A DNA stretch of 64,000 nt from an uncultured Alphaproteobacteria bacterium (GTDB taxonomy: Bacteria > Pseudomonadota > Alphaproteobacteria > Rhizobiales > Devosiaceae): assembly GCA_963699295.1 (NCBI GenBank), contig OY969432.1, positions 3,531,001 to 3,595,000 on the forward strand. The letters are read 5' to 3'. Position numbers and translations under genes: made by a program. A model generated the notes under the pieces. The model worked only from the letters and a program-made list of their open reading frames with translations. It made no database searches and was not told where the DNA came from. Each line of letters opens with the position of its first letter. Positions within the stretch are counted from its first letter, which is position 1. This document shows, in pieces, positions 1 through 64,000 of this stretch.

Positions 1-2
1 AT

Positions 3-410
3 TCGCAGGCCCTCTATGGGGCCTGGCTTGCCGGCGTTTGCCTTGGCGCTGTCGGCATGGCCATCCACCACAAGATCTGTCACACGCTGGGCGGCACGTT
101 CAACCTGAACCATGCCGACATCCATGCGCTGATGATCCCCTACACGTCGGCCTATAATCGCGACGCTGCGCCAGAGGCAATGGCCGCCATTGCGCGGGCT
201 CTGGGCACGGATGATGGCCCGGTGGGCATTTATGAGCTTACGCAGCGCGCAGCGAGCAAGCGCTCGCTGGCGGAGATGGGGCTGAGGGAAGCCGACCTCG
301 ATACGGCTGCCGACATTGCGCTGCAAAATCCCTATTACAATCCGCGGCCGGTTACCCGCGAGGGCGTGCGCGACATGCTCCAGGCGGCGTTCGAAGGCCG
401 GGCACCCTGA
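3..410 (+). CDS. maleylacetate reductase-like iron-containing (group III) alcohol dehydrogenase family protein, C-terminal part; 5' end outside window
   Basis: Reading frame is open to the window edge. The tail HHKICHTLGGTFNLNHAD...NPYYNPRP looks like Fe-ADH-fold maleylacetate reductases. The pathway partner hydroxyquinol 1,2-dioxygenase lies at 9644-10501. Confidence 0.7.
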   Translation, partial: SQALYGAWLAGVCLGAVGMAIHHKICHTLGGTFNLNHADIHALMIPYTSAYNRDAAPEAMAAIARALGTDDGPVGIYELTQRAASKRSLAEMGLREADLDTAADIALQNPYYNPRPVTREGVRDMLQAAFEGRAP

Positions 411-416
411 GCCGAC

Positions 417-722
417 ATGCCTTATTTCTGTGTCCATGCGATAGACAATCCAAACCGCAGTGAGGACCGCCTGCGTTTGCGCGAGAGCCATCGCGCCAGG
501 CTGCGCCAGCACGATCACCCCGTAGCGGTGCGCATTGGCGGCCCGCTCCTTGATGACAACGGTGCGATGATCGGCTCGATGCTGCTGATCGAGGCCGAGG
601 ATCGCGCGGCGGTCGAAAACTATCTCGCCGGCGATCCCTATGTCGCCCATGGGCTGTTCGCCACGACCACCGTCACTGGGTTCAACTGGGGCCTGGGTCA
701 GCCGGAGGCTGCAAATGGCTGA
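417..722 (+). CDS. YciI-like (YCII domain) small protein
   Basis: 101 aa with a YCII-like pattern (MPYFCVH..., ...GDPYVAHGLF...V.GF). The stop overlaps the next start (ATGGCTGA, 715-722). Confidence 0.65.
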   Translation: MPYFCVHAIDNPNRSEDRLRLRESHRARLRQHDHPVAVRIGGPLLDDNGAMIGSMLLIEAEDRAAVENYLAGDPYVAHGLFATTTVTGFNWGLGQPEAANG

Positions 723-1125
723 CGCTCTCAGCAAGCCCGATCCATGGTTGTGGCGGACGCGTCCGCGCGCGCCCATGCCCGGCACTGTGCTGGCGCCACT
801 GGAGGAGTTGACTAATGGCGAGGCGCGCGAATTCATCTTTGGTCGCGGCACCACGGTCTTTTCGATGTTCGTGGTGCGACGCGACGACCAGGTTTTCGGC
901 TATCTCAACATCTGCCCGCACTACTCCTCGCCACTAAATCACCGGGCGGGGCGCTTTCTTAACGACGACGGAACGCGTATCCGCTGCACCATGCACTTTG
1001 CCGAATTCCGGATCGAAGATGGCTTTGGTGTTGCGGGCGCAGCTACCAATTGCTGGCTCGATCCGGTGCCCGTACACATCAAGGACGGCAATATCGTCAT
1101 ATCGGGCCCAGGAGACATTTCGTGA
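715..1125 (+). CDS. small soluble Rieske [2Fe-2S] protein
   Basis: Rieske ligand motif CPHYSS...(x)...CTMHFAEF. Start set at ATG 715 (MADALSK), which overlaps the yciI-like stop. The stop overlaps the next start (GTGA, 1122-1125). Confidence 0.8.
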   Translation: MADALSKPDPWLWRTRPRAPMPGTVLAPLEELTNGEAREFIFGRGTTVFSMFVVRRDDQVFGYLNICPHYSSPLNHRAGRFLNDDGTRIRCTMHFAEFRIEDGFGVAGAATNCWLDPVPVHIKDGNIVISGPGDIS

Positions 1126-2108
1126 GCACAGAGCTTTCCATCACGGCCCGCCCCGATATCGAGGTCAGTATCCGCGAGGCCTTCGGGATTGACGTTGATG
1201 GCACCGTGCCCGGGTTCAGCGCGCGGACCGAGCATGTGCCGGCGATCGATCCGAGCTACCGGTTCGATCCGGCAACGACCATGGCGATCCTGGCCGGGTT
1301 CGACGGCAATCTGCGCGTCCTCTTGCAGGGGCGGCATGGCACCGGCAAGTCGAGCCATATCGAGCAGGTGGCGGCGCGGCTCAACTGGCCCTGCGTGAGG
1401 CTTAATCTCGACAGCCATGTCAGCCGCATCGACCTGATTGGCAAGGATGCCATCGTGCTGCGCGATGGCAAGCAGGTAACGGAATATCGCGAGGGTCTGC
1501 TGCCCTGGTGCTATCAGCGCCCGGTGGCACTGGTGCTCGACGAATATGATGCCGGGCGTCCCGACGTCATGTTCGTCATCCAGCGGGTGCTGGAGGCCGA
1601 AGGCAAGCTGACCATCATGGACCAGAACCGGGTAATCCCGCCCAACCCCTATTTCCGTTTGTTCGCGACGGCCAATACGGTGGGCCTGGGGGACGTAACC
1701 GGGCTCTATCACGGTACTCATCAGCTCAATCAGGCCCAGCTCGACCGCTGGAACATCATCGCCCGCCTCGATTATCTTGATGAACAGGCGGAAATGGAAG
1801 TGGTGCTGAGCAAGGTGCCGTGGATGGCCGAAGAAAGGCGCGGCGACCTGCTGATGCAGATGGTGCGCCTCGCCAATCTGACGCGCACCGGATTTGCCGC
1901 CGGCGATGTTTCAGTGGTGATGTCGCCGCGTACCGTGATTTCCTGGTCGCAGAACTACCGCGTCTTCGGCAATCTCGATTTCGCCTTCCACACCTCGTTC
2001 CTCAACCGGTGCGACGAGGCCGAGCGGCCGATCTATGGCGAATATTATCAGCGCAGCTTCGGTCGCGAACCGGAGACGGCGCCGCCAGTCGAGTGGCAGC
2101 GGGTCTGA
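1122..2108 (+). CDS. cobS: CobS-family AAA+ ATPase (aerobic cobaltochelatase small subunit family)
   Basis: 328 aa with Walker A GRHGTGKSSH. The long block HIEQVAARLNWPCVRLNLDSHVSRIDLIGKDAIV...DEYDAGRPDVMFVIQRVLE...FRLFATANTVGLGD..GLYHGT matches my recollection of alphaproteobacterial CobS very closely. GTG start is preceded by GGAGAC. Confidence 0.8.
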   Translation: MSTELSITARPDIEVSIREAFGIDVDGTVPGFSARTEHVPAIDPSYRFDPATTMAILAGFDGNLRVLLQGRHGTGKSSHIEQVAARLNWPCVRLNLDSHVSRIDLIGKDAIVLRDGKQVTEYREGLLPWCYQRPVALVLDEYDAGRPDVMFVIQRVLEAEGKLTIMDQNRVIPPNPYFRLFATANTVGLGDVTGLYHGTHQLNQAQLDRWNIIARLDYLDEQAEMEVVLSKVPWMAEERRGDLLMQMVRLANLTRTGFAAGDVSVVMSPRTVISWSQNYRVFGNLDFAFHTSFLNRCDEAERPIYGEYYQRSFGREPETAPPVEWQRV

Positions 2109-3044
2109 TCAGAACCGGCTCGCCACAAAGGATGCCGCTTTTCTTACGGCGTCCAGCATGGCAGCGGTGGTGACACTGACCTGCTCATTGCTGCGCATGG
2201 TAATGCCAACAGGGCCATGCGTGGCACTGGTGTCGAAGGCCAGGGCCGCCAACTGGCCCATATCGAGGTCGCGGGCCACGACGCTGCGCGATATGGCCCA
2301 GATCGCATCGTTTTCCAAGGCATAGGCGCGGGCGAAGCTGTTTGAGACAGTTTCGATCTCGTTCTTCAGGCTGCCCACGCCGGCGCTGATGAAGAGGCTG
2401 TCGACGATGGGTCGAATGATGGCATTGGCGGGCGGCAGGAGCACCGGATAGGGCTCGATGTCGCGCACGTTCAGCACGCATTTGCCCGCCAGCGGATGGC
2501 TCGGCCGCACAGCAAAGGTGAGTTGCTCCGAATAAAGATGCTCGAACACCAGCCCGTTCATGACCTCGGGGCTGGCGAGCCTGCCGACGCTGAAATCGAG
2601 CTTGCTGTCCCGCAGCATGGCCAGAAGATGGGTGCTGGGGCCGCTTTCGATATGGACGCGGCAGGCCAGCGGCCCGTTCGTGAACAGGGCAACGGCACGC
2701 GGGACCACTTCGACTTCGACCGTGGGTAGCGCGCCCACCCGGACCACGGTCTGGCTGACCTTATGCAGGTCGAGACTTTCAATGCCTTCCCGCAGTGCGG
2801 CCGCAGCGGTCATGGCGTGGCGCCCGAAAATTTCACCCTGTCGCGTCAGCACCAACCTTCGACCGCTGCGGTCGAACAGGGCTGTCGACAACAGTTCCTC
2901 AAGTTCCGCGATCGATTTTGAAACAGCCGGCTGGCTGAGGCCGAGCGCCTGGCTGGCGGCCACCACACCGCCTTGGCGGGTAACTTCAAGGAAACAGCTC
3001 ACATGGCGTAGCTTTATGCGGGGATCGAGCAAGCTGCCGGCCAT
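2109..3044 (-). CDS. LysR-family transcriptional regulator (PcaQ-like N-terminus)
   Basis: N-terminal wHTH IKLRHVSCFLEVTRQGGVVAASQALGLSQPAVSKSIAELE followed by a LysR substrate-binding domain. Its stop codon abuts the cobS stop (convergent, 0 nt gap). Confidence 0.9.
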   Translation of the reverse strand: MAGSLLDPRIKLRHVSCFLEVTRQGGVVAASQALGLSQPAVSKSIAELEELLSTALFDRSGRRLVLTRQGEIFGRHAMTAAAALREGIESLDLHKVSQTVVRVGALPTVEVEVVPRAVALFTNGPLACRVHIESGPSTHLLAMLRDSKLDFSVGRLASPEVMNGLVFEHLYSEQLTFAVRPSHPLAGKCVLNVRDIEPYPVLLPPANAIIRPIVDSLFISAGVGSLKNEIETVSNSFARAYALENDAIWAISRSVVARDLDMGQLAALAFDTSATHGPVGITMRSNEQVSVTTAAMLDAVRKAASFVASRF

Positions 3045-3898
3045 TATATGCTCCTAGGTTATATGATTGCGCGAAATTTTCATTTTACGGGGGGTTTTGA
3101 CGCCCAATATAAACATGTTGGCTATAGCAAAGAAATACGACCTATGAGTAAGTTTGTGCCGCCAAGCAAACTGGCGAGTGGGAATCAGCACTTCGAACGC
3201 TTTACCAATCTGATCCCATGAGACCATCCGCCAACACTTCAAGGACCAGGCCTTGTTGCCCATGGCATGATCGAAAATGCGTATACGCGCGACATGAAAC
3301 CGTCGAGCAGGGTCGCTGACGTGGTTTCGGTGATTAGGGGGAGGCGCGCACCATCTTATACTTTTGGCCACTACCAGCGAGATAGCGCTGCGTATCTAGA
3401 TTAGACAGGATTTCATCCGATCGCGAGTTACTGTTCGCGACTAGGGATGCGGACAATGTCTTGAGCGGGTGAGGGGCTCTGACTTGACTGATTATACCCC
3501 GAGAAAGAGGAGGGCCATCGCTACAGCGTACCGGCTCGACAAGGACAATTCGTGCTTTGTGGGCATCGGTACGACTTCTTCTGCCAGCGTCGGCAGTGTG
3601 CAGCCGTTTGATGACCGCTGTGTGACTGTCCGGAACGCCTGGGTGGGCAGGGGCGGCGCAGCAGCCCTGCTTGGGACAAGCGGAGCGGGTATATCCGACA
3701 CTCCGGCATTGAAGCTTTCGTTGACGCGTGGGGGGGCACGCGCTGGCGACGATGCGTTCGGTGTCGGTCAGGAAACGCAATCGCACTGGAGCGCGGGTGG
3801 GAGAAGTTCTTACGGTCTAACGGGGCCGCTAATTTTTGTCGAACTGCTTTGGAAAACGGCCCCCAAGAGCCGCCAAGGTTGAAAAGTGGGAGAGTAGA

Positions 3899-4807
3899 AT
3901 GCACGTACAACGACCCTTTGGTCTCAAGGACACCCATGGCATGCTGTCGCAGCCAAGCGCGAAGATCCGGGCTTGCAGCGATGGTCGGGACTGGACTTCG
4001 CTTTACGCCTCGGTCCAGCAGGAGATGCCTTTCGAGGGAGTGTTTCCCTCGTCGCGAGACCACCTTTTGGTGTTGCATCGGAATGGTCCGGTGCAGGTGG
4101 AAAATCTTTTCGACCGCCGCATCGGCCGCCGCATGGTGCCGGCCGGCGGTATCCATCTGGTGGGGGCAGGCGAAGATTTCGGCATCAATCTCAGTGCGCC
4201 GATCGAGACCGTCCATGTCTATGTAAGGCGTTCCGTCATCGAGGAAGTGGCGCTCGAGATGGTGGACGGTGACCCCGCCAATATCGAGATTCGCAGCAGC
4301 ATCGTGGATCGCGACCGCGCCCTGCAATCGCTGATCGACGCATCCGCCTCTGCCGTGGAAGACGAAAACCTCGGCTGTTCGATGTTCACTGACTACCTGT
4401 CGCGCGCCATCGCCGCGCAGCTGATCCGCTCCTATTCCAAGGCCAAGCTACGGGGAGGCGGCCGCACTAGCACCAGCACCAGCCTGTCGTCGACGCTGAG
4501 CGAAGCGGTCGACTACATGATGGCCAATATCGATGGCACGGTAAATTTGTCGGACATCGCGCAGGCCACCAACCGCAGCCCGAGCCATGTGGCTCGCATG
4601 TTCCGCACCGAGTTGGGCATGCCGCCACACCGCTATCTGATCACGATGCGCGTCGAGAAGGCCCGTCGCTTGCTCGAAAAGACCAGCATGTCGATCGCCG
4701 AGATCGCCTATGAATGCGGATTTGCCCATCAAGAGCATCTGACGCGGCTGTTCCGCCGCCATTGCGACACGACTCCGGCTGCTTACAGGCGCTCCAAGCG
4801 CAACTGA
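3899..4807 (+). CDS. AraC-family transcriptional regulator
   Basis: C-terminal double HTH (LSDIAQATNRSPSHVARMFR...SIAEIAYECGFAHQEHLTRLFRR). Start is placed at ATG 3899 after GGGAGAG; the ORF could begin at 3836. Confidence 0.85.
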   Translation: MHVQRPFGLKDTHGMLSQPSAKIRACSDGRDWTSLYASVQQEMPFEGVFPSSRDHLLVLHRNGPVQVENLFDRRIGRRMVPAGGIHLVGAGEDFGINLSAPIETVHVYVRRSVIEEVALEMVDGDPANIEIRSSIVDRDRALQSLIDASASAVEDENLGCSMFTDYLSRAIAAQLIRSYSKAKLRGGGRTSTSTSLSSTLSEAVDYMMANIDGTVNLSDIAQATNRSPSHVARMFRTELGMPPHRYLITMRVEKARRLLEKTSMSIAEIAYECGFAHQEHLTRLFRRHCDTTPAAYRRSKRN

Positions 4808-4937
4808 GCCTGATTGTTTCGTGCAAGATCGGCGTGGCGATTTGCAGGATTTTTGCCGCGCCGGTCTATAAAATCCAACAAACAAAAAGACGTTCGGCAA
4901 TCCAGGCCTGGGAACCCGGTTTGGCTACAGGAGGAAA

Positions 4938-6251
4938 ATGATGAGATTTAACAACAAGTTCGCGGCGATAAGTCGTCGTACGCTGCTAGGCGCAAGTTCG
5001 GCCATCGCGCTGGTCGCGGTGGCTCCGGGCGTCCTGGCTCAGGATCAGACCATCAAAATCGGCTACGTCACGCCGCAGACCGGTCCGCTGGCCGGCTTTG
5101 CCGAGGCGGACGAATACGTTATTTCGCAGCTTTCCGAAGCGCTCGGCAGCTCGATCGAGACCGCCGGCGGTGCTGTCAAATTCGAAGTTATCGTCCGTGA
5201 CAGCCAGTCGAACCCCAACCGCGCTGCGGAAGTTGCCCGCCAGCTGATCGTCGATGACGAAGTGCAGCTGATCGTGGTGGCATCCACACCCGAAACCACC
5301 AACCCGGTTTCCGCACAGTGCGAACTCGAGGGTATCCCCTGCATTTCAACCATCGCTCCGTGGCAGCCGTGGTTCATCGAGCGGCAGGCCAATCCGGGCG
5401 ATCCGGCGAGCTGGGAGTCCTTCGACTACACCTACCACTTCTTCTGGGGTCTAGAGGACATCATCGCAACCTACCAGGGCATGTGGAACCAGCTCGATAC
5501 CAACAAGCAGGTTGGTGGTCTGTTCCCGAACGACGCTGACGGCAATGCCTGGGGCGATGCCAACGTCGGTCTTCCGCCGGCCCTAGCCCAGGGCGGTTAC
5601 ACCGTCATCGACACCGGTCGCTTCCAGAACCTGTCGGATGACTTCTCCGCGCAGATCAACTCCTTCAAGGGCGCTGGCACCGATATCGTCACCGGAGTTG
5701 TGATCCCGCCCGACCTGACCACTTTCTGGACCCAGGCCAACCAGCAGGATTTCAAGCCCAAGGTCGTCTCGATCGCCAAGGCCATCCTGTTCCCGGTCGC
5801 CGTCGAGGCCCTTGGTGAGATCGGCCACAACTTGTCCACCGAGGTTTGGTGGTCGCCTTCGCACCCATTCTCGTCGTCGCTCAGCGGCAAGAGCGCAGGA
5901 GAAATTGCTGCGGGCTACACCGAATCCAGTGGCCGTCAGTGGACCCAGCCGATCGGTTTCGTGCATGCCCTGTTCGAAGTTGCCGTCAACTCGATCAAGC
6001 GCGCCGAAGATCCGTTTGATCCGGACTCGCTGGCCGATGCCATCGCCGGGACCAACCTCGACACCGTCGTCGGTCATGTCGAGTTCGGTGCCGAAGGCTT
6101 GCCGCCTGCGGTCGCTGCCAACGTCTCCAAGACTCCGCTGGTCGGCGGTCAGTGGCGCCTCCAGGACGACGGTCGCTTCGATCTCGTGATCGTCGAAAAC
6201 GCTGCCCACCCGGAAATTCCCACGGGCGGCACGATGGAAGCAATCGAGTAG
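4938..6251 (+). CDS. ABC transporter substrate-binding protein, Leu/Ile/Val-binding-protein (type I PBP) family
   Basis: 437 aa with an N-terminal signal peptide (...VAVAPGVLAQ). First gene of a 5-gene Liv-type ABC operon. RBS is AGGAGGA. Confidence 0.8.
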   Translation: MMRFNNKFAAISRRTLLGASSAIALVAVAPGVLAQDQTIKIGYVTPQTGPLAGFAEADEYVISQLSEALGSSIETAGGAVKFEVIVRDSQSNPNRAAEVARQLIVDDEVQLIVVASTPETTNPVSAQCELEGIPCISTIAPWQPWFIERQANPGDPASWESFDYTYHFFWGLEDIIATYQGMWNQLDTNKQVGGLFPNDADGNAWGDANVGLPPALAQGGYTVIDTGRFQNLSDDFSAQINSFKGAGTDIVTGVVIPPDLTTFWTQANQQDFKPKVVSIAKAILFPVAVEALGEIGHNLSTEVWWSPSHPFSSSLSGKSAGEIAAGYTESSGRQWTQPIGFVHALFEVAVNSIKRAEDPFDPDSLADAIAGTNLDTVVGHVEFGAEGLPPAVAANVSKTPLVGGQWRLQDDGRFDLVIVENAAHPEIPTGGTMEAIE

Positions 6252-6255
6252 CAAA

Positions 6256-6984
6256 ATGATCCTCAGACTTGCCGGCGTTTCCAAGCGCTTTGGGGCCGTC
6301 GTTGTGGCGGACAATATCAACCTCGACGTCGCCCAAGGAGAAGCTCTCGGCATCATCGGTGCCAATGGTGCCGGCAAGTCGAGTCTGTTCAACCTGATCA
6401 CCGGTGTCGTTACGCCCGACACCGGTACCATTTCCCTGGCGGGGGCGGACGTTACCAAGGTCTCGCTGCGCAATCGCTGCGTGGCCGGTATCGGGCGCTC
6501 CTTTCAAATCCCCCGGCCCTTCGAGAGCCTCACGGTTTTCGAGAACCTGCTGGTTGCCGCACAATACGGTCGTGACAACGGTGAGATCGGCGCCAACGAA
6601 CTCTGCGGTTCCATCCTGGAGCGCACTGGGCTCTCCCAGCATGCCAATACGCTGGCGGGCAAACTGACGCTGCTCAACCGCAAGCGTCTTGAAATGGCGC
6701 GGGCGCTCGCGACCCAGCCCAATATCGTGCTGCTGGACGAGATAGCCGGTGGCCTGACCGAGGCTGAATGCCACGAGCTTGTGGAGTTCATCCGGCAGGT
6801 CAACCAGGGAGGCGTTACCATCGTGTGGATCGAACACGTCGTACACGCCCTCATGTCGGTCGTCAGCCGGCTGGTCGTGCTCGAATTCGGTCGCAAGATC
6901 GCTGATGGAGAGCCCAATGCGGTCATGGCCGATCCGGCCGTGCGCCGCTCCTATCTTGGTATCGATGACGAGGCCGCGGCATGA
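6256..6984 (+). CDS. ABC transporter ATP-binding protein (LivG-like)
   Basis: Walker A GANGAGKSSLFNLITG; overlaps the next gene by 4 nt. Confidence 0.9.
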   Translation: MILRLAGVSKRFGAVVVADNINLDVAQGEALGIIGANGAGKSSLFNLITGVVTPDTGTISLAGADVTKVSLRNRCVAGIGRSFQIPRPFESLTVFENLLVAAQYGRDNGEIGANELCGSILERTGLSQHANTLAGKLTLLNRKRLEMARALATQPNIVLLDEIAGGLTEAECHELVEFIRQVNQGGVTIVWIEHVVHALMSVVSRLVVLEFGRKIADGEPNAVMADPAVRRSYLGIDDEAAA

Positions 6985-7685
6985 GCCCGTTGCTTCAGAC
7001 CCGTCAGCTCAAGGTTTTTTATGGCGATTTCCAAGCCGTGTTTGGCGTGGACTTCGAAGTCAATGAAGGCGAGACCGTTGCGATCATCGGCGCCAATGGA
7101 GCCGGCAAATCGTCCTTTCTCAAGGCTCTTTCGGGTCTCGTGAAAAGCGATGCCAATTCCATCCTCCTCGATGGCAAGCCCATCGGCGGCACGCCCGCCT
7201 ACGAGATGGTCAAGTCCGGCATCGCCCTGGTGCCGGAAGGGCGCCGGCTTTTCCCCTCCATGTCTGTCGCCGACAATCTGCGCATGGGCGAAAACGGCAA
7301 AAGCGGCGACCGCGGCTGGAACTATGAAACCATCTGCGATCTGTTCCCGATCCTGCGCGAACGGGCCGGTCAGCTTGCGCCGACCCTGTCGGGCGGGCAG
7401 CAGCAGATGGTGGCGATCGGGCGTGCCCTGATCTCCAACCCCCGGGTCCTTCTGTGCGACGAGGTTAGTCTTGGCCTGTCGCCAGCGGCCGTCAAGGACG
7501 TCTATGCCGCCATCGGCGAGATCAAAAAGCGCGGAACCACGATCGTCATCGTGGAGCAGGACCTCAACGCAGCGCTCAGCGCGGCAGACCGCATATATTG
7601 TTTCCTCGAGGGCAAGGTCAGTCTGACTGGCCGTGCGGACGAATTCGATCGTTCGCAGATCCTCGCGGCATACTTCGGAAGCTAG
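6981..7685 (+). CDS. ABC transporter ATP-binding protein (LivF-like)
   Basis: Walker A GANGAGKSS, signature LSGGQQQM, Walker B VLLCDE. Confidence 0.9.
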   Translation: MSPLLQTRQLKVFYGDFQAVFGVDFEVNEGETVAIIGANGAGKSSFLKALSGLVKSDANSILLDGKPIGGTPAYEMVKSGIALVPEGRRLFPSMSVADNLRMGENGKSGDRGWNYETICDLFPILRERAGQLAPTLSGGQQQMVAIGRALISNPRVLLCDEVSLGLSPAAVKDVYAAIGEIKKRGTTIVIVEQDLNAALSAADRIYCFLEGKVSLTGRADEFDRSQILAAYFGS

Positions 7686-7687
7686 GC

Positions 7688-8545
7688 ATGGATATCGTCA
7701 ACACAATCGTCCAGGGCACACTGCTCGGGGGGCTCTATGCCCTGTACGCTGCAGGGCTTTCGCTGATCTTTGGCGTCATGCGCCTCATCAATCTCGCCCA
7801 TGGCGACCTGATCGTGCTTGCAGCCTTCGTGCTGCTGGCGATGGTAACCGCCTTGGGATTACCCCTGCCGATAGCCCTGCTCATTCTCCTGCCGTTTGCC
7901 TTTGCCATGGGCTGGGCGCTGCAGCGCTATCTGCTCAACCGCACGCTCGGTGACGACATTCTCCTGCCGCTTCTGGTGACGTTTGGTTTGCAGATCCTGA
8001 TCCAGAACGGCCTTCTGGTAGCGTTCAGCGCCGACAGCCGCAAGCTCTCGCTAGGGGCTATCGAAACCCAGTCGGTCAACCTGCTGGGCATGTCCATCGG
8101 TGTGGTGCCGCTGATCACATTCCTCGTCGCCATCCTCGTACTGGGCGCATTGAGCTATGTTTTTTACGGCACTGGGCTTGGTCGCAGACTACGGGCAACC
8201 TCGAACTCGACCGAAGTCGTGCAGCTCATGGGCGTCAACCCGCGCATCGTGTTTGCCATCGCGATGGGCATTTCCTTCGTCGTGCTGACGGTCGCCGCCT
8301 TCTTCATGGGGGTGCGCTCCAACTTCGACCCAAGCGTCGGCCCGGCTCGCCTGCTGTACGCCTTCGAGGCGGTGGTAATCGGTGGGCTCGGCAGCCTTTG
8401 GGGCACCCTGGCGGGTGGCGTGATCCTCGGCATAGCCCAGGCCATCGGCGCCCGCATCAACCCCGAATGGCAGATCCTGGCCGGACATCTGGTCTTCCTG
8501 GTGTTCATTATTTTCCGGCCGCGCGGCCTGTTTCCGAAGCAGTAG
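7688..8545 (+). CDS. branched-chain-type ABC permease (LivH-like)
   Basis: Hydrophobic, 285 aa. Start moved to ATG 7688 (MDIVNTIVQG), 2 nt after the upstream stop. Confidence 0.85.
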   Translation: MDIVNTIVQGTLLGGLYALYAAGLSLIFGVMRLINLAHGDLIVLAAFVLLAMVTALGLPLPIALLILLPFAFAMGWALQRYLLNRTLGDDILLPLLVTFGLQILIQNGLLVAFSADSRKLSLGAIETQSVNLLGMSIGVVPLITFLVAILVLGALSYVFYGTGLGRRLRATSNSTEVVQLMGVNPRIVFAIAMGISFVVLTVAAFFMGVRSNFDPSVGPARLLYAFEAVVIGGLGSLWGTLAGGVILGIAQAIGARINPEWQILAGHLVFLVFIIFRPRGLFPKQ

Positions 8546-8549
8546 GACC

Positions 8550-9647
8550 ATGACTGATAGCCTCAACACCGCCACCACGCCGCCAGCCGAAGGTCGCTAT
8601 CGCGTGGGTGTCGCAACGCGGACGTCCCGTGTGTTCGCCATCGTCGCCGTCATCTTGGTCATCGCCCTGGTATTCGCTCCGGCCTTCGCGTCGCGATCGA
8701 TGCTGCAAGATCTCATCCTGGTGTTTCTCTTGGCGTCCCTGGCCCTCTGCTGGAACCTGATGGCGGGCTATGCCGGCCTGATCTCGGTGGGACAGCAGGC
8801 CTTTGTCGGGCTGGGTGGCTACGCACTTTTTGCCCTCATCATCGTGGGCGGTTTTGATCCGCTGCTGTCAATCCCGATTGCCGCGATCATTGTTGCCTTG
8901 CTTTCGATCCCCGTCGGATCGCTGGTCTTCCGGATGCAGGGCGCCTATTTTGCCGTGGTCACCTGGGTTGTGGCCGAGGTCTTCCGGCTGGTTCTGGCCC
9001 AGTGGCGTGAGCTGGGTGGCGGCACCGGCACGTCGCTGCCGCGCTCGGCCACCAATGATATGATCGGCCTCGAATTCGTGGCCGACCTGTTCGGTGTCCG
9101 CTCGGCTGCAGCGCGCGAAATCATCATTTATTGGGCGGCGCTGATCACGGTCGTTCTGGTGGTGGGCGGATGCTACTATGTGCTGCGTTCGCGCATCGGG
9201 CTCGGGCTGCGTGCCATCAAGGATGGCGAAGTGGCGGCCCAAAGCGTTGGCGTCAGCACCACGCGCATCAAGTTCGCGATCTATGTGTTCGCTGCCTTTG
9301 GTGCCGGTCTGGTGGGTGCCATCTACTTCCTGCAGACCTCGCGTATTTCGCCCGACGCGGCTTTCTCGCTGCTCGATTGGACGGCCTACATCATCTTCAT
9401 CGTGGTGATCGGTGGCCTGGCCACAATCGAAGGGCCGATCATCGGCGCCATCATCTTCGTGCTGCTGCGCAATGCTCTGTCCGGCTTCGGACCCTGGTAC
9501 CTGATCGTGCTGGGTGCGCTGGGCATTGCTGTCATGCTGCTGGCGCCCAAGGGAATCTGGGGCAATTTTTCGCAATTCACCGGAGTTCATCTGTTTCCGA
9601 CGCGGCGACGATTCATGATCTCCGACTCCAAGGATACAGATAAATGA
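8550..9647 (+). CDS. branched-chain-type ABC permease (LivM-like)
   Basis: 365 aa multi-TM protein in the operon position typical of LivM. Confidence 0.85.
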   Translation: MTDSLNTATTPPAEGRYRVGVATRTSRVFAIVAVILVIALVFAPAFASRSMLQDLILVFLLASLALCWNLMAGYAGLISVGQQAFVGLGGYALFALIIVGGFDPLLSIPIAAIIVALLSIPVGSLVFRMQGAYFAVVTWVVAEVFRLVLAQWRELGGGTGTSLPRSATNDMIGLEFVADLFGVRSAAAREIIIYWAALITVVLVVGGCYYVLRSRIGLGLRAIKDGEVAAQSVGVSTTRIKFAIYVFAAFGAGLVGAIYFLQTSRISPDAAFSLLDWTAYIIFIVVIGGLATIEGPIIGAIIFVLLRNALSGFGPWYLIVLGALGIAVMLLAPKGIWGNFSQFTGVHLFPTRRRFMISDSKDTDK

Positions 9648-10501
9648 CAACCCCTGAGCAGACCCTCACCGACCAGGTCGTCGCCAGTTTCGACAAGGCC
9701 GACAATCCCCGCCTGCGCCAGGTCATGCAGTCGCTGGTGCGCCATCTGCACGCCTTCGCGCTCGACGTCGAACTCTCGATGCAAGAGTGGGAGCTGGCCA
9801 TTGGGTTCCTGACCCAGACCGGCCATATGTGCGACGACAAGCGCCAGGAGTTCATCCTGCTGTCCGACACGCTCGGCCTTTCCATGCTGGTGGATGCAAT
9901 CAATCACCGCTCCATCGAGGGGGCGACCGAAACCACCGTGCTCGGCCCCTTCTATGTGCCCCCACTCAAGGTGCTGGCCGCGGATAGTGATATTTCGGGC
10001 AGTGCCGAAGGCACGCCCATGCATGCTTCCTGCCGCGTGGTCAGCGCCGATGGACAGCCATTGGCCAACGCCTGGGTCGATGTCTGGCAAGCGGATGATG
10101 ACGGCTATTACGATGTGCAGCGGCCGGGACAGGAAGAAAACCTGCGGGCGCGCTTCCAGACAGATGCCGAGGGCAGGTTCTCTTTCTGGTCGATCGTGCC
10201 GACCGCCTATCCAATTCCCACGGATGGGCCGGTTGGAAAGATGTTGCAGTCGGCTGGTCGCCATCCCTATCGGCCGGCCCATATTCACTTCATGATCGGC
10301 AAGGAGGGCTTTGACACTCTTGTCACGCACCTCTTCATTGATGGCGACGACTATCTCAAAAGCGATGCCGTCTTTGGCGTCAAGGACCAGCTCATCATCC
10401 AACTGATCGATGCCGAGGCCGGCTGGAACGGCGGTGGCGAACTGGTTGGGGCGCACAAGAAGCTCTCCCATGAGTTTGGACTGCGTCCCAGTCAGTCCTG
10501 A
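9644..10501 (+). CDS. hydroxyquinol 1,2-dioxygenase (intradiol ring-cleavage dioxygenase)
   Basis: 285 aa. Has the intradiol core motif GRHPYRPAHIHFMI and the N-terminal helical domain typical of hydroxyquinol/catechol 1,2-dioxygenases. ATGA overlap with the upstream permease. Confidence 0.85.
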   Translation: MTTPEQTLTDQVVASFDKADNPRLRQVMQSLVRHLHAFALDVELSMQEWELAIGFLTQTGHMCDDKRQEFILLSDTLGLSMLVDAINHRSIEGATETTVLGPFYVPPLKVLAADSDISGSAEGTPMHASCRVVSADGQPLANAWVDVWQADDDGYYDVQRPGQEENLRARFQTDAEGRFSFWSIVPTAYPIPTDGPVGKMLQSAGRHPYRPAHIHFMIGKEGFDTLVTHLFIDGDDYLKSDAVFGVKDQLIIQLIDAEAGWNGGGELVGAHKKLSHEFGLRPSQS

Positions 10502-10538
10502 CTGACTGTCCCGGCCCAATTCGAAGGGCAAGACACTG

Positions 10539-10578
10539 GGGGCCTCGGCTGCAATTGCTGCAGCCGAGGCCCTTTTTT
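10539..10578 (+). terminator. rho-independent terminator of the ABC/dioxygenase operon
   Basis: 14-bp perfect stem GGGCCTCGGCTGCA/TGCAGCCGAGGCCC followed by TTTTTT. Confidence 0.85.
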
Positions 10579-10929
10579 CGTGGTTCTCGGGTAACACGGC
10601 ACGCGCGATGCCATCGACGGCCAAGGCCCACGTCATGGGGCGCACCCATGGTTAAGATCAAGGGGCCGGCTGCGCGGGGGGCGGCCAGGGTGGCGCGGCA
10701 GTAGCTGGCCGAGACTGCTCGCCTCTAGTGGCCCGGGCGTTGTTGCCGCATGAACTAACTGAATGAGCGGGCCTGGACAATGGCGCTGAGGTTTCGATCA
10801 GAATCGCGTCTTAAAACCTGATGAAATTTTCAGGTTTATGCATAAAGCAGACACATGTGTGCAGGCTTGGCGTGCATGAAGATCCCAGTATGTGTTCAGG
10901 GACGCAACAGCTCCCTTTCCTCTCCTCGG

Positions 10930-10969
10930 AAAAAACTATGGCCGGCGGTTTCTCAAAAGACCGCCGGCC
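10930..10969 (-). terminator. rho-independent terminator downstream of the P-type ATPase
   Basis: On the minus strand, GGCCGGCGGT-loop-ACCGCCGGCC is followed by ATAGTTTTTT. Confidence 0.75.
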
Positions 10970-11027
10970 ACTTTGTATTTGAAGTTTATTCCCCTGCGGT
11001 GGGAACGGGGGCTGGTCCGGTTAGACA

Positions 11028-13070
11028 TCACGCATTGGCCGGCTGCCGGAACCAGGTCTTGGTGCTCTGGCCGAACGAACGAGCGCCTTGCAACATGGTC
11101 TGGCCGGGCACCAGTCGTGCCGAATTCAGGATGAAGGCCAGTTCCGACCCCGTATGGATCATGGCCGCTTCCACGGGACCGATGAGGCCGGTCATTGCCG
11201 CGGCAATGCCCAGGACATCGACGATCACCGTTCCGGCAAAATTGAACCAGATCACCCGGCGCGTCCGGCGCGCCAGATGTACGGTTTCTGCAAAGCGCAT
11301 GAGGTCATTGCCGAGGAGGACGATGTCGGCTTTCTCGCGGGCAACTTCGGTGCCAGAGCCCATGGCGATACCTACGGAGGCGGTGGCAAGAGCCGGTGCG
11401 TCGTTGACGCCGTCGCCGACCATGGCGACGGTGCGGCCCGAGGCCTTGACGGCCTGGATGCGCTGGAGTTTATCGGAGGGAAGCAGACCCGCTTCGACAT
11501 GGGTGATGCCCAGATCTGCGGCAACGCTGGCGGCAACCTGCTCGGTGTCACCGGTCAGCAATTGTACATCGATGTTCATCTGCTTGAGACGCTCGACGGC
11601 ACGATGGGCTTCGGGACGGATCTGGTCCTCGATGATGATATGGCCAAGCAGGCGTCCCTGGCGCGCGACAAAGACGCGCGTGCCGGCGAACTCGCTTTCC
11701 GCGGGCAGGTTCCCGATGGCATTTTCAGTCATCCAATCCGAATTGCCGATGAGGATGTCGCCCTGGACATCGCTGGCCGCAATGCCGCGTCCCGGAACAT
11801 AGCGGAAGCCGCTGGCATCGTGAGGCTGGATTTCAAGATTGGCGGCATGGGCGATGATTGCCTTCCCCAAGGGGTGCTCGGATAGCGCTTCGGCCGTTGC
11901 CGCCGCGCGGAGAATGTCCTGGATGGATGCATCGCCCACCGGGAGAACATGGCTCACTTCGGGCTGGCCAAACGTAAGGGTGCCGGTCTTGTCGAGGACG
12001 ACGGTATCGACCTTGCCCAGCGTCTCAAGGTGAATGCCGCCCTTGATTATGGCGCCCATCTGCGCGGCACGGCCGATACCGCCAAGGATGGCGAGTGGGG
12101 TACCCGCCGCGACTCCGCAGGCGCCGGCCACGACGATCACGGCAATAGTGGAATTAACGTCGCCCCCGGTGATCCAGTATTCGAAGGCGGCAAAGCCGAG
12201 CGCAACATAGACGATGTATCCGGCAAGACGATCGGCCAGGCGCTGGACCGGCGCGCGGGAGCGTTCGGCCTCTTCGACGGTTTCAAGAATCTGGCCGTAG
12301 CTGGTGGCGCGACCAACGCGCTCGGCGCGGATCTCGATGGCCCCGGACTGATTGATGGTGCCGGCATAGGCAAAGCTGCCGGCGACCTTTTCGACTGGCA
12401 TGGATTCGCCGGTGATGCGGGATTCGTCGACAAACGAATTGCCGGAAACGACAGGGCCGTCAACGGGAACGCGGGCGCCAGGGGCCACCACGACGATGCT
12501 TCCAAGGGAGACATCGCCAATGGCGGCGGTGACGACCTGGCCGTCGCGGCGCATCTGCACTTCGTTGGGCAGCAGAGCCATGAGATCGCGAATGGCGCGC
12601 CGGCCACGCTCCAGCGTCATGCCTTCAAGGGTTTCGGCGATCAGCACAAAGAAGGTGATGATGAGGGCGACGAAGAAGTAGCCCGTATAGGCGGCCGCAA
12701 TGACGGCGATGCCCATGGAAAGTTCCATGGTCATGCGCCGCTTGCGCAGGCTTTCCCAAGCCTCCTCGAAGAGCGGCCAGCCGCCAATGACAAGGCCAAT
12801 GACGCCGTACCAGGAGAAGCTGAGATAGAGCTCATCGGCGAAGCTGACATAGGAATGGTCGGGCAATTGCAGCCACACGGCAAGGGCGCACAGACCCGTC
12901 AGCGCAATGCGGAATACTTCCACCGGGCCAAAGGCATGGCTGTGGTGGTGGCCATGGTCGTCATGATGATCATGATGATCATGATGATGATTTGGGTGAT
13001 GATCGTGATGCTGGTGACCATGATGGTCATGGCCATGATCGTGCCGGTCTGGGTGCTGGTGGGTGCTCAT
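11028..13070 (-). CDS. heavy-metal P1B-type ATPase with His-rich N-terminus
   Basis: Motifs TGES (ITGESMPVEK), DKTGTLT, SEHPLGKAI and GDGVNDAPAL are present. The N-terminus is HQHPDRHDHGHDHHGHQHHDHH.... Start set at ATG 13070 (MSTHQH) behind AGGAGGA. Confidence 0.9.
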   Translation of the reverse strand: MSTHQHPDRHDHGHDHHGHQHHDHHPNHHHDHHDHHDDHGHHHSHAFGPVEVFRIALTGLCALAVWLQLPDHSYVSFADELYLSFSWYGVIGLVIGGWPLFEEAWESLRKRRMTMELSMGIAVIAAAYTGYFFVALIITFFVLIAETLEGMTLERGRRAIRDLMALLPNEVQMRRDGQVVTAAIGDVSLGSIVVVAPGARVPVDGPVVSGNSFVDESRITGESMPVEKVAGSFAYAGTINQSGAIEIRAERVGRATSYGQILETVEEAERSRAPVQRLADRLAGYIVYVALGFAAFEYWITGGDVNSTIAVIVVAGACGVAAGTPLAILGGIGRAAQMGAIIKGGIHLETLGKVDTVVLDKTGTLTFGQPEVSHVLPVGDASIQDILRAAATAEALSEHPLGKAIIAHAANLEIQPHDASGFRYVPGRGIAASDVQGDILIGNSDWMTENAIGNLPAESEFAGTRVFVARQGRLLGHIIIEDQIRPEAHRAVERLKQMNIDVQLLTGDTEQVAASVAADLGITHVEAGLLPSDKLQRIQAVKASGRTVAMVGDGVNDAPALATASVGIAMGSGTEVAREKADIVLLGNDLMRFAETVHLARRTRRVIWFNFAGTVIVDVLGIAAAMTGLIGPVEAAMIHTGSELAFILNSARLVPGQTMLQGARSFGQSTKTWFRQPANA

Positions 13071-13189
13071 CCTATCCTCCTGTGGAACAGGCTCACTCAC
13101 GGCCTGGCTAGTGTCGGGGAGAATGAGTTGAGGATCGCGCATAATCCTGCACGATCCTACCAGGTTTTACGCCGATTTCGAGCGCAGGC

Positions 13190-13675
13190 TTAATTCAGGC
13201 CGGCAAAGGGATCGAAGGAGACATAGGTCTCGTGGCAGGAGGTGCAGGTCTTGGCCACTTTGTCCCATTCCGCCTGGAATGCCTCGACCGTCGTGGCCTC
13301 GGATGCCCGGCGGGAGTTGTCGGCCGTATCGCGCACCAGCTTGCGGAAGGCTGGCAGATCGTCCCAAATCTGCGCCGCGGCCGTGGTTTCAATGCCATCG
13401 ATAGCAGCGCCGTCGAGCGGCCTGGTTTCGGGCGGGAACAGCAGGGCAAAGGCATCAAGCGATGACGCGGCGGCGTGAGCCAGGTCGTAAAGCTCGTACG
13501 AGTACTCGGGCTCGGTCAGCCGCTCGTCGATCATGGTCTGGATAGAGTCGAGCTGGCTCATCAGGCCGCGGCGCGCTTCGATCATGGCGCCGGCCTCCGA
13601 ATTCACCTGTTGCGACTGGACGGGCAGGCAGGCAAGGGCGAGTGCCGCGATACACAACGTGGGCCGGATCATCAT
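13190..13675 (-). CDS. class II cytochrome c (cytochrome c-prime / c556 family)
   Basis: Signal peptide, a predicted helical body, and a single heme motif CTSCH about 15 residues from the C-terminus. Start chosen at MMIRPTLCIAALALA. Confidence 0.7.
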   Translation of the reverse strand: MMIRPTLCIAALALACLPVQSQQVNSEAGAMIEARRGLMSQLDSIQTMIDERLTEPEYSYELYDLAHAAASSLDAFALLFPPETRPLDGAAIDGIETTAAAQIWDDLPAFRKLVRDTADNSRRASEATTVEAFQAEWDKVAKTCTSCHETYVSFDPFAGLN

Positions 13676-13767
13676 CAACTCCCAGTATTTTGCGGGGAGC
13701 AGACATGGGGCCGAAGCGGAATTCCTGCACAAAAGGCGCAGGATATTGCCAGCCTTGGCCAGCGGGA

Positions 13768-14265
13768 TCACTTTTCGCCTTCGAGCTCGTCATCCTGCGG
13801 GCGCCATGTGGTCTTGCTGCGGGCGGGGGCGTCATTGATGCCCAGGCTCGCCACCACGCCTTCGGTGTCGGCGACCAGGTCCGCAATGGTGTAGGATTCG
13901 AGCACGCGGGTGAAGGCGCGCATGGCTTCTCCCAGGACGGTCTCGTAGACGCATGCCGCGCCAAGCGGGCAATGCGCACACTTCTCGCGGGCGCATTCGG
14001 TGAGGTCGAAGTCGTCCTCTGTGACCCGCAGAACGTCGATGAGGCGGATTTCATGGGCCGGAGCGCCGAGACGTACACCGCCATTGCGACCGCGCACGGT
14101 TTCGAGCAGCCCGCTACGTCCGACCGGAACCAAAATCTTGAACAGGAACATTTCGGAGACGCCAAAGGCGTTTCCAATGTCCCGGATGCGGCTAAGACCG
14201 GTACGGTTGGCCGCGCAGTACATCAGTGCCCGCACCGCGTAATTGCTCTGTTTCGATAGGCGCAT
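13768..14265 (-). CDS. Rrf2-family transcriptional regulator (NsrR/IscR-like, probable Fe-S)
   Basis: N-terminus MRLSKQSNYAVRALMYCA... and a cysteine cluster C-x5-C-x2-C-x5-C (TECAREKCAHCPLGAAC). Confidence 0.85.
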   Translation of the reverse strand: MRLSKQSNYAVRALMYCAANRTGLSRIRDIGNAFGVSEMFLFKILVPVGRSGLLETVRGRNGGVRLGAPAHEIRLIDVLRVTEDDFDLTECAREKCAHCPLGAACVYETVLGEAMRAFTRVLESYTIADLVADTEGVVASLGINDAPARSKTTWRPQDDELEGEK

Positions 14266-14292
14266 GCGGCACAGATTCTCCTAGCAGAGAAG

Positions 14293-14925
14293 CTATATGA
14301 TCGGCAACACGCTCGCAACGCCGGCCTGATAGAGCGAGGTCAGTCCGACCCCTGCCAGGATGCCGCCGCACACGCGCGCGTTAACGTAGAGCCGGTCGCC
14401 ATGCCAGGACGCATAGGCTGCCCACATGGCGCCCCAGGCCACGAGAATCTGCACGATGGCAAAGCCCAGCAGGTAGCCTTGGAGTGAGTTGTTTTCGCTG
14501 CCGATGATGGCCTGTGAATAGGCAAGCCCATGAAGGGCCCCTGCAGCCAGGAAGGTCCATTTGTGCCAGCGGCCAGAGTCATCGCGGCCCCAGGCGAGGT
14601 AGCCGCCGATCAGGATGGCACTGATCGGCACCATCCATTCGGAGGGCTGGAGCTGGGCGCTGCTGGCATTGAGTAGGCAACCACCAACGGTGCCGACCAC
14701 GAACCAGACGGGCAGCGCGAAGCCGCCCTGCGAGACGGCGGTGAGCACGCCCACAGCGACGATGAAGGCGATATGGTCTGCAGCGATGACGGGATGGGCA
14801 AGGCCCGATAGCAAACCCTCGCCAAAGCCGATCGGCAGATTGCCGCCCAGCGCATGGTGGGCAAATGCTTGGGTGCAGAAGGCGAAGAGCAGGACGGGGC
14901 TCAAGGCCAGTTTCAAATATCGCAT
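14293..14925 (-). CDS. HupE/UreJ-family Ni/Co transporter
   Basis: Signal peptide ending ...AFA followed by HHALGG. Contains the GLAHPV..ADHIAFIVAVGVL motif and about 6 TM segments. Start at ATG 14925 behind GGGAGG. Confidence 0.8.
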   Translation of the reverse strand: MRYLKLALSPVLLFAFCTQAFAHHALGGNLPIGFGEGLLSGLAHPVIAADHIAFIVAVGVLTAVSQGGFALPVWFVVGTVGGCLLNASSAQLQPSEWMVPISAILIGGYLAWGRDDSGRWHKWTFLAAGALHGLAYSQAIIGSENNSLQGYLLGFAIVQILVAWGAMWAAYASWHGDRLYVNARVCGGILAGVGLTSLYQAGVASVLPII

Positions 14926-15489
14926 TGCTACCTCCCGACACGCGGCAATCGTGCGTATGCGCATTTTGCGCAGGACGACCATCCTCACACTGCCCGAGAG
15001 ATCAGTGTCAAACCTGCACGCCATCGTCGCTGGCCTGTCTAAAACCACCGCTATGGGGCATTTCGGTCGAATCCGGATCTTCTAAGCTATTCCCGATCGA
15101 CTGCCGAAAGGGGCTCGGCGTCGTGGCTACCGGACGGCGCCAGGCCATGAGGCGGCCGATCTTTTGCGCATCACAAAACATTTGTGCGGGTTTGTTTTTT
15201 CTGCGCAGGAATACTGGAGAATATGAGCGGACCCCTAGTCTGATTGATAGTTTTGGCAGGACCTTTACAAGTTTTCTCCAAATATAATATTTATCCCGAA
15301 GCGGGTAGTGTGTACTAGCCTAGAATTTCTGGAGCATATTGGAAAATTATAATATCAGGATGAATTAGGTTATATAACACTACAAATCTATTGTGCGAAA
15401 CATGCAGAAATTGCGCGTGGATTCTGCCGGAAGCGGCCGTTCTTCGGTGCCCATACTCGCGACATTAGCACTAGAAGGAGGAGAGTTCG

Positions 15490-16602
15490 GTGTTAACCTC
15501 AAGAGCGGCATGCCTGATTTCGGCACTTGCCATGGCTGGGACGCTTGCCTGCGTTCCTGTCTTTGCACAAAGTGCCGGCGCTTCGGCCAATAGTGTCGAA
15601 TGTATTCCATTGAAGGAGCAGTATCCGGACCTGGGTACGCCTCAGTCTGTTTCGGCCAGCCGAGACTTTGTGACGGTCTGGGCTTCTTTCGACTTGCCTG
15701 GTGGCGGTTGCGGCTATTCGTCGGCCCAAGAGCATTATGATGCACTGCTCGCCGATACCAAGTCGCGCGGTGGTCCGACCCAGCACACCTTCGACACGCT
15801 TCCCGACTGGAGCGGCCATTTCGGTACCGAAAACAATACCGGCGAAGTGGCAATCGTGGGTCGCAGCTCCTCAACTGAAGGCATGGCTGTCCGCCTGAAG
15901 CCGGAAGCACGCGAGGTATTCCTGCGTGACGCGGACATGTGGAAGAAAGACCACGCCATCGATCCGCTGTCCTTCTGCCTGCCGCCCAACTACCCGCGCT
16001 GGCACACCGAATATGGCTATCGTGAGCACTTCCTGCAGCCCGGCAAGGCGCTGCTCGGTTCGGAAATGATGAATCAGTTCCGTCGCGTCTTCACCGACGG
16101 CCGTCCGCTGCCTTCGGAAGAATGGCTGACTAAGGAATGGCTTGGCTATTCGATTGGTTTCTGGGACGGCGACGTTCTAACCATCCTGACCAAGGGTATC
16201 CGCGAGGGCATCCTGCAGCGCAACATGCCGCGTCAGACCGACGAGATGGAAGTTGTCGAGCGTTGGCGCCTGGTGGAAGTGCCTGAAGGTCTTGAGATCA
16301 AGGCTCACTCGGCTGGCCCTGGTGCCTTTACGCCAAAGCCCGGCGATCTGCGCATGGAAATCGAGATCACCATGTACGATCCGACCTTCGTCGAGCCCTG
16401 GCACACTGTTGCTGCCTATTACAAGGAAGACAACTCCACGCCAGAGCTGAAGGAAATCGTCTGGCCGCACCAGTGGGACTGCGAAGAAGGCTCCAACTGG
16501 TTCATCAATGCCGAAGGCGTTGTCAGCCAATACGCTCCTGGCGAGAAGCCCGACATCACCAATCCCGACATGTGGTTCGACGAACGCTACGTGCACCAGT
16601 AA
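15490..16602 (+). CDS. secreted hypothetical protein (370 aa)
   Basis: GTG start after GGAGGAG and a signal peptide (...ACVPVFAQ). Internal blocks FCLPPNYPRW..., RRVFTDGRPLP and GYSIGFWDGDVLTILTKG recall an uncharacterised periplasmic family that I cannot name. Confidence 0.6.
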   Translation: MLTSRAACLISALAMAGTLACVPVFAQSAGASANSVECIPLKEQYPDLGTPQSVSASRDFVTVWASFDLPGGGCGYSSAQEHYDALLADTKSRGGPTQHTFDTLPDWSGHFGTENNTGEVAIVGRSSSTEGMAVRLKPEAREVFLRDADMWKKDHAIDPLSFCLPPNYPRWHTEYGYREHFLQPGKALLGSEMMNQFRRVFTDGRPLPSEEWLTKEWLGYSIGFWDGDVLTILTKGIREGILQRNMPRQTDEMEVVERWRLVEVPEGLEIKAHSAGPGAFTPKPGDLRMEIEITMYDPTFVEPWHTVAAYYKEDNSTPELKEIVWPHQWDCEEGSNWFINAEGVVSQYAPGEKPDITNPDMWFDERYVHQ

Positions 16603-16628
16603 GCGCGCGAAACCAGAGGACAACTCTT

Positions 16629-17039
16629 ATGTTCAAGAAGACTATCGCAATGGGCCTGATCGCGGGCCTGTCCATGGGCGCCTTCGCAGTCCCTGCCAGC
16701 GCGCACCACTCGGCCGCCATGTTCAACCCGGACGCGCAGATGACGCTCACCGGCACGGTGACCAAGTTCGATTATCTCAATCCGCATTCCTGGCTCTACA
16801 TGAATGTGAAGAACGAGGACGGCACGGTTACGGAATGGGGCTTCGAGCTCGACGCTCCGCCGCGCCTGCGCCGCGTTGGCGTTGGTCCGCAGAAATGGGT
16901 CGAAGGTGACGTGATCCTGGTGCGGACCAATCCCCTGCGCGACGGGCGTCCCGCCGGTTCGCTGGTGGGTGCACACCGCTCCGATGGCGACAAGCACGGT
17001 AACACCACCGAGATCCCGGAACCCCCGGTCATCGAATAG
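16629..17039 (+). CDS. secreted small protein, DUF6152-like
   Basis: Signal peptide ...AVPASA, then HHSAAMFNPD...LTGTVTKFDYLNPHSW. Matches my recollection of DUF6152 proteins (unverified). Confidence 0.65.
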   Translation: MFKKTIAMGLIAGLSMGAFAVPASAHHSAAMFNPDAQMTLTGTVTKFDYLNPHSWLYMNVKNEDGTVTEWGFELDAPPRLRRVGVGPQKWVEGDVILVRTNPLRDGRPAGSLVGAHRSDGDKHGNTTEIPEPPVIE

Positions 17040-17104
17040 TCGATCCAAGCAAGAAAAGGTGAAGGACGCTCAAGTCCTTCACCGCACGTTCAAGGAGGAA
17101 AAAC

Positions 17105-18244
17105 GTGACACTTTCAAAGCTTTCAAAGCTTTCAAAACTGGCATTGGCAACGGCCCTGATCGGTTCGACAGCCATTTCGGGTGCCCATGCATTCGGCGAA
17201 GCCGGCCCGATTTTGCTGCGCGAAATGGGTGGCTTCCTGGTCGGCGTGACCGCCGAGGGCCCCAATGCCGAAGGCCACTACAACATCTCCGGTCAGAGCT
17301 ATGTCGAATTCGGCCTGACCGCCGAGCCCAAGTTGCCGCATTCGGTGATCCTCGTGCATGGCGGTGGCGGCCAGTCGTCCGACTGGTTCAGCACTGTTGA
17401 TGGCCGTGACGGCTGGCGCAGCTATCTGTTGGCAGCAGGCATCGACACCTACTGGATCGACCGTCCGGGGCTGGGCCGCTCGCCCTCCAATCCGAACTAT
17501 GGTCCGGAAAATGCCCGCGGCGTCGTTGGCGGCAGCAACTACCCGCTGATCTCGGGCCTCGCATCGTCCAAGCTGTGGCCGGATGCCAAGCCGATCGAAG
17601 GCGAATGGGACCGGGCAGCCTGGACTGCAGCCAACCAGGGTAACCAGGGCGTCATCAACTGGGTCGCCTCCTCGCCCGCAGGTCCCTATGGTGGCAATGA
17701 CCTTGCGCGCAAGAACATCTTGGAGCTGCTCGAAAAGGTCGGCCCGTCGGTGCTGTTTGCCCACTCGGCAGGCGTGGCATCGACCCTGCAGGCAACGCTT
17801 GCGGCCCCGGCCGGTGCCGTCAAGGGGCTCCTGATTTTTGAAGGCGGGGTCAATCTGTACGACCAGAACACGCTTGGCCATGCACAGTTCGAACCGGCGC
17901 TGGCCGCCGATTTCGCACCGGTCGATGTGGACGGTTGTCTGCTTCAGCCGGAAGGCGCGGTCAGCAAGCTGGCCAATCTGGCCGATACCCCGGTCACGAT
18001 CATCCGGTCCCAGTATGGCAACCAGACCGACGCCCAGTTCACGTGCGCCGTAAGGCAGCTCGAACAGGCTGGTGTCGAAGCCAAGTTCATCCAGATGAAC
18101 GACATCGGCTTCCCCGATGGCGGTCACTTCATGATGAGCGATACCAATAGCGGCGAAATCGCAACGGACGTCCTGGTGCCGGTCATTGCGGCGCTCCAGG
18201 GCGCGGGCGAACTGCCGGCCGAGTGGACCATCACGGCCGACTAG
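17105..18244 (+). CDS. secreted alpha/beta-hydrolase-fold protein
   Basis: GTG start after AGGAGG, with a signal peptide. Oxyanion-like VILVHGGGGQ and nucleophile-elbow-like FAHSAGV are present. Confidence 0.65.
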   Translation: MTLSKLSKLSKLALATALIGSTAISGAHAFGEAGPILLREMGGFLVGVTAEGPNAEGHYNISGQSYVEFGLTAEPKLPHSVILVHGGGGQSSDWFSTVDGRDGWRSYLLAAGIDTYWIDRPGLGRSPSNPNYGPENARGVVGGSNYPLISGLASSKLWPDAKPIEGEWDRAAWTAANQGNQGVINWVASSPAGPYGGNDLARKNILELLEKVGPSVLFAHSAGVASTLQATLAAPAGAVKGLLIFEGGVNLYDQNTLGHAQFEPALAADFAPVDVDGCLLQPEGAVSKLANLADTPVTIIRSQYGNQTDAQFTCAVRQLEQAGVEAKFIQMNDIGFPDGGHFMMSDTNSGEIATDVLVPVIAALQGAGELPAEWTITAD

Positions 18245-18251
18245 CCTGATT

Positions 18252-18284
18252 GCGCCGGCCGTCACCGGCCGGCGCGTTCTTTTT
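18252..18284 (+). terminator. rho-independent terminator after the hydrolase gene
   Basis: 10-bp GC stem GCGCCGGCCG/CGGCCGGCGC with a 4-nt loop, followed by GTTCTTTTT. Confidence 0.8.
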
Positions 18285-18414
18285 CCAACCAGTGTGACGC
18301 TGTCGGCGCCGGCCGGGAGGGCTGGCAGGACGAGCGGTTCTCCTCCCGGCCGCTGGCTCTACACGACGTGTTTTTCGGCGGGGAGCGTTTAATCAGCATT
18401 CGTTGAGGGATGCC

Positions 18415-18930
18415 ATGTACGAGTTTTCCTATTGGCTCAGCACCACGCCTGTAAGCCTTTCTCTGGCGCTGTCGGGATGGTTCATCCCGACCGCGCAGAT
18501 CATCCATATCCTGTCCATTGCGGCGTTGATCGGCTCGGTGCTGATAATCAACCTCAGGGTCCTGCGGGTGGGCAAGACCCATCCCGGTTTTGGCAATATC
18601 GTTGAGGGCTATGGGAACTGGTTCTGGGCGCCGCTCGGCGTGTTGCTCGCCAGCGGATTCATGCTGATCCTGGCCGAGCCCGAGCGTCAGCTCCTTGCCC
18701 TGTCTTTCTGGATAAAGATGGCACTGCTGATTGTCGCCTCGGCAATCTTTGCGCGGTTCCTGATGCGTCTCAAGCATGCCGAATTTGCCGATGGTGACTT
18801 CGTGTCGCCCAAGTACAAGGCCGCATCGGTGGCCAACCTCGTGCTGTGGGTCTGCATCATCTTCCTGGGGCGCTTCATCGCCTATGACGTACAGATCTGG
18901 GACAGCCTGTCCCCGATGGCCTATCTCTAG
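18415..18930 (+). CDS. integral membrane protein, DUF6644-like (paralog 1)
   Basis: About 4 TM segments. Shares ...H.L..A...G..L...LR..G... and the C-terminal W..II..GR.I.. pattern with the next gene. ATG 18415 follows GAGGGA. Confidence 0.6.
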   Translation: MYEFSYWLSTTPVSLSLALSGWFIPTAQIIHILSIAALIGSVLIINLRVLRVGKTHPGFGNIVEGYGNWFWAPLGVLLASGFMLILAEPERQLLALSFWIKMALLIVASAIFARFLMRLKHAEFADGDFVSPKYKAASVANLVLWVCIIFLGRFIAYDVQIWDSLSPMAYL

Positions 18931-18944
18931 AGAGGGTTTTTGCG

Positions 18945-19451
18945 ATGGATTTTCTTGTTTCTCTCGAGAGCAGCGCCTTTGCCGAGTGGCTGCAATTTTC
19001 TGCCTTTGCCTATCCAATGATTGAGTCGACCCATGTCTTGGGCGTGGCGCTGCTGTTCGGCACATTGCTGATCGTCGACCTGCGGCTTGTCGGCATCCGG
19101 TTGATGTCGCAGTCCATCAGTTCAATCACGCATGCGACGCTGAAATGGACCTGGCTCGGCTTTGCGCTGGCCCTCGTGACCGGGCTGATGATGTTCAGCG
19201 AGCGGGCGACGCACTACATCACCAATTTCGAGTTCCTCTCCAAGATGGGGCTGCTGGGGCTGGCGGGCGCCAACATGCTGGTCTTTGAATTCTTGACCCG
19301 CCGCAGTCTTGCGGCCTGGGATACCGGGCAGCCCATCCCGGGAAAGGTCAAGTTGGCAGGGTACCTGTCGCTGGCATTCTGGATCGGCGTGATCATCTTC
19401 GGTCGCCTCATTGGCTTTGCCGAGGCCCATGATCCGCTGGCCAGTTTGTGA
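18945..19451 (+). CDS. integral membrane protein, DUF6644-like (paralog 2)
   Basis: FAYPMIESTHVLGVALLFGTLLIVDLRLVG...WIGVIIFGRLIGF matches my recollection of DUF6644 proteins (unverified). Confidence 0.65.
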   Translation: MDFLVSLESSAFAEWLQFSAFAYPMIESTHVLGVALLFGTLLIVDLRLVGIRLMSQSISSITHATLKWTWLGFALALVTGLMMFSERATHYITNFEFLSKMGLLGLAGANMLVFEFLTRRSLAAWDTGQPIPGKVKLAGYLSLAFWIGVIIFGRLIGFAEAHDPLASL

Positions 19452-19475
19452 GCGCATTTGGCATGGCTGCAAAGG

Positions 19476-19506
19476 AATGGCGGGATTTCCCCGCCATTGC
19501 CGTTTC
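19476..19506 (+). terminator. hairpin/terminator after the membrane-protein pair
   Basis: Stem AATGGCGGG/CCCGCCATT with a 5-nt loop, followed by the weak T tract GCCGTTTC. Confidence 0.5.
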
Positions 19507-19827
19507 GGGGTTAGGCGGCATGGCAAGAGCGCCTTGCCCGTGCGCCGTGGCGCGTCACTCAGGGGGGTTTCAAGTGAGCTCGATCCTGGAGCCGGCCCGA
19601 TGAGACCGTGAGGGCTTCGCTCCCAACGGCATCCGTTCGCTACCTCAGCGAGTGAGCACGATGGCCGTGTGCCCGATCTGGCGAGGGGGAAGGCAGGACT
19701 ATGCCGAAATACCTGAAAGATTGTGCAGGTTTTAAGCGGGGCCCTGGGTCATCGTCGCTGCATACCGATTTCTGGCGGTTTGCCTGATTGGGCACCACAG
19801 CAGTGCGAGAGAAAAACGGGCCTGGTC

Positions 19828-20856
19828 ATGCGCATCGATATTGCTGGATTTACCCGCGGCTCGCACACCCTGGATCATCGCAGCGTCATGGACTTTTGCT
19901 GCCGCATGGACGCCCTTGGCTATGACGGCATCTGGTTCAACGAGTTCCATTTCCAGCGGCCGCCCGATCCCTACCCGTCAACCTTGCTGCTGGCTTCGGC
20001 GATCTTGGCCCGCACCGAGCGCATGCGCGTGGGTACCTCCATTATCGTGCTGCCGCTCTATCATCCTCTGCTGCTGGCCGAGCAGGTGGCGCAGCTTCAT
20101 CAACAAAGTGGCGGTCGATTTGACCTGGGCATAGGAAGGGGCGCCCATCCGTCAACGCTTGACGCATTGGGCATCCCGATTGCGGAAACGCGCGATCGTT
20201 TCGATCAGGCCCTGAAATTGATGCTGTCCGCCTGGGCGCAACCGACGCTGGTGCCTGCAGGCGGCATTTGGCCGGCGTCCAGTGTGCCGGTGGGCCCGTT
20301 GCTGCCGCCGGAAGAAAGGATTCCCGTCTATATTGCCGGTTCGACGCCTGAGACGATCGGCGTAGCCGTTGAACGCAATTTCCCCCTGCTGTTGAGCCTT
20401 GAGCCCAACGAGGCCCGCCAGCTCCGGATTCATGCCGAGCTCACGGGGTGCAGTGCCGGACGATACCCGGCGAACTTTTCCATCTCGCGTTATGTGATGA
20501 TCAACAAGACCAGAGCGGCCGCGCTTGCCGACGTGGAGGCATTGCTGCCCAGGCTGTACGAGCGTCGAGTGCACTACGCGCGCGTCCAAAATCGCCCATT
20601 GGATACCATCAAACCCTACGATCGCGACGATTTCCTTCGCGAGCAGATGATCGCGGGCGATGCTCAGGATTGCGTTGCCCAGCTGGCTGCTCTGCGGTGC
20701 GCCACCGGGATCGACAGCATCCGCCTGATCTTCAACTGTAACGGCGAAATTCCCCACGAGCAGGCCGATTTTATGGCCACACTCTTTGGGCGCGAAGCGC
20801 TGCCGGCGCTTCACGCTTTGCCAGCCCTCTCACCCGAAACGGAGACTTCCAAGTGA
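19828..20856 (+). CDS. LLM-class (luciferase-like) flavin-dependent oxidoreductase
   Basis: MRIDIAGF...LGYDGIWFNEFHF...RMRVGTSIIVLPLYHPLLLAEQVA is the typical luciferase-like monooxygenase N-terminus. Start moved to ATG 19828. Confidence 0.8.
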   Translation: MRIDIAGFTRGSHTLDHRSVMDFCCRMDALGYDGIWFNEFHFQRPPDPYPSTLLLASAILARTERMRVGTSIIVLPLYHPLLLAEQVAQLHQQSGGRFDLGIGRGAHPSTLDALGIPIAETRDRFDQALKLMLSAWAQPTLVPAGGIWPASSVPVGPLLPPEERIPVYIAGSTPETIGVAVERNFPLLLSLEPNEARQLRIHAELTGCSAGRYPANFSISRYVMINKTRAAALADVEALLPRLYERRVHYARVQNRPLDTIKPYDRDDFLREQMIAGDAQDCVAQLAALRCATGIDSIRLIFNCNGEIPHEQADFMATLFGREALPALHALPALSPETETSK

Positions 20857-21851
20857 CAATTAGGCCTGCCACCACTGCTTTTGTCCTGACGGCGGTCTGG
20901 ACAAGTCTTTTGAGCGGCACTTCTTCATTCGCCGAAGAGAAATACTCGACCTATGTTGACGACAATTGCGGCGTTGTCACCCATTATGACGCCGCACCGG
21001 AGCGGGCAGTGACCCTTTCCAACAACGCCACCGAACTCATGCTGGCGTTGGGGCTCGAAGACCGGATGGTGGGCACCTCCTACATGGCCAACCTGAAGAT
21101 CAGTCCGCAATATGAGGCAGCCTATTCCCAAATCCCGATCATCTCGCCACTGATTGCCACCACCGAGGAACTGATCGAGGTCGAAGCTGACTTTGTCTAT
21201 TCTGGCTATCCAGATGGGTTCAGTGAATCGCGCCACACGCGCGACCAGCTTCGTGACCTGGGCATGAAAACGCGACTGAACGTGGAGGGCTGCAACCTTG
21301 GCGTTTTTGGCTTTGGCGAGCTATTTGCTGAGATCGAAGCGGTCGCCGGCATTTTCGGCGTTGCCGATAAAGGCCGCGAAGTTGTCTCCGCTCTCCAGGC
21401 CCGCCTGGATGTCGTCCAGCAGAAACTCGAAGGCCGCGACCCGATCCCGGTATTCATCTATAATGGCGGTGACACCACGCCCAACGCCGTGCTTGGTCAC
21501 ACCCTTATGTCGCAAGCCGTCGCGGCCGCCGGTGGGAACAATATCTTTGCCGATGTTGCCAACCGATATGGACAGGTGAGCTGGGAACAGATCGCCGAAC
21601 GCGAACCCGAGTATATCGTGGTCTTCTATTCTGGCACCGCAGGGGGCCAGATTGTGGCCGACCCGGACAAGGAGCTTGGGCAGGCCCGGGTCGACATCCT
21701 TAGGGCAACCCCGGCCATTGCCCAGGTTCCGGCCATCCTCAACAACCGCTTCATCCTCATCAACTCCGTGCAGGGCCAGCCTGGTCCAAGCACTCTTGAC
21801 GCCGTGGAGGCCTTTGCAAAGGCCTTTCATCCGGCAGCCTTCAAGGAGTAG
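20853..21851 (+). CDS. ABC substrate-binding protein, FecB/BtuF (Peripla_BP_2) type
   Basis: 332 aa with a signal peptide. GTGA overlap with the upstream gene. It precedes a FecCD permease and a FepC-like ATPase. Confidence 0.75.
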   Translation: MTIRPATTAFVLTAVWTSLLSGTSSFAEEKYSTYVDDNCGVVTHYDAAPERAVTLSNNATELMLALGLEDRMVGTSYMANLKISPQYEAAYSQIPIISPLIATTEELIEVEADFVYSGYPDGFSESRHTRDQLRDLGMKTRLNVEGCNLGVFGFGELFAEIEAVAGIFGVADKGREVVSALQARLDVVQQKLEGRDPIPVFIYNGGDTTPNAVLGHTLMSQAVAAAGGNNIFADVANRYGQVSWEQIAEREPEYIVVFYSGTAGGQIVADPDKELGQARVDILRATPAIAQVPAILNNRFILINSVQGQPGPSTLDAVEAFAKAFHPAAFKE

Positions 21852-21857
21852 CTTTGC

Positions 21858-23027
21858 ATGAATTACCTTCTGCCGGAGCGCCTGGCGCGACCCGACCACG
21901 GCAAGCTGTTGGCGGCGCTGCGTTCTACAGCTGGTGCTCCGGCCGAAGGGATCCGTCTGGTTTCAACACCATCGCAGCACCAGGGAGGGAAGCTGCCTTA
22001 TGGGGTGGCTCTGGTTTGTCTGCTCATCATTCTGGTCGTTCTGGCGATCCTGGGCGTGATGTTTGGGTCCGTCTCCGTCCCGGCGCCAACCGCAATTGGC
22101 ATCCTCGTCAACTGGGTAACAGGGCAGGAGCTCATACCCGTCACATGGCGGGCGGTCTATGAGACCATCATCATCGAGACGCGCCTGCCCAGGGTGATCC
22201 TTGCCGCTGCCGTCGGTGCGACCTTGGCCGCAACAGGAATGACCATCCAGGCTGTCGTTCGCAATCCGCTCGCTGGCCCCAGTATTCTGGGGGTATCCAA
22301 CGGCGCTGCAGCCGGAGCGGTCATCGTCATGCGCTGGAGTCTTGTCGGACTGGGCGCATTCACCCTCTATATTTCCGCCTTCGCCGGTGCACTGGTCACT
22401 CTTCTCATGGTTTTTTGGGTGGCGCGGACCGGTGGCAGCATCACGCCGACGAGACTGGTTCTGGCCGGCATTGCCATGAGCGCGGTGCTCAATGCACTCA
22501 CCAGTCTTTTGGTGCTCACCTCTCCAGACCCACAACTGGCTTCACGCGTGTTGTTCTGGACTTTGGGGGGATTTGCTTCCGCTCAATGGAAACTGCTGCC
22601 GCTGCCGATCGCTGCAATGGTAATCGGCCTCGGCCTGATGCTGTTGCAGGCGCGAAGGCTCAACCTGCTCATGGCCGGGGACGAAAGCGCCACGGCGCTC
22701 GGGCTGGATGTGCACGGATTTCGCCGGTCCATGTTCTTGCTGACGGCTGCACTGACCGGCGTCATGGTGGCTGTCTCGGGGGTCATCGGTTTCGTGGGAT
22801 TGATTGTCCCCCACATTGTCCGGTTCATTGTGGGGGCCGATCACCGGCGGGGCCTACCTGCGGTGGCGTTGGTGGGAGCCTGCTTTACCGTAGCCGCGGA
22901 TCTGATTGCCCGTGCTGTGATCTCTCCTCTCGAGCTGCCTGTTGGCATCATCACCGCGTTGGTGGGTGGACCATTTTTCATCTGGTTGCTGCGTCGCGAC
23001 GCCAAGGGCCGGGAGCAGGGCGCGTGA
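21858..23027 (+). CDS. FecCD-family ABC permease
   Basis: Multi-TM protein with the FecCD-type pattern ...RLPRVILAAAVGATLAATG...NPLA.PSILGVS. The exact start is uncertain. Confidence 0.85.
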   Translation: MNYLLPERLARPDHGKLLAALRSTAGAPAEGIRLVSTPSQHQGGKLPYGVALVCLLIILVVLAILGVMFGSVSVPAPTAIGILVNWVTGQELIPVTWRAVYETIIIETRLPRVILAAAVGATLAATGMTIQAVVRNPLAGPSILGVSNGAAAGAVIVMRWSLVGLGAFTLYISAFAGALVTLLMVFWVARTGGSITPTRLVLAGIAMSAVLNALTSLLVLTSPDPQLASRVLFWTLGGFASAQWKLLPLPIAAMVIGLGLMLLQARRLNLLMAGDESATALGLDVHGFRRSMFLLTAALTGVMVAVSGVIGFVGLIVPHIVRFIVGADHRRGLPAVALVGACFTVAADLIARAVISPLELPVGIITALVGGPFFIWLLRRDAKGREQGA

Positions 23028-23800
23028 CACAGATTCAAGCTGGGACATTGATGCTCGACAATGTCAGCTATGCCGTCAACGGCAAGTCCCTGGTGCGGGA
23101 CATTTCCCTCAAGGTGGCTCCCGGCGAGATGCTTGGACTCCTTGGCCCCAATGGGGCGGGCAAGTCGAGCCTTTTGCGCACCATCTATCGCACCAATCGT
23201 CCGAGTTCGGGGCGCGTCTTCGTCAACGATCAGGATATCTGGCAGCAGCCGACCAACTGGAGCGCCCGTCACGTAGGAGCAGTTCTGCAGGACATGCCGG
23301 CCGATTTCCCGCTCACCGTCAACGATGTGATTGCCATGGGGCGCTCTGTTCACAAGCGTCTGCTTGAACCCGACAACGACCATGATCGCTCGCTGATTGC
23401 AGCTGTATCGGCCCTTCTGCAACTGGAGCCCCTGGCAATGCGGCTATTTCGCTCGCTTTCCGGCGGAGAACGCCAAAGAGTGCTGGTGGCGCGCGCCCTT
23501 GTGCAACAGCCATCGGTACTGGTGCTCGATGAGCCCACCAATCACCTCGATATTCACCACCAGATCAACCTCCTGCGTTTCGTGCGAAACCTTGGCATCA
23601 CCGTCATCGCCGCACTGCATGACTTGAATCTCGCGGCCATGTTCTGCGACCGGCTCTGTCTGCTCAACAATGGCCGGATGGAGGCATGCGGCACGCCCGA
23701 AACCGTACTCTCGACGGAGAACCTTTCGGCGGTCTTTCGCATCGACGCCACAATTACCCGCAACCCCCGCACCAGTACCGTCTGGATCATGCCAGCTTAG
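23024..23800 (+). CDS. ABC ATP-binding protein (FepC/FecE/BtuD-like)
   Basis: Walker A GPNGAGKSSLL, signature LSGGERQRV, Walker B LVLDEPTNHLD. GTG 23024 overlaps the permease stop; ATG 23051 is an alternative start. The long upstream ORF extension (22415-) lies inside the permease gene. Confidence 0.9.
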   Translation: MTQIQAGTLMLDNVSYAVNGKSLVRDISLKVAPGEMLGLLGPNGAGKSSLLRTIYRTNRPSSGRVFVNDQDIWQQPTNWSARHVGAVLQDMPADFPLTVNDVIAMGRSVHKRLLEPDNDHDRSLIAAVSALLQLEPLAMRLFRSLSGGERQRVLVARALVQQPSVLVLDEPTNHLDIHHQINLLRFVRNLGITVIAALHDLNLAAMFCDRLCLLNNGRMEACGTPETVLSTENLSAVFRIDATITRNPRTSTVWIMPA

Positions 23801-23811
23801 GGAAGGCGCCT

Positions 23812-24585
23812 ATGCAATCCACTGTCTCTTCCAAGCTGGCCATCGTTCTGCTGTCCAAATCGGCCTTGGCTGCTGCCCCTATTGCCGAGATGAAACGTCT
23901 CGCTGCCTGTATGCAGGAACGCGGGCTCGCCCCCAGGGTCGTCTACGCATTCTCCGAGCAAGGGGAGCCGTCCTTGCTAGACACCCTGCTGACCCTGCGC
24001 AGGCCGGCCATCAACAAGGTGCTGATTATCCCCCTCATCCTGCCAAAGGAAACCAGTTTTCAGAATTGGCTGACGCGCTCCCTTTGTCGTTGGCAAAGCG
24101 ACCAGCCGGAAGCATGGCCCGAACTGCACATCGGCGCGAGCTTGGGCGAGAGTCCCATGCTGCCAGAGATGCTCGAAAACCTTGTGGTACGCGGTGGAAC
24201 CCAACCGGTCCTGCCAACTGAAAGCGTCAAGCCCGCAGGATCGATTATTCCAGCCCAGAAGCGGCGTGTTCTGGTTTGCCAGGGCGGTGCATGCAATGCC
24301 GCTGGCGCCAATGCCGTCTGGAGCCACCTCAGAAACCAGCAGCAGCATCGAAATCTCAGAAATACCGGCGAAGGCGTCGTGAGCGCCATGTCGACCTGTT
24401 TGGGGCCTTGCAGTCTAGCGCCAGTATTGCAGGTGTTTCCCGAAGGCACTTATTATGGTGGTGTGGATGAGGCTACTATCGACCAGATCGTAGCCGAGCA
24501 CTTGCTGGAAGGTAAGGTCGTGGAAGCTTATGCCTATGCGCCCACCGGCAAAAAGCAGTTCTTGCGTCCAGCGACAGGTCCGTAA
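23812..24585 (+). CDS. CbiX-like (sirohydrochlorin chelatase fold) domain fused to thioredoxin-like [2Fe-2S] ferredoxin
   Basis: The N-terminal half (LAIVLLSKSA...RVVYAFSEQGEPSL...VLIIPLILP) looks CbiX-like. The C-terminal half (VLVCQGGACNAAGA...MSTCLGPCSLAPVLQVFPEGTYYGGV) is a thioredoxin-like ferredoxin. Confidence 0.65.
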   Translation: MQSTVSSKLAIVLLSKSALAAAPIAEMKRLAACMQERGLAPRVVYAFSEQGEPSLLDTLLTLRRPAINKVLIIPLILPKETSFQNWLTRSLCRWQSDQPEAWPELHIGASLGESPMLPEMLENLVVRGGTQPVLPTESVKPAGSIIPAQKRRVLVCQGGACNAAGANAVWSHLRNQQQHRNLRNTGEGVVSAMSTCLGPCSLAPVLQVFPEGTYYGGVDEATIDQIVAEHLLEGKVVEAYAYAPTGKKQFLRPATGP

Positions 24586-24681
24586 GATCTACTTGTTTTT
24601 CTCCGCCTACGGCAAGTCTGTGCACCTGCGACAGCCGCTGCAGCGTGAAGATCCTGAAATTGCTGCAGGTTGCGGGGCCGC

Positions 24682-25188
24682 TCAGAGCGGGATGGAGAGC
24701 AGGTCCGCAACGGCGTCGACTACGACGGGGACGATATCATCAGCGCCCAGCGGGAGGTCCGCAAGGCGCTGGAGGACTGAATCGAGCGCTGGAACGCTGT
24801 CGGCCTCGATCGGCGCCAGGTCGAGCTTGCCGATCATGGTCAGGAAGTCGAGTTTCCCGAGGCGCCCGAGGCCATTGATCGACTGCATTGAGCGGTAGAG
24901 TTCGCGAAACACGACTGTCGGTTCTTGGCCCTTCTGGGAGTTGATAGCCCGGACGCGGGCGTGGACTGTCAGGTTCGCAGCTTCGATTGCGCCCGTCTGA
25001 AAACCGGCTTCGCACAGGAGTATTCCGCGATCTGCTCCAAGATCGTTCACGATCTCCCGCAGCCTCAGCACGTGGAGCTTGGTGACGGGCGACTTCCAGT
25101 GCTTGCATGCCAGCAACCAGAGCACTTCGTACCCGACATGCTTCGATCTCACCACGACATCCACGTCGTGTGTGGTGGGAGCCTTCCG
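24682..25188 (-). pseudogene. Mrr-like (restriction endonuclease fold) protein, N-terminally truncated
   Basis: The frame opens immediately after a TAG at 25189-25191 with ...PTTHDVDVVVRSK..LLACKHW..., the D...(Q/E/A)xK core of Mrr_cat. The upstream part of the domain is missing. Confidence 0.6.
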
Positions 25189-25192
25189 CTAA

Positions 25193-25700
25193 TTACAATG
25201 CGTCATCAACTTCAACTCCGAGATACCGAACCGTGTTCTCGATCTTACTGTGCCCGAGCAGGATCTGGACTGCCCTTAGGTTGCCCGTCGCTTTGTAGAT
25301 GAGGGAAGCTTTTGTCCGGCGAAGGGAGTGGGTGCCGTACTCCTCGGATCGCAGACCAATGGCGATTACCCCAACCAGCCGCGCATACTGGCGTGTACTG
25401 AGATGCCCTGTCGGATTAGTCCGGCTCGGAAACGCGAAGTCTTCGACGCTACCACCTCGGCGCTCGAGCCAAGCCATTGGACTGACAGGGCGACCGGTTT
25501 TCTGTTGGACCATTGACCTGGTACGAATGGTTGGGCCCGCACGAGAGTGCCGATCTTGATTTCCACCAGATCGCAGCCGCGGAGTTTGCTATCGATTGCC
25601 AGGTCGAACAGGGCCCGATCCCTCATTCGTCTGCACTCCATCTATGTCGTTCGATCCACGGTCGGGAATTCCCACGACTGGACGCAGCAAAGCAGCCTGG
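25193..25700 (-). pseudogene. tyrosine recombinase/integrase pseudogene (frameshifted, both ends truncated)
   Basis: RDRALFDLAIDSKLRGCDLVEIKIG is in one frame. QQKTGRPV...STRQYARLV...YGTHSLRRTKASLIYKATGNLRAVQILLGHSKIENTVRYLG is in another. It ends ...DDAL, short of the usual C-terminal tail, and the 5' limit is approximate. Confidence 0.8.
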
Positions 25701-26043
25701 TCTCAGCGATATTGTCTTCAAAATCGGTCTCCGCACTGGGCGCCTACCATCTTCGCTCATCCTGCTTTCGAAAAACAGAGTTGCTTTGTGTTCAATAGAT
25801 CGACCCGGAATGTCGAGTTCAGATGGCCCTGGAAGAGTATTGTTGATGGCCACCCACTCAAACGCAAGTCGCTGCGCCTATTACCATGCCGCCAGTCTGG
25901 GCACGTATGAAGCTTCTGAATAAAGCGCCCGCGCAAAGTGCCCGTTTTGTAGTGGTTTCTTCTCATTTTCGTGCAGGACTGCCTCAAGCCTCCCACGCAA
26001 GCTTCATGTGTTGCGGTCCAAGCATAGGTGAGGTGGTAATAAA

Positions 26044-26646
26044 TTGGCGACAAGACGATCAGTCATAAGGGGCGCAGTGGGAGCGGCGGCCTTAGGTGCA
26101 CTGTTTCCGCAGGCACTTGGTATCGAGATAACCAATAGGAAACCCTTGATTGGGAAATACTTTCACGACGCAAATCTAGATTTCGGCCGCCGCTTTGCGG
26201 ACGAACTCGCCCGCAACCGGGTGGATTCCTCGGGCGTGCTCGATAACTGGACTAATGTCTGGTCGCGTGAGATCGATCCGATCTGGCGCAAGCAGCCGAT
26301 GGCCATCGCCGGCGTCACCCAGCATGGCCCGATGTTCATGCTGACCCAGCTGGCGCAGCGCCATGGCATGCGCCTCGTCTATCAGGCCGAGATCATTCAG
26401 CGGGGTCGGGATTGCGGCATACGCGTCCAGGGGCTGAACAGCATGTCCGACAGCTGCGGATTGGTCGGTGCCGATGCGGCCCGCCTGCCCGAAGACCTGG
26501 CGGTGTCGTTCCTCTCCGTCTCTGGGGTGAACGTGCCGCGGTCCATGCGCTTTGCAGCAAGCTCGGGGCAGACAGCGGGATCTGAGGAGGACCCTGTCTA
26601 CGCCTGGATCATCGCGCCCGTTGCGGGCGCCGCCCAATATATCTGA
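26044..26646 (+). CDS. hypothetical exported protein with twin-arginine-like signal
   Basis: TTG start with N-terminus MATRRSVIRGAVGAAALGALF. I recognise no family. It sits directly upstream of the flavocytochrome genes. Confidence 0.5.
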   Translation: MATRRSVIRGAVGAAALGALFPQALGIEITNRKPLIGKYFHDANLDFGRRFADELARNRVDSSGVLDNWTNVWSREIDPIWRKQPMAIAGVTQHGPMFMLTQLAQRHGMRLVYQAEIIQRGRDCGIRVQGLNSMSDSCGLVGADAARLPEDLAVSFLSVSGVNVPRSMRFAASSGQTAGSEEDPVYAWIIAPVAGAAQYI

Positions 26647-26666
26647 TTTCCCAGGGAGGATACTAA

Positions 26667-28274
26667 ATGGCACTTCCTGTTGGAGTGACACCGGAACAAT
26701 TCAATTCGGCCATCGAGAGGTTCAAGGCGGCAGTAGGCGACGAATGGGTATTCACTGACGCCGAGGACATTATCCTCTACCGCGACGCCTATTCGCCGAT
26801 GTACGACGAAGACAATGAACTGATGGCGTCTGCGGCCGTGGCGCCCGCCAGCGTGGAGCAAGTTCAGGAGGTCGTGCGCATCGCCAATGAGCTGCGGATA
26901 CCGATCTACCCGATTTCGACAGGCATGAACCTGGGCTATGGCGGGTCGGCACCGATCCTCAACAATTCGGTGGTTGTTGACCTCAAGCGCATGAACAAGA
27001 TCATCGAAGTCGATGATGTCCGCCACTTTGCTATTGTCGAGCCGGGCGTCTCCTATTTCGATCTCTACCGCTACATCGTCGACAATGATCTCGATGTGTG
27101 GATCGACTGCCCCGACCCGGGCTGGGGGTCGATCGTCGGCAACGCCCTCGACCATGGCGTGGGCTATACCTGGGGCTATTATCGCGACCACTTCCGCGCC
27201 CACAGCGGCCTGGAAGCCGTTCTGCCCAGTGGCGAATTGCTACGCACCGGTATGGGCGCCCTGCCGGGCGCAAAGACGTGGGGCGAGTTCCACTATGGCT
27301 TCGGCCCCCAGGTGGACAGCCTCTTTGCCCAGGGCAATGCCGGCATCGTCACCAAGATGGGAATCCATCTCATGCCGCGGCCCGAAACCTATCGGTCCGG
27401 CCGGGTCACGGTTCCGCGCCGAAACGACATCAATGACCTGGTGCGCATCGTCAATGACCTTGAGGACCAGGGTCTTATCGGTATGCCGCGCTACGGAAGC
27501 CCGATGAGTGCAGTGCGTGACGAAGGCCTGAGCGCCTTGGTCAACGCTCCCGACGGCTGGGACGGCGATGCCATTGACGCCTGGGTGCAGGAGAACGGGC
27601 ACATGTACTGGAACGTGCTTCTCCAGTTCTATGGGCCCGAAAAGACGACTCTGGCTAATTGGGAATATGCAAAGGAAAAGATTGCGGCCGCCGTGGCCGG
27701 TGCCGTCTTCGAGGATCGTGAATTCTACACGATGCCGATGACGGACGAGCAGATGCACAATGCGGATCATCGCGTTGCGCTGGGCATTCCGCAGCTCGAA
27801 ATCTTCTCGATAGGCGCCCGCACGGCCACCAATCCGCGCCCCCGCGATGGTCACCTGTGGTTTGCCGCAGTGATCCCGCGCTCTGGCGCAGGTGTTCTGG
27901 AGGCACAGGAGGTGATGTCTAAAGCGTTCCGGGAGGCGGGCATGCCGCCGCTATTCGGCCCGTTCAGCGGTCCGGCGACCTGGATGCACCACACATTCAT
28001 CTTCATCACCGGCTTCCCGGTCGTCAAAGGTGATCCCGAAACCGCCCGCCAGAACCGCGAGGGTTTTTCGCGCATCATCCAGATTGCGCGCCAGAACGGC
28101 TACGGCGAATATCGAGCCCCGCCGGCCTTTGTCGATGAGATCGCAGGTGCGTACGACTTTAATAACAAGGCCCTGCTCAGACTCAACGAAACCATCAAGG
28201 ATGCAATCGACCCGAACGGCATCATCGCCGCCGGCCGCGGCGGCATCTGGCCCAAGCACCTGCGGGAGTCTTGA
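26667..28274 (+). CDS. FAD-linked oxidase, vanillyl-alcohol oxidase / p-cresol methylhydroxylase flavoprotein (PchF-like) family
   Basis: 535 aa, RBS GGGAGGA. The N-terminus matches the PCMH/VAO FAD-binding family (...VQEVVRIANELRIPIYPISTGMNLGYGG...VVVDLKRMNKIIEVD...). A cytochrome c gene follows 3 nt after the stop. Confidence 0.8.
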   Translation: MALPVGVTPEQFNSAIERFKAAVGDEWVFTDAEDIILYRDAYSPMYDEDNELMASAAVAPASVEQVQEVVRIANELRIPIYPISTGMNLGYGGSAPILNNSVVVDLKRMNKIIEVDDVRHFAIVEPGVSYFDLYRYIVDNDLDVWIDCPDPGWGSIVGNALDHGVGYTWGYYRDHFRAHSGLEAVLPSGELLRTGMGALPGAKTWGEFHYGFGPQVDSLFAQGNAGIVTKMGIHLMPRPETYRSGRVTVPRRNDINDLVRIVNDLEDQGLIGMPRYGSPMSAVRDEGLSALVNAPDGWDGDAIDAWVQENGHMYWNVLLQFYGPEKTTLANWEYAKEKIAAAVAGAVFEDREFYTMPMTDEQMHNADHRVALGIPQLEIFSIGARTATNPRPRDGHLWFAAVIPRSGAGVLEAQEVMSKAFREAGMPPLFGPFSGPATWMHHTFIFITGFPVVKGDPETARQNREGFSRIIQIARQNGYGEYRAPPAFVDEIAGAYDFNNKALLRLNETIKDAIDPNGIIAAGRGGIWPKHLRES

Positions 28275-28277
28275 TAG

Positions 28278-28667
28278 ATGAGAGCTATCACCATCTTGCT
28301 GACGGCAACATTGTTAACCGCGGCCGGCCACGCTGCACTGGCCCAGGACGCTGGTGTGGGCACCGCGCCTAACTTCATCCCGCTGCAGGACCATCTGACC
28401 ATGACCGATGGCGAGCAGATCTATAAGTACCATTGTTGGAATTGCCACGGGGAAGGGCCAGGAAAACCAGGCACGACGGCTTTGAAGGCGCTCCACGAAG
28501 GTCAGCTTCCAGCCGTACTTGAGGAGCGCACGGACCTCGACCCCGACTATGTCCGCTACCTGGTACGAAACGGTGTCTCCATCATGCCGCACTTCCGGAA
28601 AACGCATATTTCGGACGAGCAGCTGGACGCGTTGGTTGACTATCTGACTCGCAAAAACGAGAACTGA
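28278..28667 (+). CDS. monoheme cytochrome c (PchC-like partner subunit)
   Basis: Signal peptide and heme motif CWNCH; 129 aa. Adjacent to the flavoprotein. Confidence 0.8.
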   Translation: MRAITILLTATLLTAAGHAALAQDAGVGTAPNFIPLQDHLTMTDGEQIYKYHCWNCHGEGPGKPGTTALKALHEGQLPAVLEERTDLDPDYVRYLVRNGVSIMPHFRKTHISDEQLDALVDYLTRKNEN

Positions 28668-28684
28668 TCGTTCGGCCTGATCTA

Positions 28685-28720
28685 GAGTGGGCCTCGGGTT
28701 TTCCTGGGGCCCTCTTTTTT
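28685..28720 (+). terminator. terminator after flavocytochrome genes
   Basis: GC hairpin (GGGCC...GGCCC, extendable) followed by TCTTTTTT. Confidence 0.55.
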
Positions 28721-29437
28721 GAGACGGTGGGTTTTTGAGGCGCTCGGTCAGGCTCGCCTCCACCGTCCGCCTTTCCGCCTTTCGCGGGATGCTGGCAGAC
28801 GCACCCTCCAGGCGCGGAAGTACCGAAACAACGCTTCTGCTGCTCTGAACACGGAAAGTCGAGAGTCCGCTACCGGGCGATAACCGCCAAGCCTCGATGT
28901 CTGTCTTGGATTTGATACCTGACAGCGATCCTACCAAAAACCACCCCAATCTGGAAGTTTGCTGGCCCGAATGGCCATGTCCGCTTCTTTAATCGGGCAT
29001 TGAGGTCAAGCTCCAATCTTCTCTTCCACTTCGTTTCGTCCTAGCGGGTCACGCTTCTTTTCGTGATCGGCATAGCGGCGCGAGCCGGAGCTGCCACAAG
29101 CATTTGTCGGATCGGGTCGGGGTGCCTTGCTTTCAGACGCGCTATGATGCGCAGCAGACATTTGCGGCTTTGCCCCGGCTCCCTCGTCCGCACCGGACGA
29201 ACTGCAATGAAGAGCTGGTTTCTAGGTAGGCGATCACATCGTCAGGCGAGCACCTCCTGGCTCCATCTGTCTTCTCCTTGGGACGGGAGTGGGACGGCTC
29301 GTTGGAAATCTTATGAGAGCTAAGCGGCAATGGATATACTCAAAATTGGGGGAGAAATTGCTTTGGTTAGAGCGCTTTAGCTATCCTTTGCCGAGCTATG
29401 GCAATCCTTCCGGACACCCTCGATAATCCTTAGAAAC

Positions 29438-29487
29438 TCGGAATCATAATCCGTGTGTCCCCAGTTCAAATCTGGGCTTCGCTACCA
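29438..29487 (+). pseudogene. 3' fragment of a tRNA (anticodon arm with CAT, variable loop, T-arm, acceptor 3' strand, CCA)
   Basis: Anticodon arm (T)CGGA-ATCATAA-TCCG(T), then T-arm CCCAG-TTCAAAT-CTGGG, then CTTCGCT-A-CCA. No complementary 5' acceptor strand (AGCGAAG) or D-arm lies upstream. Confidence 0.7.
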
Positions 29488-29512
29488 TTTTTCTGAAGAA
29501 ATTCAGAACTAT

Positions 29513-29550
29513 AAGGCCCGTCCTCTGAAAAGAGTGGCGGGCCTTGTTGT
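29513..29550 (+). terminator. terminator following the tRNA fragment
   Basis: Stem AAGGCCCG...CGGGCCTT with an inner CTCT/AGAG extension, followed by GTTGTGTT. Confidence 0.5.
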
Positions 29551-29777
29551 GTTGGGGGCGGGACAGGAAATTCGGACGACGCAGGTGCAAGGTGGCGGGC
29601 GCCGAACGCGGCATGGTCGCGCGGGCCTGTTTGACTGCGGTGTCGCCTGATCACCTTCCATCTCGTTGGCAGCCGCGAACACGCTTCGCGTCAGTGTGCG
29701 CCGGGCCAGTCCGGTGGTGGCTAGGATCAAATCAGCTTATGCGATATGAATGGTCGCCTCAGTTGATCGGATGTTGA

Positions 29778-30707
29778 ATGAGCCGAAATTTTTTATTGGT
29801 TGATCCCGAGGAAGGGATGGATGTCCTCAAGGGGCTTGCTTCGCCCATCCGTGTGAAGATCCTGAAATTGCTTCAGGTTGCAGGCCCCCTGAACGGGAAT
29901 GATCTGGCCCAGAGGCTGAACCTGCCGCAGTCGACCATATCGACCAATATTCAAATTCTTGAACAGGCCGGGCTCCTGCGCACGGAAACGCAGAAGGCCC
30001 GCAAGGGCAATCAGAAAATCTGCCATTCGATGTTCGACGAAGTGCTGGTGATGTTCAAGGATGACATCAAGCCGCTGAAGTCCAATACGATCGAGGTGGC
30101 CATGCCGCTGGGGCTCTACACCAGTTGCGAGGTGTCGGCGCCGTGTGGCCTGTGTTCGGTCGAGGGCATTATCGGGCTGCTGGATGTGCCCGATACCTTC
30201 CTCGATCCCGATCGCATGAAGGCGGGGCTCATCTGGTTCACGCGCGGCTTTGTGGAATATCAATTCCCCAACAATGCCAAGCTGAGCCAGAGCAAGATCG
30301 AGGGCATGGAGTTCTCGCTGGAGCTCAGTTCCGAGGTCCCCGGCACGTCGGCCGACTGGCCGAGCGACATCACCCTGTCCGTGAACGGAACGGAAATCGG
30401 TACCTGGATGAGCCCGGGGGATTTTGGCGACAAGCGCGGCGTCTATACCCCCGATTGGTGGAAACTCAAGGGCAGCCAATATGGCAAGCTCAAGAGCTGG
30501 CGCGTGACGGCAGAGGGCAGCTACGTCGACGGGATCAAGATATCCCCGGTCTCGCTGGTGGATCTCGACCTGGCCAATCACCACTCGATCCGGCTGCGGA
30601 TCGCGGTGAAGGACGACGCCAAACATCCGGGCGGCATCAATATTTTTGGGCGTGGCTTTGGCAATTACGACCAGGAGATCATAATGCGCCTGCAAACGGC
30701 GCCCTAG
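29778..30707 (+). CDS. ArsR-family wHTH regulator with ~220-aa C-terminal domain of unknown function
   Basis: N-terminus LASPIRVKILKLLQVAGPLNGNDLAQRLNLPQSTISTNIQILEQAGLL is an ArsR/SmtB HTH. The rest is a long beta-rich-looking extension. Confidence 0.75.
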   Translation: MSRNFLLVDPEEGMDVLKGLASPIRVKILKLLQVAGPLNGNDLAQRLNLPQSTISTNIQILEQAGLLRTETQKARKGNQKICHSMFDEVLVMFKDDIKPLKSNTIEVAMPLGLYTSCEVSAPCGLCSVEGIIGLLDVPDTFLDPDRMKAGLIWFTRGFVEYQFPNNAKLSQSKIEGMEFSLELSSEVPGTSADWPSDITLSVNGTEIGTWMSPGDFGDKRGVYTPDWWKLKGSQYGKLKSWRVTAEGSYVDGIKISPVSLVDLDLANHHSIRLRIAVKDDAKHPGGINIFGRGFGNYDQEIIMRLQTAP

Positions 30708-30813
30708 CGCACCGTCATAATATTGTCGCGGGTCCCCTTGCGCCTGCGGCCCTCCCCTGTCTACAACATGGTAACTGATATAAATCATGTAAACGGGATT
30801 TCAGGGGGGTGAC

Positions 30814-32325
30814 GTGAAGGCTTCCGTCATTGCGCACAAGGATTTTTCCATCAGCACGATCGACGACCGGATTTACGGGGCGTTCCTCGAGCATCTGGGC
30901 CGAGCGATCTACGAGGGGATTTATGAGCCCGACCACCCGAGCGCGGACCAGCACGGGATGCGCGGGGACGTGGCCAAGCTGGTCAGGGATCTCAACGTGC
31001 CGGTGGTGCGCTATCCCGGCGGCAACTTCGTTTCGGCCTATAATTGGGAAGATGGCATAGGCCCGCGGGAGCAGCGCCCGACCCGGCTTGACCTGGCGTG
31101 GCATACTTCCGAGAGCAATGCCGTTGGCATCCACGAGTTTGCTGACTGGTGCGCCACGGTCGGCACCGAGATGATGCTGGCGGTGAACCTGGGCTCGCGC
31201 GGTGTCGATGATGCCCGCAATTTTCTTGAATATGTGAACCATCCGGGCGGCTCGTACTGGAGCGACCTGCGCATCAGGAACGGCCGCCAGGAGCCCTGGA
31301 ACGTCAAGATGTGGTGCCTGGGCAACGAGATGGACGGGCCCTGGCAGGTCGGCCACAAGGATGCCCAGGAGTATGGCAAGCTGGCGGCCAACACCGCGCG
31401 CGCCATGCGGATGTTCGACAAATCGCTGGAGTTGATCGTGTGTGGCTCGTCCCACTCCGACATGGCGACGTTTCCCGATTGGGAGCGCATCGTGCTCGAG
31501 CATACCTATGATCATGTCGATCACATCAGCCTGCACATGTATTTCCGCAACCCGGACAAGAAGAGCGCCGACTATTTGGCGCTGAACCACAAGCTGGACC
31601 GCTATATCGGCACCGTTGCATCCACCATCCAGCAGGTGAAGCACAAGCGGCGCTCCAAGCGCGAGGTCTACATCTCGTTTGACGAATGGAACGTCTGGTA
31701 CCATTCCAACAAACAGGACCGGGCGCTGCTGGATGGCGGCAATGGCTGGCCCCATGCACCCAGCCTGCTGGAGGACATCTACAATTTCGAGGACGTGCTG
31801 ATGGTGGGGCTGATCCTCAACACGTTCATCCGCCGGTCCGACGTGGTCAAGATTGCCTGCATCGCGCAATTGGTGAACGTCATTGCCCCCATCATGACCG
31901 AAAAGGGCGGCCCTGCCTGGGCGCAGACGATCTACTACCCGTATTATTTCGCCTCGATCCACGGGCGGGGCACGGCGCTGAACCTGCGGGTCAACTCCCC
32001 CGGCTATGACAGCCTGCACGCCGACAATACCCCCTATGTCGATGTTTCGGGGGTGCACAACGAAGCTGAGGGCGTGCTGACGTTTTTCCTCGTCAACCGC
32101 CATGCGAGCGAGACCGCCGATGTGGCGATCAGCCTGCAGGGCTTCGAGGCAGGGCGGATTATCGACCACCAGGTGATGACCCACACCAGTCTGGAGGCGG
32201 TGAATACGGCCACCAACCAGAGGGAAGTGGCCCCGCGCCAGGGCAGCGGCGCCACGCTGTCGGGTGGGGCCATGGCGATGACGCTGCCGCCCTATTCCTA
32301 TCAGATGGTGCGGGTGAAGGTCTGA
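30814..32325 (+). CDS. abfA: alpha-L-arabinofuranosidase, GH51
   Basis: 503 aa. N-terminus IDDRIYGAFLEHLGRAIYEGIYEP...VVRYPGGNFVSAYNWEDGIGP and catalytic-region WCLGNEMDGPWQ are typical of GH51. Confidence 0.9.
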   Translation: MKASVIAHKDFSISTIDDRIYGAFLEHLGRAIYEGIYEPDHPSADQHGMRGDVAKLVRDLNVPVVRYPGGNFVSAYNWEDGIGPREQRPTRLDLAWHTSESNAVGIHEFADWCATVGTEMMLAVNLGSRGVDDARNFLEYVNHPGGSYWSDLRIRNGRQEPWNVKMWCLGNEMDGPWQVGHKDAQEYGKLAANTARAMRMFDKSLELIVCGSSHSDMATFPDWERIVLEHTYDHVDHISLHMYFRNPDKKSADYLALNHKLDRYIGTVASTIQQVKHKRRSKREVYISFDEWNVWYHSNKQDRALLDGGNGWPHAPSLLEDIYNFEDVLMVGLILNTFIRRSDVVKIACIAQLVNVIAPIMTEKGGPAWAQTIYYPYYFASIHGRGTALNLRVNSPGYDSLHADNTPYVDVSGVHNEAEGVLTFFLVNRHASETADVAISLQGFEAGRIIDHQVMTHTSLEAVNTATNQREVAPRQGSGATLSGGAMAMTLPPYSYQMVRVKV

Positions 32326-32523
32326 TCGCGCCTCAGGCCGGCCAGGCTAAAACCATCGCCAATCGGCATAGAGCGCATCCACATCGGTGCGCTCTTCGTT
32401 TATATCATGATCTTAGATGCATATCCAGAAATGCGTTGACATGGCGCGCTGTCGCGCTAGCATTGGTACGATGCCGGAGGAGGCATCAGCACCAGCGCGA
32501 ATGCGCGGTATGGGAGGACAGCA

Positions 32524-34434
32524 ATGCAAAACTGGAAGGCGTTTTTAGCGTCTATCTCCGTGGTTGCCTTGATGGGCACGAGCAGCGGATATGCGCAGGA
32601 TGCGGAGCCGCAGGCGCCGCCGATCCAAGATCTGCCCCGAGAGCAGACCCTGATTGTTCACAACCCTGAACCGCCGGCGATCAATCCGAGCTGGTTCAAC
32701 ATCTGGGTTCCGGGATCTGGCGGTGGGGCCTCCACGGGCCTGCACCAGCTGGCCATGGATACGCTGTGGTACATCGACCCCGACGCCGGGCTCGATGGAT
32801 CATTGTATAATTCGCTGGCCTCCGAGCCCTGGCAATACAACGCCGACTTCACCGAGATGACCGTGCATCTGCGCAAGGGCATCTTCTGGTCGGACGGCGA
32901 GGAATTCAACGCCGACGACGTGGTGTATACCGTCGAGACGCAGATGAACAATCCGGGCTATGTGTGGAGCGCGCCCCTCTCGCAGCAGGTTCAAAGCATC
33001 GAGGCTGTTGACGACCACACCGTCGTGTTCAAGCTCAAGGCGCCCAATTCGCGGTTTCATGCCCGCTTCTCGGTGCGCTGGAACGCCACCTGGATCATGC
33101 CCGAGCATATCTTCTCCAAGTTCGAAGATCCCAAGCAGCACAATTTCAACCCGCCGGTCGGACTGGGCCCTTATACCCTGCACAGCTTCGATCCGAACGG
33201 TGCCTGGTATATCTGGCAGAAACGCCCCGACTGGGAGCGCACCACGGTCGCCGAATATGGCGAGCCGGGCCCTGAATATATCGTCTATCGCTCGATCCCA
33301 TCGATCGACAACCGGCTGATCGAAATGGTCAACGGCAATCTCGACATGATCCACGACCTGACACCTGAGGCGATGTTCAGCCTGGTCGAGCAGGATCCGA
33401 CGGCGCGTGGCTGGTTCCCGGGCTTTCCTTTTGCCCATCCCGACCCAACCTTGCCGATGGTGATCTTCAACCACCAGAACGAAAAGTTCCAGGACCGTCG
33501 CGTTCGCTGGGCTCTCGCGCTGATGCTTGATGCGCGGGCTGTGTCGATGGCCGCCTATCGCGGCGCGGCAACCCTGTCTGCCATCGCCATCCCGCCGACC
33601 GGCACCCATCCCGACGATTTCCACGCGCCAATGCAGCAATGGCTCACCGATTACGAGCTCGATACCGGCAAACGGATGATCAAGCCCTATGACCCTAATG
33701 TCGGGCTGCAGATCGCCGAGATGGTCCGGCCACAGTTCGGCGATGCCGTGCCCACCAATGAGGACGATATCCGTCGTGCCTTCGGCTTTGGTTGGTGGGC
33801 GCAGAACCTGGAGGCAGCGGGCGAGCTGCTCACCGATGCCGGTTACACCAAGCAGGGAAATGACTGGTACATGCCCAATGGCGAGCGCTTCACCTTTGAG
33901 CTCGCAACCCCGCCAAGCGGCGTCATGAACCGCTTTGCCACCATCGCTGCCCAGCTGTGGTCGCAGGCCGGCGTCCAGGTCACTGCGCTGGTCGATCCCC
34001 AGCTGGCGCCGACGACGATCCCGCTCGGACAATACGAAGCAGCCACCCACTGGTCCATCGAGACCTGGGGCGGTGATCCCGACCTGTCGTTCTTCCTCGA
34101 CAGTTGGCATTCGAGCTTCCTGGTTGCCCCGGGCGAGCGCCAGTCGCCACGCAACCTGCAGCGCTGGGCCGATCCGCGTCTTGATGAAATCATCGAGAAG
34201 GTTCGGGTTACCCCGTTCGGCAGCCCGGAAAATCTCGAGCTGAGCCGGGACTTCGTCAGGCTGATGGTCGACGAAATGCCGGTCATCCCGATGATGTCGT
34301 ACAACGTGTTCGCGTCATACTCGACGCGGTACTGGACCGGCTTCCCCACCGCCGAGGCGAACCCCTACGCCAACATCGTGACCAACTGGGCGAACTCTCG
34401 CTACATCTTCACCCAGCTCAAGCCCGCCAAGTAG
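32524..34434 (+). CDS. ABC substrate-binding protein, family 5 (peptide/oligosaccharide type)
   Basis: 636 aa with a signal peptide. Intact, and followed by Dpp/Opp-type permeases. Confidence 0.85.
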
Positions 34435-34451
34435 GGCGCGCCGCAAAAATT

Positions 34452-34479
34452 GGGGCCCGGCCAACGCTGGGCCCCTTCT
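34452..34479 (+). terminator. intercistronic hairpin/attenuator after the binding-protein gene
   Basis: Stem GGGGCCC...GGGCCCC followed by TTCTG. Confidence 0.45.
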
Positions 34480-34512
34480 GCGTCCCATTGCCGAGCAGTC
34501 GGGGTTTAGACG

Positions 34513-35516
34513 ATGCAGGACTATCTGGCCTTCGTGTTCAAGCGATTATTGCAGTTGGTTGCGGTGGTGTTTGCGGGCATCTCTGCCGCGTTCTTCATTG
34601 CCCATCTGTCGCCGATCAGCCCGGTTGAGACCATTATCGGGCGGGTGGCCGGACAGTCCAGCTTCAGCCCCGAGGCGATTGAATCGCTGCGCGCGACGCT
34701 GACCGAACTGTTCGGGACGGACCGGCCGATCCTCGAGAAATACCTCAACTTCTGGTCCCGTTTCATCGTCGGGGATCTCGGGCCGTCGCTGATTTCCTTT
34801 CCCACACCGGCAATGGAGCTGGTCATGCTGGCGCTGCCGTGGACCGTGGGGCTACTGGTGTGCACCATCGTGATTTCATGGACCTTGGGCAATATCCTGG
34901 GCGGACTGGCCGGCTACTATCAGAACAACCGCTTCCTGAAACTGTTCGGCATGCTGTCCATGGGGGCCCAGCCGATCCCCTATTATATCGTGGCCTTCCT
35001 GCTCGTCCTGCTCTTTGGCTATTTCTGGCCGGTGCTGCCGATATCGGGGGGATTTGCCATGAACGTGCGCCCCGCCTTCACGCCCCAATTCATCGGCTCG
35101 GTGCTGGTTCACGCCATCCTGCCGGCGGCATCACTGGTCATCGTGGGGCTGGGAACATCGTTTCTGGGCATGCGGGCCCTGGTGTCCAATATCGTCACCG
35201 AGGACTATGTGACCTATGCCGAACTGGCCGGGGTCAGGACCGATCGCATCGTCTTTTCCTATGTGATCCGCAATGCGCTGATCCCCCAGCTGACCGCGAC
35301 TGGCCATGGCGCTTGGCGGGATTTTCTCGGGCACGATCATCACCGAACAGGTGTTCGGCTATCCCGGGCTGGGCACGCTGCTGGTCGACTGCGGTCAATG
35401 GGGGCGATACCACGCTGGTGCTGGCGGTTTCCTCCATCGCCATCGTCGCGGTGGCGAGTGCCATTTTCATCATCGACCTGATCTACCCGCTGCTCGATCC
35501 ACGCGTGACGGAGTAA
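34513..35516 (+). pseudogene. Dpp/Opp-type ABC permease (DppB-like), two +1 frameshifts
   Basis: The protein continues frame 1 -> 2 -> 0: ...IRNALIPQLTATG | MALGGIFSGTIITEQVFGYPGLGTLLVD | AVNGGDTTLVLAVSSIAIV...LLDPRVTE. Length is 1004 nt = 3n+2. Confidence 0.85.
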
Positions 35517-35520
35517 GCTG

Positions 35521-36379
35521 ATGTTCGTTATTGTCAGCGACCTGATCCGCTACAACATCGAGTTTGCCATCGGCTGCGTGCTGGTCGGCGTCGTCATCAT
35601 CTTTGCCCTGTTGAGCTTTGTCTCGCCGGTCGACCCCGACGATGATCTACGTCACGCATACCGGATCGCCGCCATCTGCCGAATTCTGGTTCGGCACCAA
35701 TTCGCGCGGGCAGGACCTGTTCTGGCAACTCAGCTACGCTTTCCGCAACACCCTGGCTTTCGGCGTGCTCGTGGCGCTGATCAGCCGCATCATCTCGATC
35801 GCCGTGGGCTTGGCGGCTGGCTATCTGGGCGGCTGGGTCGACCGCGTCCTGATGTTCTTCAACGACATCTTCGTCGCCATGCCGATCTTTCCGATCCTGA
35901 TCCTGTTCTATTTCGTCATGCGCACCGAACTCGACATGTTCCGGCTGGCGCTGATCATGGCGTGCTTCGGCTGGCCGTTCGACGCGCGGTTGATCCGCTC
36001 GGTGGCGCTCGGGTTGAGGCACCGCGAGTTCACCCGGCACGCTGTGTTTTCCGGGATGAGCCCGCGCAAGATCATGTTCCAGGAGCATCTGCCCTATGTC
36101 ATGCCGATCGTGCTTTCGACGGCCATGGCCAACATGATCTGGTCCATCGGCCTCGAGGTGACCCTGGCGGTCCTGGGCTTCACCAATATCAACATTCCAA
36201 CCGTCGGCACATCGCTTTACTGGGCCAACAACCACTCGGCCATGGTCGTGGGGGTCTGGTGGTGGATCCTCATCCCGGTCGTCCTGATCGTCTTGCTGTT
36301 CATCGGGCTGTTCCTGCTGGCCGTCAGCATGAACGAATATATCGACCCGCGCAGCCGGCTGCGCCGCATGGGAGCGTGA
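35521..36379 (+). pseudogene. Dpp/Opp-type ABC permease (DppC-like), one +1 frameshift
   Basis: ...LLSFVSPVDP | TMIYVTHTGSPPSAEFWFGTNSRGQDLF... The shift is in a CCCC run near 35633. Length is 859 nt = 3n+1. Confidence 0.85.
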
Positions 36380-36383
36380 GGCC

Positions 36384-37429
36384 ATGAGCGACGACGCCAG
36401 GCAGGACCTGCTGACGGTCGAGGGCCTCAAGGCCTATTACCAGATGAACTATTTCGGCGTGCGCCGCGAGGTGCGGGCGGTCGACGACATCACCATGACG
36501 GTGCGCCGCAACGAGGTCTATGGCATCGCCGGGGAAAGCTCGTCGGGCAAGACCAGCTTCATCAAGGTGCTGGCCGCAGCCATGCGCCCGCCGCTGCGGA
36601 TCGTCGAAGGCTCGGTGAAATACGACTTCAGGAGCGGGCCGATCGACGTCGCTACCGCTTCACCGCAAGAGATCGAGGCGGTGCGCTGGAAGCAGCCTTT
36701 CCTACATCATGCAGGGCTCGATGAGCGTGCTCAATCCGGTGCGCCGCATCGGCAAGACCTTCCACGACTTTGCCGCCCGGCCCGCTGGGACTTAAGGGCG
36801 CGGCATTCGAGGCGCGTGTCGTCAACCATCTGGGGCGGCTGAAACTGCCGCCCGATATCCTGAGGGCCTATCCGCATGAGCTATCGGGCGGCATGCGGCA
36901 GCGCGTCACCATCGGGCTGGCCACGGTGTGCCACCCCGAGTTCGTCATTGCCGACGAGCCGACGACCGCCCTGGATGTGGTGGTGCAAAAGGAAGTGCTG
37001 GGGCTGATCCGCGAGATCCAGCGGGAGATGAGTTCCTCGGTCGTGTTCGTGACCCACGACATGAGCGTGCACGCCAATATCGCGGACCGGGTCGGCATCA
37101 TCTATGCCGGGCGGCTGGTGGAGGAGGGGCCGACGCGCCAGATGTTCTTTGCCCCCAAGCATCCCTACACCGCGCATCTGGTGGCGAGCCTGCCGCGCAT
37201 CGGCGACACGCAGCAGCGCCCCGCGCTGGAAGGGCGCCCGCCGAACCTGGCCGATCCGCCGCCGGGATGCCGGTTCCATCCGCGCTGCCCGCTGGCGATC
37301 GACAAATGCAAGACCGCAGACGCCGCCGCTGGAAACAGTGGCGCGCGGATCATCGCACCGCCTGCTGGCGCTGGCAGGATGTCGCGCCGCTGGTTCATGC
37401 CGGCGGCACCGGAAGGGGAGATGGCATGA
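36384..37429 (+). pseudogene. oligopeptide-type ABC ATPase (DppD-like), two +1 frameshifts
   Basis: Walker A GESSSGKTS. The frames join as ...AVRWKQ | [28 protein letters not shown] | [10 protein letters not shown]...LSGGMRQRV...[10 protein letters not shown]. Length is 1046 nt = 3n+2. Confidence 0.85.
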
Positions 37430-38338
37430 GCACGCTGCTCGATGTGCGCGACGTCTCCAAGCGCTTCACCATGGGCGGTATTTTCGGGCGCCAGAGCGTC
37501 AATGCCGTGGTGGACGCCAGCTTTTCGCTGAGCCTGGACCAACCCGAGATCTTCACCATCATCGGGGAGAGCGGCTCGGGCAAGACCACGCTGGCCCGGA
37601 TGATCCTGGGGCTGGAGGATGTTTCGCGAAGGGCAGATCCTGTTCCGCGGGCAAAAGGTCGATCGTCGCGGCGGCCGGGCCCAGCGGCTCAAATTCATGG
37701 CCAGCGTGCAGCCAGTGTTCCAGAACCCCTTCGAGGCGTTCAACCCGCTCAAGCGGATCGATCGCTATCTCGAAAGCACGGCGCGGCGGTTTCTCGACAC
37801 CACCGACAAGGCGCGCATCGATGGGGCGATGGACGAGGCGCTGCAGAAGGTGGGGCTGAGCCTGACGGAAGTAAGGGGGCGGTTTCCCCATGAAATGAGC
37901 GGCGGGCAATTGCAGCGCTGCGCCATCGCCCGGGCGCTGATCCCCAGCCCGTCGCTGCTGGTCGCCGATGAGCCGGTGCGCATGGTGGATGCGAGCCTGC
38001 GAATGAGCATCGTCAACCTGCTCAAGAGCCTGCGCGACGATCTGGGGGTGTCGGTGATCTACATCACCCATGATCTGGCGACGGCCTATTACATTTCCAA
38101 CCGCCTGATCATCATGCAGCGCGGACAGATCGTTGAAATGGGCGATGCCCGAACGGTGCTGGACAGCCCCGAGCATCCCTATTCGCAGCTGCTAAAGGCT
38201 TCGGTGCTGTCGACCGAGGATGCCGGGGACGGCAAGCTGGGCTCGGACCCCGTCATGGTGAAGCTGGCCGATGACCTGGCACGAAAGCTGGGACGACTGG
38301 TGCAGCGACCGGACGGGCGGTTGGTGCGGGTCTACTAG
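37426..38338 (+). pseudogene. oligopeptide-type ABC ATPase (DppF-like), one +1 frameshift
   Basis: Walker A GESGSGKTT in frame 1. After about 37615 the protein continues in frame 2 (...GQILFRGQKV...MSGGQLQRCAIARAL...LVADEP). Length is 913 nt = 3n+1. ATGA overlap with the upstream gene. Confidence 0.85.
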
Positions 38339-38377
38339 TGGGTGGGAGCGGCAAAAATTCGCCTGCCCCTCTCACCG

Positions 38378-40597
38378 TCAGGCTGAGGCGCGGAGCTGGT
38401 CCGACCGGTCGGTGGAGGGGCGTTCGAGGACGAAGGATTTGACCACCTCGTCGAGCTCAGCGGCCTGGGCGCCGGTTTGGGTGAGGGCGGTGTTGAGCTG
38501 TTCCACGAGAGCCGCATTGCGCTGGGTCATTTCGTCGAGGGTGCCGATGGCGCGGCCGGCTTCCTCGATGGCGCTGGCCTGCTCGCCGCTGGCAATGGCG
38601 ATCTGTTCCATCTGGGCGACGCTGCCCTTGAGGCCCTGCTGCACGTCGAGCAGGCTTGTGGTCGCGGCCGAGACCAGGCGCGTGCCGTTGGCGACTTCGG
38701 CGACGCTGGTTTCGATCAGCGCCTTGATGTCGGCGGAGGCGCTGGCCGAGGACTGCGCCAGGCGCCGCACCTCGATGGCGACGACGGCAAAGCCCTTGCC
38801 GGCGTCTCCGGCGCGGGCCGCTTCGACGGAGGCGTTGAGGGCCAGCAGATTGGTCTGGAAAGCGATGTCGTCGATCATGCCGATGATGTTGACGATCTGC
38901 GTCGAGGCGCCGTTGACGCGCTGCATGGCGGCGTTGGCTTGCTGCATGACCGCGCCGCCATCGGCCGCGATCCGGGCCACCTTGCCGGCATCGGCGCTGA
39001 CATGGCGGGACTGGGCAGCGTTTTGCTGCACGGTCTGGGAGAGCTGGTGCATTGCCGCCGACGTTTCCTCGACAGCCAGCGCCTGACGGGCCGTACGCTC
39101 GCCCAGATCGGTGGCGCCGGCCAGGATCTCCTCGGTGGCGCTCTTGAGGGCATGCGAGGCGCCGCCCAGATCCTGCATGATTTCGCAGAGGCGGTCGGCC
39201 ACGCCATTGGTGTTGTGCTTGAGCGCGGCAAAGGCCCCTTCATAGTCGCCGGTGACGCGTTGCGTGCAGGTCCGCGGCGGCGACCGCGGCCAGCACCGAG
39301 GAGGTTTCGGCGAGACCCCTCTCGATGGTGTGCAGCAGCTGGTTGATGCTGGCTGCGACCGGCACGAGTTCATCAAGGGCAACATCGCCGGGCAGGCGCT
39401 GGCGGAAATCCCCGCGCGCCGCGGCGTGGGCCAGATCGGCGAGCGCCGAGCTGGAAACGGTCGAGCTCTGCCTGCCGGGCGCGCTGACTGGCCAGCTCTT
39501 CGGCCTTGGCCAGCTGCTCGGCCTGCAACGCCAGGCCATTGGCGCCAAAGATTTCGAGCGCCCGGGCGATCTGGCCCAGCTCGTTGCTGGAATTGGTCTG
39601 GGGCAGGGCGACTGAAAAATCGCCGGCGGCCAACCGGTCGGTGGCCGAGGCCAGCCCGCGAATGGTTCCCGACAGCCAGCGCGCGATCAGGACCGCCAGC
39701 GCCCCGCCAATGGCGAGGGACAGCAGCCCCACGACCAACACCCAGGCTTGCACGGGGTCGAATTGGCCGCCGCATTGCCCTCGCTTTGGGCCTGGCGCGC
39801 CGCATTGACATCGGAGGCCACGACCGAGGCCTGCTCCAGCGCCAGCTCGATCTCGGCCAGAGTGTTGCGCAGGGACTGGCGTTCGCTCAGGCGCGCCGAC
39901 GATGGCCTGCACTTCGGCTGCCATAGGCGCCCAGCGCGGTGAGCACCGAATCGACGCGCTCCAGATCATCGGTCCGGAAGAAGGTGGCGCGCAGGTCGGC
40001 CAGGGCCGTATTCGAGGCGTCGGACGAGGCCAGGGCGAAGGCCAGGTGCGCGTCGCTGGGGGCGCTGATCAGTTCGGCGACCCCGAGGCGCAGCTGCAGC
40101 AGGTTCTGCATTGCCAGCCCGGCCAGCGCCGCGGCCTTGGCGTTGAGATTGGCGGATTGGGAGGACTGGTCGATCATCTCGCTCAGCGTCTGGGTGGCGG
40201 CCATCGCGGCGGCTTCAAGGGCGGTCAGCTGCACGGCGAGTTCACCATCGAGCGCGATCAGGGCAGCGGCTCCGGCGCCATAGGCGGTGACGGTTTGCGC
40301 CATTTCGGTGCCATCGCTGAGGGCGGCAAGGTCGGCCACGCTCTGGGTTACCAGCTGGGCCGTGTCGTCGTGGGGGGCGGTCGCATAATTGCGCACAGCC
40401 AGCCGCGCACTGGTCAGCATGGTGGTCATGGCGCGCACGCGGGTAGCCTCGTCGGTTGCGGCGCGATAGCCATCGAGCGTTCCGGCAATGGTTTGGACAC
40501 CGGCCACCGCCAGCAAGGTCAGCAGGCCCAACAGGGCGATCATGACGGCGAAAGAGGCGTAGATGCGACCGGCGATCGAAACTTTCGAGAATGGCAT
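38378..40597 (-). pseudogene. methyl-accepting chemotaxis protein, at least five frame changes
   Basis: The N-terminal TM and 4-helix sensor, a linker ([21 protein letters not shown]), TM2+HAMP ([14 protein letters not shown]...[10 protein letters not shown]), a second HAMP-like piece, and the signalling domain ([30 protein letters not shown]) each lie in different frames. Confidence 0.8.
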
Positions 40598-40862
40598 GGT
40601 GCCCCCATGAGCGCGTTTGGGAGGCGCAGTAGGGGGAGGATCGTAAAGGAGTGGCAAACGCCGACGTCATGCAAAGTTGTTTTTCGCGCAAACCCCGGCG
40701 CTGCGGGGCCCTGCAGTGGATTATGAAATTTTGATGACAGTGCAGAGACTTAGGGCAGAGGAGGGCGGGCAGGCGCAGTCCCCGGCACCGCCGTGCGCTC
40801 AGCACGCGGCGAGCGGCGGGGCGCGGTCGCTGCGGTGGTGAGCCCGAAAATGTGGCCGACGA

Positions 40863-41150
40863 TCAGCGCTCGGGGGCCGGCACCAGTACCCGCGCCTGGG
40901 GTTTGCCCACGAGGGCCGGGGAGTTGGCCGGGGTGGACCACACCTGGGTCTCAAGGTAGCTTCGGTAGGCCTGGGCCTGCTCGACAGTGGGGAAATCGAG
41001 CTCGACCATGATGTAGGCAGGATCATCTTGCGGCTGGTTGATGCGGTAGGCGGTCACCCCGCCTTCGGTGCGTTTCTGCTCGAAGCGGTCAAATGTTGCC
41101 TTCCATGTCGGGTAATCGGTGATGGCGTGTTCGACGTGCAGCGTCGCCAT
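40863..41150 (-). CDS. small hypothetical protein (95 aa)
   Basis: ATG 41150 follows CAGGAGAG. MATLHVEHAITDYPTWKATFDRFEQKR... I recognise no family. Confidence 0.5.
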   Translation of the reverse strand: MATLHVEHAITDYPTWKATFDRFEQKRTEGGVTAYRINQPQDDPAYIMVELDFPTVEQAQAYRSYLETQVWSTPANSPALVGKPQARVLVPAPER

Positions 41151-41276
41151 GTTGCTCTCCTGCGAGCCTGGCCCTCGGGTACCAGAATAGTCCTGAATTC
41201 CTTGGCGGGCCAATCAACTCACGACGGGTAGGCCGGCAGGAGCGGCGTGCAGGGTGCTGAAGGGCAGGGGCACCAC

Positions 41277-41303
41277 AAAAAAACGACGCCCGCGGGCGTC
41301 GTT
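41277..41303 (-). terminator. rho-independent terminator of icd
   Basis: On the minus strand, ACGACGCC-CGCG-GGCGTCGT is followed by TTTTTTT. Confidence 0.8.
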
Positions 41304-41356
41304 CGGATTGGGGTCGGTTAGAGACCAGAGGTAGCCAGTTGCGGCGAGTGGCAACC

Positions 41357-42571
41357 TTACGCGGCCATGGCCTTTTGCAGGTTGGCGTCGATGGCGTCGA
41401 GGAAACCAAGGGTCGACAGCCACGGCTGGTCGGGGCCGACCAGCAGCGACAGGTCCTTGGTCATCTTGCCTTCTTCGATGGTGGCGATGGTGACCTGTTC
41501 CAGGGTCAGCGCGAACTTGGCCAGCGCCGCATTGTCATCGAGCTTGGCGCGGTGGGCGAGGCCCCGGGTCCAGGCAAAGATCGAGGCGGTGGAGTTGGTG
41601 GAAGTTTCCTTGCCCTGCTGGTGCTGGCGGTAGTGCCGGGTGACGGTGCCATGGGCGGCTTCGGCTTCCACCACCTTGCCATCGGGGGTCGACAGCACCG
41701 AGGTCATCAGCCCGAGCGAGCCAAAGCCCTGGGCCACGATGTCGGACTGCACGTCGCCGTCATAGTTCTTGCACGCCCACACATAGCCGCCGGACCACTT
41801 GAGGGCGGCCGCCACCATGTCGTCGATCAGGCGGTGCTCGTACCAGATCTTCTTGGCTTCGAACTTCTCCTTGAACTCGGCCTCGTACACCTCCTGGAAG
41901 ATGTCCTTGAAGCGGCCGTCATAGGTCTTGAGGATGGTGTTCTTGGTCGACAGATAGCACGGCACGCCGCGCGCCAGCGCGTAGTTGAGCGAGGAATAGG
42001 CGAAGTCGCGGATCGAATCGTCGAGGTTGTACATGGCCATGGCAACGCCGGCGCCGGGCGCCTGGTAGACTTCGTGCTCGATGACCTGGCCGTCCTCGCC
42101 GGTGAACTTGATGGTCAGCGTGCCCTTGCCGGGGAAGCGGAAATCGGTGGCGCGGTACTGGTCGCCAAAGGCATGGCGGCCGACGATGATCGGCTGGGTC
42201 CAGCCCGGCACCAGGCGCGGCACGTTCTTGCAGATGATCGGCTCGCGAAAGATCACCCCGCCCAGGATGTTGCGGATGGTGCCGTTGGGCGACTTCCACA
42301 TCTTCTTGAGCCCGAATTCCTCGACCCGGCCCTCATCGGCGGTGATGGTGGCGCATTTGATGCCGACGCCGTGCTTGAGGATGGCATGGGCGCTGTCGAT
42401 GGTGATCTGGTCGTTGGTGGCGTCGCGGCTCTCGATCGAGAGGTCGTAATATTCGATCGGCAGATCCAGATAGGGATGGATGAGCTTGTCCTTGATCGCC
42501 TGCCAGATAATGCGGGTCATCTCATCGCCGTCGAGCTCGACGACCGGGTTCAAGACCTTGATTTTAGTCAA
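41357..42571 (-). CDS. icd: NADP-dependent isocitrate dehydrogenase (404-aa dimeric, eukaryote-like type)
   Basis: [23 protein letters not shown]...[13 protein letters not shown]...NYDGDVQSD... is a near-canonical IDH sequence. Confidence 0.95.
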
Positions 42572-42624
42572 CTATGGCTCCCTTCATGAAGGCCGGAATT
42601 GCGGGGCTGGGCCACCGCTTGTGA

Positions 42625-43365
42625 TCAGGAATTGCGCAGGTTTCGTTCAACGCTTTGCAAGTGCTCGCGCATCACGGCGCCTGCCCGGGCGGTATCGCGA
42701 TTGGCGATGGCGTCGACTATCTGCTCGTGTTCGGCAAAGCTGTGGTGATCGGGGGCGGGACGGTCGGGGGTCTGGCGCAGGCGACCCCAGGTGACCTCGC
42801 GGCGCACCGCGTTGAGGGTGTCGAGCAGGCCAACCAGCAGGCCGTTCTGGGTCGCCTCGGCGATCACGCGATGGAGCCGGTTGTCCCATATTTCATACTG
42901 GCGCCAGGAGGTCGCCTGACGGGTCTTGATGATGCAATTGCGCATCTCGAGGATCTGCTCCGGCGTGGCGTTGAGGGCCGCGCAGCGGGCGATTTCCGGC
43001 TCGACGACAATGCGCGCGCCCATCACCTCGATGGGATTGCTGCGCCTCGCCATGGCCGAAACGTCGGCGACGGTGTCGATCGGGCGGTTGCCCCAGAACG
43101 TGCCCTTGCCGACCTGGCGCCACAGCTGCCCTTCGTTCTGCAGGGTCGACAGGCCCTTGCGCAGCTCCGCCCGGCTGACGCCCAGGGCTTCGGCCAATTC
43201 GCGCTCGGGCGGCAGGCGGCCATCCGTGGGCAGGTCCGTTCCAGCCAGGAATTTTCGCAACTTGGCGGCGATGGTTGGCTCAAGGTCTTTGTCGCTATCG
43301 GGCATATTCAAAACCAATATGAGGATTGGTTGAGGTATATCCGGATTTGGTTCAGTGTCAACCAC
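42625..43365 (-). CDS. GntR-family regulator, FadR subfamily (FCD domain)
   Basis: wHTH RLPPERELAEALGVSRAELRKGLSTLQNEG plus a helical C-terminal FCD-like domain. Start is GTG 43365 or ATG 43305. Confidence 0.85.
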   Translation of the reverse strand: MVDTEPNPDIPQPILILVLNMPDSDKDLEPTIAAKLRKFLAGTDLPTDGRLPPERELAEALGVSRAELRKGLSTLQNEGQLWRQVGKGTFWGNRPIDTVADVSAMARRSNPIEVMGARIVVEPEIARCAALNATPEQILEMRNCIIKTRQATSWRQYEIWDNRLHRVIAEATQNGLLVGLLDTLNAVRREVTWGRLRQTPDRPAPDHHSFAEHEQIVDAIANRDTARAGAVMREHLQSVERNLRNS

Positions 43366-43589
43366 AATGGCTTCAGGTGTGCCGTTATCTTGTTTCTTAT
43401 CTACTAAGTTACTGAAACTGCTAGATTATTTTGAGGTGTGGCGAGCTGTAATCCGAGGGTCGGCACGGCGGCTATGCTGGATTTTATTCATTTCGCGTTG
43501 ACAACCATTTTGCAACCAACCTAGAGTTTGTTTGCATTGGTTCGATCTTGCAGCGGAAATGTCCAGCTGCGGATCACAGGAGGGATTCA

Positions 43590-44579
43590 ATGATCAAATT
43601 CAGAACGTTCAAGACTGCGACTGCCATGCTGGCGCTCGGTGCGGCCCTGGCCCTGCCGACGCTGGCCCAGGCAGCGCCGGTGCGGATTGCCTTTGGTGAT
43701 ATCGCCACGGTGGAATCGCTCAATCTGCTGATCGCCTTCGAGCGCGCCAAGGAAAAGGGCCTCGAACTCGAAGTCGTGTTTCTCAAGTCCGAAGATATCG
43801 CGGCCCAGGCCGTGGTCGGCGGGCAGGCCGATATCGGCATCGGTGGCCCCTATGCGCTGATCCAGAAGGTCAACGCACCGATCCGCCTGTTCCTGCAGCT
43901 CAGCCAGCTCAGCTTCTATCCGGTGGTGAATTCGGAATTCTACCAGGACTGGAAAGATCTGAACGGCCAGGAAGTCGCCGTGCACTCGCGCGGTTCGGGC
44001 ACCGAGGCGATCATGCGCCTGATGGCCGACAAGCACGACATCAGCTATTCCAACATTTCCTACGTGCCGGGCGCCGAAGTGCGGACCGGTGCGCTGCTCC
44101 AGGGCAACGTCAAGGCAACGATCGTCGATGCCTCGGGCAAGCGCGTGCTGGAAGATGAAGCCCCGGGCAAGTTCGTCTTCCTGCCGGTGGACGACGTCAG
44201 CGCCACCGACGAGGCACTGTTCGCCAATACCGATTTCCTGGCGCGTGACCCGGAAGCCGTGGCCATCCTGATCGAGGCCATCCTGACCACCTGGCGCGAC
44301 ATCGCCGCAGACCCGACCTCGGTTGTCGCGCTGCGCGAGCAGTACAATCTGCTGCCCGATGCCACCCCGGCCATGGTTGCCGATATCGAACCCTATTTCG
44401 TTGAAGCGGCGGCCCTGGGCATGCCCCTGAACGGCGGCGGGACGGATGCGGCCCAGGACGACTTCGAGTTCTACACCGTCTCGGGTGCGCTGCAGGGCAA
44501 TGCGGCCGACCTCAAGGTGGAAGACTTCTGGGAATTTGGACCGCTCGACGCAGTTCTTGCCAAAATCGGCACAAAATAA
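43590..44579 (+). CDS. ABC substrate-binding protein, NitT/TauT (NMT1-like) family
   Basis: RBS CAGGAGGG and a signal peptide ...LPTLAQA. Followed by NitT/TauT-type permease and ATPase genes. Confidence 0.75.
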   Translation: MIKFRTFKTATAMLALGAALALPTLAQAAPVRIAFGDIATVESLNLLIAFERAKEKGLELEVVFLKSEDIAAQAVVGGQADIGIGGPYALIQKVNAPIRLFLQLSQLSFYPVVNSEFYQDWKDLNGQEVAVHSRGSGTEAIMRLMADKHDISYSNISYVPGAEVRTGALLQGNVKATIVDASGKRVLEDEAPGKFVFLPVDDVSATDEALFANTDFLARDPEAVAILIEAILTTWRDIAADPTSVVALREQYNLLPDATPAMVADIEPYFVEAAALGMPLNGGGTDAAQDDFEFYTVSGALQGNAADLKVEDFWEFGPLDAVLAKIGTK

Positions 44580-44589
44580 GGCCTGACCA

Positions 44590-45423
44590 ATGTCCTCTTC
44601 TGCCAAGTTGAGTGACGCGACGGGTGCTCCAGCAGCACCCGTCAATGTCGCCCAAATGATTAGCCGGATGTTCGATAAAACGCCGGCCCTGTGGTCGGTA
44701 GCATCGCTCTGCCTGCTATTCGGCGCCTGGGAAATCGCCGGGCTGGTCCCCATCAGCATCGCGTTCCCCACTTTTTCATCGACGTTCATGGCCTTTGTGG
44801 AAATGGTCGCCGATGGCACGATGATCTACGCCTATATCCAGACCCTGCAGCCGCTCCTGCTGGGCGTCGCCATCTCGGCGGTGCTGGGGGTAGTCCTGGG
44901 TGTGACGACCGGCCTGTCGCGGCAGGCCGAGTGGATGATCACGCCGGTGTTCATCGTTCTGCAGGCCGCCCCCATGGCCGCGCTCGTGCCGCTCGTGACC
45001 TTCATCTACGGCATTGGCCTGACCGCCAAGACGCTGGCGGTGGTGATGCTGGCGTTGCCGGTCATCGTGCTCAACGCCTACAAGGCCGTGCGCCACGTCA
45101 ATCCCTCGCTGGTGGCCATGTGCCGCTCGTTCCAGGGCACGCGGCTGCAGCAGATCGTCAAGATCATCATCCCCGATGCGTCGGCCGTCATTTTTGTCGG
45201 GCTGCGTCTGGGCATCGCCGCCGGCTTCATCGGCGTCATGCTGGCCGAGCTGCTGATCACGCCCACCGGGGTCGGCGATCTCATCACCTATCATCGTTCA
45301 GTGGCCAATTACGCGCACATGTATGCGGCGGTCGCCTCCATCATTGTGGTGTCCACGGTGACATTGGCAGGGCTTCAGCGCTTCGAAATTCGGTTTCTGC
45401 GCCCCGAAAAAAGGAATTCGTGA
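44590..45423 (+). CDS. ABC permease (NitT/TauT family)
   Basis: 277 aa multi-TM protein of BPD_transp_1 type. Confidence 0.8.
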   Translation: MSSSAKLSDATGAPAAPVNVAQMISRMFDKTPALWSVASLCLLFGAWEIAGLVPISIAFPTFSSTFMAFVEMVADGTMIYAYIQTLQPLLLGVAISAVLGVVLGVTTGLSRQAEWMITPVFIVLQAAPMAALVPLVTFIYGIGLTAKTLAVVMLALPVIVLNAYKAVRHVNPSLVAMCRSFQGTRLQQIVKIIIPDASAVIFVGLRLGIAAGFIGVMLAELLITPTGVGDLITYHRSVANYAHMYAAVASIIVVSTVTLAGLQRFEIRFLRPEKRNS

Positions 45424-46230
45424 ATGCAGCCTGCTCAGTCCCATTCGTCCCCAATTGCCCTCGATACCAGCGTTGAAGACGGCGTCGTTCAAGTTCGGGG
45501 TATTTCGAAGCTCTATGGCACGACGGAAGCATTGCGCAATGTCGACCTGGAGTTCAGCCGCGGCAAGCTGACCACCCTGCTGGGGCCATCCGGCTGCGGC
45601 AAGACCACGCTGCTCAAGATCATCGCCGGCCTGATCCCCGCTACTTCGGGTGAAATCCGGGTCAATGACAAGGTGGTCACCGGGCCTGGTCCCGAGCGCG
45701 CCTTCGTGTTCCAGGATTTTGCGCTGATGCCGTGGGCAACGGTGGAGCGCAACGTGGCCTTCGGGCTCGAGCTGCGCGGCGTCAATGCCGCCGAGCGCAA
45801 GCGCGTCGCCACCCGCTATATCGAGGAAGTGGGCCTGGCCGGCTTTGCGGACAAATACCCGCACGAGCTGTCGGGCGGCATGCGCCAGCGCGTGGGCATT
45901 GCCCGGGCCTTTGCGGTCAATGCCGACGTGCTGCTGCTCGATGAGCCCTTCTCGGCCGTCGACGAGCAAAATCGCCGCAAGTTCCAGGAAGACCTGCTGC
46001 GCCTCGTGGAAATGGAGAAAAAGACCTTCATCTTCGTCACCCATTCGATCGAAGAGGCGGTTTATGTTTCCGACCGCATAGTGCTGCTGTCGCCGCGCCC
46101 GGGCCGGATCTCCCAGATCATCGATCCCACGATCGACCGCAGCGCCTCCCCCGACGATATTCGCCGCGATCCGGGCTACCTCGATACCGTCGAGGAAATC
46201 TGGAACGGGCTCCGACATTTTGTCGATTGA
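45424..46230 (+). CDS. ABC ATP-binding protein (NitT/TauT family)
   Basis: Walker A GPSGCGKTTLL, signature LSGGMRQRV, Walker B LLLDEPFSAVD. Confidence 0.9.
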   Translation: MQPAQSHSSPIALDTSVEDGVVQVRGISKLYGTTEALRNVDLEFSRGKLTTLLGPSGCGKTTLLKIIAGLIPATSGEIRVNDKVVTGPGPERAFVFQDFALMPWATVERNVAFGLELRGVNAAERKRVATRYIEEVGLAGFADKYPHELSGGMRQRVGIARAFAVNADVLLLDEPFSAVDEQNRRKFQEDLLRLVEMEKKTFIFVTHSIEEAVYVSDRIVLLSPRPGRISQIIDPTIDRSASPDDIRRDPGYLDTVEEIWNGLRHFVD

Positions 46231-46239
46231 GGTGCAGCC

Positions 46240-46992
46240 ATGACTATCTTTGGTTATCGTATCCCGATGATGGCATCGCTCATTGTGTGGGCCGTCATCT
46301 GGGAAATCGTCGGGCGGCTCGACATCATCTTCCTCATCCCGCCCATCACCGACATCGTGACGGCCGGAATGCGCCTCGTGCAGACCCAGTCGTGGCAGCA
46401 GGGTTCGCTGATCACGCTGCGCAGCTTTTTGTACGGCATGGGCTGGGCCGTCGCCATCGGCGTGCCGCTGGGCATCCTGATGGGGCGCTTCAAGGCCGTC
46501 GACAATCTGATGGGGCTTTGGGTCAACATGTTCGTCAGCGCCCCGCTTTCCGCGCTGGTGCCGGTGCTGATGATCCTGTTTGGCCTGGGCGAGACCACGG
46601 TCGTGGTGACGGTGTTCCTGTTTGCCGTGTGGATCATCGTGCTCGATGCCCGCGCCGGCGTCATGCAGGTGCCGCCCTCGCTGCTCGAAATGGGCCGCAG
46701 CTATGGCGCCTCGGGCTGGGTGCTGTTCACCAAGATCATCCTGCTATCGGCGCTGCCGGAAATCCTGGCGGGCCTGCGCATCGGGGTCATCCGTGGCGTC
46801 AAGGGCGTCGTCATCGGGCAAATCCTGGTCTCGATCATCGGCTACGGTGAACTGTTCGAGCAGTTCTCCCGCAGCTTTGAAATGGAAAGTTTCTGGGCTC
46901 TGACCTTCATCCTGTTCGCGGTCGCCATGTTGCTGTCCGCACTGGTCGAGACCTTCGAAAAACAAGTCGAATATTACGCTGGAGCTAGATAA
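46240..46992 (+). CDS. ABC permease (second NitT/TauT-type permease)
   Basis: 250 aa multi-TM protein. The overlapping 46227 ORF in another frame is compositionally implausible. Confidence 0.8.
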   Translation: MTIFGYRIPMMASLIVWAVIWEIVGRLDIIFLIPPITDIVTAGMRLVQTQSWQQGSLITLRSFLYGMGWAVAIGVPLGILMGRFKAVDNLMGLWVNMFVSAPLSALVPVLMILFGLGETTVVVTVFLFAVWIIVLDARAGVMQVPPSLLEMGRSYGASGWVLFTKIILLSALPEILAGLRIGVIRGVKGVVIGQILVSIIGYGELFEQFSRSFEMESFWALTFILFAVAMLLSALVETFEKQVEYYAGAR

Positions 46993-47700
46993 ATGAACGT
47001 GCATGTACCTGCCGACGCCTACGTCTTCGCACCGTCGCCAACGCCGACCCTGCCTGTGGTGGGCAGCGAAGCGCTGTTCCCCGTGCACCGCATCTACTGC
47101 GTCGGGCGCAACTTTGCCGATCATGCCATCGAAATGGGCCATGACCCCAGCCGCGAGCCCCCGTTCTTCTTCCAGAAGAACCCCGACACCCTCGTGCTGT
47201 CCGGCCAGGATTTCCCCTATCCGTCGCAGACCAAGGACGTCCACCACGAGATCGAGCTGGTCGTAGCGCTGCACAAGGGCGGCATCGACATTCCGCTCGA
47301 GAGCGCCATGGATCACGTCTTCGGCTATGCCGTTGGGCTCGACATGACCCGCCGCGACCTGCAGACCGAAGCCAAGAAGGCCGGTCGTCCGTGGGAAACC
47401 GGCAAGTCGTTCGAGGCATCGGCACCGTGCACCCCGCTGGTGCCGGCATCGGCCATCGGTCATCCGACGGCCGGCGCCATCTGGGTCAAGGTCAATGGCG
47501 AACTGCGCCAGAGCGGCGACCTGAACCAGATGATCTGGAAAGTGCCAGAGATGATCTCGTACCTGTCGGGCCTGTTCGAGCTCAAGGCCGGCGACCTGAT
47601 TTTTGCCGGTACGCCAGCGGGCGTCGGTGCAGTGGTTCGCGGCGACGTCATGCACGGCTGCATTGACGGCGTCGGTGAACTCCACACGCGCGTCGCTTAA
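46993..47700 (+). CDS. fumarylacetoacetate hydrolase (FAH) family protein
   Basis: [17 protein letters not shown]...[10 protein letters not shown]...[14 protein letters not shown]...[13 protein letters not shown] is the typical FAH fold. Confidence 0.85.
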
Positions 47701-47710
47701 AACCCACCGG

Positions 47711-47747
47711 CCCTGGGGCGCAGTGATTTTTTCATTGCGCCCCAGGG
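47711..47747 (+). terminator. 12-bp stem hairpin after FAH gene
   Basis: Stem CCCTGGGGCGCA-13 nt-TGCGCCCCAGGG. There is no clear T tract. Confidence 0.5.
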
Positions 47748-47880
47748 CAATCAAGATGCGGGCCGCCCCACGCGGCCATCAGGAAACTGGCGTCCGGGCG
47801 CCCGAGAGTGTTCCGGGCCGATGCATATATCGCGGCGTTTGCTGGAAGATGCCGCCCCCCAAGCTTTTTGGATTTACCCA

Positions 47881-48873
47881 ATGTCTCTCGACGCTCGTCT
47901 CAAGCGGATCGGCCTGGACTATTATTTGCTGCTGCTCGTGGGCACGGTTGTCCTCGCGACGCTGTTGCCGGCATCCGGCACCGGTGCAGTGATCGTCTCG
48001 CAGATCGCCTATTACGCGGTGGCCCTGCTGTTTTTCATCTATGGCGCCAAGCTCAATACCGCAGCGCTGGTCGCGGGCCTGTCGAACTGGCGCCTGCAAT
48101 TGCTGGTGTTTGGCTGCACCTATCTGGCGTTTCCGTTGCTCGGGGTCGGGTTGACCAGCATATTGTCGCCGTGGCTCGAGCCCAATATCGCGCTGGGCCT
48201 GCTGTTTCTGGCGGTGCTGCCCTCGACCGTGCAATCGTCCATCGCCTTCACCTCGATGGCGCGCGGCAACGTGCCCGCAGCGGTGTGCGCGGCGTCGATC
48301 TCCAATCTGGTGGGCGTGTTCCTGACCCCGGCGCTGGCGGCGCTGCTGTTTCACACCAGCGGGGTTGGAGTGAACCCCAACGCGGTGGTTGGCATCGGCA
48401 TGCAGATCCTGCTGCCCTTCGCGCTGGGACAGCTGGCGCGGCCGCTGGTGGGCAAGTGGATCGCCAGGCACCAGGTGCTGACGGTGGTGGTGGATCGCGG
48501 GTCGATCCTGCTGATCGTCTACTCGGCATTCAGCGCCGGCGTGGTCGCGGGCATCTGGCAGATGGTGGACGGCTCGACGCTGGCCATCATGATCATCGCC
48601 GATATCGTGCTGCTGGCCGCCATTATCTGGCTGGGCAGCGTGGTAGGCAAGGCGGCCGGCCTGCCGCGCGAGGATGCGGCGGTGATGCTGTTTTGCGGCT
48701 CGACCAAGAGCCTGGCCAGCGGCATTCCCATTGCCAACATCCTGTTTGTCGGCCAGCCGATCAGCCTGATCGTGCTGCCGCTGATGCTGTTCCACCAGCT
48801 CCAGCTGTTCGTCTGCGCGATCATGGCGCAGCGCCAGGCCAGCCGCCTGAGCGGGGAAGTGCAGCCGGCGTAA
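47881..48873 (+). CDS. bile acid:Na+ symporter (BASS/YfeH-like) family transporter
   Basis: MSLDARLKRIGLDYYLLLLVG..., about 9-10 TM segments, and LAVLPSTVQSSIAFTSMARGN is typical of the family. Start moved to ATG 47881. Confidence 0.75.
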   Translation: MSLDARLKRIGLDYYLLLLVGTVVLATLLPASGTGAVIVSQIAYYAVALLFFIYGAKLNTAALVAGLSNWRLQLLVFGCTYLAFPLLGVGLTSILSPWLEPNIALGLLFLAVLPSTVQSSIAFTSMARGNVPAAVCAASISNLVGVFLTPALAALLFHTSGVGVNPNAVVGIGMQILLPFALGQLARPLVGKWIARHQVLTVVVDRGSILLIVYSAFSAGVVAGIWQMVDGSTLAIMIIADIVLLAAIIWLGSVVGKAAGLPREDAAVMLFCGSTKSLASGIPIANILFVGQPISLIVLPLMLFHQLQLFVCAIMAQRQASRLSGEVQPA

Positions 48874-48881
48874 CTCCATGC

Positions 48882-48911
48882 AAAAAAGGCCAGGGCGCGG
48901 ACGCCCTGGCC
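48882..48911 (-). terminator. rho-independent terminator of the PQQ dehydrogenase gene
   Basis: Stem GGCCAGGGCG-CGGA-CGCCCTGGCC, with an A6 tract on the plus strand that reads as T6 after the hairpin on the minus strand. Confidence 0.8.
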
Positions 48912-48937
48912 ATTGGTGATAGTGGTGTCAGCCGGCC

Positions 48938-50374
48938 TTACTTGGCGGTGTAGACCAGGATGGCGCCGGGGTTCTCGAGCTCGGAAGCGCCTTCGCCCGC
49001 TGCGTTCAGCACGCCACCGGCAGAGTCGGTGACGAGGTAGATGGTCTTGCCGCCATCGGCAATCTCGAGGTCACGCAGGCGGTTCTGGCCAAGGTAGTAC
49101 TTGGTGAACTTGGCGTCGTCGCCCGTCGCGACCGGATCGATGGCGTAGATGGCGCCGTGCTTCATGGCGGTCGAGAGCAGCTTGCCGCTAAGCTCAGGCA
49201 CCGCATCGCCGACGTAGAAGTCGATCGAGGACGGGCCAACGGTCGGACGCTCGAAGTAGCCGAAGTTGATTTCTTCGTCAGCACCAACGGTGAAGAGGGT
49301 GGCGAGCGGGGTCTTCATGTCGGCAGCGCCGGCCCAGTCGCTTTCCTTTTCGACGGTGACTTCAGCGGGGAAGCCATCTTCGGGCTGGTTGAAGGTCAGG
49401 GTCGAGGGATCAACGCTCGCGGCAGACCAGTTGCCATAGGCGTAGTGGCTGTCATCGACGAGGCCCGAAACATTGGGCCAGCCATAATTGCCACCCGAAA
49501 CCAGGATGTTGATTTCGTCGTCGCTGCTGGGGCCGTGCTCGTTGGCGTAGATGGTGCCATCGGGACCGATCGCGATGCCCTGGGCGTTACGGTGACCAAG
49601 GGTGAAGATGTGGCTCTGCACGCCATCCAGGGTCGGGTTGTCGCTCGGGATGGAGCCGTCTTCGTTGAAGCGCAGGACCTTGCCCTGATAGGCAAAGTGA
49701 TCGCCGGCTGCCAGCTCGTCGGCGGTCGGCAGGCGCTGGGATTCGATCGGACGGGTGTAGTTGACGAGCTGGTTGTGGCCCTGGTCACCCACGGTCAGAT
49801 AGAGCTTGCCATCCTGGCCGAAGACGATGCGGCCTGAGTTGTGGTCGTTATTGGCCGGAATGCCGGTCAGCACGTCGGTCGAGCCGGTCACGGTTTCAGT
49901 TTCGGCATCCCAATCGAGGGCGACGACCTTCTGGAACAGGCGGTGGTATGGGTCGGAAGCGTCCGGACGGCTGGGGTCGGTGCGCTCGCTGTCTTCATAG
50001 GTGTGGACGACAAAGATCTTGTCGGTGCCATTGCCGAAGTCGGGGTGGAAGGCAAAGCCCATCACGCCGGTCTGCGCGCCTTCGAGCACGTCGGGAATGG
50101 CGAATTCAAAGGCCGGCTTGATATCGCCGGTTTCGGGGTTCACGCGGATCAGGCGCTTGCCGATCCGCTCGGTGACCCAGAGCTGGCCATCGGTGCCGAC
50201 GCGGATTTCGTGGGGGGCCTTGAGGCCTTCAACCAGCACGGCCTTTTCGAACGGGAATTCCGCTTCGATGACATCGGCAGGGGACTGCTGGGCAGCCGCA
50301 CTGCCGACGGACAGCAGCAGGCCGGCCGTAATCGCGGCGAGGCTGACATTCAGATATGACTTACGAGACAACAT
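48938..50374 (-). CDS. secreted PQQ-dependent sugar dehydrogenase (soluble aldose/sorbosone dehydrogenase family)
   Basis: Signal peptide present. ...LWVTERIGKRLIRVNPETG..., NDHNSGRIVFGQDGKLYLTVGDQG and LGHRNAQGIAIGPDGTIYANEHGP are beta-propeller sGDH motifs. Confidence 0.85.
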   Translation of the reverse strand: MLSRKSYLNVSLAAITAGLLLSVGSAAAQQSPADVIEAEFPFEKAVLVEGLKAPHEIRVGTDGQLWVTERIGKRLIRVNPETGDIKPAFEFAIPDVLEGAQTGVMGFAFHPDFGNGTDKIFVVHTYEDSERTDPSRPDASDPYHRLFQKVVALDWDAETETVTGSTDVLTGIPANNDHNSGRIVFGQDGKLYLTVGDQGHNQLVNYTRPIESQRLPTADELAAGDHFAYQGKVLRFNEDGSIPSDNPTLDGVQSHIFTLGHRNAQGIAIGPDGTIYANEHGPSSDDEINILVSGGNYGWPNVSGLVDDSHYAYGNWSAASVDPSTLTFNQPEDGFPAEVTVEKESDWAGAADMKTPLATLFTVGADEEINFGYFERPTVGPSSIDFYVGDAVPELSGKLLSTAMKHGAIYAIDPVATGDDAKFTKYYLGQNRLRDLEIADGGKTIYLVTDSAGGVLNAAGEGASELENPGAILVYTAK

Positions 50375-50916
50375 TGTTCACTCCGATCATGCAGCGTCTG
50401 CGGGAGGTCGAGAGATCATGCCGATCGGCACAAACGCTCTGGCGTCCGCGGGCGCCTTGGTGGTCTTGCTGGCACCTCGGGGGTGAGGATGAGCAAGTTC
50501 GAAACCCAGTGGGTGAACAACATGTAGGGCACGGCGAGCCGTTCGGCGTCCCCTTGACTATGCGACGCACTGTCCGGTTTCAGTGAACAGTGAGGGGTTG
50601 AAACGCCGAAATCCGTAATGTTTTGTGGAAAAGCGATAATGTTATTGTGATAATTGTTCAGACTACACGAACGATACTGCGGTACATGGATGTGCCTGCG
50701 GGAGCGGGCGGAGGGGGCGGTGCGCGGGATCAAAGGGCAGGTGACTGCCTGCAAAGGCAGCGGGCGGTCACGTTAGCGCCATGACGGAACTTCGCCTGAT
50801 GTGGGTCGTTCAGCAGTGACGACAGCCGGAGATGGTCACGGGCATTCTGCCGGCTGGTGGCGTGACGAGATGTTCAACGCGGGGGAGGGGCCGCACCACT
50901 GATCGGCGGAAGCGCA

Positions 50917-51135
50917 ATGATCAAGAATACTGAAGTTGCCGAGACGATCCGGCGCACCGCATATTTCTTATGGGAGGAAGCGGGGCGGCCACAGCAACGG
51001 GATTTTCAATATTGGCTGCGCGCCAAGGAAATGCTTCTGCGGCAGATGGCCTATGACAAATGGCTGGCCGAAGGCGAGCCCCCTGGGCGGGACCAGGCCC
51101 ATTGGTATGAAGCCGACAAGGAACTCGACCCCTGA
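50917..51135 (+). CDS. DUF2934 domain protein (two repeats)
   Basis: The RRTAYFLWEEAGRPQQRDFQYWLRAKE and AYDKWLAEGEPPGRDQAHWYEADKE repeats match the DUF2934 pattern. Confidence 0.7.
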   Translation: MIKNTEVAETIRRTAYFLWEEAGRPQQRDFQYWLRAKEMLLRQMAYDKWLAEGEPPGRDQAHWYEADKELDP

Positions 51136-51207
51136 TGTACGAACGGGCCCCGAGGGGCCCGTCCGAGGGACGCGAGTGAACCGGGCTGGGTTCACCGCGA
51201 AGCTGGA

Positions 51208-51777
51208 TCAGTCCTTGGCGCGCTCGACGTAGGAATTGTCTTCGGTGAGGATGACGATGCGGGTGCCGGCGCCGATATGGGGCGGGACCATGACGCGCAG
51301 GCCATTGTTGAGCACGGCAGGCTTGAAGGAGGACGACGCGGTCTGGCCCTTGACCACCGGTTCGGTCTCGACGATTTCGAAGGTCATGCGCTGGGGCAGT
51401 TCCAGGGCAATGGCGCTGCCTTCAAAGGTCTTGAGGTAAACCTTCATGCCATCGGTCAGATAGGCCTTCTGGTCGCCCACGACATCGTCGGAAACAGTGA
51501 TCTGGTCGAAGCTGACGGGCTCCATGAAGTGGTGGCCTTCGCCATCGGAATACAGATAATCGTATTCGCGCTCATCCACATCGGCCTTTTCGACCATCTC
51601 GACGGTGCGCCAGCGACCTACCACCTTCACGCCATCAGACATGCGGCGCATGGTGGCGTTGGTGACCGAGTTGCCCTTGCCGGGGTGCACGTTTTCAGCG
51701 GTGAGCACGACGTGCAGATTGCCGTCCTGCTCGACGACGTTGCCCTTGCGCAGCGAAGAGGCAATGACCTTGACCAT
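51208..51777 (-). CDS. efp: elongation factor P
   Basis: 189 aa. [19 protein letters not shown]...HPGKGNS (Lys at the loop tip) ...[15 protein letters not shown]... is canonical EF-P. Confidence 0.95.
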
Positions 51778-51901
51778 GAATTCTTCCTTGTTCGATCGGT
51801 TGGCGCATCGTAGAGGCTGAGACCGTCAGGGCGCCGAAAATTAGCTTTCGTGCGCCAACTATCCTATATCCGCGAAAATCTCCAGCCCGGCCGTCATAAA
51901 C

Positions 51902-52961
51902 ATGAGCATGCGCGATCAAATACCAGCGTCGCCCTGGTGGACCCCATCGGTGCATGCCGACCGGCGGCCCATCCTGTTGGCGCGCAACCGGATCGAGGCG
52001 CGCATCCGCAGCTATCTGGCCGACGAGGATTTTCTGCTGGTCGATCCGCCCGGATTGCAGCGCTCGCCGGGCAATGAAACCCATCTGCATGCCTTTGCCA
52101 CCAATATGATCGGCAATGACGGGGCAAGGGCAGGCGATGTATCTGCACACCTCGCCCGAATTCACCATGAAAAAGCTGCTGGCGGCGGGCGAGCAGCGCA
52201 TTGCCAGCTTGGGCCATGTGTGGCGCAATCGCGAGCGCAGCGCCTTGCACCATCCCGAGTTCACCATGCTCGAATGGTATCGGGTGGGCGAAGCCTATGA
52301 CGCGATCATTGCCGATTGCATCGCGCTGGTGCGGCTGGCGGCAGCGACGACGGGCGTGACCCAGTTGCGCTACAAGGACCGCACCTGCGATCCACTGGCC
52401 GAGCCGGAACGCTTGAGCGTCGTCGAGGCGTTCCGCCGTCATGCCGGGATCGATCTGTTTGCTACCATGGATGGCCAGGGCCAGACCGATGGCGAGCAGC
52501 TGGCCGCGCTGATGCAGGCGCAGGGGCTGGACGTGCCCGAGGACCGCAGCTGGAGCTATCTGTTCAGCCGGGTGCTGGTGGAAAAAGTCGAGCCGCAGCT
52601 GGGGACGGGGCGCATCACCGTGCTCGATCGTTATCCGGCAGCCGAGGCGGCGCTGGCGCGGCGCACAGCCGATGACCCTCGGGTCGCCGAGCGGTTCGAG
52701 CTTTATGCCTGCGGGGTGGAGCTGGCCAATGGCTTTGGCGAGCTGACCGACCCGCACGAACAGCGCCGCAGATTTGCCGCAGAGATGGACGAAAAGCTGC
52801 GCCTTTATGGCGAGCAATACCCGCTCGACGAGGATTTTCTGGCAGCGCTCGCCCTGATGCCGGAGGCAAGTGGCGTGGCGTTGGGATTTGATCGTTTGGT
52901 GATGCTGGCAACCCATGCCCCCAAGATAGACGCCGTATTGTGGGCGCCGGTGGCCCAGTGA
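51902..52961 (+). pseudogene. epmA: EF-P lysine aminoacylase EpmA (GenX/PoxA), one +1 frameshift
   Basis: The N-terminal 72 aa are in one frame (...HLHAFATNMIGNDG). The remainder (QGQAMYLHTSPEFTMKKLL...HHPEFTMLEWY...ELANGFGELTD...GVALGFDRLVML) is in the next frame. The junction is a GGGG run near 52110-52113. Length is 1060 nt = 3n+1. Confidence 0.85.
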
Positions 52962-54008
52962 GCGCGCACCGATCCATCAAGAGCGTGAGCGACCTGCAGG
53001 CGGCGGGGCTGGTCAGCGATGTGAGCGGGCTGGACGCGGTGGCGCAAAAATACGCCATCGCCATTACCCCGGCCGTGGCCGCGCTGATCGACGTCAATGA
53101 TCCCTGATGATCCGATGGCGCGGCAGTTCGTGCCGCGACCCGAGGAATTGGTGACGACGCCCGAGGAGCGCGACGACCCGATTGGCGATCTCAGCCATTC
53201 GCCGGTGGAAGGCATTGTGCACCGCTACCCCGACCGGGTGCTGCTCAAGGCGGTGCATGTGTGTCCGGTCTATTGCCGGTTCTGCTTCCGCCGCGAAATG
53301 GTGGGGCCGCAGGGGCTTGGCACGCTGAGTGCCAGCGAACTCGATGCGGCTATCGGGTATATCGCCGAGCACAAGGAAATCTGGGAAGTGATCCTGACCG
53401 GCGGTGATCCGCTGGTGCTGTCGCCGCGCCGCGTGCGCGAGTTGATGTTGCGGCTGGCGGCGATTGAGCACGTCAAGATCGTGCGCTTTCATACCCGGGT
53501 GCCGGTGGTCGAGCCGGAGCGGGTGGACGATGCCATGGTGAGTGCGCTCAAGGCCAGCGGCAAGACCACGTATCTGGCCGTGCATGCCAATCATCCGCGC
53601 GAATTCACCGCCGAGGCGCGCACCGCGATGGCCCGCCTAGCCGATGGCGGCATTGTACTGCTCAGCCAGTCGGTGCTGCTGCGGGGCGTCAACGACAATG
53701 TCGAGACCCTGTCGGCGCTGATGCGCGGCTTTGTCGAGAACCGCGTGCGGCCCTATTATCTGCACCATCCGGACCTGGCGCCGGGCACTAGCCATTTCCG
53801 CGTCAGAGTGGATGAGGGGCAAAAACTGGTGACGGCCTTGCGCGGCAATATTTCGGGGCTGTGCCAGCCGACCTATATTCTCGATATTCCCGGCGGGCAT
53901 GGCAAAGCCGAAATCGGCGCGGCGCAGATCACCGGCAGCGACGGGTGTTTTACCGTGCGCGATTTCCAGGGTGGCGAGCACCGCTACCCGCCCATTGGCC
54001 AGGACTGA
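52958..54008 (+). pseudogene. epmB: EF-P beta-lysylation protein EpmB (KamA-family radical SAM lysine 2,3-aminomutase), one +1 frameshift
   Basis: GTG 52958 overlaps the epmA stop. The first 48 codons (...KYAIAITPAVAALIDVNDP) end at TGA 53105. The protein resumes in the next frame with DDPMARQFVP...CPVYCRFCFRR. Length is 1051 nt = 3n+1. Confidence 0.85.
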
Positions 54009-54109
54009 CCGAGTTATCCACCGCCGGAGTGCGCAAGAGCGGCTTGGTAAGGCCTTGGTAACCCGCTGACGGCACACCAGCCGCAGTGGCCAGCCCCCAA
54101 GGCAGAATC

Positions 54110-54748
54110 ATGAATATCGTATTTTTCGGCGCGACCGGCCCGGCAGGGCGGTTGACGCTGACCAAATTACTGGCCGCGGGCCATGTGGTGACCGTTTATG
54201 CGCGCCAGCCTGCCAAGCTCGGGATCGAACACGAGCACCTGATTGCGGTCCGCGGGGAGCTCACCGATGCGGCGCTGATCAACCAGATCATGGCCGGTGC
54301 CGATGGGGTGATCAGCCTGCTCGGGCCCAATCGGCGCAGCCGGGGCACGCCGATTGCCGAGGGCATGCGGGTGATCGTGAAGGCGATGCAGGCGCATGGC
54401 GTCCGGCGCATCATTGCCACGGCCACACCCAGCGCCATCGATCCGCAGGACCGCCCGCAACTGGCGTTTACGCTGGCGGTAGGCGCGGTCAAGCTGCTGG
54501 CCGGCTCGGCCCATCAGGAGATCGTCGAAACTGCCAACGCCATCCGCACGACGCGGCTGGACTGGACTGTGTTGCGCCTGCCAATGCTGAGCGATCGGCC
54601 CAATGACCGCCCAGTCGCCATCGGCTATATCGGGGACGCGGCGATCAGGCCGCTCTGGCTGTCGCGCGAGCGCCTGGCGCAGTTTGTGGTGGACCAGCTG
54701 GACGACCAGCTCTGGATCATGAAATCGCCGATGATCTGCAATGGCTAG
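54110..54748 (+). CDS. NAD(P)H-binding (NmrA/atypical SDR-like) protein
   Basis: Rossmann N-terminus MNIVFFGATGPAGRL. Confidence 0.7.
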   Translation: MNIVFFGATGPAGRLTLTKLLAAGHVVTVYARQPAKLGIEHEHLIAVRGELTDAALINQIMAGADGVISLLGPNRRSRGTPIAEGMRVIVKAMQAHGVRRIIATATPSAIDPQDRPQLAFTLAVGAVKLLAGSAHQEIVETANAIRTTRLDWTVLRLPMLSDRPNDRPVAIGYIGDAAIRPLWLSRERLAQFVVDQLDDQLWIMKSPMICNG

Positions 54749-54924
54749 CTGCTGACACAAACTGTCGGGCCACCAAGGCATGGAAGCCGTCTCGTCGGGG
54801 CCGCCGAAACTTTGGGTCGCGACTTCGACGGGTGCCATTGGATATTTGCGGATATGGAGCGGCGGCCTCACTGGGGAGGGCGCCATCAAGGCACGGGATC
54901 AACCCGTGAAGGACAAGAGGGTTT

Positions 54925-55428
54925 ATGCTGGAACAAAGGGTGTTGAGCTGCCAATGCGGGCAGGTGCGGATGGTGGCGCAAGGCGCGCCGATCCTGCGCG
55001 TCGTGTGTTATTGCGACGATTGCCAGGCAGCGGCGCGGCAACTTGCGGACGGTGGGCTGGCAGAGCCGATCGCCGATCCCGACGGGGGCACGCGACTGGT
55101 CCTGTTCCGCCAGGACCGGGTGGTGACGCAGCAGGGGATGGACCAATTAGTGCCGCACAAGCTGCGCGCGGGATCACCAACCAACCGGGTGGTGGCGGGC
55201 TGCTGCCAGACGCCCATGCAGATCAATTTCGACAAGGGGCCGCACTGGGTGTCGTTTTTCGAGCGGCGGGTGCCGGGCAAGCTGCCGCCGATCTATGCGC
55301 GCATTCAGACGCGCTTTCGGACGTCCGACTTGCCGCTGCCCGGCGACGCGCCGGTCTACAAGACGTTTCCGCTGATGTTCATCGGCAAGATGATCGCAGC
55401 CAAGATCGCCATGATGGTGGGGCGGTAG
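54925..55428 (+). CDS. GFA (glutathione-dependent formaldehyde-activating / CENP-V) family protein
   Basis: Cys pattern SCQCG...CYCDDCQ...GCCQTPM. Confidence 0.7.
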   Translation: MLEQRVLSCQCGQVRMVAQGAPILRVVCYCDDCQAAARQLADGGLAEPIADPDGGTRLVLFRQDRVVTQQGMDQLVPHKLRAGSPTNRVVAGCCQTPMQINFDKGPHWVSFFERRVPGKLPPIYARIQTRFRTSDLPLPGDAPVYKTFPLMFIGKMIAAKIAMMVGR

Positions 55429-55461
55429 CCACAGCGCGCGCTGCGGCTACCGCGGGATATC

Positions 55462-56631
55462 CTAGTAGATATCGCGAGGGTCGATATCGGCTTCGTAGTC
55501 GACGCCGCCGAGGTCGAAGCCGAACAGCTTGAGGAATTCCATCCGGTACTTGGGCAGGTCGGCCAGGTTCGGCAGGGATTCGGTGGTCAGGGCCGCCCAG
55601 CGCGCCTTGAGCTCGGCCTGGACCGGCTCGGACAGCTCCCAGTCATCGACGCGCACGCGGCTTTGGTCATCCAGAGCCACGTCGCCGACCAGCTTGACGC
55701 GGAACAGGCGGTCGATCTGCTCGATGGTGCCTTCGCCGATCCCCATTTCGTCCATCACCTTGATCAGCAGCGTGCCATAAAGCGGCACCACCGGAATGGC
55801 GGAGCTGGCCTGGGTGACCACGGCCTTGAGGGCGACGACATGGGCGGCGTGCTCGCCGAACTGGGTGCGGATGGCGGCGGCGGCGCGATCGAGATCGCCC
55901 TTGGCCAGGCCCAGCGTGCCCTTGTGGTAGATCGGCCAGGTCAGCTCGCTGCCCAGATAGGTGTAGTTCAGGGTCTGGAAGCCATCGGCCAGCACGCCGG
56001 CCTCGGACATGGCCTTGATCCAGAGTTCCCAATCCTCGCCACCCATCACCTTGACGGTGGCGGCAGCTTCTTCCTCGGTGGCCGGCTCGACCGACACTTC
56101 GGAAACTTCGCCGGTGGCGATGTTGAGGGTCTTGGAGGTGACTTCGGTGCCGTAGGGCTTGATCACCGAGCGGTAGGTGACGCCATCGCTGGGGTCGGTG
56201 CGCACGGGCGAGGCCAGCGAATAAACCACCAGGTCAACCTGGCCCAGCGTGTCGCGAATGGCGGCGATGGTCTGTGCCTTGATCTCGTTAGAGAAGGCAT
56301 CGCCTTCCACGGTCACGGCCTTGCGGCCGGCGGCAATGGCGCGCTTTTCGAAGGCGCGGTTATTGTACCAGCCGGCGCTGGCGGTGCGGCGCTCATTGGG
56401 TTCCTTTTCAAAGGACACGCCAACGGTATCGGCATCGGCGCCGAAAGTGGTGACAATGCGCGAGGCCAGGCCATAGCCGGTCGAGCAGCCCAGCACCAGC
56501 ACGCGCTTGCGGCTTGAGTTGACCGGGCCCTTGACCACGACGTGATCGATCTGGCGCTGCACATTGGTGGCGCAGCCAACCGGATGAGCGGTGGTGCAGA
56601 TAAAGCCGCGGATCTTGGGCTCGATGATCAT
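55462..56631 (-). CDS. fabV: enoyl-[ACP]/trans-2-enoyl-CoA reductase FabV
   Basis: MIIEPKIRGFICTTAHPVGC... is the typical FabV N-terminus. ATG 56631 follows AGGAA; the ORF-track start is a TTG two codons upstream. Confidence 0.9.
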   Translation of the reverse strand: MIIEPKIRGFICTTAHPVGCATNVQRQIDHVVVKGPVNSSRKRVLVLGCSTGYGLASRIVTTFGADADTVGVSFEKEPNERRTASAGWYNNRAFEKRAIAAGRKAVTVEGDAFSNEIKAQTIAAIRDTLGQVDLVVYSLASPVRTDPSDGVTYRSVIKPYGTEVTSKTLNIATGEVSEVSVEPATEEEAAATVKVMGGEDWELWIKAMSEAGVLADGFQTLNYTYLGSELTWPIYHKGTLGLAKGDLDRAAAAIRTQFGEHAAHVVALKAVVTQASSAIPVVPLYGTLLIKVMDEMGIGEGTIEQIDRLFRVKLVGDVALDDQSRVRVDDWELSEPVQAELKARWAALTTESLPNLADLPKYRMEFLKLFGFDLGGVDYEADIDPRDIY

Positions 56632-56657
56632 GGACAATTCCTAGCTGAATAAATGTT

Positions 56658-56684
56658 GGCCCCGCTTATAACAAAAACGGGGCC
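56658..56684 (-). terminator. hairpin between GST-like gene and fabV
   Basis: Stem GGCCCCG-13 nt-CGGGGCC, with an A/T-rich tail on the minus strand. Confidence 0.45.
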
Positions 56685-56707
56685 TGCTGTAGCGTTTATG
56701 CAAGGGG

Positions 56708-57358
56708 TCAGGCGGCGTCTTTGGCGCGACCGGCGGGGAAGATGCCCGACATCACCATGAAGCCGGGAATGCGGCGTACGCGGTCGGTCCAGCGGCGGAT
56801 GGCCGGGTAGTCCTGGCGCGAAATGCCACCCTCTTCCGAGAGCATGATATAGGGGAAGCAGGCGAGATCTGCTGTGGTGGGGTGCGCCGGGCTGCATAGC
56901 CAATCACGGCCCTGCTTTTCGCCGAACCACAAATGCTCGTCGATCAGCCGGAACAGCCGATGGGCGCCGCGCTGGGCCTTGTCGATGTCGAAATCATAGT
57001 CATAGCCCAGCGCCAGGCGAGCGGCCGACGAGGTCGAGGTGATGTCATCGGCAATCGAGTGCCAGCGCAGGATTTCCGCGGTGACCGCGGGGTCATTGGG
57101 GAACCACTGGCCGCTCTCGTCATATTTCTTGGCGAGATAGGCCAGGATCGCGCCGCTATCGGGGATGATCAGGTCATCATCCTTGAGCACCGGCAGCTGG
57201 CCGAACGGATTGAGCTTGAGGAACCAGTCGGACTTGTGCTCGCGGCCGGGGAAGAACTCTACCGGCACCAGCTCATGGCGGACCTTGAGGATGTTGAGCA
57301 GCAGCCGCACCTTGTAGCAATTGCCCGAGAGTTCGAAGTCGTAAAGGGTAATGGCCAT
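56708..57358 (-). CDS. glutathione S-transferase-fold protein (NdmE-like position)
   Basis: 216 aa GST fold (MAITLYDFELSGNCYKVRLLL...FGQLPVL..). Its start lies 1 nt after the stop of the upstream reductase gene. Confidence 0.8.
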   Translation of the reverse strand: MAITLYDFELSGNCYKVRLLLNILKVRHELVPVEFFPGREHKSDWFLKLNPFGQLPVLKDDDLIIPDSGAILAYLAKKYDESGQWFPNDPAVTAEILRWHSIADDITSTSSAARLALGYDYDFDIDKAQRGAHRLFRLIDEHLWFGEKQGRDWLCSPAHPTTADLACFPYIMLSEEGGISRQDYPAIRRWTDRVRRIPGFMVMSGIFPAGRAKDAA

Positions 57359-57359
57359 G

Positions 57360-59069
57360 TTAAATATCCAGGATCAGGCGAGGTGACTTGGCCCGCGATA
57401 CGCAGGTCATCATGCAGGTGTTCGACGCCTTCTCGGTGTCGTTGAGATAGACGTCCTGATGGTCGACCTCCCCTTCCATCACGGTGGTGAGGCAGGTGCC
57501 GCAGGCGCCCTGTTCGCAGGAGGATGGAACGGTCAGGCCCGCCTCGCGCATCACCTCGAGAATGGTCCTGCCGGCGGGAACCTGCAGGGTCATGGCCGAG
57601 CGGGCCAACTCGATCTCGAAGCTCGAGCTGTCGTCGATCACCTTGTCATTCTTGAAATATTCAAAATGGATCGCTTCATCCGGCCAACCCTGGGCGGTGG
57701 CGCTGGTGCGCACGGTTTCGAGCATCGGCCCGGGGCCGCAGACATAGACGTGCTGGGCCATGGAGTGGGGGCCAAGCAGGGTGGCGATGGTGGGCGCGAC
57801 ATCGGGCACGGCGACGCCAATATGGAAGATCACCTTGCCGCGCAGGGCGTTGAGCTGATCCTTGAACGCCACCTGCTGCTCGTCGCGCACGAAATAGTGC
57901 AGTTCGTAGGGCAGGCTGGACTGGTCGAGGAAGCGGGCCATCGACAGCAGCGGGGTGATGCCGATGCCACCGGCGATCAGCACTGTGCGGGTGGCGTCGC
58001 GGCGCAGGGGGAAGTTGTTGCGCGGCTCGGAAATGGTGAGCAGGTCGTTTTCGCGCACGCTTTCCACGAGCACCTTGGAGCCGCCCGTCGAGGCGTTTTC
58101 CTGCTTGACGCCAATGATATAGCTCAGCAGCTCGCCGGGGCCATTGGTGATGGAATATTGACGGATCAGGCCGTTGGGCAGGTGCACGTCGATATGCGCG
58201 CCGGGCTGGAAAGTGGGCAGATGGCCATCGCGGGCGGCCAGCTCGAAGCCCACCACGCCATCGGCGGTCTGCCATTTGCGCTTGACCAGGACGGTCAGCG
58301 TATTGCCGCGCGGAATGGCAATATCGGGCATGGTGGAGAGTTCGACCGACACCTTGTCGAAGCTGGGCTCCAGCGGAGCGGGAGGGAGCTTTTTGGCGGC
58401 GGCGCGCTCGACCTGCTCGCGCAGCTTGGTCAGGGTATCGTTATAGGCGCGCAAGGTTGCGAGCGGTTCGTCCGGGATGCCGGCGAACAGGCCGCGGATT
58501 ACCGAGCGACCGGCATCGACGGGCTGCACGAAGAACCGCGCCAGGCCCAGCCGCACCGACAGGCCAGGCAGGATATCGGCGGGCTGATCATCGGGCGCCA
58601 GGCGCGCCAGTGCTGCGACCACATCGTCGGGCTCGGCATTGACCGGCAACGGGCGCAGGGGGAACCAGTCATTTGCCGCATCGGCGCCGGGGAACGAGGC
58701 GTAAGGTGTGTCATCGGTGGCGGCCGACCAGATCAGGCCGAACGCTTCGCGCACCGGATATTTCTTGTTCTCGATGCGGCGGGAGGGCGCGTCGGCGGGG
58801 TGGGCCGGAATATAGGTGCAGCCAGCCGAGCGGTTGGCATAGCGCCAGCCGTGATACTGGCATTTGAGTTCCTGGCCTTCATTGATGCCGATCGACAGGC
58901 GGACGCCGCGATGCAGGCAACGGTTTTCCCAGACGTTCACATTGCCATCATCGGCACGCCAGACCGCGAGTTCACGGCCCAGCAACTGCGCCTGGTAGAC
59001 GTGGCGGAACGGCAGGTCTTCGGCGCTGGCAATGGGATACCAGGTGGGGTCGGCGAGAGTCAGGGGCAT
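57360..59069 (-). CDS. Rieske [2Fe-2S] domain fused to FNR-type flavin reductase and plant-type [2Fe-2S] ferredoxin (NdmD-like)
   Basis: Rieske motif CLHRGVRLS...CQYHGWRY at the N-terminus. Flavin/NAD motifs RQYSITN and GGIGITPL. C-terminal CEQGACGTC...C ferredoxin. Confidence 0.85.
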   Translation of the reverse strand: MPLTLADPTWYPIASAEDLPFRHVYQAQLLGRELAVWRADDGNVNVWENRCLHRGVRLSIGINEGQELKCQYHGWRYANRSAGCTYIPAHPADAPSRRIENKKYPVREAFGLIWSAATDDTPYASFPGADAANDWFPLRPLPVNAEPDDVVAALARLAPDDQPADILPGLSVRLGLARFFVQPVDAGRSVIRGLFAGIPDEPLATLRAYNDTLTKLREQVERAAAKKLPPAPLEPSFDKVSVELSTMPDIAIPRGNTLTVLVKRKWQTADGVVGFELAARDGHLPTFQPGAHIDVHLPNGLIRQYSITNGPGELLSYIIGVKQENASTGGSKVLVESVRENDLLTISEPRNNFPLRRDATRTVLIAGGIGITPLLSMARFLDQSSLPYELHYFVRDEQQVAFKDQLNALRGKVIFHIGVAVPDVAPTIATLLGPHSMAQHVYVCGPGPMLETVRTSATAQGWPDEAIHFEYFKNDKVIDDSSSFEIELARSAMTLQVPAGRTILEVMREAGLTVPSSCEQGACGTCLTTVMEGEVDHQDVYLNDTEKASNTCMMTCVSRAKSPRLILDI

Positions 59070-59157
59070 AGGGTCATCCGAGACTGTAAAAAAGATCGCG
59101 CCACGATCGGATGAATCGGGGAAGCGCTGCCTTGGCGTACGAGGCGGCGCATGAACG

Positions 59158-60069
59158 TCAGCTGGCTTGCGGGATCACGCCGTAGGTGATGCCCTTCTGG
59201 CTGAGCCAGCGACGGTAGGCGATGGCCGATTTGTCGGCCCGGATCGGGGTTTCCGAACGCGGGTCGAGCGGCAGGCGCTTGGGGAACTGGTTTTCAAGGA
59301 TCGGCTTGTCCTGCCCGAAAATGGTCTGCTGGAAGCGGCGCAGGTCTTCGAGGCTGGAGGTGGAGTCGACCATCGACTGCATCAGGTGGGCGCGGCAGCG
59401 CTCCTGGGTCATCGGCTGCAGGAACAGCCCGATCACGTCCATGCGGCTTTCATCCTCGGGGCAGGATTTGTAGAGCACCGAGCAAAAGGGATGCGGCACG
59501 CGGTAGATATATTCCACCTCGATGGCGCCGGTGGCGGACATGGCGGCGCGCGGCTGGATGAACTTGCACTTGGTGGCCAGCACCTCGTCGCGTTCCTCGG
59601 AGACCTCGACGTCGTATTCCTTGACCTCGGTATGCGGCTCGGCGCCCAGAATGTCGGTGTGGACATAGGGGAAATGGCCCATGTCGAGAAAGTTCTCGAC
59701 GGCGCGCGGGGCCGACACATGCAGGCTGATGGAGCCGCAATTCATGTTCCGGCGGTCGGGTTCGGCAAACTCGGGGATCGGGAACAGATCGCTCGCAGGG
59801 GTGCCAAGGCACGTCCAGACATAGCCATAGGCGGTTTTGACCGGCAGGCGCTCGAGCACGGATTCAGGATCGATTTCATCCCCGTGCTGTTCGTTGGTGC
59901 GGCGCCACACGACGGGCAGGCCGGCCGTGTCGCGGGTCAGCGCAATAGGGGTATCCAGCAGCATGGTGGTGGTCACCTGGCCGACGGGAATTTCATCGGT
60001 GGCGGCGATCACGTGCCACAGATTGAGAATGACAGGATCGATAGCAGACATGGTAACGGTCATGGGCAC
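59158..60069 (-). CDS. Rieske-oxygenase catalytic (mononuclear non-heme iron) subunit lacking Rieske ligands (NdmC-like)
   Basis: Iron motif ENFLDMGHFPYVH. The N-terminal ~95 aa contain no CxH...CxxH (a single Cys). 303 aa. Confidence 0.75.
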   Translation of the reverse strand: MPMTVTMSAIDPVILNLWHVIAATDEIPVGQVTTTMLLDTPIALTRDTAGLPVVWRRTNEQHGDEIDPESVLERLPVKTAYGYVWTCLGTPASDLFPIPEFAEPDRRNMNCGSISLHVSAPRAVENFLDMGHFPYVHTDILGAEPHTEVKEYDVEVSEERDEVLATKCKFIQPRAAMSATGAIEVEYIYRVPHPFCSVLYKSCPEDESRMDVIGLFLQPMTQERCRAHLMQSMVDSTSSLEDLRRFQQTIFGQDKPILENQFPKRLPLDPRSETPIRADKSAIAYRRWLSQKGITYGVIPQAS

Positions 60070-60176
60070 CTCAGATTTGTGTTGACAGCATATCCATCTC
60101 GCGCCGGGACGGCAGCATGAATTTGCGCCCCCCGGGCTCCGGGGGTGGATAAAGGCCGGGCATGGTGGCGTTGTGG

Positions 60177-60839
60177 TCAGGCCAGGCCCCGCAGCATGGC
60201 TTCGCGGGTGGCCGCGGCGCGGCTGGTGACCGAGAGCTTCTGGTAGATGACCTTGACGTAGGAGGCTATCGTTTGGGGTTGCAGCCCCAATTGCCGCGCC
60301 ACTTCGGCAACGGTCATGCCGCGCGCCAGCAGGGCCAGCACCTCGGTTTCGCGCGGGCTGAGATCGCTTTCGGGCTCGCTCTTGGGGGGCGCATTGGTGC
60401 GGAAATGGCTCAGCATGCGGTGGGCGATGGAGGGCGAGAGTGGAGGCTCGCCGGCCTCGATGCGCAGCAGATAGCTGACCAGCAGATGGCTATCCTCGTC
60501 CTTGAGCACATAGCCGCGGGCGCCAGCTGAGATGGCTTCAAACAGATGCGCGTCATCATCGTAAATGGTGGCAACGACCGGCAGGACCGTGGGGAACTGG
60601 CTTTGCAGGCGCCGCACGATATCGATGCCGGAGCCGTCGGGCAGGCCGATGTCAATGATCGCCAGTCCCAGTTCCGCGCCGCGCTCGTCGAGCCAGGCAT
60701 GGGCCGCCTTGAGGGAGCCGACGGTTGCGACCTCCCGGGCGGGGAAGGCCGTCGACAGCACACCCAGCATCCAGTCGCGGGTTTGGGGTTGATCCTCGAT
60801 AAGCAGGCACAGGGGAGCTGGGGTGGACATTGGGATCAT
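60177..60839 (-). CDS. response regulator, NarL/FixJ (LuxR-type HTH) family
   Basis: REC domain (LLIEDQ...DIGLPDGSG) plus C-terminal LSPRETEVLALLARGMTVAEVARQLGLQPQTIASYVKVIYQKL. Confidence 0.9.
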   Translation of the reverse strand: MIPMSTPAPLCLLIEDQPQTRDWMLGVLSTAFPAREVATVGSLKAAHAWLDERGAELGLAIIDIGLPDGSGIDIVRRLQSQFPTVLPVVATIYDDDAHLFEAISAGARGYVLKDEDSHLLVSYLLRIEAGEPPLSPSIAHRMLSHFRTNAPPKSEPESDLSPRETEVLALLARGMTVAEVARQLGLQPQTIASYVKVIYQKLSVTSRAAATREAMLRGLA

Positions 60840-63076
60840 GCGCGTCTGGTCGCGGACAAGGGCTGGCCCAACGCGTCCGGTTTTGGCGGGCGTTCGGTGA
60901 GGACCAGGGGAATGTCGAGCGAGATGGTGGTGCCGGGAGTGGAATTGCCCAGCGACAGGGTGCCGCCCAGGTCTTCGATGCGATGCCGCAGATTGCGCAG
61001 GCCATAGCCCACCGACTGGCCGGCGATGGCGGTGGCGGGGAGGCCCGCGCCATCATCGGCAATGTCCAGGGCCAGCGAGCCGGCACTGATATCAAGGGTC
61101 ACCACGACGCGGGCGGCGCCGGAGTGGCGAATGATGTTTGAGATGATCTCGCGCACGGCCGAGGTCAGCGCCTTGTGCAGGCGATAATCGAGTTGCACCA
61201 TGGCCAGGTCTGGATCGGGCAGGGGCCAGTCCAGCGCGATATCTGCGGCTTCGAGCCGGCGCGCGGTTTCATAGCGGATTTCGGCGAGCACGCGATCGAG
61301 TGGCGCCTGTTCCCCCGACAAGCCGCTGACAATGGCGCGAATATCCATGAGGGCGGCTTGCAGCATGGGGCGGGTCGCGGGGTCGGCAGTATGCAGGCCC
61401 GAAAGCAGGCGGGCGCCCACATCGTCGTGCAGGTCGCGCGCCATGCGGCGGCGCTCTTCGCCGACCCCGCGGATATAGGCCTCGCGGCCATCTTCGGCGC
61501 GGGCCACCAGCGTCACCAGTTGATGGGCGAGCTGCTGGTGCGGTTGCGAGAACAGCCCGCGCCCGGCGAAGGGACAGGACAGATGCAGGGCCGGAGAACC
61601 CGCTACGGCGGGCACGTGCATGGATTGCCCGTCGCTGCTGATGCTGACCGCGGCGATATCGTCGGCTTCGCTCATCTTGATCGGATCAAACACCCGGCGC
61701 AGCAGCAATTGCCAGCGCGTGGTGCGTTCCGCCGCCGAGGGCGCAAAGGCAACGTCGATGGCGGCCGAGAACAGCTCGTGCTGCTTGATGTTGCGGTAGG
61801 TCGACATATTGCGGGCGGCAACGTCGCGCAGCGGCAGATACACAAAGCCGATGGTCAGGATCGACAATGCCAGGGCGGGCGCGCTGTCGATCGACAGGAG
61901 GGTCACGAGCAGCGCGTCGATGACCACGAGGAGCAGCGTGCCCAGCGTATAGAACAGCACGCGATAGGCCCAGTCCCCCATTTCGAACAGGCGGAACCGG
62001 TTGAGGCCCAGCGCCAGGCCCACATAGATCACGAGCAGCAAACCTATGGCGTGGCTCTGCGAGACGCCGAAAGACATGTCGAACAGGATCGGGGTAACCC
62101 CGATGACGATATAGGCGCTGCACCCCACCGTTACCGAAAGCGCCAGCCACCCCAGCGCCGCGCGATCGGCCGGATTGCGGCGCGTGACCACCCATTGGGC
62201 ACCGACGGTGGCTATAATGACCAGGGTGGCAATGCCGATAAAGCTCGTCACCTGATCGGGGGCGCCGGTCCAACCCGCCAGATTGCACAGCGTCAACGCG
62301 GCCAGCAGGACCGGCAGGATCCATAGCCAGACGGGGCGCACCATGCGGGTGGGGTAGACCAGAAACAGCCCGATCAGGGCGAGGTTGAACAGGGTCAGCC
62401 CGAAATTGTCGATCGCCAGCAGCGTGCGGAACATTTCAGCGGGCAGGGCTAGTCCGCGATTGGCAAAGATCGCCGAAGACGCCGTGGACAGCAGCAGGCC
62501 GATGGCGCTGGCCAGAAACAGCGACGGCGCCAGCGTGCGCGGCCTGGCCGACCACACCCATCCCGCGATCAGCACACAGCTCACCCCGGTGAGCAATTGC
62601 ACCCAGAACCCGCTGGGCAGGCTGAGCACGGGGCGGGGACGAGGGGAGACGGTCACAGCGGCGTCAACGCCCGCCGGCGGATCATGCAGGTAAAGCGTGA
62701 CGGGGCCGTGCAGCAGCGCGGAGATCGCCTCCTGTCGGCGCAGGAAATTGTCCAGAGCGGCCTGGGTACCAAGGGTTTCGGGGCTTTCCACAAGATCTTC
62801 GGGGAGCAGCCCAAACGGGGGCGGGCGCGCCTCGTTTGCCGTATTGGCAACGGGGCCAATGGCCAGGAGCCTCGTGCCCGCGAGCTGGCCGATGCCGGGT
62901 GACAGCCATTCTTCGGTGCCCCGGATGAGCACGCCGCCATGATCGTTGCTCGCCGCCAGTTGCAGCCCCAATTCGGGCTGCGACGTAGCGGCGGACATGA
63001 CCAGCCCTGATACAGCCAGACATAACAGTGTCAGCAGGACCATTAACAGGCCGGGGGATCTCCCGTTCAGCTTCAT
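60836..63076 (-). CDS. multi-TM sensor histidine kinase (HisKA_3 + HATPase_c)
   Basis: 746 aa: signal/TM, a periplasmic ~130-aa domain, about 8 TM helices, H-box RRRMARDLHDDVGARL, and C-terminal ATPase motifs (NIIRHSGA..., DDGAGL, GYGLRNLRHR). 4-nt overlap with the regulator. Confidence 0.85.
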   Translation of the reverse strand: MKLNGRSPGLLMVLLTLLCLAVSGLVMSAATSQPELGLQLAASNDHGGVLIRGTEEWLSPGIGQLAGTRLLAIGPVANTANEARPPPFGLLPEDLVESPETLGTQAALDNFLRRQEAISALLHGPVTLYLHDPPAGVDAAVTVSPRPRPVLSLPSGFWVQLLTGVSCVLIAGWVWSARPRTLAPSLFLASAIGLLLSTASSAIFANRGLALPAEMFRTLLAIDNFGLTLFNLALIGLFLVYPTRMVRPVWLWILPVLLAALTLCNLAGWTGAPDQVTSFIGIATLVIIATVGAQWVVTRRNPADRAALGWLALSVTVGCSAYIVIGVTPILFDMSFGVSQSHAIGLLLVIYVGLALGLNRFRLFEMGDWAYRVLFYTLGTLLLVVIDALLVTLLSIDSAPALALSILTIGFVYLPLRDVAARNMSTYRNIKQHELFSAAIDVAFAPSAAERTTRWQLLLRRVFDPIKMSEADDIAAVSISSDGQSMHVPAVAGSPALHLSCPFAGRGLFSQPHQQLAHQLVTLVARAEDGREAYIRGVGEERRRMARDLHDDVGARLLSGLHTADPATRPMLQAALMDIRAIVSGLSGEQAPLDRVLAEIRYETARRLEAADIALDWPLPDPDLAMVQLDYRLHKALTSAVREIISNIIRHSGAARVVVTLDISAGSLALDIADDGAGLPATAIAGQSVGYGLRNLRHRIEDLGGTLSLGNSTPGTTISLDIPLVLTERPPKPDALGQPLSATRRA

Positions 63077-63127
63077 GCGGCCATATGTATGCTCAGGCGC
63101 TTGCGGCGCAACACTATATTGGCAGCC

Positions 63128-63904
63128 TCAGCTGCCCCGGTAAATATCGAACGGGCCGAAAGCCTGCGTGGTTGCCATCAGCTGCAGGCGGTTGACGTTG
63201 ACATGGGCGGGCAGGGTCGTGGTCCAGAAGATGGTTTCGGCGATGTCGTCGGCATTCATCGGGGTGGTGCCGGCATAGGGCTGGGCGGCCTTGTCATCAT
63301 CGCCCTTGAACCGCACCAGCGAAAATTCGGTCTCGGTCAGGCCCGGCTCGATATTGGTGACGCGCACGTTCTTGCCCTGCACGTCCGAGCGCAGGTTGAG
63401 CGCGAACTGCTTCACGAAGGCCTTGGTCGCGCCATAGACCGAGCCGCCCGGATAGGCGTAGTCGCCCGCCACCGATCCGATGGTCACCACGTGGCCGCCG
63501 CCGCGCGCGATCAGCCCCGGCAGGAGCGCGCGCACCGTATAGGCCAGGCCCGTGACATTGGTGGCGATCATAGTTTCCCAGTCCGAGATTTCGGTTTCGG
63601 CGGCCGGCTGCAGGCCCAGCGCCAGCCCGGCATTGGCCAATACGATATTGACCGCATCAAAGGGGGCGGGGAGGCCGGCCACGGCGGCTTCGACGGCGGC
63701 GTTATCGCGCACGTCGAGCTGGATGATATGGCAATTGTCGGCGCCCAGCTGCTGCTGCAACTCCTCGAGCCGCTCCTTGCGACGGCCGGTGGCGATCACC
63801 TTGGCGCCCGCAGCCACATAGCGCCGCGCTGCCGCAGCGCCAAAACCGGACGTGGCGCCAGTGATGAAAACCACGAAGCTGGAGGGATCAAGCGTTTTGT
63901 ACAT
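63128..63904 (-). CDS. SDR-family NADP-dependent oxidoreductase (YdfG-like)
   Basis: TGATSGFG cofactor motif and YGATKAF catalytic motif; 258 aa. Confidence 0.85.
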   Translation of the reverse strand: MYKTLDPSSFVVFITGATSGFGAAAARRYVAAGAKVIATGRRKERLEELQQQLGADNCHIIQLDVRDNAAVEAAVAGLPAPFDAVNIVLANAGLALGLQPAAETEISDWETMIATNVTGLAYTVRALLPGLIARGGGHVVTIGSVAGDYAYPGGSVYGATKAFVKQFALNLRSDVQGKNVRVTNIEPGLTETEFSLVRFKGDDDKAAQPYAGTTPMNADDIAETIFWTTTLPAHVNVNRLQLMATTQAFGPFDIYRGS

Positions 63905-64000
63905 TTTGTATCCTGGGCCGTCAGAGGGCAGATGTAGTCAAACGCGTATCACGGCGCGACGGTTCATAAATCATACTATAATGCTGACCTGTGGTGGCAA

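Follow-up and report, generated by a model that had tools for sequence, protein, structure and literature searches.

A conserved four-gene operon of exported and membrane proteins, probably the signature of a periplasmic metal-dependent system not yet described

The five adjacent genes described here (g1 to g5, Table 1), found in a stretch of DNA of 64,000 nt that was analysed as a whole (the window), include a conserved unit of four, g1, DUF6152, DUF6644a and DUF6644b, while g3, a hydrolase, is a lineage-specific accessory, inserted along with a hairpin between DUF6152 and DUF6644a. This module is a widespread, unstudied envelope system, and neither DUF6152 nor DUF6644 is mentioned in any paper of the literature searched. 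The DUF6152 protein is predicted to begin, once exported, with an invariant His-His, a hallmark of a metal site, probably one for copper, and the module is therefore probably the mark of a periplasmic metal-dependent system that has yet to be described.

Table 1. Features of the locus, with positions counted from the first letter of the window
Feature	Position	Strand	Description	Basis
Class II cytochrome c gene	13190..13771	-	cytochrome c'-like, C-terminal CTSCH	Pfam Cytochrom_C_2
Rrf2-family regulator gene	13768-14265	-		Pfam
HupE/UreJ gene	14293-14925	-	Ni/Co permease, divergent from g1	Pfam
Divergent intergenic region	15049..15489	.	441 nt, AT-rich, between HupE gene (-) and g1 (+)	composition
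g1	15490..16602	+	370 aa, GTG start, exported	ORF call, no Pfam model
g2	16629..17039	+	136 aa, DUF6152, exported OB-fold	Pfam
g3	17105..18244	+	379 aa, carboxylesterase, SulE / esterase 713 / BDI_1566 family	Pfam and PDB sequence matches
Intrinsic-terminator-like hairpin	18251..18286	+	between g3 and g4; 11-bp stem, 4-nt loop, T-run	
g4	18415..18930	+	DUF6644, a-type, 4-TM; ORF opens at TTG 18403	Pfam, hydropathy
g5	18945..19451	+	DUF6644, b-type, 4-TM	Pfam, conservation

The locus

All five predicted ORFs are present in the window, and recomputed coordinates agree with the spacings given in the first-pass annotation, 26 nt between g1 and g2, 65 nt between g2 and g3, and 14 nt between g4 and g5. 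Its family calls all lie above the Pfam cut-offs (DUF6152 for g2, 95.7 bits, cut-off 27; Abhydrolase_6 for the alpha/beta hydrolase g3, 32.7 bits, cut-off 26.3; DUF6644 for both g4 and g5, 42.7 bits each, cut-off 27), and its description of the products as exported and membrane proteins without a characterised function is supported. As to the signal peptides proposed for the first three proteins, hydropathy places clearly hydrophobic, signal-like segments at the N-termini of g1 and g2, while the segment in g3 is weaker than these, although SulE, to which g3 is related, is an exported protein too (PMC10356948). The GTG of g1 follows an AGGAGG ribosome-binding site by about 8 nt. For g4, sequence makes ATG 18415 (171 aa) a more likely start than TTG 18403; GAGGGA precedes this ATG, and the gene calls of near-identical contigs also start there.

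The sharp drop in GC upstream of g1, through which the cluster was thought to be entered, is real (0.375 at 15200-15399 versus about 0.6 in the flanks), but as the five genes share the GC of their flanks, it is not the boundary of a compositional island. It is the divergent intergenic and promoter region shared by the HupE gene and g1, whose g1-proximal part, of about 130 nt, is conserved with one relative (L049). A single promoter-like site (15264-15291) has a score not above chance, an Rfam search of the region upstream of g1 returned no match, and the leader fold upstream of g1 is no better than those of shuffles. The strong terminator suggested after g3 corresponds to a genuine hairpin, with 11 pairs, 10 of them G-C, in its stem (18251-18276), a T-run behind, and a folding energy of -26.5 kcal/mol (z -3.7) that none of 200 shuffles equals.

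The conserved unit

Co-occurrence of the genes in other genomes, set beforehand as the test by which the five-gene cluster could fall, holds, and the genes are real, with the conserved unit comprising four of them and excluding the hydrolase. One line of evidence is provided by 43 genome loci anchored on g1, from Gammaproteobacteria, Terriglobia, Burkholderiales and Alphaproteobacteria, in most of which DUF6152 directly adjoins the g1 relative. Several such pairs often share a locus, up to four or five paralogous pairs, and in one case (L047) the two are joined in a protein of 377 aa, in which residues 25-112 are DUF6152 and a g1-like portion comes after them. g1 and DUF6152 are an almost obligate gene pair, sometimes fused, and most of the pairs of Gammaproteobacteria and Acidobacteria have no DUF6644 nearby. 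Another line is the reverse test, with 80 metagenome loci anchored on DUF6644b. Here DUF6644 genes stand in tandem pairs in 72 of the 80, g1 and DUF6152 are present in 13 of the 16 loci of at least 10 kb (17 of the 26 of at least 7 kb), and the order g1-DUF6152-DUF6644a-DUF6644b is constant. In many soil bacteria the four are closely packed into a single operon, and the module is also found on Sphingomonadales plasmids, with g1 only about 26% identical. The SulE-like hydrolase is present in none of the 80 loci and was found to adjoin the module only in near relatives of the window, in Pelagibacterium and in Euryhalocaulis; esterases of two unrelated families, however, recur beside the module in several lineages.

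The flanks of the four-gene operon differ from locus to locus, and no pathway is found constantly downstream of it. Neighbours of the module include regulators (TetR, LysR, MarR), PQQ dehydrogenases, P450, amidases, TonB receptors, Ferric_reduct, PepSY_TM and MFS transporters. Some neighbours do recur. Homologous class II cytochromes c lie within 300 nt of the module in 10 of the 80 metagenome loci and in 7 of the 26 that reach 7 kb, and they also adjoin it three times in L046, and in L058 as well; HupE or HupE_UreJ_2 is found within about 5 kb in four lineages (L049, L046, L065 and the window). The line drawn in the first-pass annotation between the cluster and an upstream Ni/Co/NO module is doubtful for this reason, and the cytochrome c' of the window may belong to the module as a redox partner rather than being solely an NO-related gene. 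Whether the Rrf2 regulator and HupE are members of the same system is uncertain.

The proteins

The g2 signal peptide is predicted at 16629-16703, with the mature protein beginning at 16704 with His-His-Ser. The His-His is found in all 111 distinct DUF6152 sequences, 103 of them with a hydrophobic stretch upstream, and it directly follows an AXA-type site (A/S/G at position -1 in 102 of 109, A/V/S/G at position -3 in 103 of 109), making it the predicted mature N-terminus after cleavage family-wide. Conservation by column is 100% for H1, H2 and H28, 94% for W45 and 95% for E48. The AF2 model of g2 (pLDDT 89) has OB topology, and Foldseek relates it to generic OB domains only. An N-terminal His exposed by cleavage is the defining feature of histidine-brace copper sites (PMC10952591).

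As to g1, it has no match in Pfam or NCBIfam, nor among PDB sequences, and every one of its 125 homologues is labelled hypothetical, while its superfamily counts at least 8,688 representative clusters (E<=1e-3). The blocks that had seemed conserved in the single sequence are indeed conserved in the homologues (consensus FCLPPNFPRW, VFTDGRxHP and GFWDGDVLT), the protein being otherwise variable, with mean column identity of 23% in an alignment of diverse members. Among 47 diverse members, G109, C163, G219, W225, L230, D297 and C331 are invariant, and from the sequences C163 and C331 probably form a disulfide; beyond this disulfide, D297 and E257, no residue of g1 is an obvious catalytic one, and neither a His nor a Met is invariant. 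The AF2 model (pLDDT 80, pTM 0.82) consists of a helical part followed by an eight-stranded beta region, and has no Foldseek match among PDB folds at E<=1e-3.

The paralogy claimed for g4 and g5 is borne out (27% identity, E 7e-16), and the two belong to distinct a and b clades within DUF6644. Four hydrophobic segments are seen in g4; in g5 two exceed the threshold used, and four are assigned by homology. Across 152 distinct sequences the conserved positions (g5 numbering) are H30 (98%), R47 (95%), G80 (99%), F97 (99%), K100 (99%), W146 (97%), G153 (97%) and R154 (99%), with a single conserved His in TM1 plus conserved R, K and R. Similarity to CopD is weak in the window (E 0.0022 for g4, below the Pfam cut-off); among 12 DUF6644 relatives, seven match DUF2214 and three CopD, at best with E 3.8e-6, suggesting sub-threshold, CopD/DUF2214-like 4-TM proteins.

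The hydrolase g3 matches 1QLW (E 1.7e-10) and SulE entries (E 1e-8) among PDB sequences, and in the alignment to SulE and esterase 713 the Ser-Glu-His triad described for SulE-type esterases (PMC10356948) is intact.

Possible functions

The first-pass annotation had guessed at a metal- or lipid-related role. Of the two, a metal-related periplasmic role is best supported, and no pointer to lipids was found in this analysis. We tentatively prefer, as a possibility that falls somewhat short of probable, a metalloprotein of two subunits in the periplasm, served by a CopD-like accessory in the membrane. The metalloprotein would be formed by g1 and DUF6152, the latter carrying a putative histidine-brace-like site in which W45 and E48 form a cap over the N-terminal amine, H1, H2 and H28, with Cu the most likely metal and Ni or Co possible. 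The larger and more variable g1 would provide the substrate-binding part, and this would account for genomes having many paralogous g1/DUF6152 pairs. The DUF6644a/b pair would be a heterodimeric membrane accessory of the CopD superfamily, involved in metal loading or in electron relay, for example through a haem hypothetically held by the single invariant TM1 His of each subunit, and the class II cytochrome c, located 1.7 kb upstream here and adjacent to the module in roughly one long locus in four, would be the redox partner. The insertion of an esterase between DUF6152 and DUF6644a suggests that the local substrate, or its source, may be an ester. Such enzyme-like subunit logic is favoured by the conserved DUF6152, the variable and paralogue-expanded g1, the neighbouring esterases, and a SnoaL-like domain fused to one g1 relative. 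Weighing against it are the lack of an invariant His or Met in g1, CopD similarity below the cut-off and metal-homeostasis genes as neighbours; metal uptake, or some other self-contained housekeeping role, would also fit the heterogeneous flanks, and most of the non-LPMO histidine-brace proteins so far characterised in bacteria carry copper rather than act as enzymes (PMC10952591).

An account that we regard as rather unlikely, of pure metal acquisition or trafficking with the logic of CopC/CopD or YcnI/YcnJ, would have DUF6152 capture periplasmic Cu(II) or Ni/Co with its N-terminal His, g1 act as a co-chaperone, metallophore-binding protein or reductase, DUF6644a/b import the ion, the cytochrome c reduce it, and the esterases free metal from ester chelators taken up by TonB receptors. 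An N-terminal His protein beside a CopD-type gene is a known pattern of Cu uptake (PMC12362106, PMC10952591), the best CopD match of the DUF6644 relatives points the same way, and the sole purely metal-binding OB-folds, CusF and SilF, are periplasmic chaperones (PMC10656224). Context also agrees with it, in the window (HupE, a His-rich P-type ATPase and a FecCD-type ABC importer), in the four lineages with HupE nearby, in the Ferric_reduct, PepSY_TM and TonB receptor neighbours, and in the self-contained operon with its heterogeneous flanks. However, most g1/DUF6152 pairs of Gammaproteobacteria and Acidobacteria would lack the importer, four or five paralogous pairs per locus are unusual for metal chaperones, conserved metal ligands are missing from the large and universally co-inherited g1, the regulators vary (LysR, TetR, MarR and Rrf2 are all seen) with no metal sensor constant among them, and one invariant polar intramembrane residue in DUF6644 is few for an ion path.

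Decidedly less plausible is a periplasmic system that works without metal and binds or shuttles small organic molecules, possibly hydrophobic ones or ones derived from esters, with g1 as a beta-rich ligand binder, DUF6152 as an OB-fold adaptor with a His-His that is structural or used for docking, and the DUF6644 pair as the inner-membrane acceptor. The eight-stranded region of the g1 model, the lipocalins and avidins among its very weak Foldseek matches, the SnoaL-like fusion, and the TonB receptors, MFS transporters and esterases nearby would suit it, but without a metal it is hard to account for three invariant His, two of which directly follow the signal-peptidase site in all 111 sequences, and for the Trp and Glu conserved with them; the recurrent cytochrome c is left unexplained, and none of the structural matches of g1 to binding-protein folds is significant. 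That the five genes are no functional unit, merely chance exported and membrane neighbours, is very improbable: it would fit the strong hairpin between g3 and g4 and the g3 orthologues elsewhere that have no DUF6152 or DUF6644 neighbours, but even these orphans adjoin g1-family genes, and for four of the five genes it is contradicted by reciprocal co-occurrence across phyla, in kept order and with fusion proteins.

Comparison with known systems

A self-contained periplasmic metalloprotein with a small haem-type membrane partner, encoded in varied genomic contexts, is a layout that the module, in the metalloprotein reading that we prefer, would share with MsrP/MsrQ. Neither MsrP, a Mo enzyme, nor MsrQ, of the Ferric_reduct family, is known to be homologous to the module, and haem binding by DUF6644 is hypothetical.

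Like the SulE, esterase 713 and BDI_1566 enzymes, g3 is an exported alpha/beta hydrolase without the canonical G-x-S-x-G (PMC10356948), its Ser and Glu aligning with the catalytic region of SulE and its His with that of esterase 713. The members with solved structures are only distantly similar to g3 (E 1e-8 to 1e-10), and the setting of g3 within a DUF6152/DUF6644 operon has not been reported for SulE.

CopC/CopD and the YcnI/YcnJ of B. subtilis resemble the module in pairing a small exported beta-protein, with an N-terminal His freed by cleavage, with a CopD-superfamily neighbour, CopC and YcnI being typically encoded beside CopD genes (PMC12362106). However, the fold is cupredoxin-like CopC or DUF1775 there and OB in DUF6152, which has a His-His and a third invariant His; in the membrane, two 4-TM paralogues that do not reach the Pfam cut-off for CopD take the partner's place here, and CopCD has nothing that corresponds to g1, the large obligate partner in the periplasm.

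In histidine-brace enzymes (LPMOs and the PmoB site of pMMO), as predicted for DUF6152, secretion unmasks an N-terminal His, which is accompanied by another conserved His; the underlying idea in both would be an oxidative site in the periplasm or outside the cell that external donors supply with electrons (PMC10952591). They differ in their immunoglobulin/fibronectin-like fold, with no sequence relation to DUF6152, whose residue 2 is also an invariant His and for which catalysis is putative.

CusF and SilF are, like DUF6152, exported five-stranded OB-folds, and in the model of the latter the likeness may extend to a conserved His before beta2 and to a Trp with a residue at +3 in beta3 (H28, W45 and E48, versus His63, Trp71 and Met74 in SilF; PMC10656224). 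No sequence similarity is detectable between them, no CusCBA/SilCBA efflux genes are found near the module, and DUF6152 has an N-terminal His-His in place of methionine ligands, a putative ligand set that would suit the harder Cu(II), Ni(II) or Zn(II) rather than Cu(I)/Ag(I).

Gene Content and Boundaries of the Cluster

All five open reading frames described in the first-pass annotation hold up, in their positions and in the intergenic gaps of 26, 65, and 14 nt, as does the strong terminator-like hairpin, which is followed by a T-run (-26.5 kcal/mol, z -3.7), and the family assignments made for four of the proteins are borne out by Pfam (g2 matches DUF6152, g3 matches Abhydrolase_6, and g4 and g5 each match DUF6644). 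Translation of g4 probably begins at the ATG at 18415, which follows GAGGGA and gives the same protein length as the gene calls of near-identical contigs, the latter originating from soil metagenomes.

Features of the window discussed in the text
Feature	Position	Strand	Remarks
LIV-type ABC transporter, then intradiol dioxygenase	4938-10501		
Intradiol dioxygenase	9644-10501		Catechol/hydroxyquinol-type
315-aa open reading frame	10855-11802	+	No Pfam match; overlaps the P-type ATPase gene on the other strand; probably a spurious high-GC reading frame
P-type ATPase	11028-13142	-	704 aa; long His/Asp-rich N-terminal tail (HHGHQHHDHHPNHHHDHHDHHDDHGHHHSH); presumably a heavy-metal pump
Class II cytochrome c (Cytochrom_C_2)	13190-13771	-	45.7 bits, cut-off 26.5; CTSCH near the C-terminus
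HupE/UreJ permease	14293-14925	-	Predicted mature N-terminus also His-His (…TQAFA/HHALGG), as in DUF6152
g1, exported protein	15490-16602	+	370 aa; GTG start, AGGAGG upstream
g2, DUF6152	16629-17039	+	136 aa
g3, Abhydrolase_6	17105-18244	+	379 aa
Terminator-like hairpin	18251-18276		
g4, DUF6644a	18403/18415-18930	+	171 aa from ATG 18415
g5, DUF6644b	18945-19451	+	
Luciferase-like monooxygenase, Peripla_BP_2/FecCD/ABC importer, 2Fe-2S thioredoxin-like protein	19723-24600		Directly downstream of the cluster

The sharp drop in GC content noted in front of the cluster is real (0.375 at 15200-15399), but it does not mark the boundary through which the cluster was thought to be entered: it corresponds to the 441 nt that separate g1 from the divergently oriented HupE gene. 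As the genes on either side have equal GC, the AT-rich stretch is not an island boundary, and a compositional island is ruled out. Within this region, approximately 130 nt preceding g1 (15360-15489) are well conserved compared to positions 4110-4240 of L049, a relative that shares 91% protein identity with the window and has the same five-gene block in other flanks, with a LysR gene upstream and HupE three genes off. The blocks conserved between the two (GGTTATATAA, TCTGCCGGA, CCCATACTC, and TTAGCACTA-AAGGAGGAG) suggest a promoter and a long leader. A regulatory RNA was considered and ruled out, with neither the region nor the leader matching Rfam and with the leader folding no better than its shuffles (z 0.02). 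The palindrome CACAAAACATTTGTG, found perfect at 15172-15186 on the HupE side and with two mismatches at 15381-15395 on the g1 side, was likewise rejected as an operator, its count being within chance expectation and the copy not being kept in L049. As to expression, a single 193-nt soil metatranscriptome contig is 100% identical to positions 16114-16306, inside g1, which is minimal evidence for transcription in soil, DNA carry-over being possible, and is insufficient to delimit the operon.

A Four-Gene Operon Including a Pair of DUF6644 Membrane Proteins

Both g4 and g5 match Pfam DUF6644 (PF20349) at 42.7 bits each (cut-off 27), as do 12 of 12 relatives; the two share 27% identity and have the hydropathy of proteins with four transmembrane segments (4-TM), and the a-type and b-type sequences form separate clades. 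The CopD model (PF05425) is approached below its cut-off of 32.1 by g4 (18.8 bits, E 0.0022) and unmatched by g5, while three of the 12 relatives match it, at best with an E of 3.8e-6, which suggests a relation to CopD at the superfamily level only. Similarity to DUF2214, sub-threshold in Pfam for the window proteins, recurs in the relatives. Among 152 distinct DUF6644 sequences (g5 numbering), H30 in the first transmembrane segment is conserved in 98%, R47 in 95%, G80, F97, K100, and R154 in 99% each, and W146 and G153 in 97% each. A haem b in these proteins is conceivable, by analogy with HemJ and in view of this conserved transmembrane histidine.

In a reverse test, metagenomes were scanned with the b-type DUF6644 as the anchor, and the best 80 loci were analysed. 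A tandem DUF6644 pair is present in 72 of these 80, and g1 together with DUF6152 is also present in 13 of the 16 loci that reach 10 kb and in 17 of the 26 that reach 7 kb, the order nearly always being g1, DUF6152, DUF6644a, DUF6644b, on a single strand and with small gaps. The conserved unit is this set of four genes (hereafter the module); of the five genes that had been proposed as one cluster, the esterase g3 drops out, no orthologue being found in any of the 80 loci. On sphingomonad plasmids identified by tblastn with g1, the g1-like and DUF6152 genes lie beside a DUF6644a/b pair in Sphingobium (L057) and Novosphingobium (L058), and beside a TonB receptor in Croceibacterium (L056). Neither DUF6152 nor DUF6644 is mentioned in the literature searched.

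The g1 Family and Its Pairing with DUF6152

The g1 protein has approximately 125 homologues detectable by word-indexed search, every one labelled "hypothetical," and matches nothing in Pfam or NCBIfam. With a profile, 8,688 clusters (at 50% identity) are recovered at E ≤ 1e-3 among 1.84 billion representatives, and ten diverse members are without a Pfam model, placing g1 in a large unannotated family. Relaxed Pfam scans of 22 and 10 family members assigned no family, a weak match to DUF3298 appearing in seven of the 22 (best E 0.0023). No match was found in a PDB profile search, nor by Foldseek against PDB at E ≤ 1e-3 with the AlphaFold model (pLDDT 80, pTM 0.82), in which an N-terminal helical part is followed by eight beta-strands. 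Seven residues are invariant among 47 diverse members (G109, C163, G219, W225, L230, D297, and C331), none of them a histidine, and the two cysteines, C163 and C331, probably form a periplasmic disulfide. One family member of 765 aa (P0411) carries an SnoaL-like (NTF2-fold) domain N-terminal to the canonical g1 domain.

When one genome per species was scanned with g1 as the anchor, and neighbours were identified by tblastn with the window proteins, a DUF6152 gene was found adjoining the g1 relative in most of the 43 loci, which belong to Gammaproteobacteria (Ca. Rariloculus and others), Terriglobia/Acidobacteria, Burkholderiales, and Alphaproteobacteria, many of the loci having several paralogous g1/DUF6152 pairs. 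In one locus (L047) the two are cleanly fused into a single protein of 377 aa, in which DUF6152 takes up residues 25-112 and a g1-like region comes after it, which argues for physical cooperation of g1 and DUF6152. This locus holds two fusions with DUF6152 at the N-terminus, the one of 377 aa at 13768-14901 and one of 407 aa at 3564-4787. Two further candidate fusions were rejected. In one (P0080, 285 aa, L001 7594-8858) g1 is divided between two reading frames and the DUF6152 segment is without the signal peptide and the His-His, the locus probably representing a frameshift or a misassembly; in the other, a supposed esterase-g1 fusion (P0481), the sequence looks chimeric and the C-terminus appears out of frame.

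A Probable Metal Site in DUF6152

The g2 protein matches Pfam DUF6152 (PF19649) well (95.7 bits, E 1.8e-27, cut-off 27) and has no match to the CopC model of Pfam. A His-His pair directly follows the signal peptide in all 111 distinct DUF6152 sequences from all loci, and is immediately preceded by a hydrophobic 18-mer in 103 of them. Of 109 sequences, 102 have A, S, or G at position -1 and 103 have A, V, S, or G at position -3, so predicting a classical signal peptidase I site. In the alignment of mature proteins, H1, H2, and H28 (the latter in an NPH motif) are conserved at 100%, E48 at 95%, W45 at 94%, and S3 at 89%, and no methionine is conserved. AF2 models the protein (pLDDT 89) as an OB-fold of five strands, strands 1-3 being separated from strands 4-5 by a helix, and Foldseek returns generic OB domains only for this model (E approximately 1e-3 to 1e-2), the best PDB matches being those of LysRS, SSB, and PriB.

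The copper histidine brace is defined by an N-terminal histidine exposed by cleavage and a second histidine, the copper being held by the amino group and N-pi of the first and by N-tau of the second in a T-shaped N3 geometry, and all known brace classes need removal of a signal peptide to free the amine (PMC10952591). Such a cleavage-exposed N-terminal histidine is predicted for DUF6152 at the sequence level only, and the fully conserved H28 and H2 are candidates for the second histidine. Given this definition, the invariant His-His predicted to be exposed along with H28, and the positions of conserved residues resembling those of CusF and SilF, DUF6152 very likely carries a metal site. Copper is one candidate for the metal, by analogy with the histidine brace, and nickel or cobalt is another, HupE being a recurrent neighbour whose predicted mature N-terminus in the window is His-His as well.

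The Esterase and Other Neighbours

The esterase g3 has sequence matches in PDB to 1QLW (E 1.7e-10) and to SulE entries (1e-8). Its FAHSAG aligns on THSAS of SulE and its IFEGG on AYEPA, the sites of the nucleophile Ser and the acid Glu, and its GGHFMM, with the His, aligns on NSHMMM of esterase 713 in a weak second segment. Enzymes of the SulE/esterase 713 family possess a Ser-Glu-His triad and lack the G-x-S-x-G motif (PMC10356948), and by these alignments we assign g3 to the exported carboxylesterases of the SulE/esterase 713/BDI_1566 group. Its orthologues are found inside the cluster only in L049, Pelagibacterium (in the order abH-6644a-6644b-g1-DUF6152), and Euryhalocaulis. A g1 subfamily of 460 aa, with an N-terminal DUF4168 domain, is represented by L050 8275-9669, L053 8537-9922, and the protein P0354. 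In L050 and L053, g3 orthologues adjoin this g1-like protein (461-464 aa) and DUF6152 is absent nearby, making the link between g1 and the esterase independent of DUF6152. A COesterase unrelated to g3 occupies the place of g3, directly after DUF6152, in the Rhodobacterales locus L046, and such genes also adjoin the module in L132 and L134 and lie near a g1-like gene in L030. With both g3 orthologues and unrelated COesterases recurring at several loci, the esterase is a recurrent but non-obligate companion of the module.

The gene for the window cytochrome c' is located 1.7 kb upstream of g1. In 10 of the 80 metagenome loci a class II cytochrome c (C-terminal CxxCH, by HMM) is found within 300 nt of the module, seven of these loci belonging to the 26 that reach 7 kb, and the same HMM detects three genes in L046 and one in L058. 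Unrelated loci with cytochrome c'-like proteins beside the module include L046, L058, L062, L085, L087, L103, L108, L126, L136, and L138. As such cytochromes adjoin the module in many unrelated loci, the "NO-related" one in the window may be a partner of the module. Four lineages (the window, L049, L046, and L065) encode HupE or HupE_UreJ_2 no farther than approximately 5 kb from the module. An intradiol dioxygenase gene of the same family is also found near the module in Pelagibacterium (L045) and in L046, in the latter again together with a LIV-type ABC transporter, so that synteny reaches past the five genes. Both Sphingobium (L057) and L033 also have a luciferase-like monooxygenase and a sulfonate-scavenging context beside the module. 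The flanks are otherwise heterogeneous: Pfam surveys of 417 neighbouring open reading frames, in three batches, revealed no constant extra partner gene, the only families to recur, at low frequency, being PQQ dehydrogenases, TonB receptors, amidases, esterases, and DAO.

Possible Function of the Module

What the analysis shows is that the genes are linked, that g1 and DUF6152 can be fused, which residues are invariant, and which folds are predicted; from there we infer the mechanism that follows, and it is the reading that we favour. The g1 and DUF6152 proteins would form a periplasmic metalloprotein, in which the small, highly conserved DUF6152 subunit would hold the metal site and the variable large g1 subunit, expanded in paralogues, would give specificity; DUF6644a and DUF6644b would serve as a CopD-superfamily accessory, in metal loading or electron relay, with the cytochrome c as an optional redox partner and the g3 esterase as a local add-on.

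The serious rival is a metal uptake system of the CopC/CopD type, to which the similarity of DUF6644 to CopD, the metal-homeostasis neighbours in the window, and the self-contained nature of the operon all point, as does the observation that bacterial brace-like proteins other than LPMOs are mostly copper carriers (PMC10952591). However, pure import explains less well the many g1/DUF6152 pairs that occur without DUF6644, the conservation of DUF6152 versus the variability of g1, the associations with esterases and with an SnoaL-like domain, and the catabolic type of the regulators. A metal-free ligand shuttle is less likely, the three invariant histidines of DUF6152 arguing against it. For the four genes of the module, out of the five in the cluster, a chance gathering of unrelated genes is excluded.

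Taken to its full extent, the metalloprotein reading would make of g1 and DUF6152 an unrecognised class of periplasmic metalloenzymes, in which the small subunit, an OB-fold, would hold a copper (or nickel) centre of the histidine-brace type and the variable large subunit, novel in its fold, would determine specificity; a membrane heterodimer resembling CopD and a dedicated class II cytochrome c would serve the enzyme, and the class would extend across thousands of protein clusters from soil and marine bacteria. This broader claim we put forward tentatively, as possible rather than probable.

Significance and Comparison with Known Systems

To our knowledge, histidine-brace and related N-terminal-His metal sites are found in few folds only (LPMOs, PmoB, CopC, PmoF, YcnI, and X325). 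An OB-fold with an invariant exposed His-His and a third His would, if the proposal is true, add a new scaffold to the lists both of N-terminal-His and of OB-fold metal sites, and a function would be gained for two DUFs and for one large family without a Pfam model. DUF6152 is genetically tied both to a pair of CopD-like membrane proteins and to this unannotated family, which comprises at least 8,688 clusters, and the DUF6152, DUF6644, and g1 families are all frequent in soil Alphaproteobacteria, Acidobacteria, and sediment Gammaproteobacteria. Even if the module were only a CopCD-like copper importer, it would still add a new architecture to the variants of metal uptake in bacteria. The hypothesis is directly testable, as mature DUF6152 is 111 residues long and is expected to be easily expressed, and several carriers can be grown in culture (Pelagibacterium mangrovi, Novosphingobium humi, Croceibacterium atlanticum, and Sphingobium sp. 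TomTYG65).

Two known systems invite comparison. CusF and SilF have been described as the only OB-fold proteins dedicated solely to metal binding, with a Cu(I)/Ag(I) site of His-Trp-Met-Met, the His preceding beta2 and the Trp and a Met being in beta3 (PMC10656224). DUF6152 resembles them in being exported and modelled as a five-stranded OB-fold, and its H28, W45, and E48 appear to fall at comparable places, as judged from sequence position and secondary structure; however, the His-Trp-Met-Met site is missing from DUF6152, and the ligands and the genomic context of the module are different. CopC/CopD and YcnI/YcnJ, like the module, pair a periplasmic protein having an N-terminal His with a membrane protein of the CopD type. 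In contrast to CopC, with its cupredoxin-like fold, DUF6152 is modelled as an OB-fold; the CopD score in the module is below the cut-off, and the membrane partner would be a heterodimeric 4-TM pair; and the module possesses an additional obligate partner of a novel predicted fold, g1.

Follow-up and report, generated by a model that had tools for sequence, protein, structure and literature searches.

Among characterised Rieske oxygenases, only NdmCDE of Pseudomonas putida CBB5, a complex that removes the N7-methyl group of 7-methylxanthine, carries its Rieske cluster on the reductase and depends on a GST-like partner (Summers et al, 2013, summarised in PMC4408171; PMC13237722), and the original prediction that this three-way split has no other known example agrees with the literature on characterised systems. 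The structure of the complex was unsolved as of 2026 (PMC13237722). Clusters resembling ndmCDE but of unknown function had already been recorded in 2013, chiefly from Sinorhizobium and Mesorhizobium (PMC4408171), and NdmC goes unmentioned in a 2025 review of Rieske oxygenases (PMC12445004). The Devosia locus described here shares with NdmCDE a catalytic subunit that lacks a Rieske cluster, a reductase in which an extra N-terminal Rieske domain is joined to FMN/NADH and plant-type ferredoxin domains, and an adjoining GST-like gene. Because homologous clusters were noted in 2013 (PMC4408171), the locus adds a member to a known architecture and is not a new kind of system.

Organisation of the three-gene locus

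Three co-directional open reading frames (genes A, B and C) were confirmed on the minus strand of the 64-kb window, which is the whole stretch of DNA that was analysed. The open reading frames, Pfam domains and ligand alignments together confirmed the predicted split into a Rieske-less catalytic protein, a Rieske-reductase fusion and a GST-fold protein, with domain matches for all three lying far above chance level by E-value. The locus is chromosomal and lies among housekeeping genes in Devosia. All of its parts are under purifying selection (dN/dS 0.10–0.40 against Devosia orthologues).

Gene A (59158..60063, minus strand) encodes the catalytic oxygenase subunit, of the VanA_C/NdmC type. A protein of 303 aa had been placed at 59158–60069, and an open reading frame is indeed found there, but its true start is probably the ATG at 60063 (301 aa) rather than the GTG at 60069 (303 aa), since GAGGTG precedes the ATG and a 99–100% identical protein is annotated from this codon in public gene calls. 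Residues 119–291, counted like all residues of A from the GTG at 60069, match Pfam VanA_C (2e-22), while the same Pfam search returned no Rieske match. Among solved structures, the catalytic domain matches SxtT and GxtA best (PDB 6wn3, 6wnc; 1.5e-31). Gene A retains ENFLD129-MG-H132-FPYV-H137 and Q253-D254, and residues D129, H132, H137 and D254 are invariant in both a seven-sequence cross-genus alignment and a 45-sequence Devosia alignment. By sequence, H132, H137 and D254 are the iron ligands, and D129 is the bridging residue.

The first 95 residues of A contain one cysteine (C87) and two histidines (H19, H62), and inspection of this sequence found neither a CxH nor a CxxH motif. When A was aligned with full-length relatives (SxtT and NdmA/B-like proteins), the block of ~40 residues that carries the CxH...CxxH ligands proved to be deleted, in keeping with the claim that A combines an iron signature with the loss of its Rieske ligands. 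The N-terminal domain of A is a vestigial Rieske fold without a cluster. Monomer structure prediction of A was poor (pLDDT 46).

Gene C (56708..57358, minus strand) encodes a GST-fold protein of 216 aa and of the NdmE type, with a GST_N domain match (1e-17) and a weak GST_C match. As predicted, it starts one nucleotide past the stop codon of gene B (TAA-c-ATG), a junction at which C is probably translationally coupled to B. Its dN/dS lies at 0.11–0.21 when the closer three of the Devosia orthologues are compared and reaches 0.36 with L046. At the sites by which an active glutathione transferase binds and activates glutathione (an N-terminal Ser/Cys/Tyr, the cis-Pro and the Glu/Asp-Ser of helix 3), almost no variation was seen in the motif LYD[FY]ELSGNCYK or in the LPV cis-Pro. 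The pair in helix 3 reads D-S in Devosia but D-A in rhizobia and the caffeine-cluster protein, and a deletion falls between beta2 and alpha2 in one actinobacterial member. A terminator-like hairpin recognised by consensus scan alone (56658..56684, minus strand; a 10-bp stem followed by a T-rich tail) lies 24 nt past the gene C stop and upstream of fabV, and is the probable end of the A-B-C transcript.

The N-terminal region of gene B

Gene B (57360..59069, minus strand; 569 aa) was predicted to supply a complete Rieske motif fused to an FNR-type reductase and a plant-type ferredoxin, and every motif was found. The Rieske [2Fe-2S] domain occupies residues 1–134 (58668..59069), within which residues 9–92 match Pfam Rieske (9e-19) and carry the ligands C51-L-H53...C70-Q-Y-H73; its best solved-structure relatives are again SxtT/GxtA (2.5e-22). 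Residues 261–483 (57621..58289) form the FMN- and NAD(P)H-binding domains, assigned to the phthalate-dioxygenase-reductase type by alignment and by Pfam matches to NAD_binding_1 and DmmA-like_N, and residues 484–569 (57363..57620) form the plant-type [2Fe-2S] ferredoxin domain (Pfam Fer2, 4e-15; ligands C518, C523, C526 and C556), followed by the stop codon at 57360–57362. Residues 261–569 match phthalate dioxygenase reductase (2pia) end to end (2.7e-67), with the motifs R303QYS, G367GIGITP and C518-x4-C523-x2-C526...C556 all present. The Rieske ligands and the other cluster ligands are invariant in alignments of 12 and 61 sequences.

Between these parts, residues 135–260 (58290..58667) comprise beta-strands and a long helix with the motif FFVQPVD, and were identified by hhalign, AF2 and Foldseek as the remnant of an oxygenase catalytic domain. 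Profile alignment by hhalign placed B residues 10–262 colinear with residues 18–271 of the A family (probability 98%, E 6e-14) with reciprocal gaps, and the middle region by itself still matched the A family (E 9e-6). An AF2 model of residues 1–262 reached a pLDDT of 82–96 across residues 135–225, with low confidence in the Rieske loops. In Foldseek searches, matches to this model spanned whole alpha subunits (e.g. GxtA/SxtT, E 3e-12, 273–310 columns), at a high rmsd of 7–13 Å. Neither the alignments nor hhalign revealed conserved His/Asp iron ligands or a 2-His-1-carboxylate site in the N-terminal region. Free-standing proteins consisting of a Rieske domain plus the remnant are present in R. 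leguminosarum and Aestuariivirga.

These sequence and model comparisons indicate that the N-terminal 260 residues of B correspond to a whole, catalytically dead alpha subunit. The expectation that this region serves electron transfer rather than catalysis therefore stood, as it has no conserved iron ligands, with the addition that the region is more than an excised Rieske module. A and residues 1–260 of B are paralogous alpha subunits that have undergone complementary degeneration, A having lost the Rieske cluster and B the iron site.

Relationship to the caffeine cluster and gene neighbourhood

Comparison with NdmCDE was made against the NdmC/D/E-type proteins of Paraburkholderia caffeinilytica, whose cluster also carries two NdmA/B-like genes, frmA and fghA, and is anchored to CBB5 via the NdmD ferredoxin domain (PDB 6icm_D; 72% identity to that of the P. 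caffeinilytica B protein). Devosia A, B and C are 46, 39 and 57% identical to these proteins over their full length, and the ferredoxin domain of Devosia B is 40% identical to 6icm_D (E 2e-20). Gene A is 45–49% identical to NdmC-type Rieske-less proteins and ~25% identical to NdmA/B-type oxygenases, and thus groups, as anticipated, with the NdmC type and not with enzymes that use a separate reductase.

The nearest relatives outside Devosia are rhizobial (A 62–67%, B 57%, C 67–68% identity). Rhizobial ndmCDE-like clusters have the same gene order as Devosia, but at most of these loci a single B and a single C serve two catalytic genes in tandem, A1 and A2, whereas Devosia has only A2. A GntR regulator and a BMP-type ABC transporter are further components of these loci, frequently joined by frmA/fghA or guaD; none of them is found beside the Devosia module.

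The common three-protein architecture and the full-length homology of all three proteins with the caffeine cluster would be expected if gene A were a true NdmC orthologue, that is, a 7-methylxanthine N7-demethylase for caffeine or theobromine degradation as in P. putida CBB5. However, A is only 45–46% identical to NdmC-type proteins compared with 62–67% to A2 proteins, and in a neighbour-joining tree, calculated with no support values and only two NdmC-type sequences (L001 and L002), the latter join the A1 paralogues rather than the Devosia clade. Moreover, unlike the caffeine clusters, neither the window nor the 20 Devosia loci contain an ndmA/ndmB-like full-length oxygenase, frmA or fghA. 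We regard orthology with NdmC as highly improbable, while noting that 7-methylxanthine as a substrate could also fit our main explanation. From sequence, Devosia A appears to belong to the A2 clade, sister to the NdmC/A1 clade; the likeness to NdmCDE thus held for all three proteins, but the catalytic subunit falls in a clade separate from NdmC. The A2 clade has no characterised member.

Relatives of A are present in at least 587 species' genomes, and A-B-C loci were found in Alpha- and Gammaproteobacteria and in Actinomycetota. Synteny of the GST gene with the other two, as originally proposed, was upheld: among 59 loci from different species' genomes with enough sequence downstream of A, 53 keep the order A → B → C (Rieske, FNR/Fer2 and GST genes in the same direction). 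At 60 non-Devosia loci, the neighbours include genes for a BMP binding protein (37 loci), frmA (14), guaD (7) and an NCS2 permease (5). The linkage to frmA/fghA occurs mostly at loci that also carry an A1 paralogue. Among A2 loci without A1, a guaD occurs that passes the guanine-deaminase equivalog cut-off. Those of Nocardioides and Streptomyces contain xanthine dehydrogenase (XDH) subunits, an amidohydrolase and a permease-OHCU-decarboxylase fusion, and that of Granulosicoccus a BMP-type ABC transporter and an amidohydrolase. In Primorskyibacter, which has no A1 paralogue at the locus, frmA and fghA lie directly downstream of C. Outside Devosia, the A2 clade therefore adjoins guanine deaminase, xanthine dehydrogenase, OHCU decarboxylase, nucleobase/nucleoside transporters and formaldehyde-detoxification genes, and these purine-catabolism and formaldehyde-detoxification neighbours make a methylated purine the likeliest substrate. 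The original prediction had left the substrate open and had seen nothing nearby that points to methylxanthines; the window indeed holds no pointer to purines, and it is the comparative context that narrows the choice to methylated purines.

The purine context of the A2 loci (guaD, OHCU decarboxylase, nucleobase permease) would equally well fit an enzyme that hydroxylates a purine ring carbon, in the manner of HpxDE, the molybdenum-independent xanthine/hypoxanthine hydroxylase of Klebsiella and Pantoea. HpxDE is likewise Rieske-type and acts on purine bases, and HpxD-type hydroxylases are distant relatives of A (27–29% identity). HpxD is annotated as a hydroxylase subunit and not as an N-demethylase, and HpxDE is not known to have a Rieske-reductase fusion or a GST partner. 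A complete XDH, however, stands beside A-B-C in Nocardioides, where a second xanthine hydroxylase would be redundant, and frmA and fghA directly downstream of C at many loci, including the Primorskyibacter locus without A1, point to formaldehyde release. NdmC, the nearest characterised relative in architecture, is itself a demethylase (PMC4408171). Ring hydroxylation thus seems very unlikely.

The methylpurine assignment is carried over from relatives that are 52–67% identical, and it counts against the assignment that the Devosia loci lack such neighbours: across the Devosia main clade (20 loci, including that in the window), no purine, transport or formaldehyde genes were found near the module, which is flanked instead by genes for an Ldh_2-family dehydrogenase and a 371-aa protein without a family match, and by fabV. 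The Devosia locus has lost the purine context of its A2 relatives. Recruitment of the module to a non-purine substrate, for example for N- or O-demethylation of an amine, betaine or aromatic compound, would account for this loss, and the wider VanA_C family takes many substrate types. Yet with 62–67% identity to A2 proteins from purine clusters, a common or closely similar substrate would usually be expected, the Ldh_2 neighbour has its best matches among ureidoglycolate dehydrogenases of late purine catabolism (with scores under the cut-off), and no genes of an alternative pathway are linked to the module. We consider such recruitment unlikely, and retain a methylated purine as the likeliest substrate.

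Proposed reaction and comparison with known systems

Taken together, we think it probable that A-B-C is a functional three-gene Devosia operon encoding an NdmCDE-type split Rieske monooxygenase, with a methylated purine base as its likeliest substrate. The cofactor sites are evident from sequence, and by analogy with the respective families, electrons would pass from NAD(P)H to FMN in the C-terminal reductase module of B, then to the plant-type [2Fe-2S] cluster, and from it to the N-terminal Rieske [2Fe-2S] cluster of the same protein. From there they would pass between the subunits, through the conserved Asp129 of A, and reach its mononuclear Fe(II) (His132, His137, Asp254), where O2 would be activated. 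Between them, A and B would probably restore the head-to-tail contact from Rieske cluster to iron that an ordinary alpha3 oxygenase has. We infer the complex, its interface and the role of the GST protein; by homology with NdmE, C would most likely serve as a scaffold or aid solubility, the part suggested for that protein. In the likeliest reaction, an N-methyl group carried by a methylated purine base (e.g. methylxanthine or methylguanine) would be hydroxylated, and the product would then release formaldehyde, leaving xanthine or guanine to enter purine catabolism or salvage.

By itself, the Devosia locus is an ordinary but clean member of its family. The comparison shows the split design to be common, occurring in hundreds of species of Alpha- and Gammaproteobacteria and Actinomycetota, and its largest branch is not the caffeine enzyme but is located in purine-catabolism clusters. 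With the 'Rieske module' recognised as a whole degenerate alpha subunit, an evolutionary and structural model can be offered, namely duplication followed by complementary loss, together with a short list of candidate substrates. More tentatively, and as a possibility that we would not yet call probable, the A2-type NdmCDE-like enzymes may constitute a widespread, unrecognised family of bacterial methylpurine demethylases (at least 587 species' genomes in Proteobacteria and Actinomycetota) that return methylated purines, such as 7-methylguanine and 7-methylxanthine from RNA/DNA turnover, plants and marine organisms, to the guanine/xanthine pool. They would be pseudo-symmetric hetero-oligomers of two complementary half-dead alpha subunits on a GST-fold scaffold, of which the Devosia operon would give a minimal, stand-alone case. 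Should the substrate be confirmed, it would supply a step now missing from the recycling of methylated purines in bacteria, and new demethylases would become available for methylxanthine biocatalysis.

A conventional two-component Rieske oxygenase of the VanAB, GbcAB or CntAB type was rejected as a description of the locus, as A has no Rieske cluster and the B reductase has a Rieske domain. NdmA/NdmB with NdmD, VanAB, DdmC, GbcAB and CntAB share with A the catalytic fold and the D-x2-H-x4-H...D iron site, at ~25% identity to A, and they use a PDR-type reductase, as in Devosia B; in contrast to Devosia, the oxygenases of all these systems keep an intact Rieske cluster and need no GST partner. 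The saxitoxin hydroxylases SxtT and GxtA, the best solved-structure matches to the catalytic domain of A, to the Rieske domain of B and, by fold, to the B model, are alpha3 enzymes whose single chain binds both cofactors, and so are P0273 and P0277, intact relatives of ~340 aa with CPHRG...CxYHGW and 41–43% identity to A, whereas the Devosia system splits the cofactors between two proteins.

The A, B and C genes of the Devosia module

Three minus-strand open reading frames make up the module: A (59158-60069), the catalytic oxygenase subunit; B (57360-59069; 569 aa), in which a Rieske part is fused to a reductase and a ferredoxin; and C (56708-57358; 216 aa), a GST-fold protein. The original prediction had described three co-directional genes with these domains, and both the coordinates and the Pfam matches agreed with it. 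A matched VanA_C (2e-22), while B matched Rieske (9e-19), an FNR-type NAD-binding domain and plant-type Fer2, and residues 261-569 of B aligned end to end with phthalate dioxygenase reductase (2pia; 2.7e-67). C gave a GST_N match (1e-17) and a weak GST_C match and, as had been noted, starts 1 nt after the stop codon of B (TAA-c-ATG). Translation of A probably begins at the ATG at 60063, giving 301 aa; residue numbers here count from the upstream GTG. A terminator-like hairpin lies 3′ of C. Rfam scans covering the full window and the A leader region detected no riboswitch or other RNA family, and a sigma-70 scan, which is uninformative for an alphaproteobacterium, returned no promoter-like site.

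A was also predicted to have lost its Rieske ligands, and this was borne out. The N-terminus of A had no Pfam match, and neither a CxH nor a CxxH motif is present in its first 95 residues. Alignment with SxtT paired A 8-56 with SxtT 2-52 and A 62-298 with SxtT 93-333; the cluster-ligand block of ~40 residues between these segments is thus deleted in A. In a multiple alignment that included three full-length oxygenases (NdmA/B-like or HpxD-like), the same N-terminal gap was found in 7/7 A-family proteins, and these retain ENFLD-x2-H-x4-H and the downstream Q-D.

The best 120 matches to A (77-100 % identical) come from Devosia wherever the source names the organism. The chromosomal setting of the module is the same throughout this genus, where fabV and EF-P genes lie close by, and the module matches its surroundings in G+C content. 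Compared with four Devosia orthologues, dN/dS was 0.10-0.40 for A, C and every part of B. These values, together with the synteny, rule out a decaying or chance gene arrangement. For C alone, dN/dS was 0.36 against the orthologue at locus L046 and 0.11-0.21 against the other three, which are closer. C has a nearly invariant N-terminal motif (LYD[FY]ELSGNCYK) and cis-Pro, the glutathione-binding helix-3 pair is D-S in Devosia and D-A in rhizobia and the caffeine-cluster protein, and one actinobacterial member carries a deletion. These features fit a C protein that acts mainly as a structural subunit, the role put forward for NdmE, but C may still bind glutathione.

Several neighbouring genes were recorded. 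Immediately upstream of A on the same strand (60177-63076) lie a LuxR/NarL-type response regulator and a 746-aa HisKA_3 histidine kinase whose first ~540 residues had no domain match; the Granulosicoccus module is likewise preceded by a kinase/regulator pair. Control of A-B-C by this pair was set aside, since it adjoins the module in some Devosia only and is separated from it by an Ldh_2 gene in others. Two genes from the module, a 167-aa protein (54925-55428, plus strand) has a partial match to GFA, the glutathione-dependent formaldehyde-activating enzyme family (residues 8-36), and to DUF6151; it was not adopted as a formaldehyde link given the partial Pfam match, and no link to the module is claimed because the gene is not conserved at that position in other Devosia. 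At 51208-54008, the elongation factor P gene has as neighbours a radical-SAM gene and a truncated gene resembling class-II lysyl-tRNA synthetase; the three are arranged as in the EF-P lysylation system (EpmA/EpmB-like), and this arrangement is also conserved close to the module elsewhere in Devosia.

Further away, a 160-aa minus-strand ORF (24682-25164) within a lower-G+C stretch (24-30 kb) combines fragments of an Mrr-type restriction endonuclease and of aGPT-Pplase3/ADDT, which are phage-type thymidine-hypermodification families; it may be the remnant of a defence or mobile-element gene. Two adjacent short plus-strand ORFs (36770-38338), which lie downstream of genes for an SBP_bac_5 binding protein, two permeases and an arabinofuranosidase, have partial ABC-transporter ATPase matches (profile positions 87-137 and 39-136) and may be frameshifted or truncated ATPase genes. 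The window also contains co-directional genes for an AraC-type regulator, a branched-chain-type ABC transporter and an intradiol (catechol-type) dioxygenase (3836-10501, plus strand), and two tandem DUF6644 genes (18403-19451).

Complementary losses in A and B

Between its Rieske and reductase parts, B contains a stretch of about 125 residues without a Pfam match. Profile-profile comparison of B 10-262 (72 sequences) with the A family gave a probability of 98 % (E 6e-14), and the alignment was colinear with A 18-271 with reciprocal gaps: A is without the cluster loops of B, and B is without A residues 125-210, which include the iron site. The 'FVQPVD...' strand and helix are kept in both proteins. 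The middle region of B alone also matched the A family (E 9e-6), and alignments revealed no invariant His or Asp within it. An AF2 model of B 1-262 (61 sequences) had a mean pLDDT of 74, with 82-96 in the middle region. In a Foldseek search this model matched whole alpha subunits, with GxtA/SxtT first (E 3e-12, TM 0.53-0.58, 273-310 columns of 311-329-residue chains) and carbazole dioxygenase, NdmA/B and KshA following. An AF2 model of A built from a Devosia-only alignment was poor (pLDDT 46) and was left out of the fold search.

We conclude that A is a paralogue of the N-terminal part of B: both are alpha subunits, and their losses are complementary. Residues Q182 and P183 of the FVQP motif of B are invariant in NdmD-type proteins too, indicating that the remnant is ancestral to the whole family. 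According to this model, A and B would most likely pair so that the iron of A is supplied from the cluster of B through a subunit interface, the route used in alpha3 oxygenases.

Distribution, clades and genomic context

A scan using one genome per species identified a relative of A in at least 587 genomes, and the best 80 loci were fetched for analysis of synteny. Sources among these include Devosia, Labrys, Aminobacter, Mesorhizobium, Sinorhizobium and Paracoccaceae, and also Granulosicoccus, Acidimicrobiia, Nocardioides, Pseudonocardia, Streptomyces and Saccharopolyspora. The expected synteny of the GST gene with the other two was evident: where at least 3.6 kb was available downstream of A (59 of the best 80 loci), co-directional Rieske + FNR/Fer2 and GST genes followed A in 53/59. 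A stood by itself in 5/59, and in Aestuariivirga (1/59; L041 10825-11520) a free-standing 231-aa Rieske protein is followed by the GST gene. In R. leguminosarum a free-standing 216-aa Rieske protein (L008 9339-9989) precedes A, GST, amidohydrolase and BMP-type transporter genes. Both free-standing proteins (216-231 aa) consist of a Rieske domain that reaches into the remnant region as well, with no fused reductase; in these variants the system is divided four ways. Separately, a 616-aa protein in the representative library (P0263) has a Rieske-less A-type catalytic domain fused straight to an FNR/ferredoxin reductase; the chain contains no Rieske domain.

The A family is compact (119 clusters at the 50 %-identity level, E <= 1e-30). 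Among oxygenases with an intact Rieske cluster, those nearest to it are unnamed, ~340 aa long and 41-43 % identical to A. When 119 A-family sequences were placed in a neighbour-joining tree, two clades separated. A1 holds the upstream paralogue of rhizobial tandem pairs and the NdmC-type proteins of P. caffeinilytica and P. putida pKF715A; A2 holds Devosia A, the second rhizobial paralogue and every locus with a single A plus B and C. Devosia A shares 62-67 % identity with A2 proteins and 45-49 % with A1/NdmC-type proteins. From the tree split and these identities, Devosia A is not an NdmC orthologue. Most rhizobial loci carry tandem Rieske-less A1 and A2 genes (e.g. L003 9074-10885, S. meliloti pSymA; also L029-L033, L036-L039, L042-L053 and L089), about 47 % identical and both followed by only one Rieske-reductase gene and one GST gene, which suggests that one electron-transfer and scaffold pair serves two catalytic subunits. 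Literature searches for characterisation of the rhizobial clusters returned nothing relevant.

Outside Devosia, the A2 module is tied to purine metabolism. The Mesorhizobium locus comprises GntR, a BMP-type ABC transporter, A-B-C, guaD (412 bits, above the guanine-deaminase equivalog cut-off of 375) and an XDH-family enzyme. In Nocardioides, a xanthine/uracil-permease-OHCU-decarboxylase fusion, XDH flavin/Fe-S and molybdopterin subunits and an amidohydrolase precede A-B-C, and in Streptomyces A-B-C is followed by the same type of fusion. OHCU decarboxylase is an enzyme of urate catabolism. The two fusions are about 650-690 aa (L056 1771-3735 in Nocardioides; L082 13201-15261 in Streptomyces). 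The Granulosicoccus locus comprises A-B-C, a BMP-type transporter and an amidohydrolase, and in Primorskyibacter A-B-C is followed by frmA and fghA. Among the 60 non-Devosia loci in the best 80 of at least 587, BMP binding protein genes occurred at 37, frmA at 14, guaD at 7 and NCS2 permease genes at 5.

These associations would also suit a xanthine hydroxylase. However, in Nocardioides a complete XDH adjoins the module and would make such an activity redundant, while formaldehyde genes near the module favour demethylation. On both counts, the best inference for the reaction is N-demethylation of a methylated purine. For Devosia a methylated-purine substrate is a prediction carried over from relatives 52-67 % identical; the 64-kb window is devoid of purine, nucleoside-transport and formaldehyde genes. 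The sole local hint in the genus is an Ldh_2 gene, which lies between the kinase/regulator pair and A in most Devosia genomes and is missing from this window; its best matches are ureidoglycolate dehydrogenases, all sub-threshold. Literature searches for a demethylase acting on 7-methylguanine, or for a Rieske demethylase, returned nothing relevant.

Comparison with NdmCDE

The original prediction likened the module to NdmCDE of Pseudomonas putida CBB5. As summarised in PMC4408171, Summers et al. (2013) described NdmC as being without a Rieske cluster, NdmD as having an extra one, and GST-like NdmE as needed for solubility and activity; the same summary reports that a 2013 BLAST search picked up ndmCDE-like clusters in 18 organisms, chiefly Sinorhizobium and Mesorhizobium, their function being unknown. 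A 2026 note (PMC13237722) lists the structure of the complex as still unsolved. Searching with the 86-aa NdmD ferredoxin domain (PDB 6icm_D) recovered stand-alone ferredoxins only. The caffeine cluster of Paraburkholderia caffeinilytica, a caffeine degrader found by tblastn of A against plasmids, served as proxy for CBB5 NdmC, NdmD and NdmE. Here, two NdmA/B-like oxygenases and a GntR regulator are followed by A, B, C, frmA and fghA, and the B protein shares 72 % identity with the NdmD ferredoxin domain. Over their full length, Devosia A, B and C are 46 %, 39 % and 57 % identical to their P. caffeinilytica counterparts, and A is about 25 % identical to the NdmA/B-like oxygenases. Both the observation and the interpretation of an NdmC/NdmD/NdmE-type architecture hold.

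Because this architecture is known and homologous clusters have been noted since 2013, the Devosia module is not a new design; the locus is a further member, for which a methylpurine substrate and an A-B-C complex are predicted. The analysis adds the breadth of the family, an A2 clade distinct from that of NdmC, the purine-catabolic context of this clade and the model of complementary degeneration.
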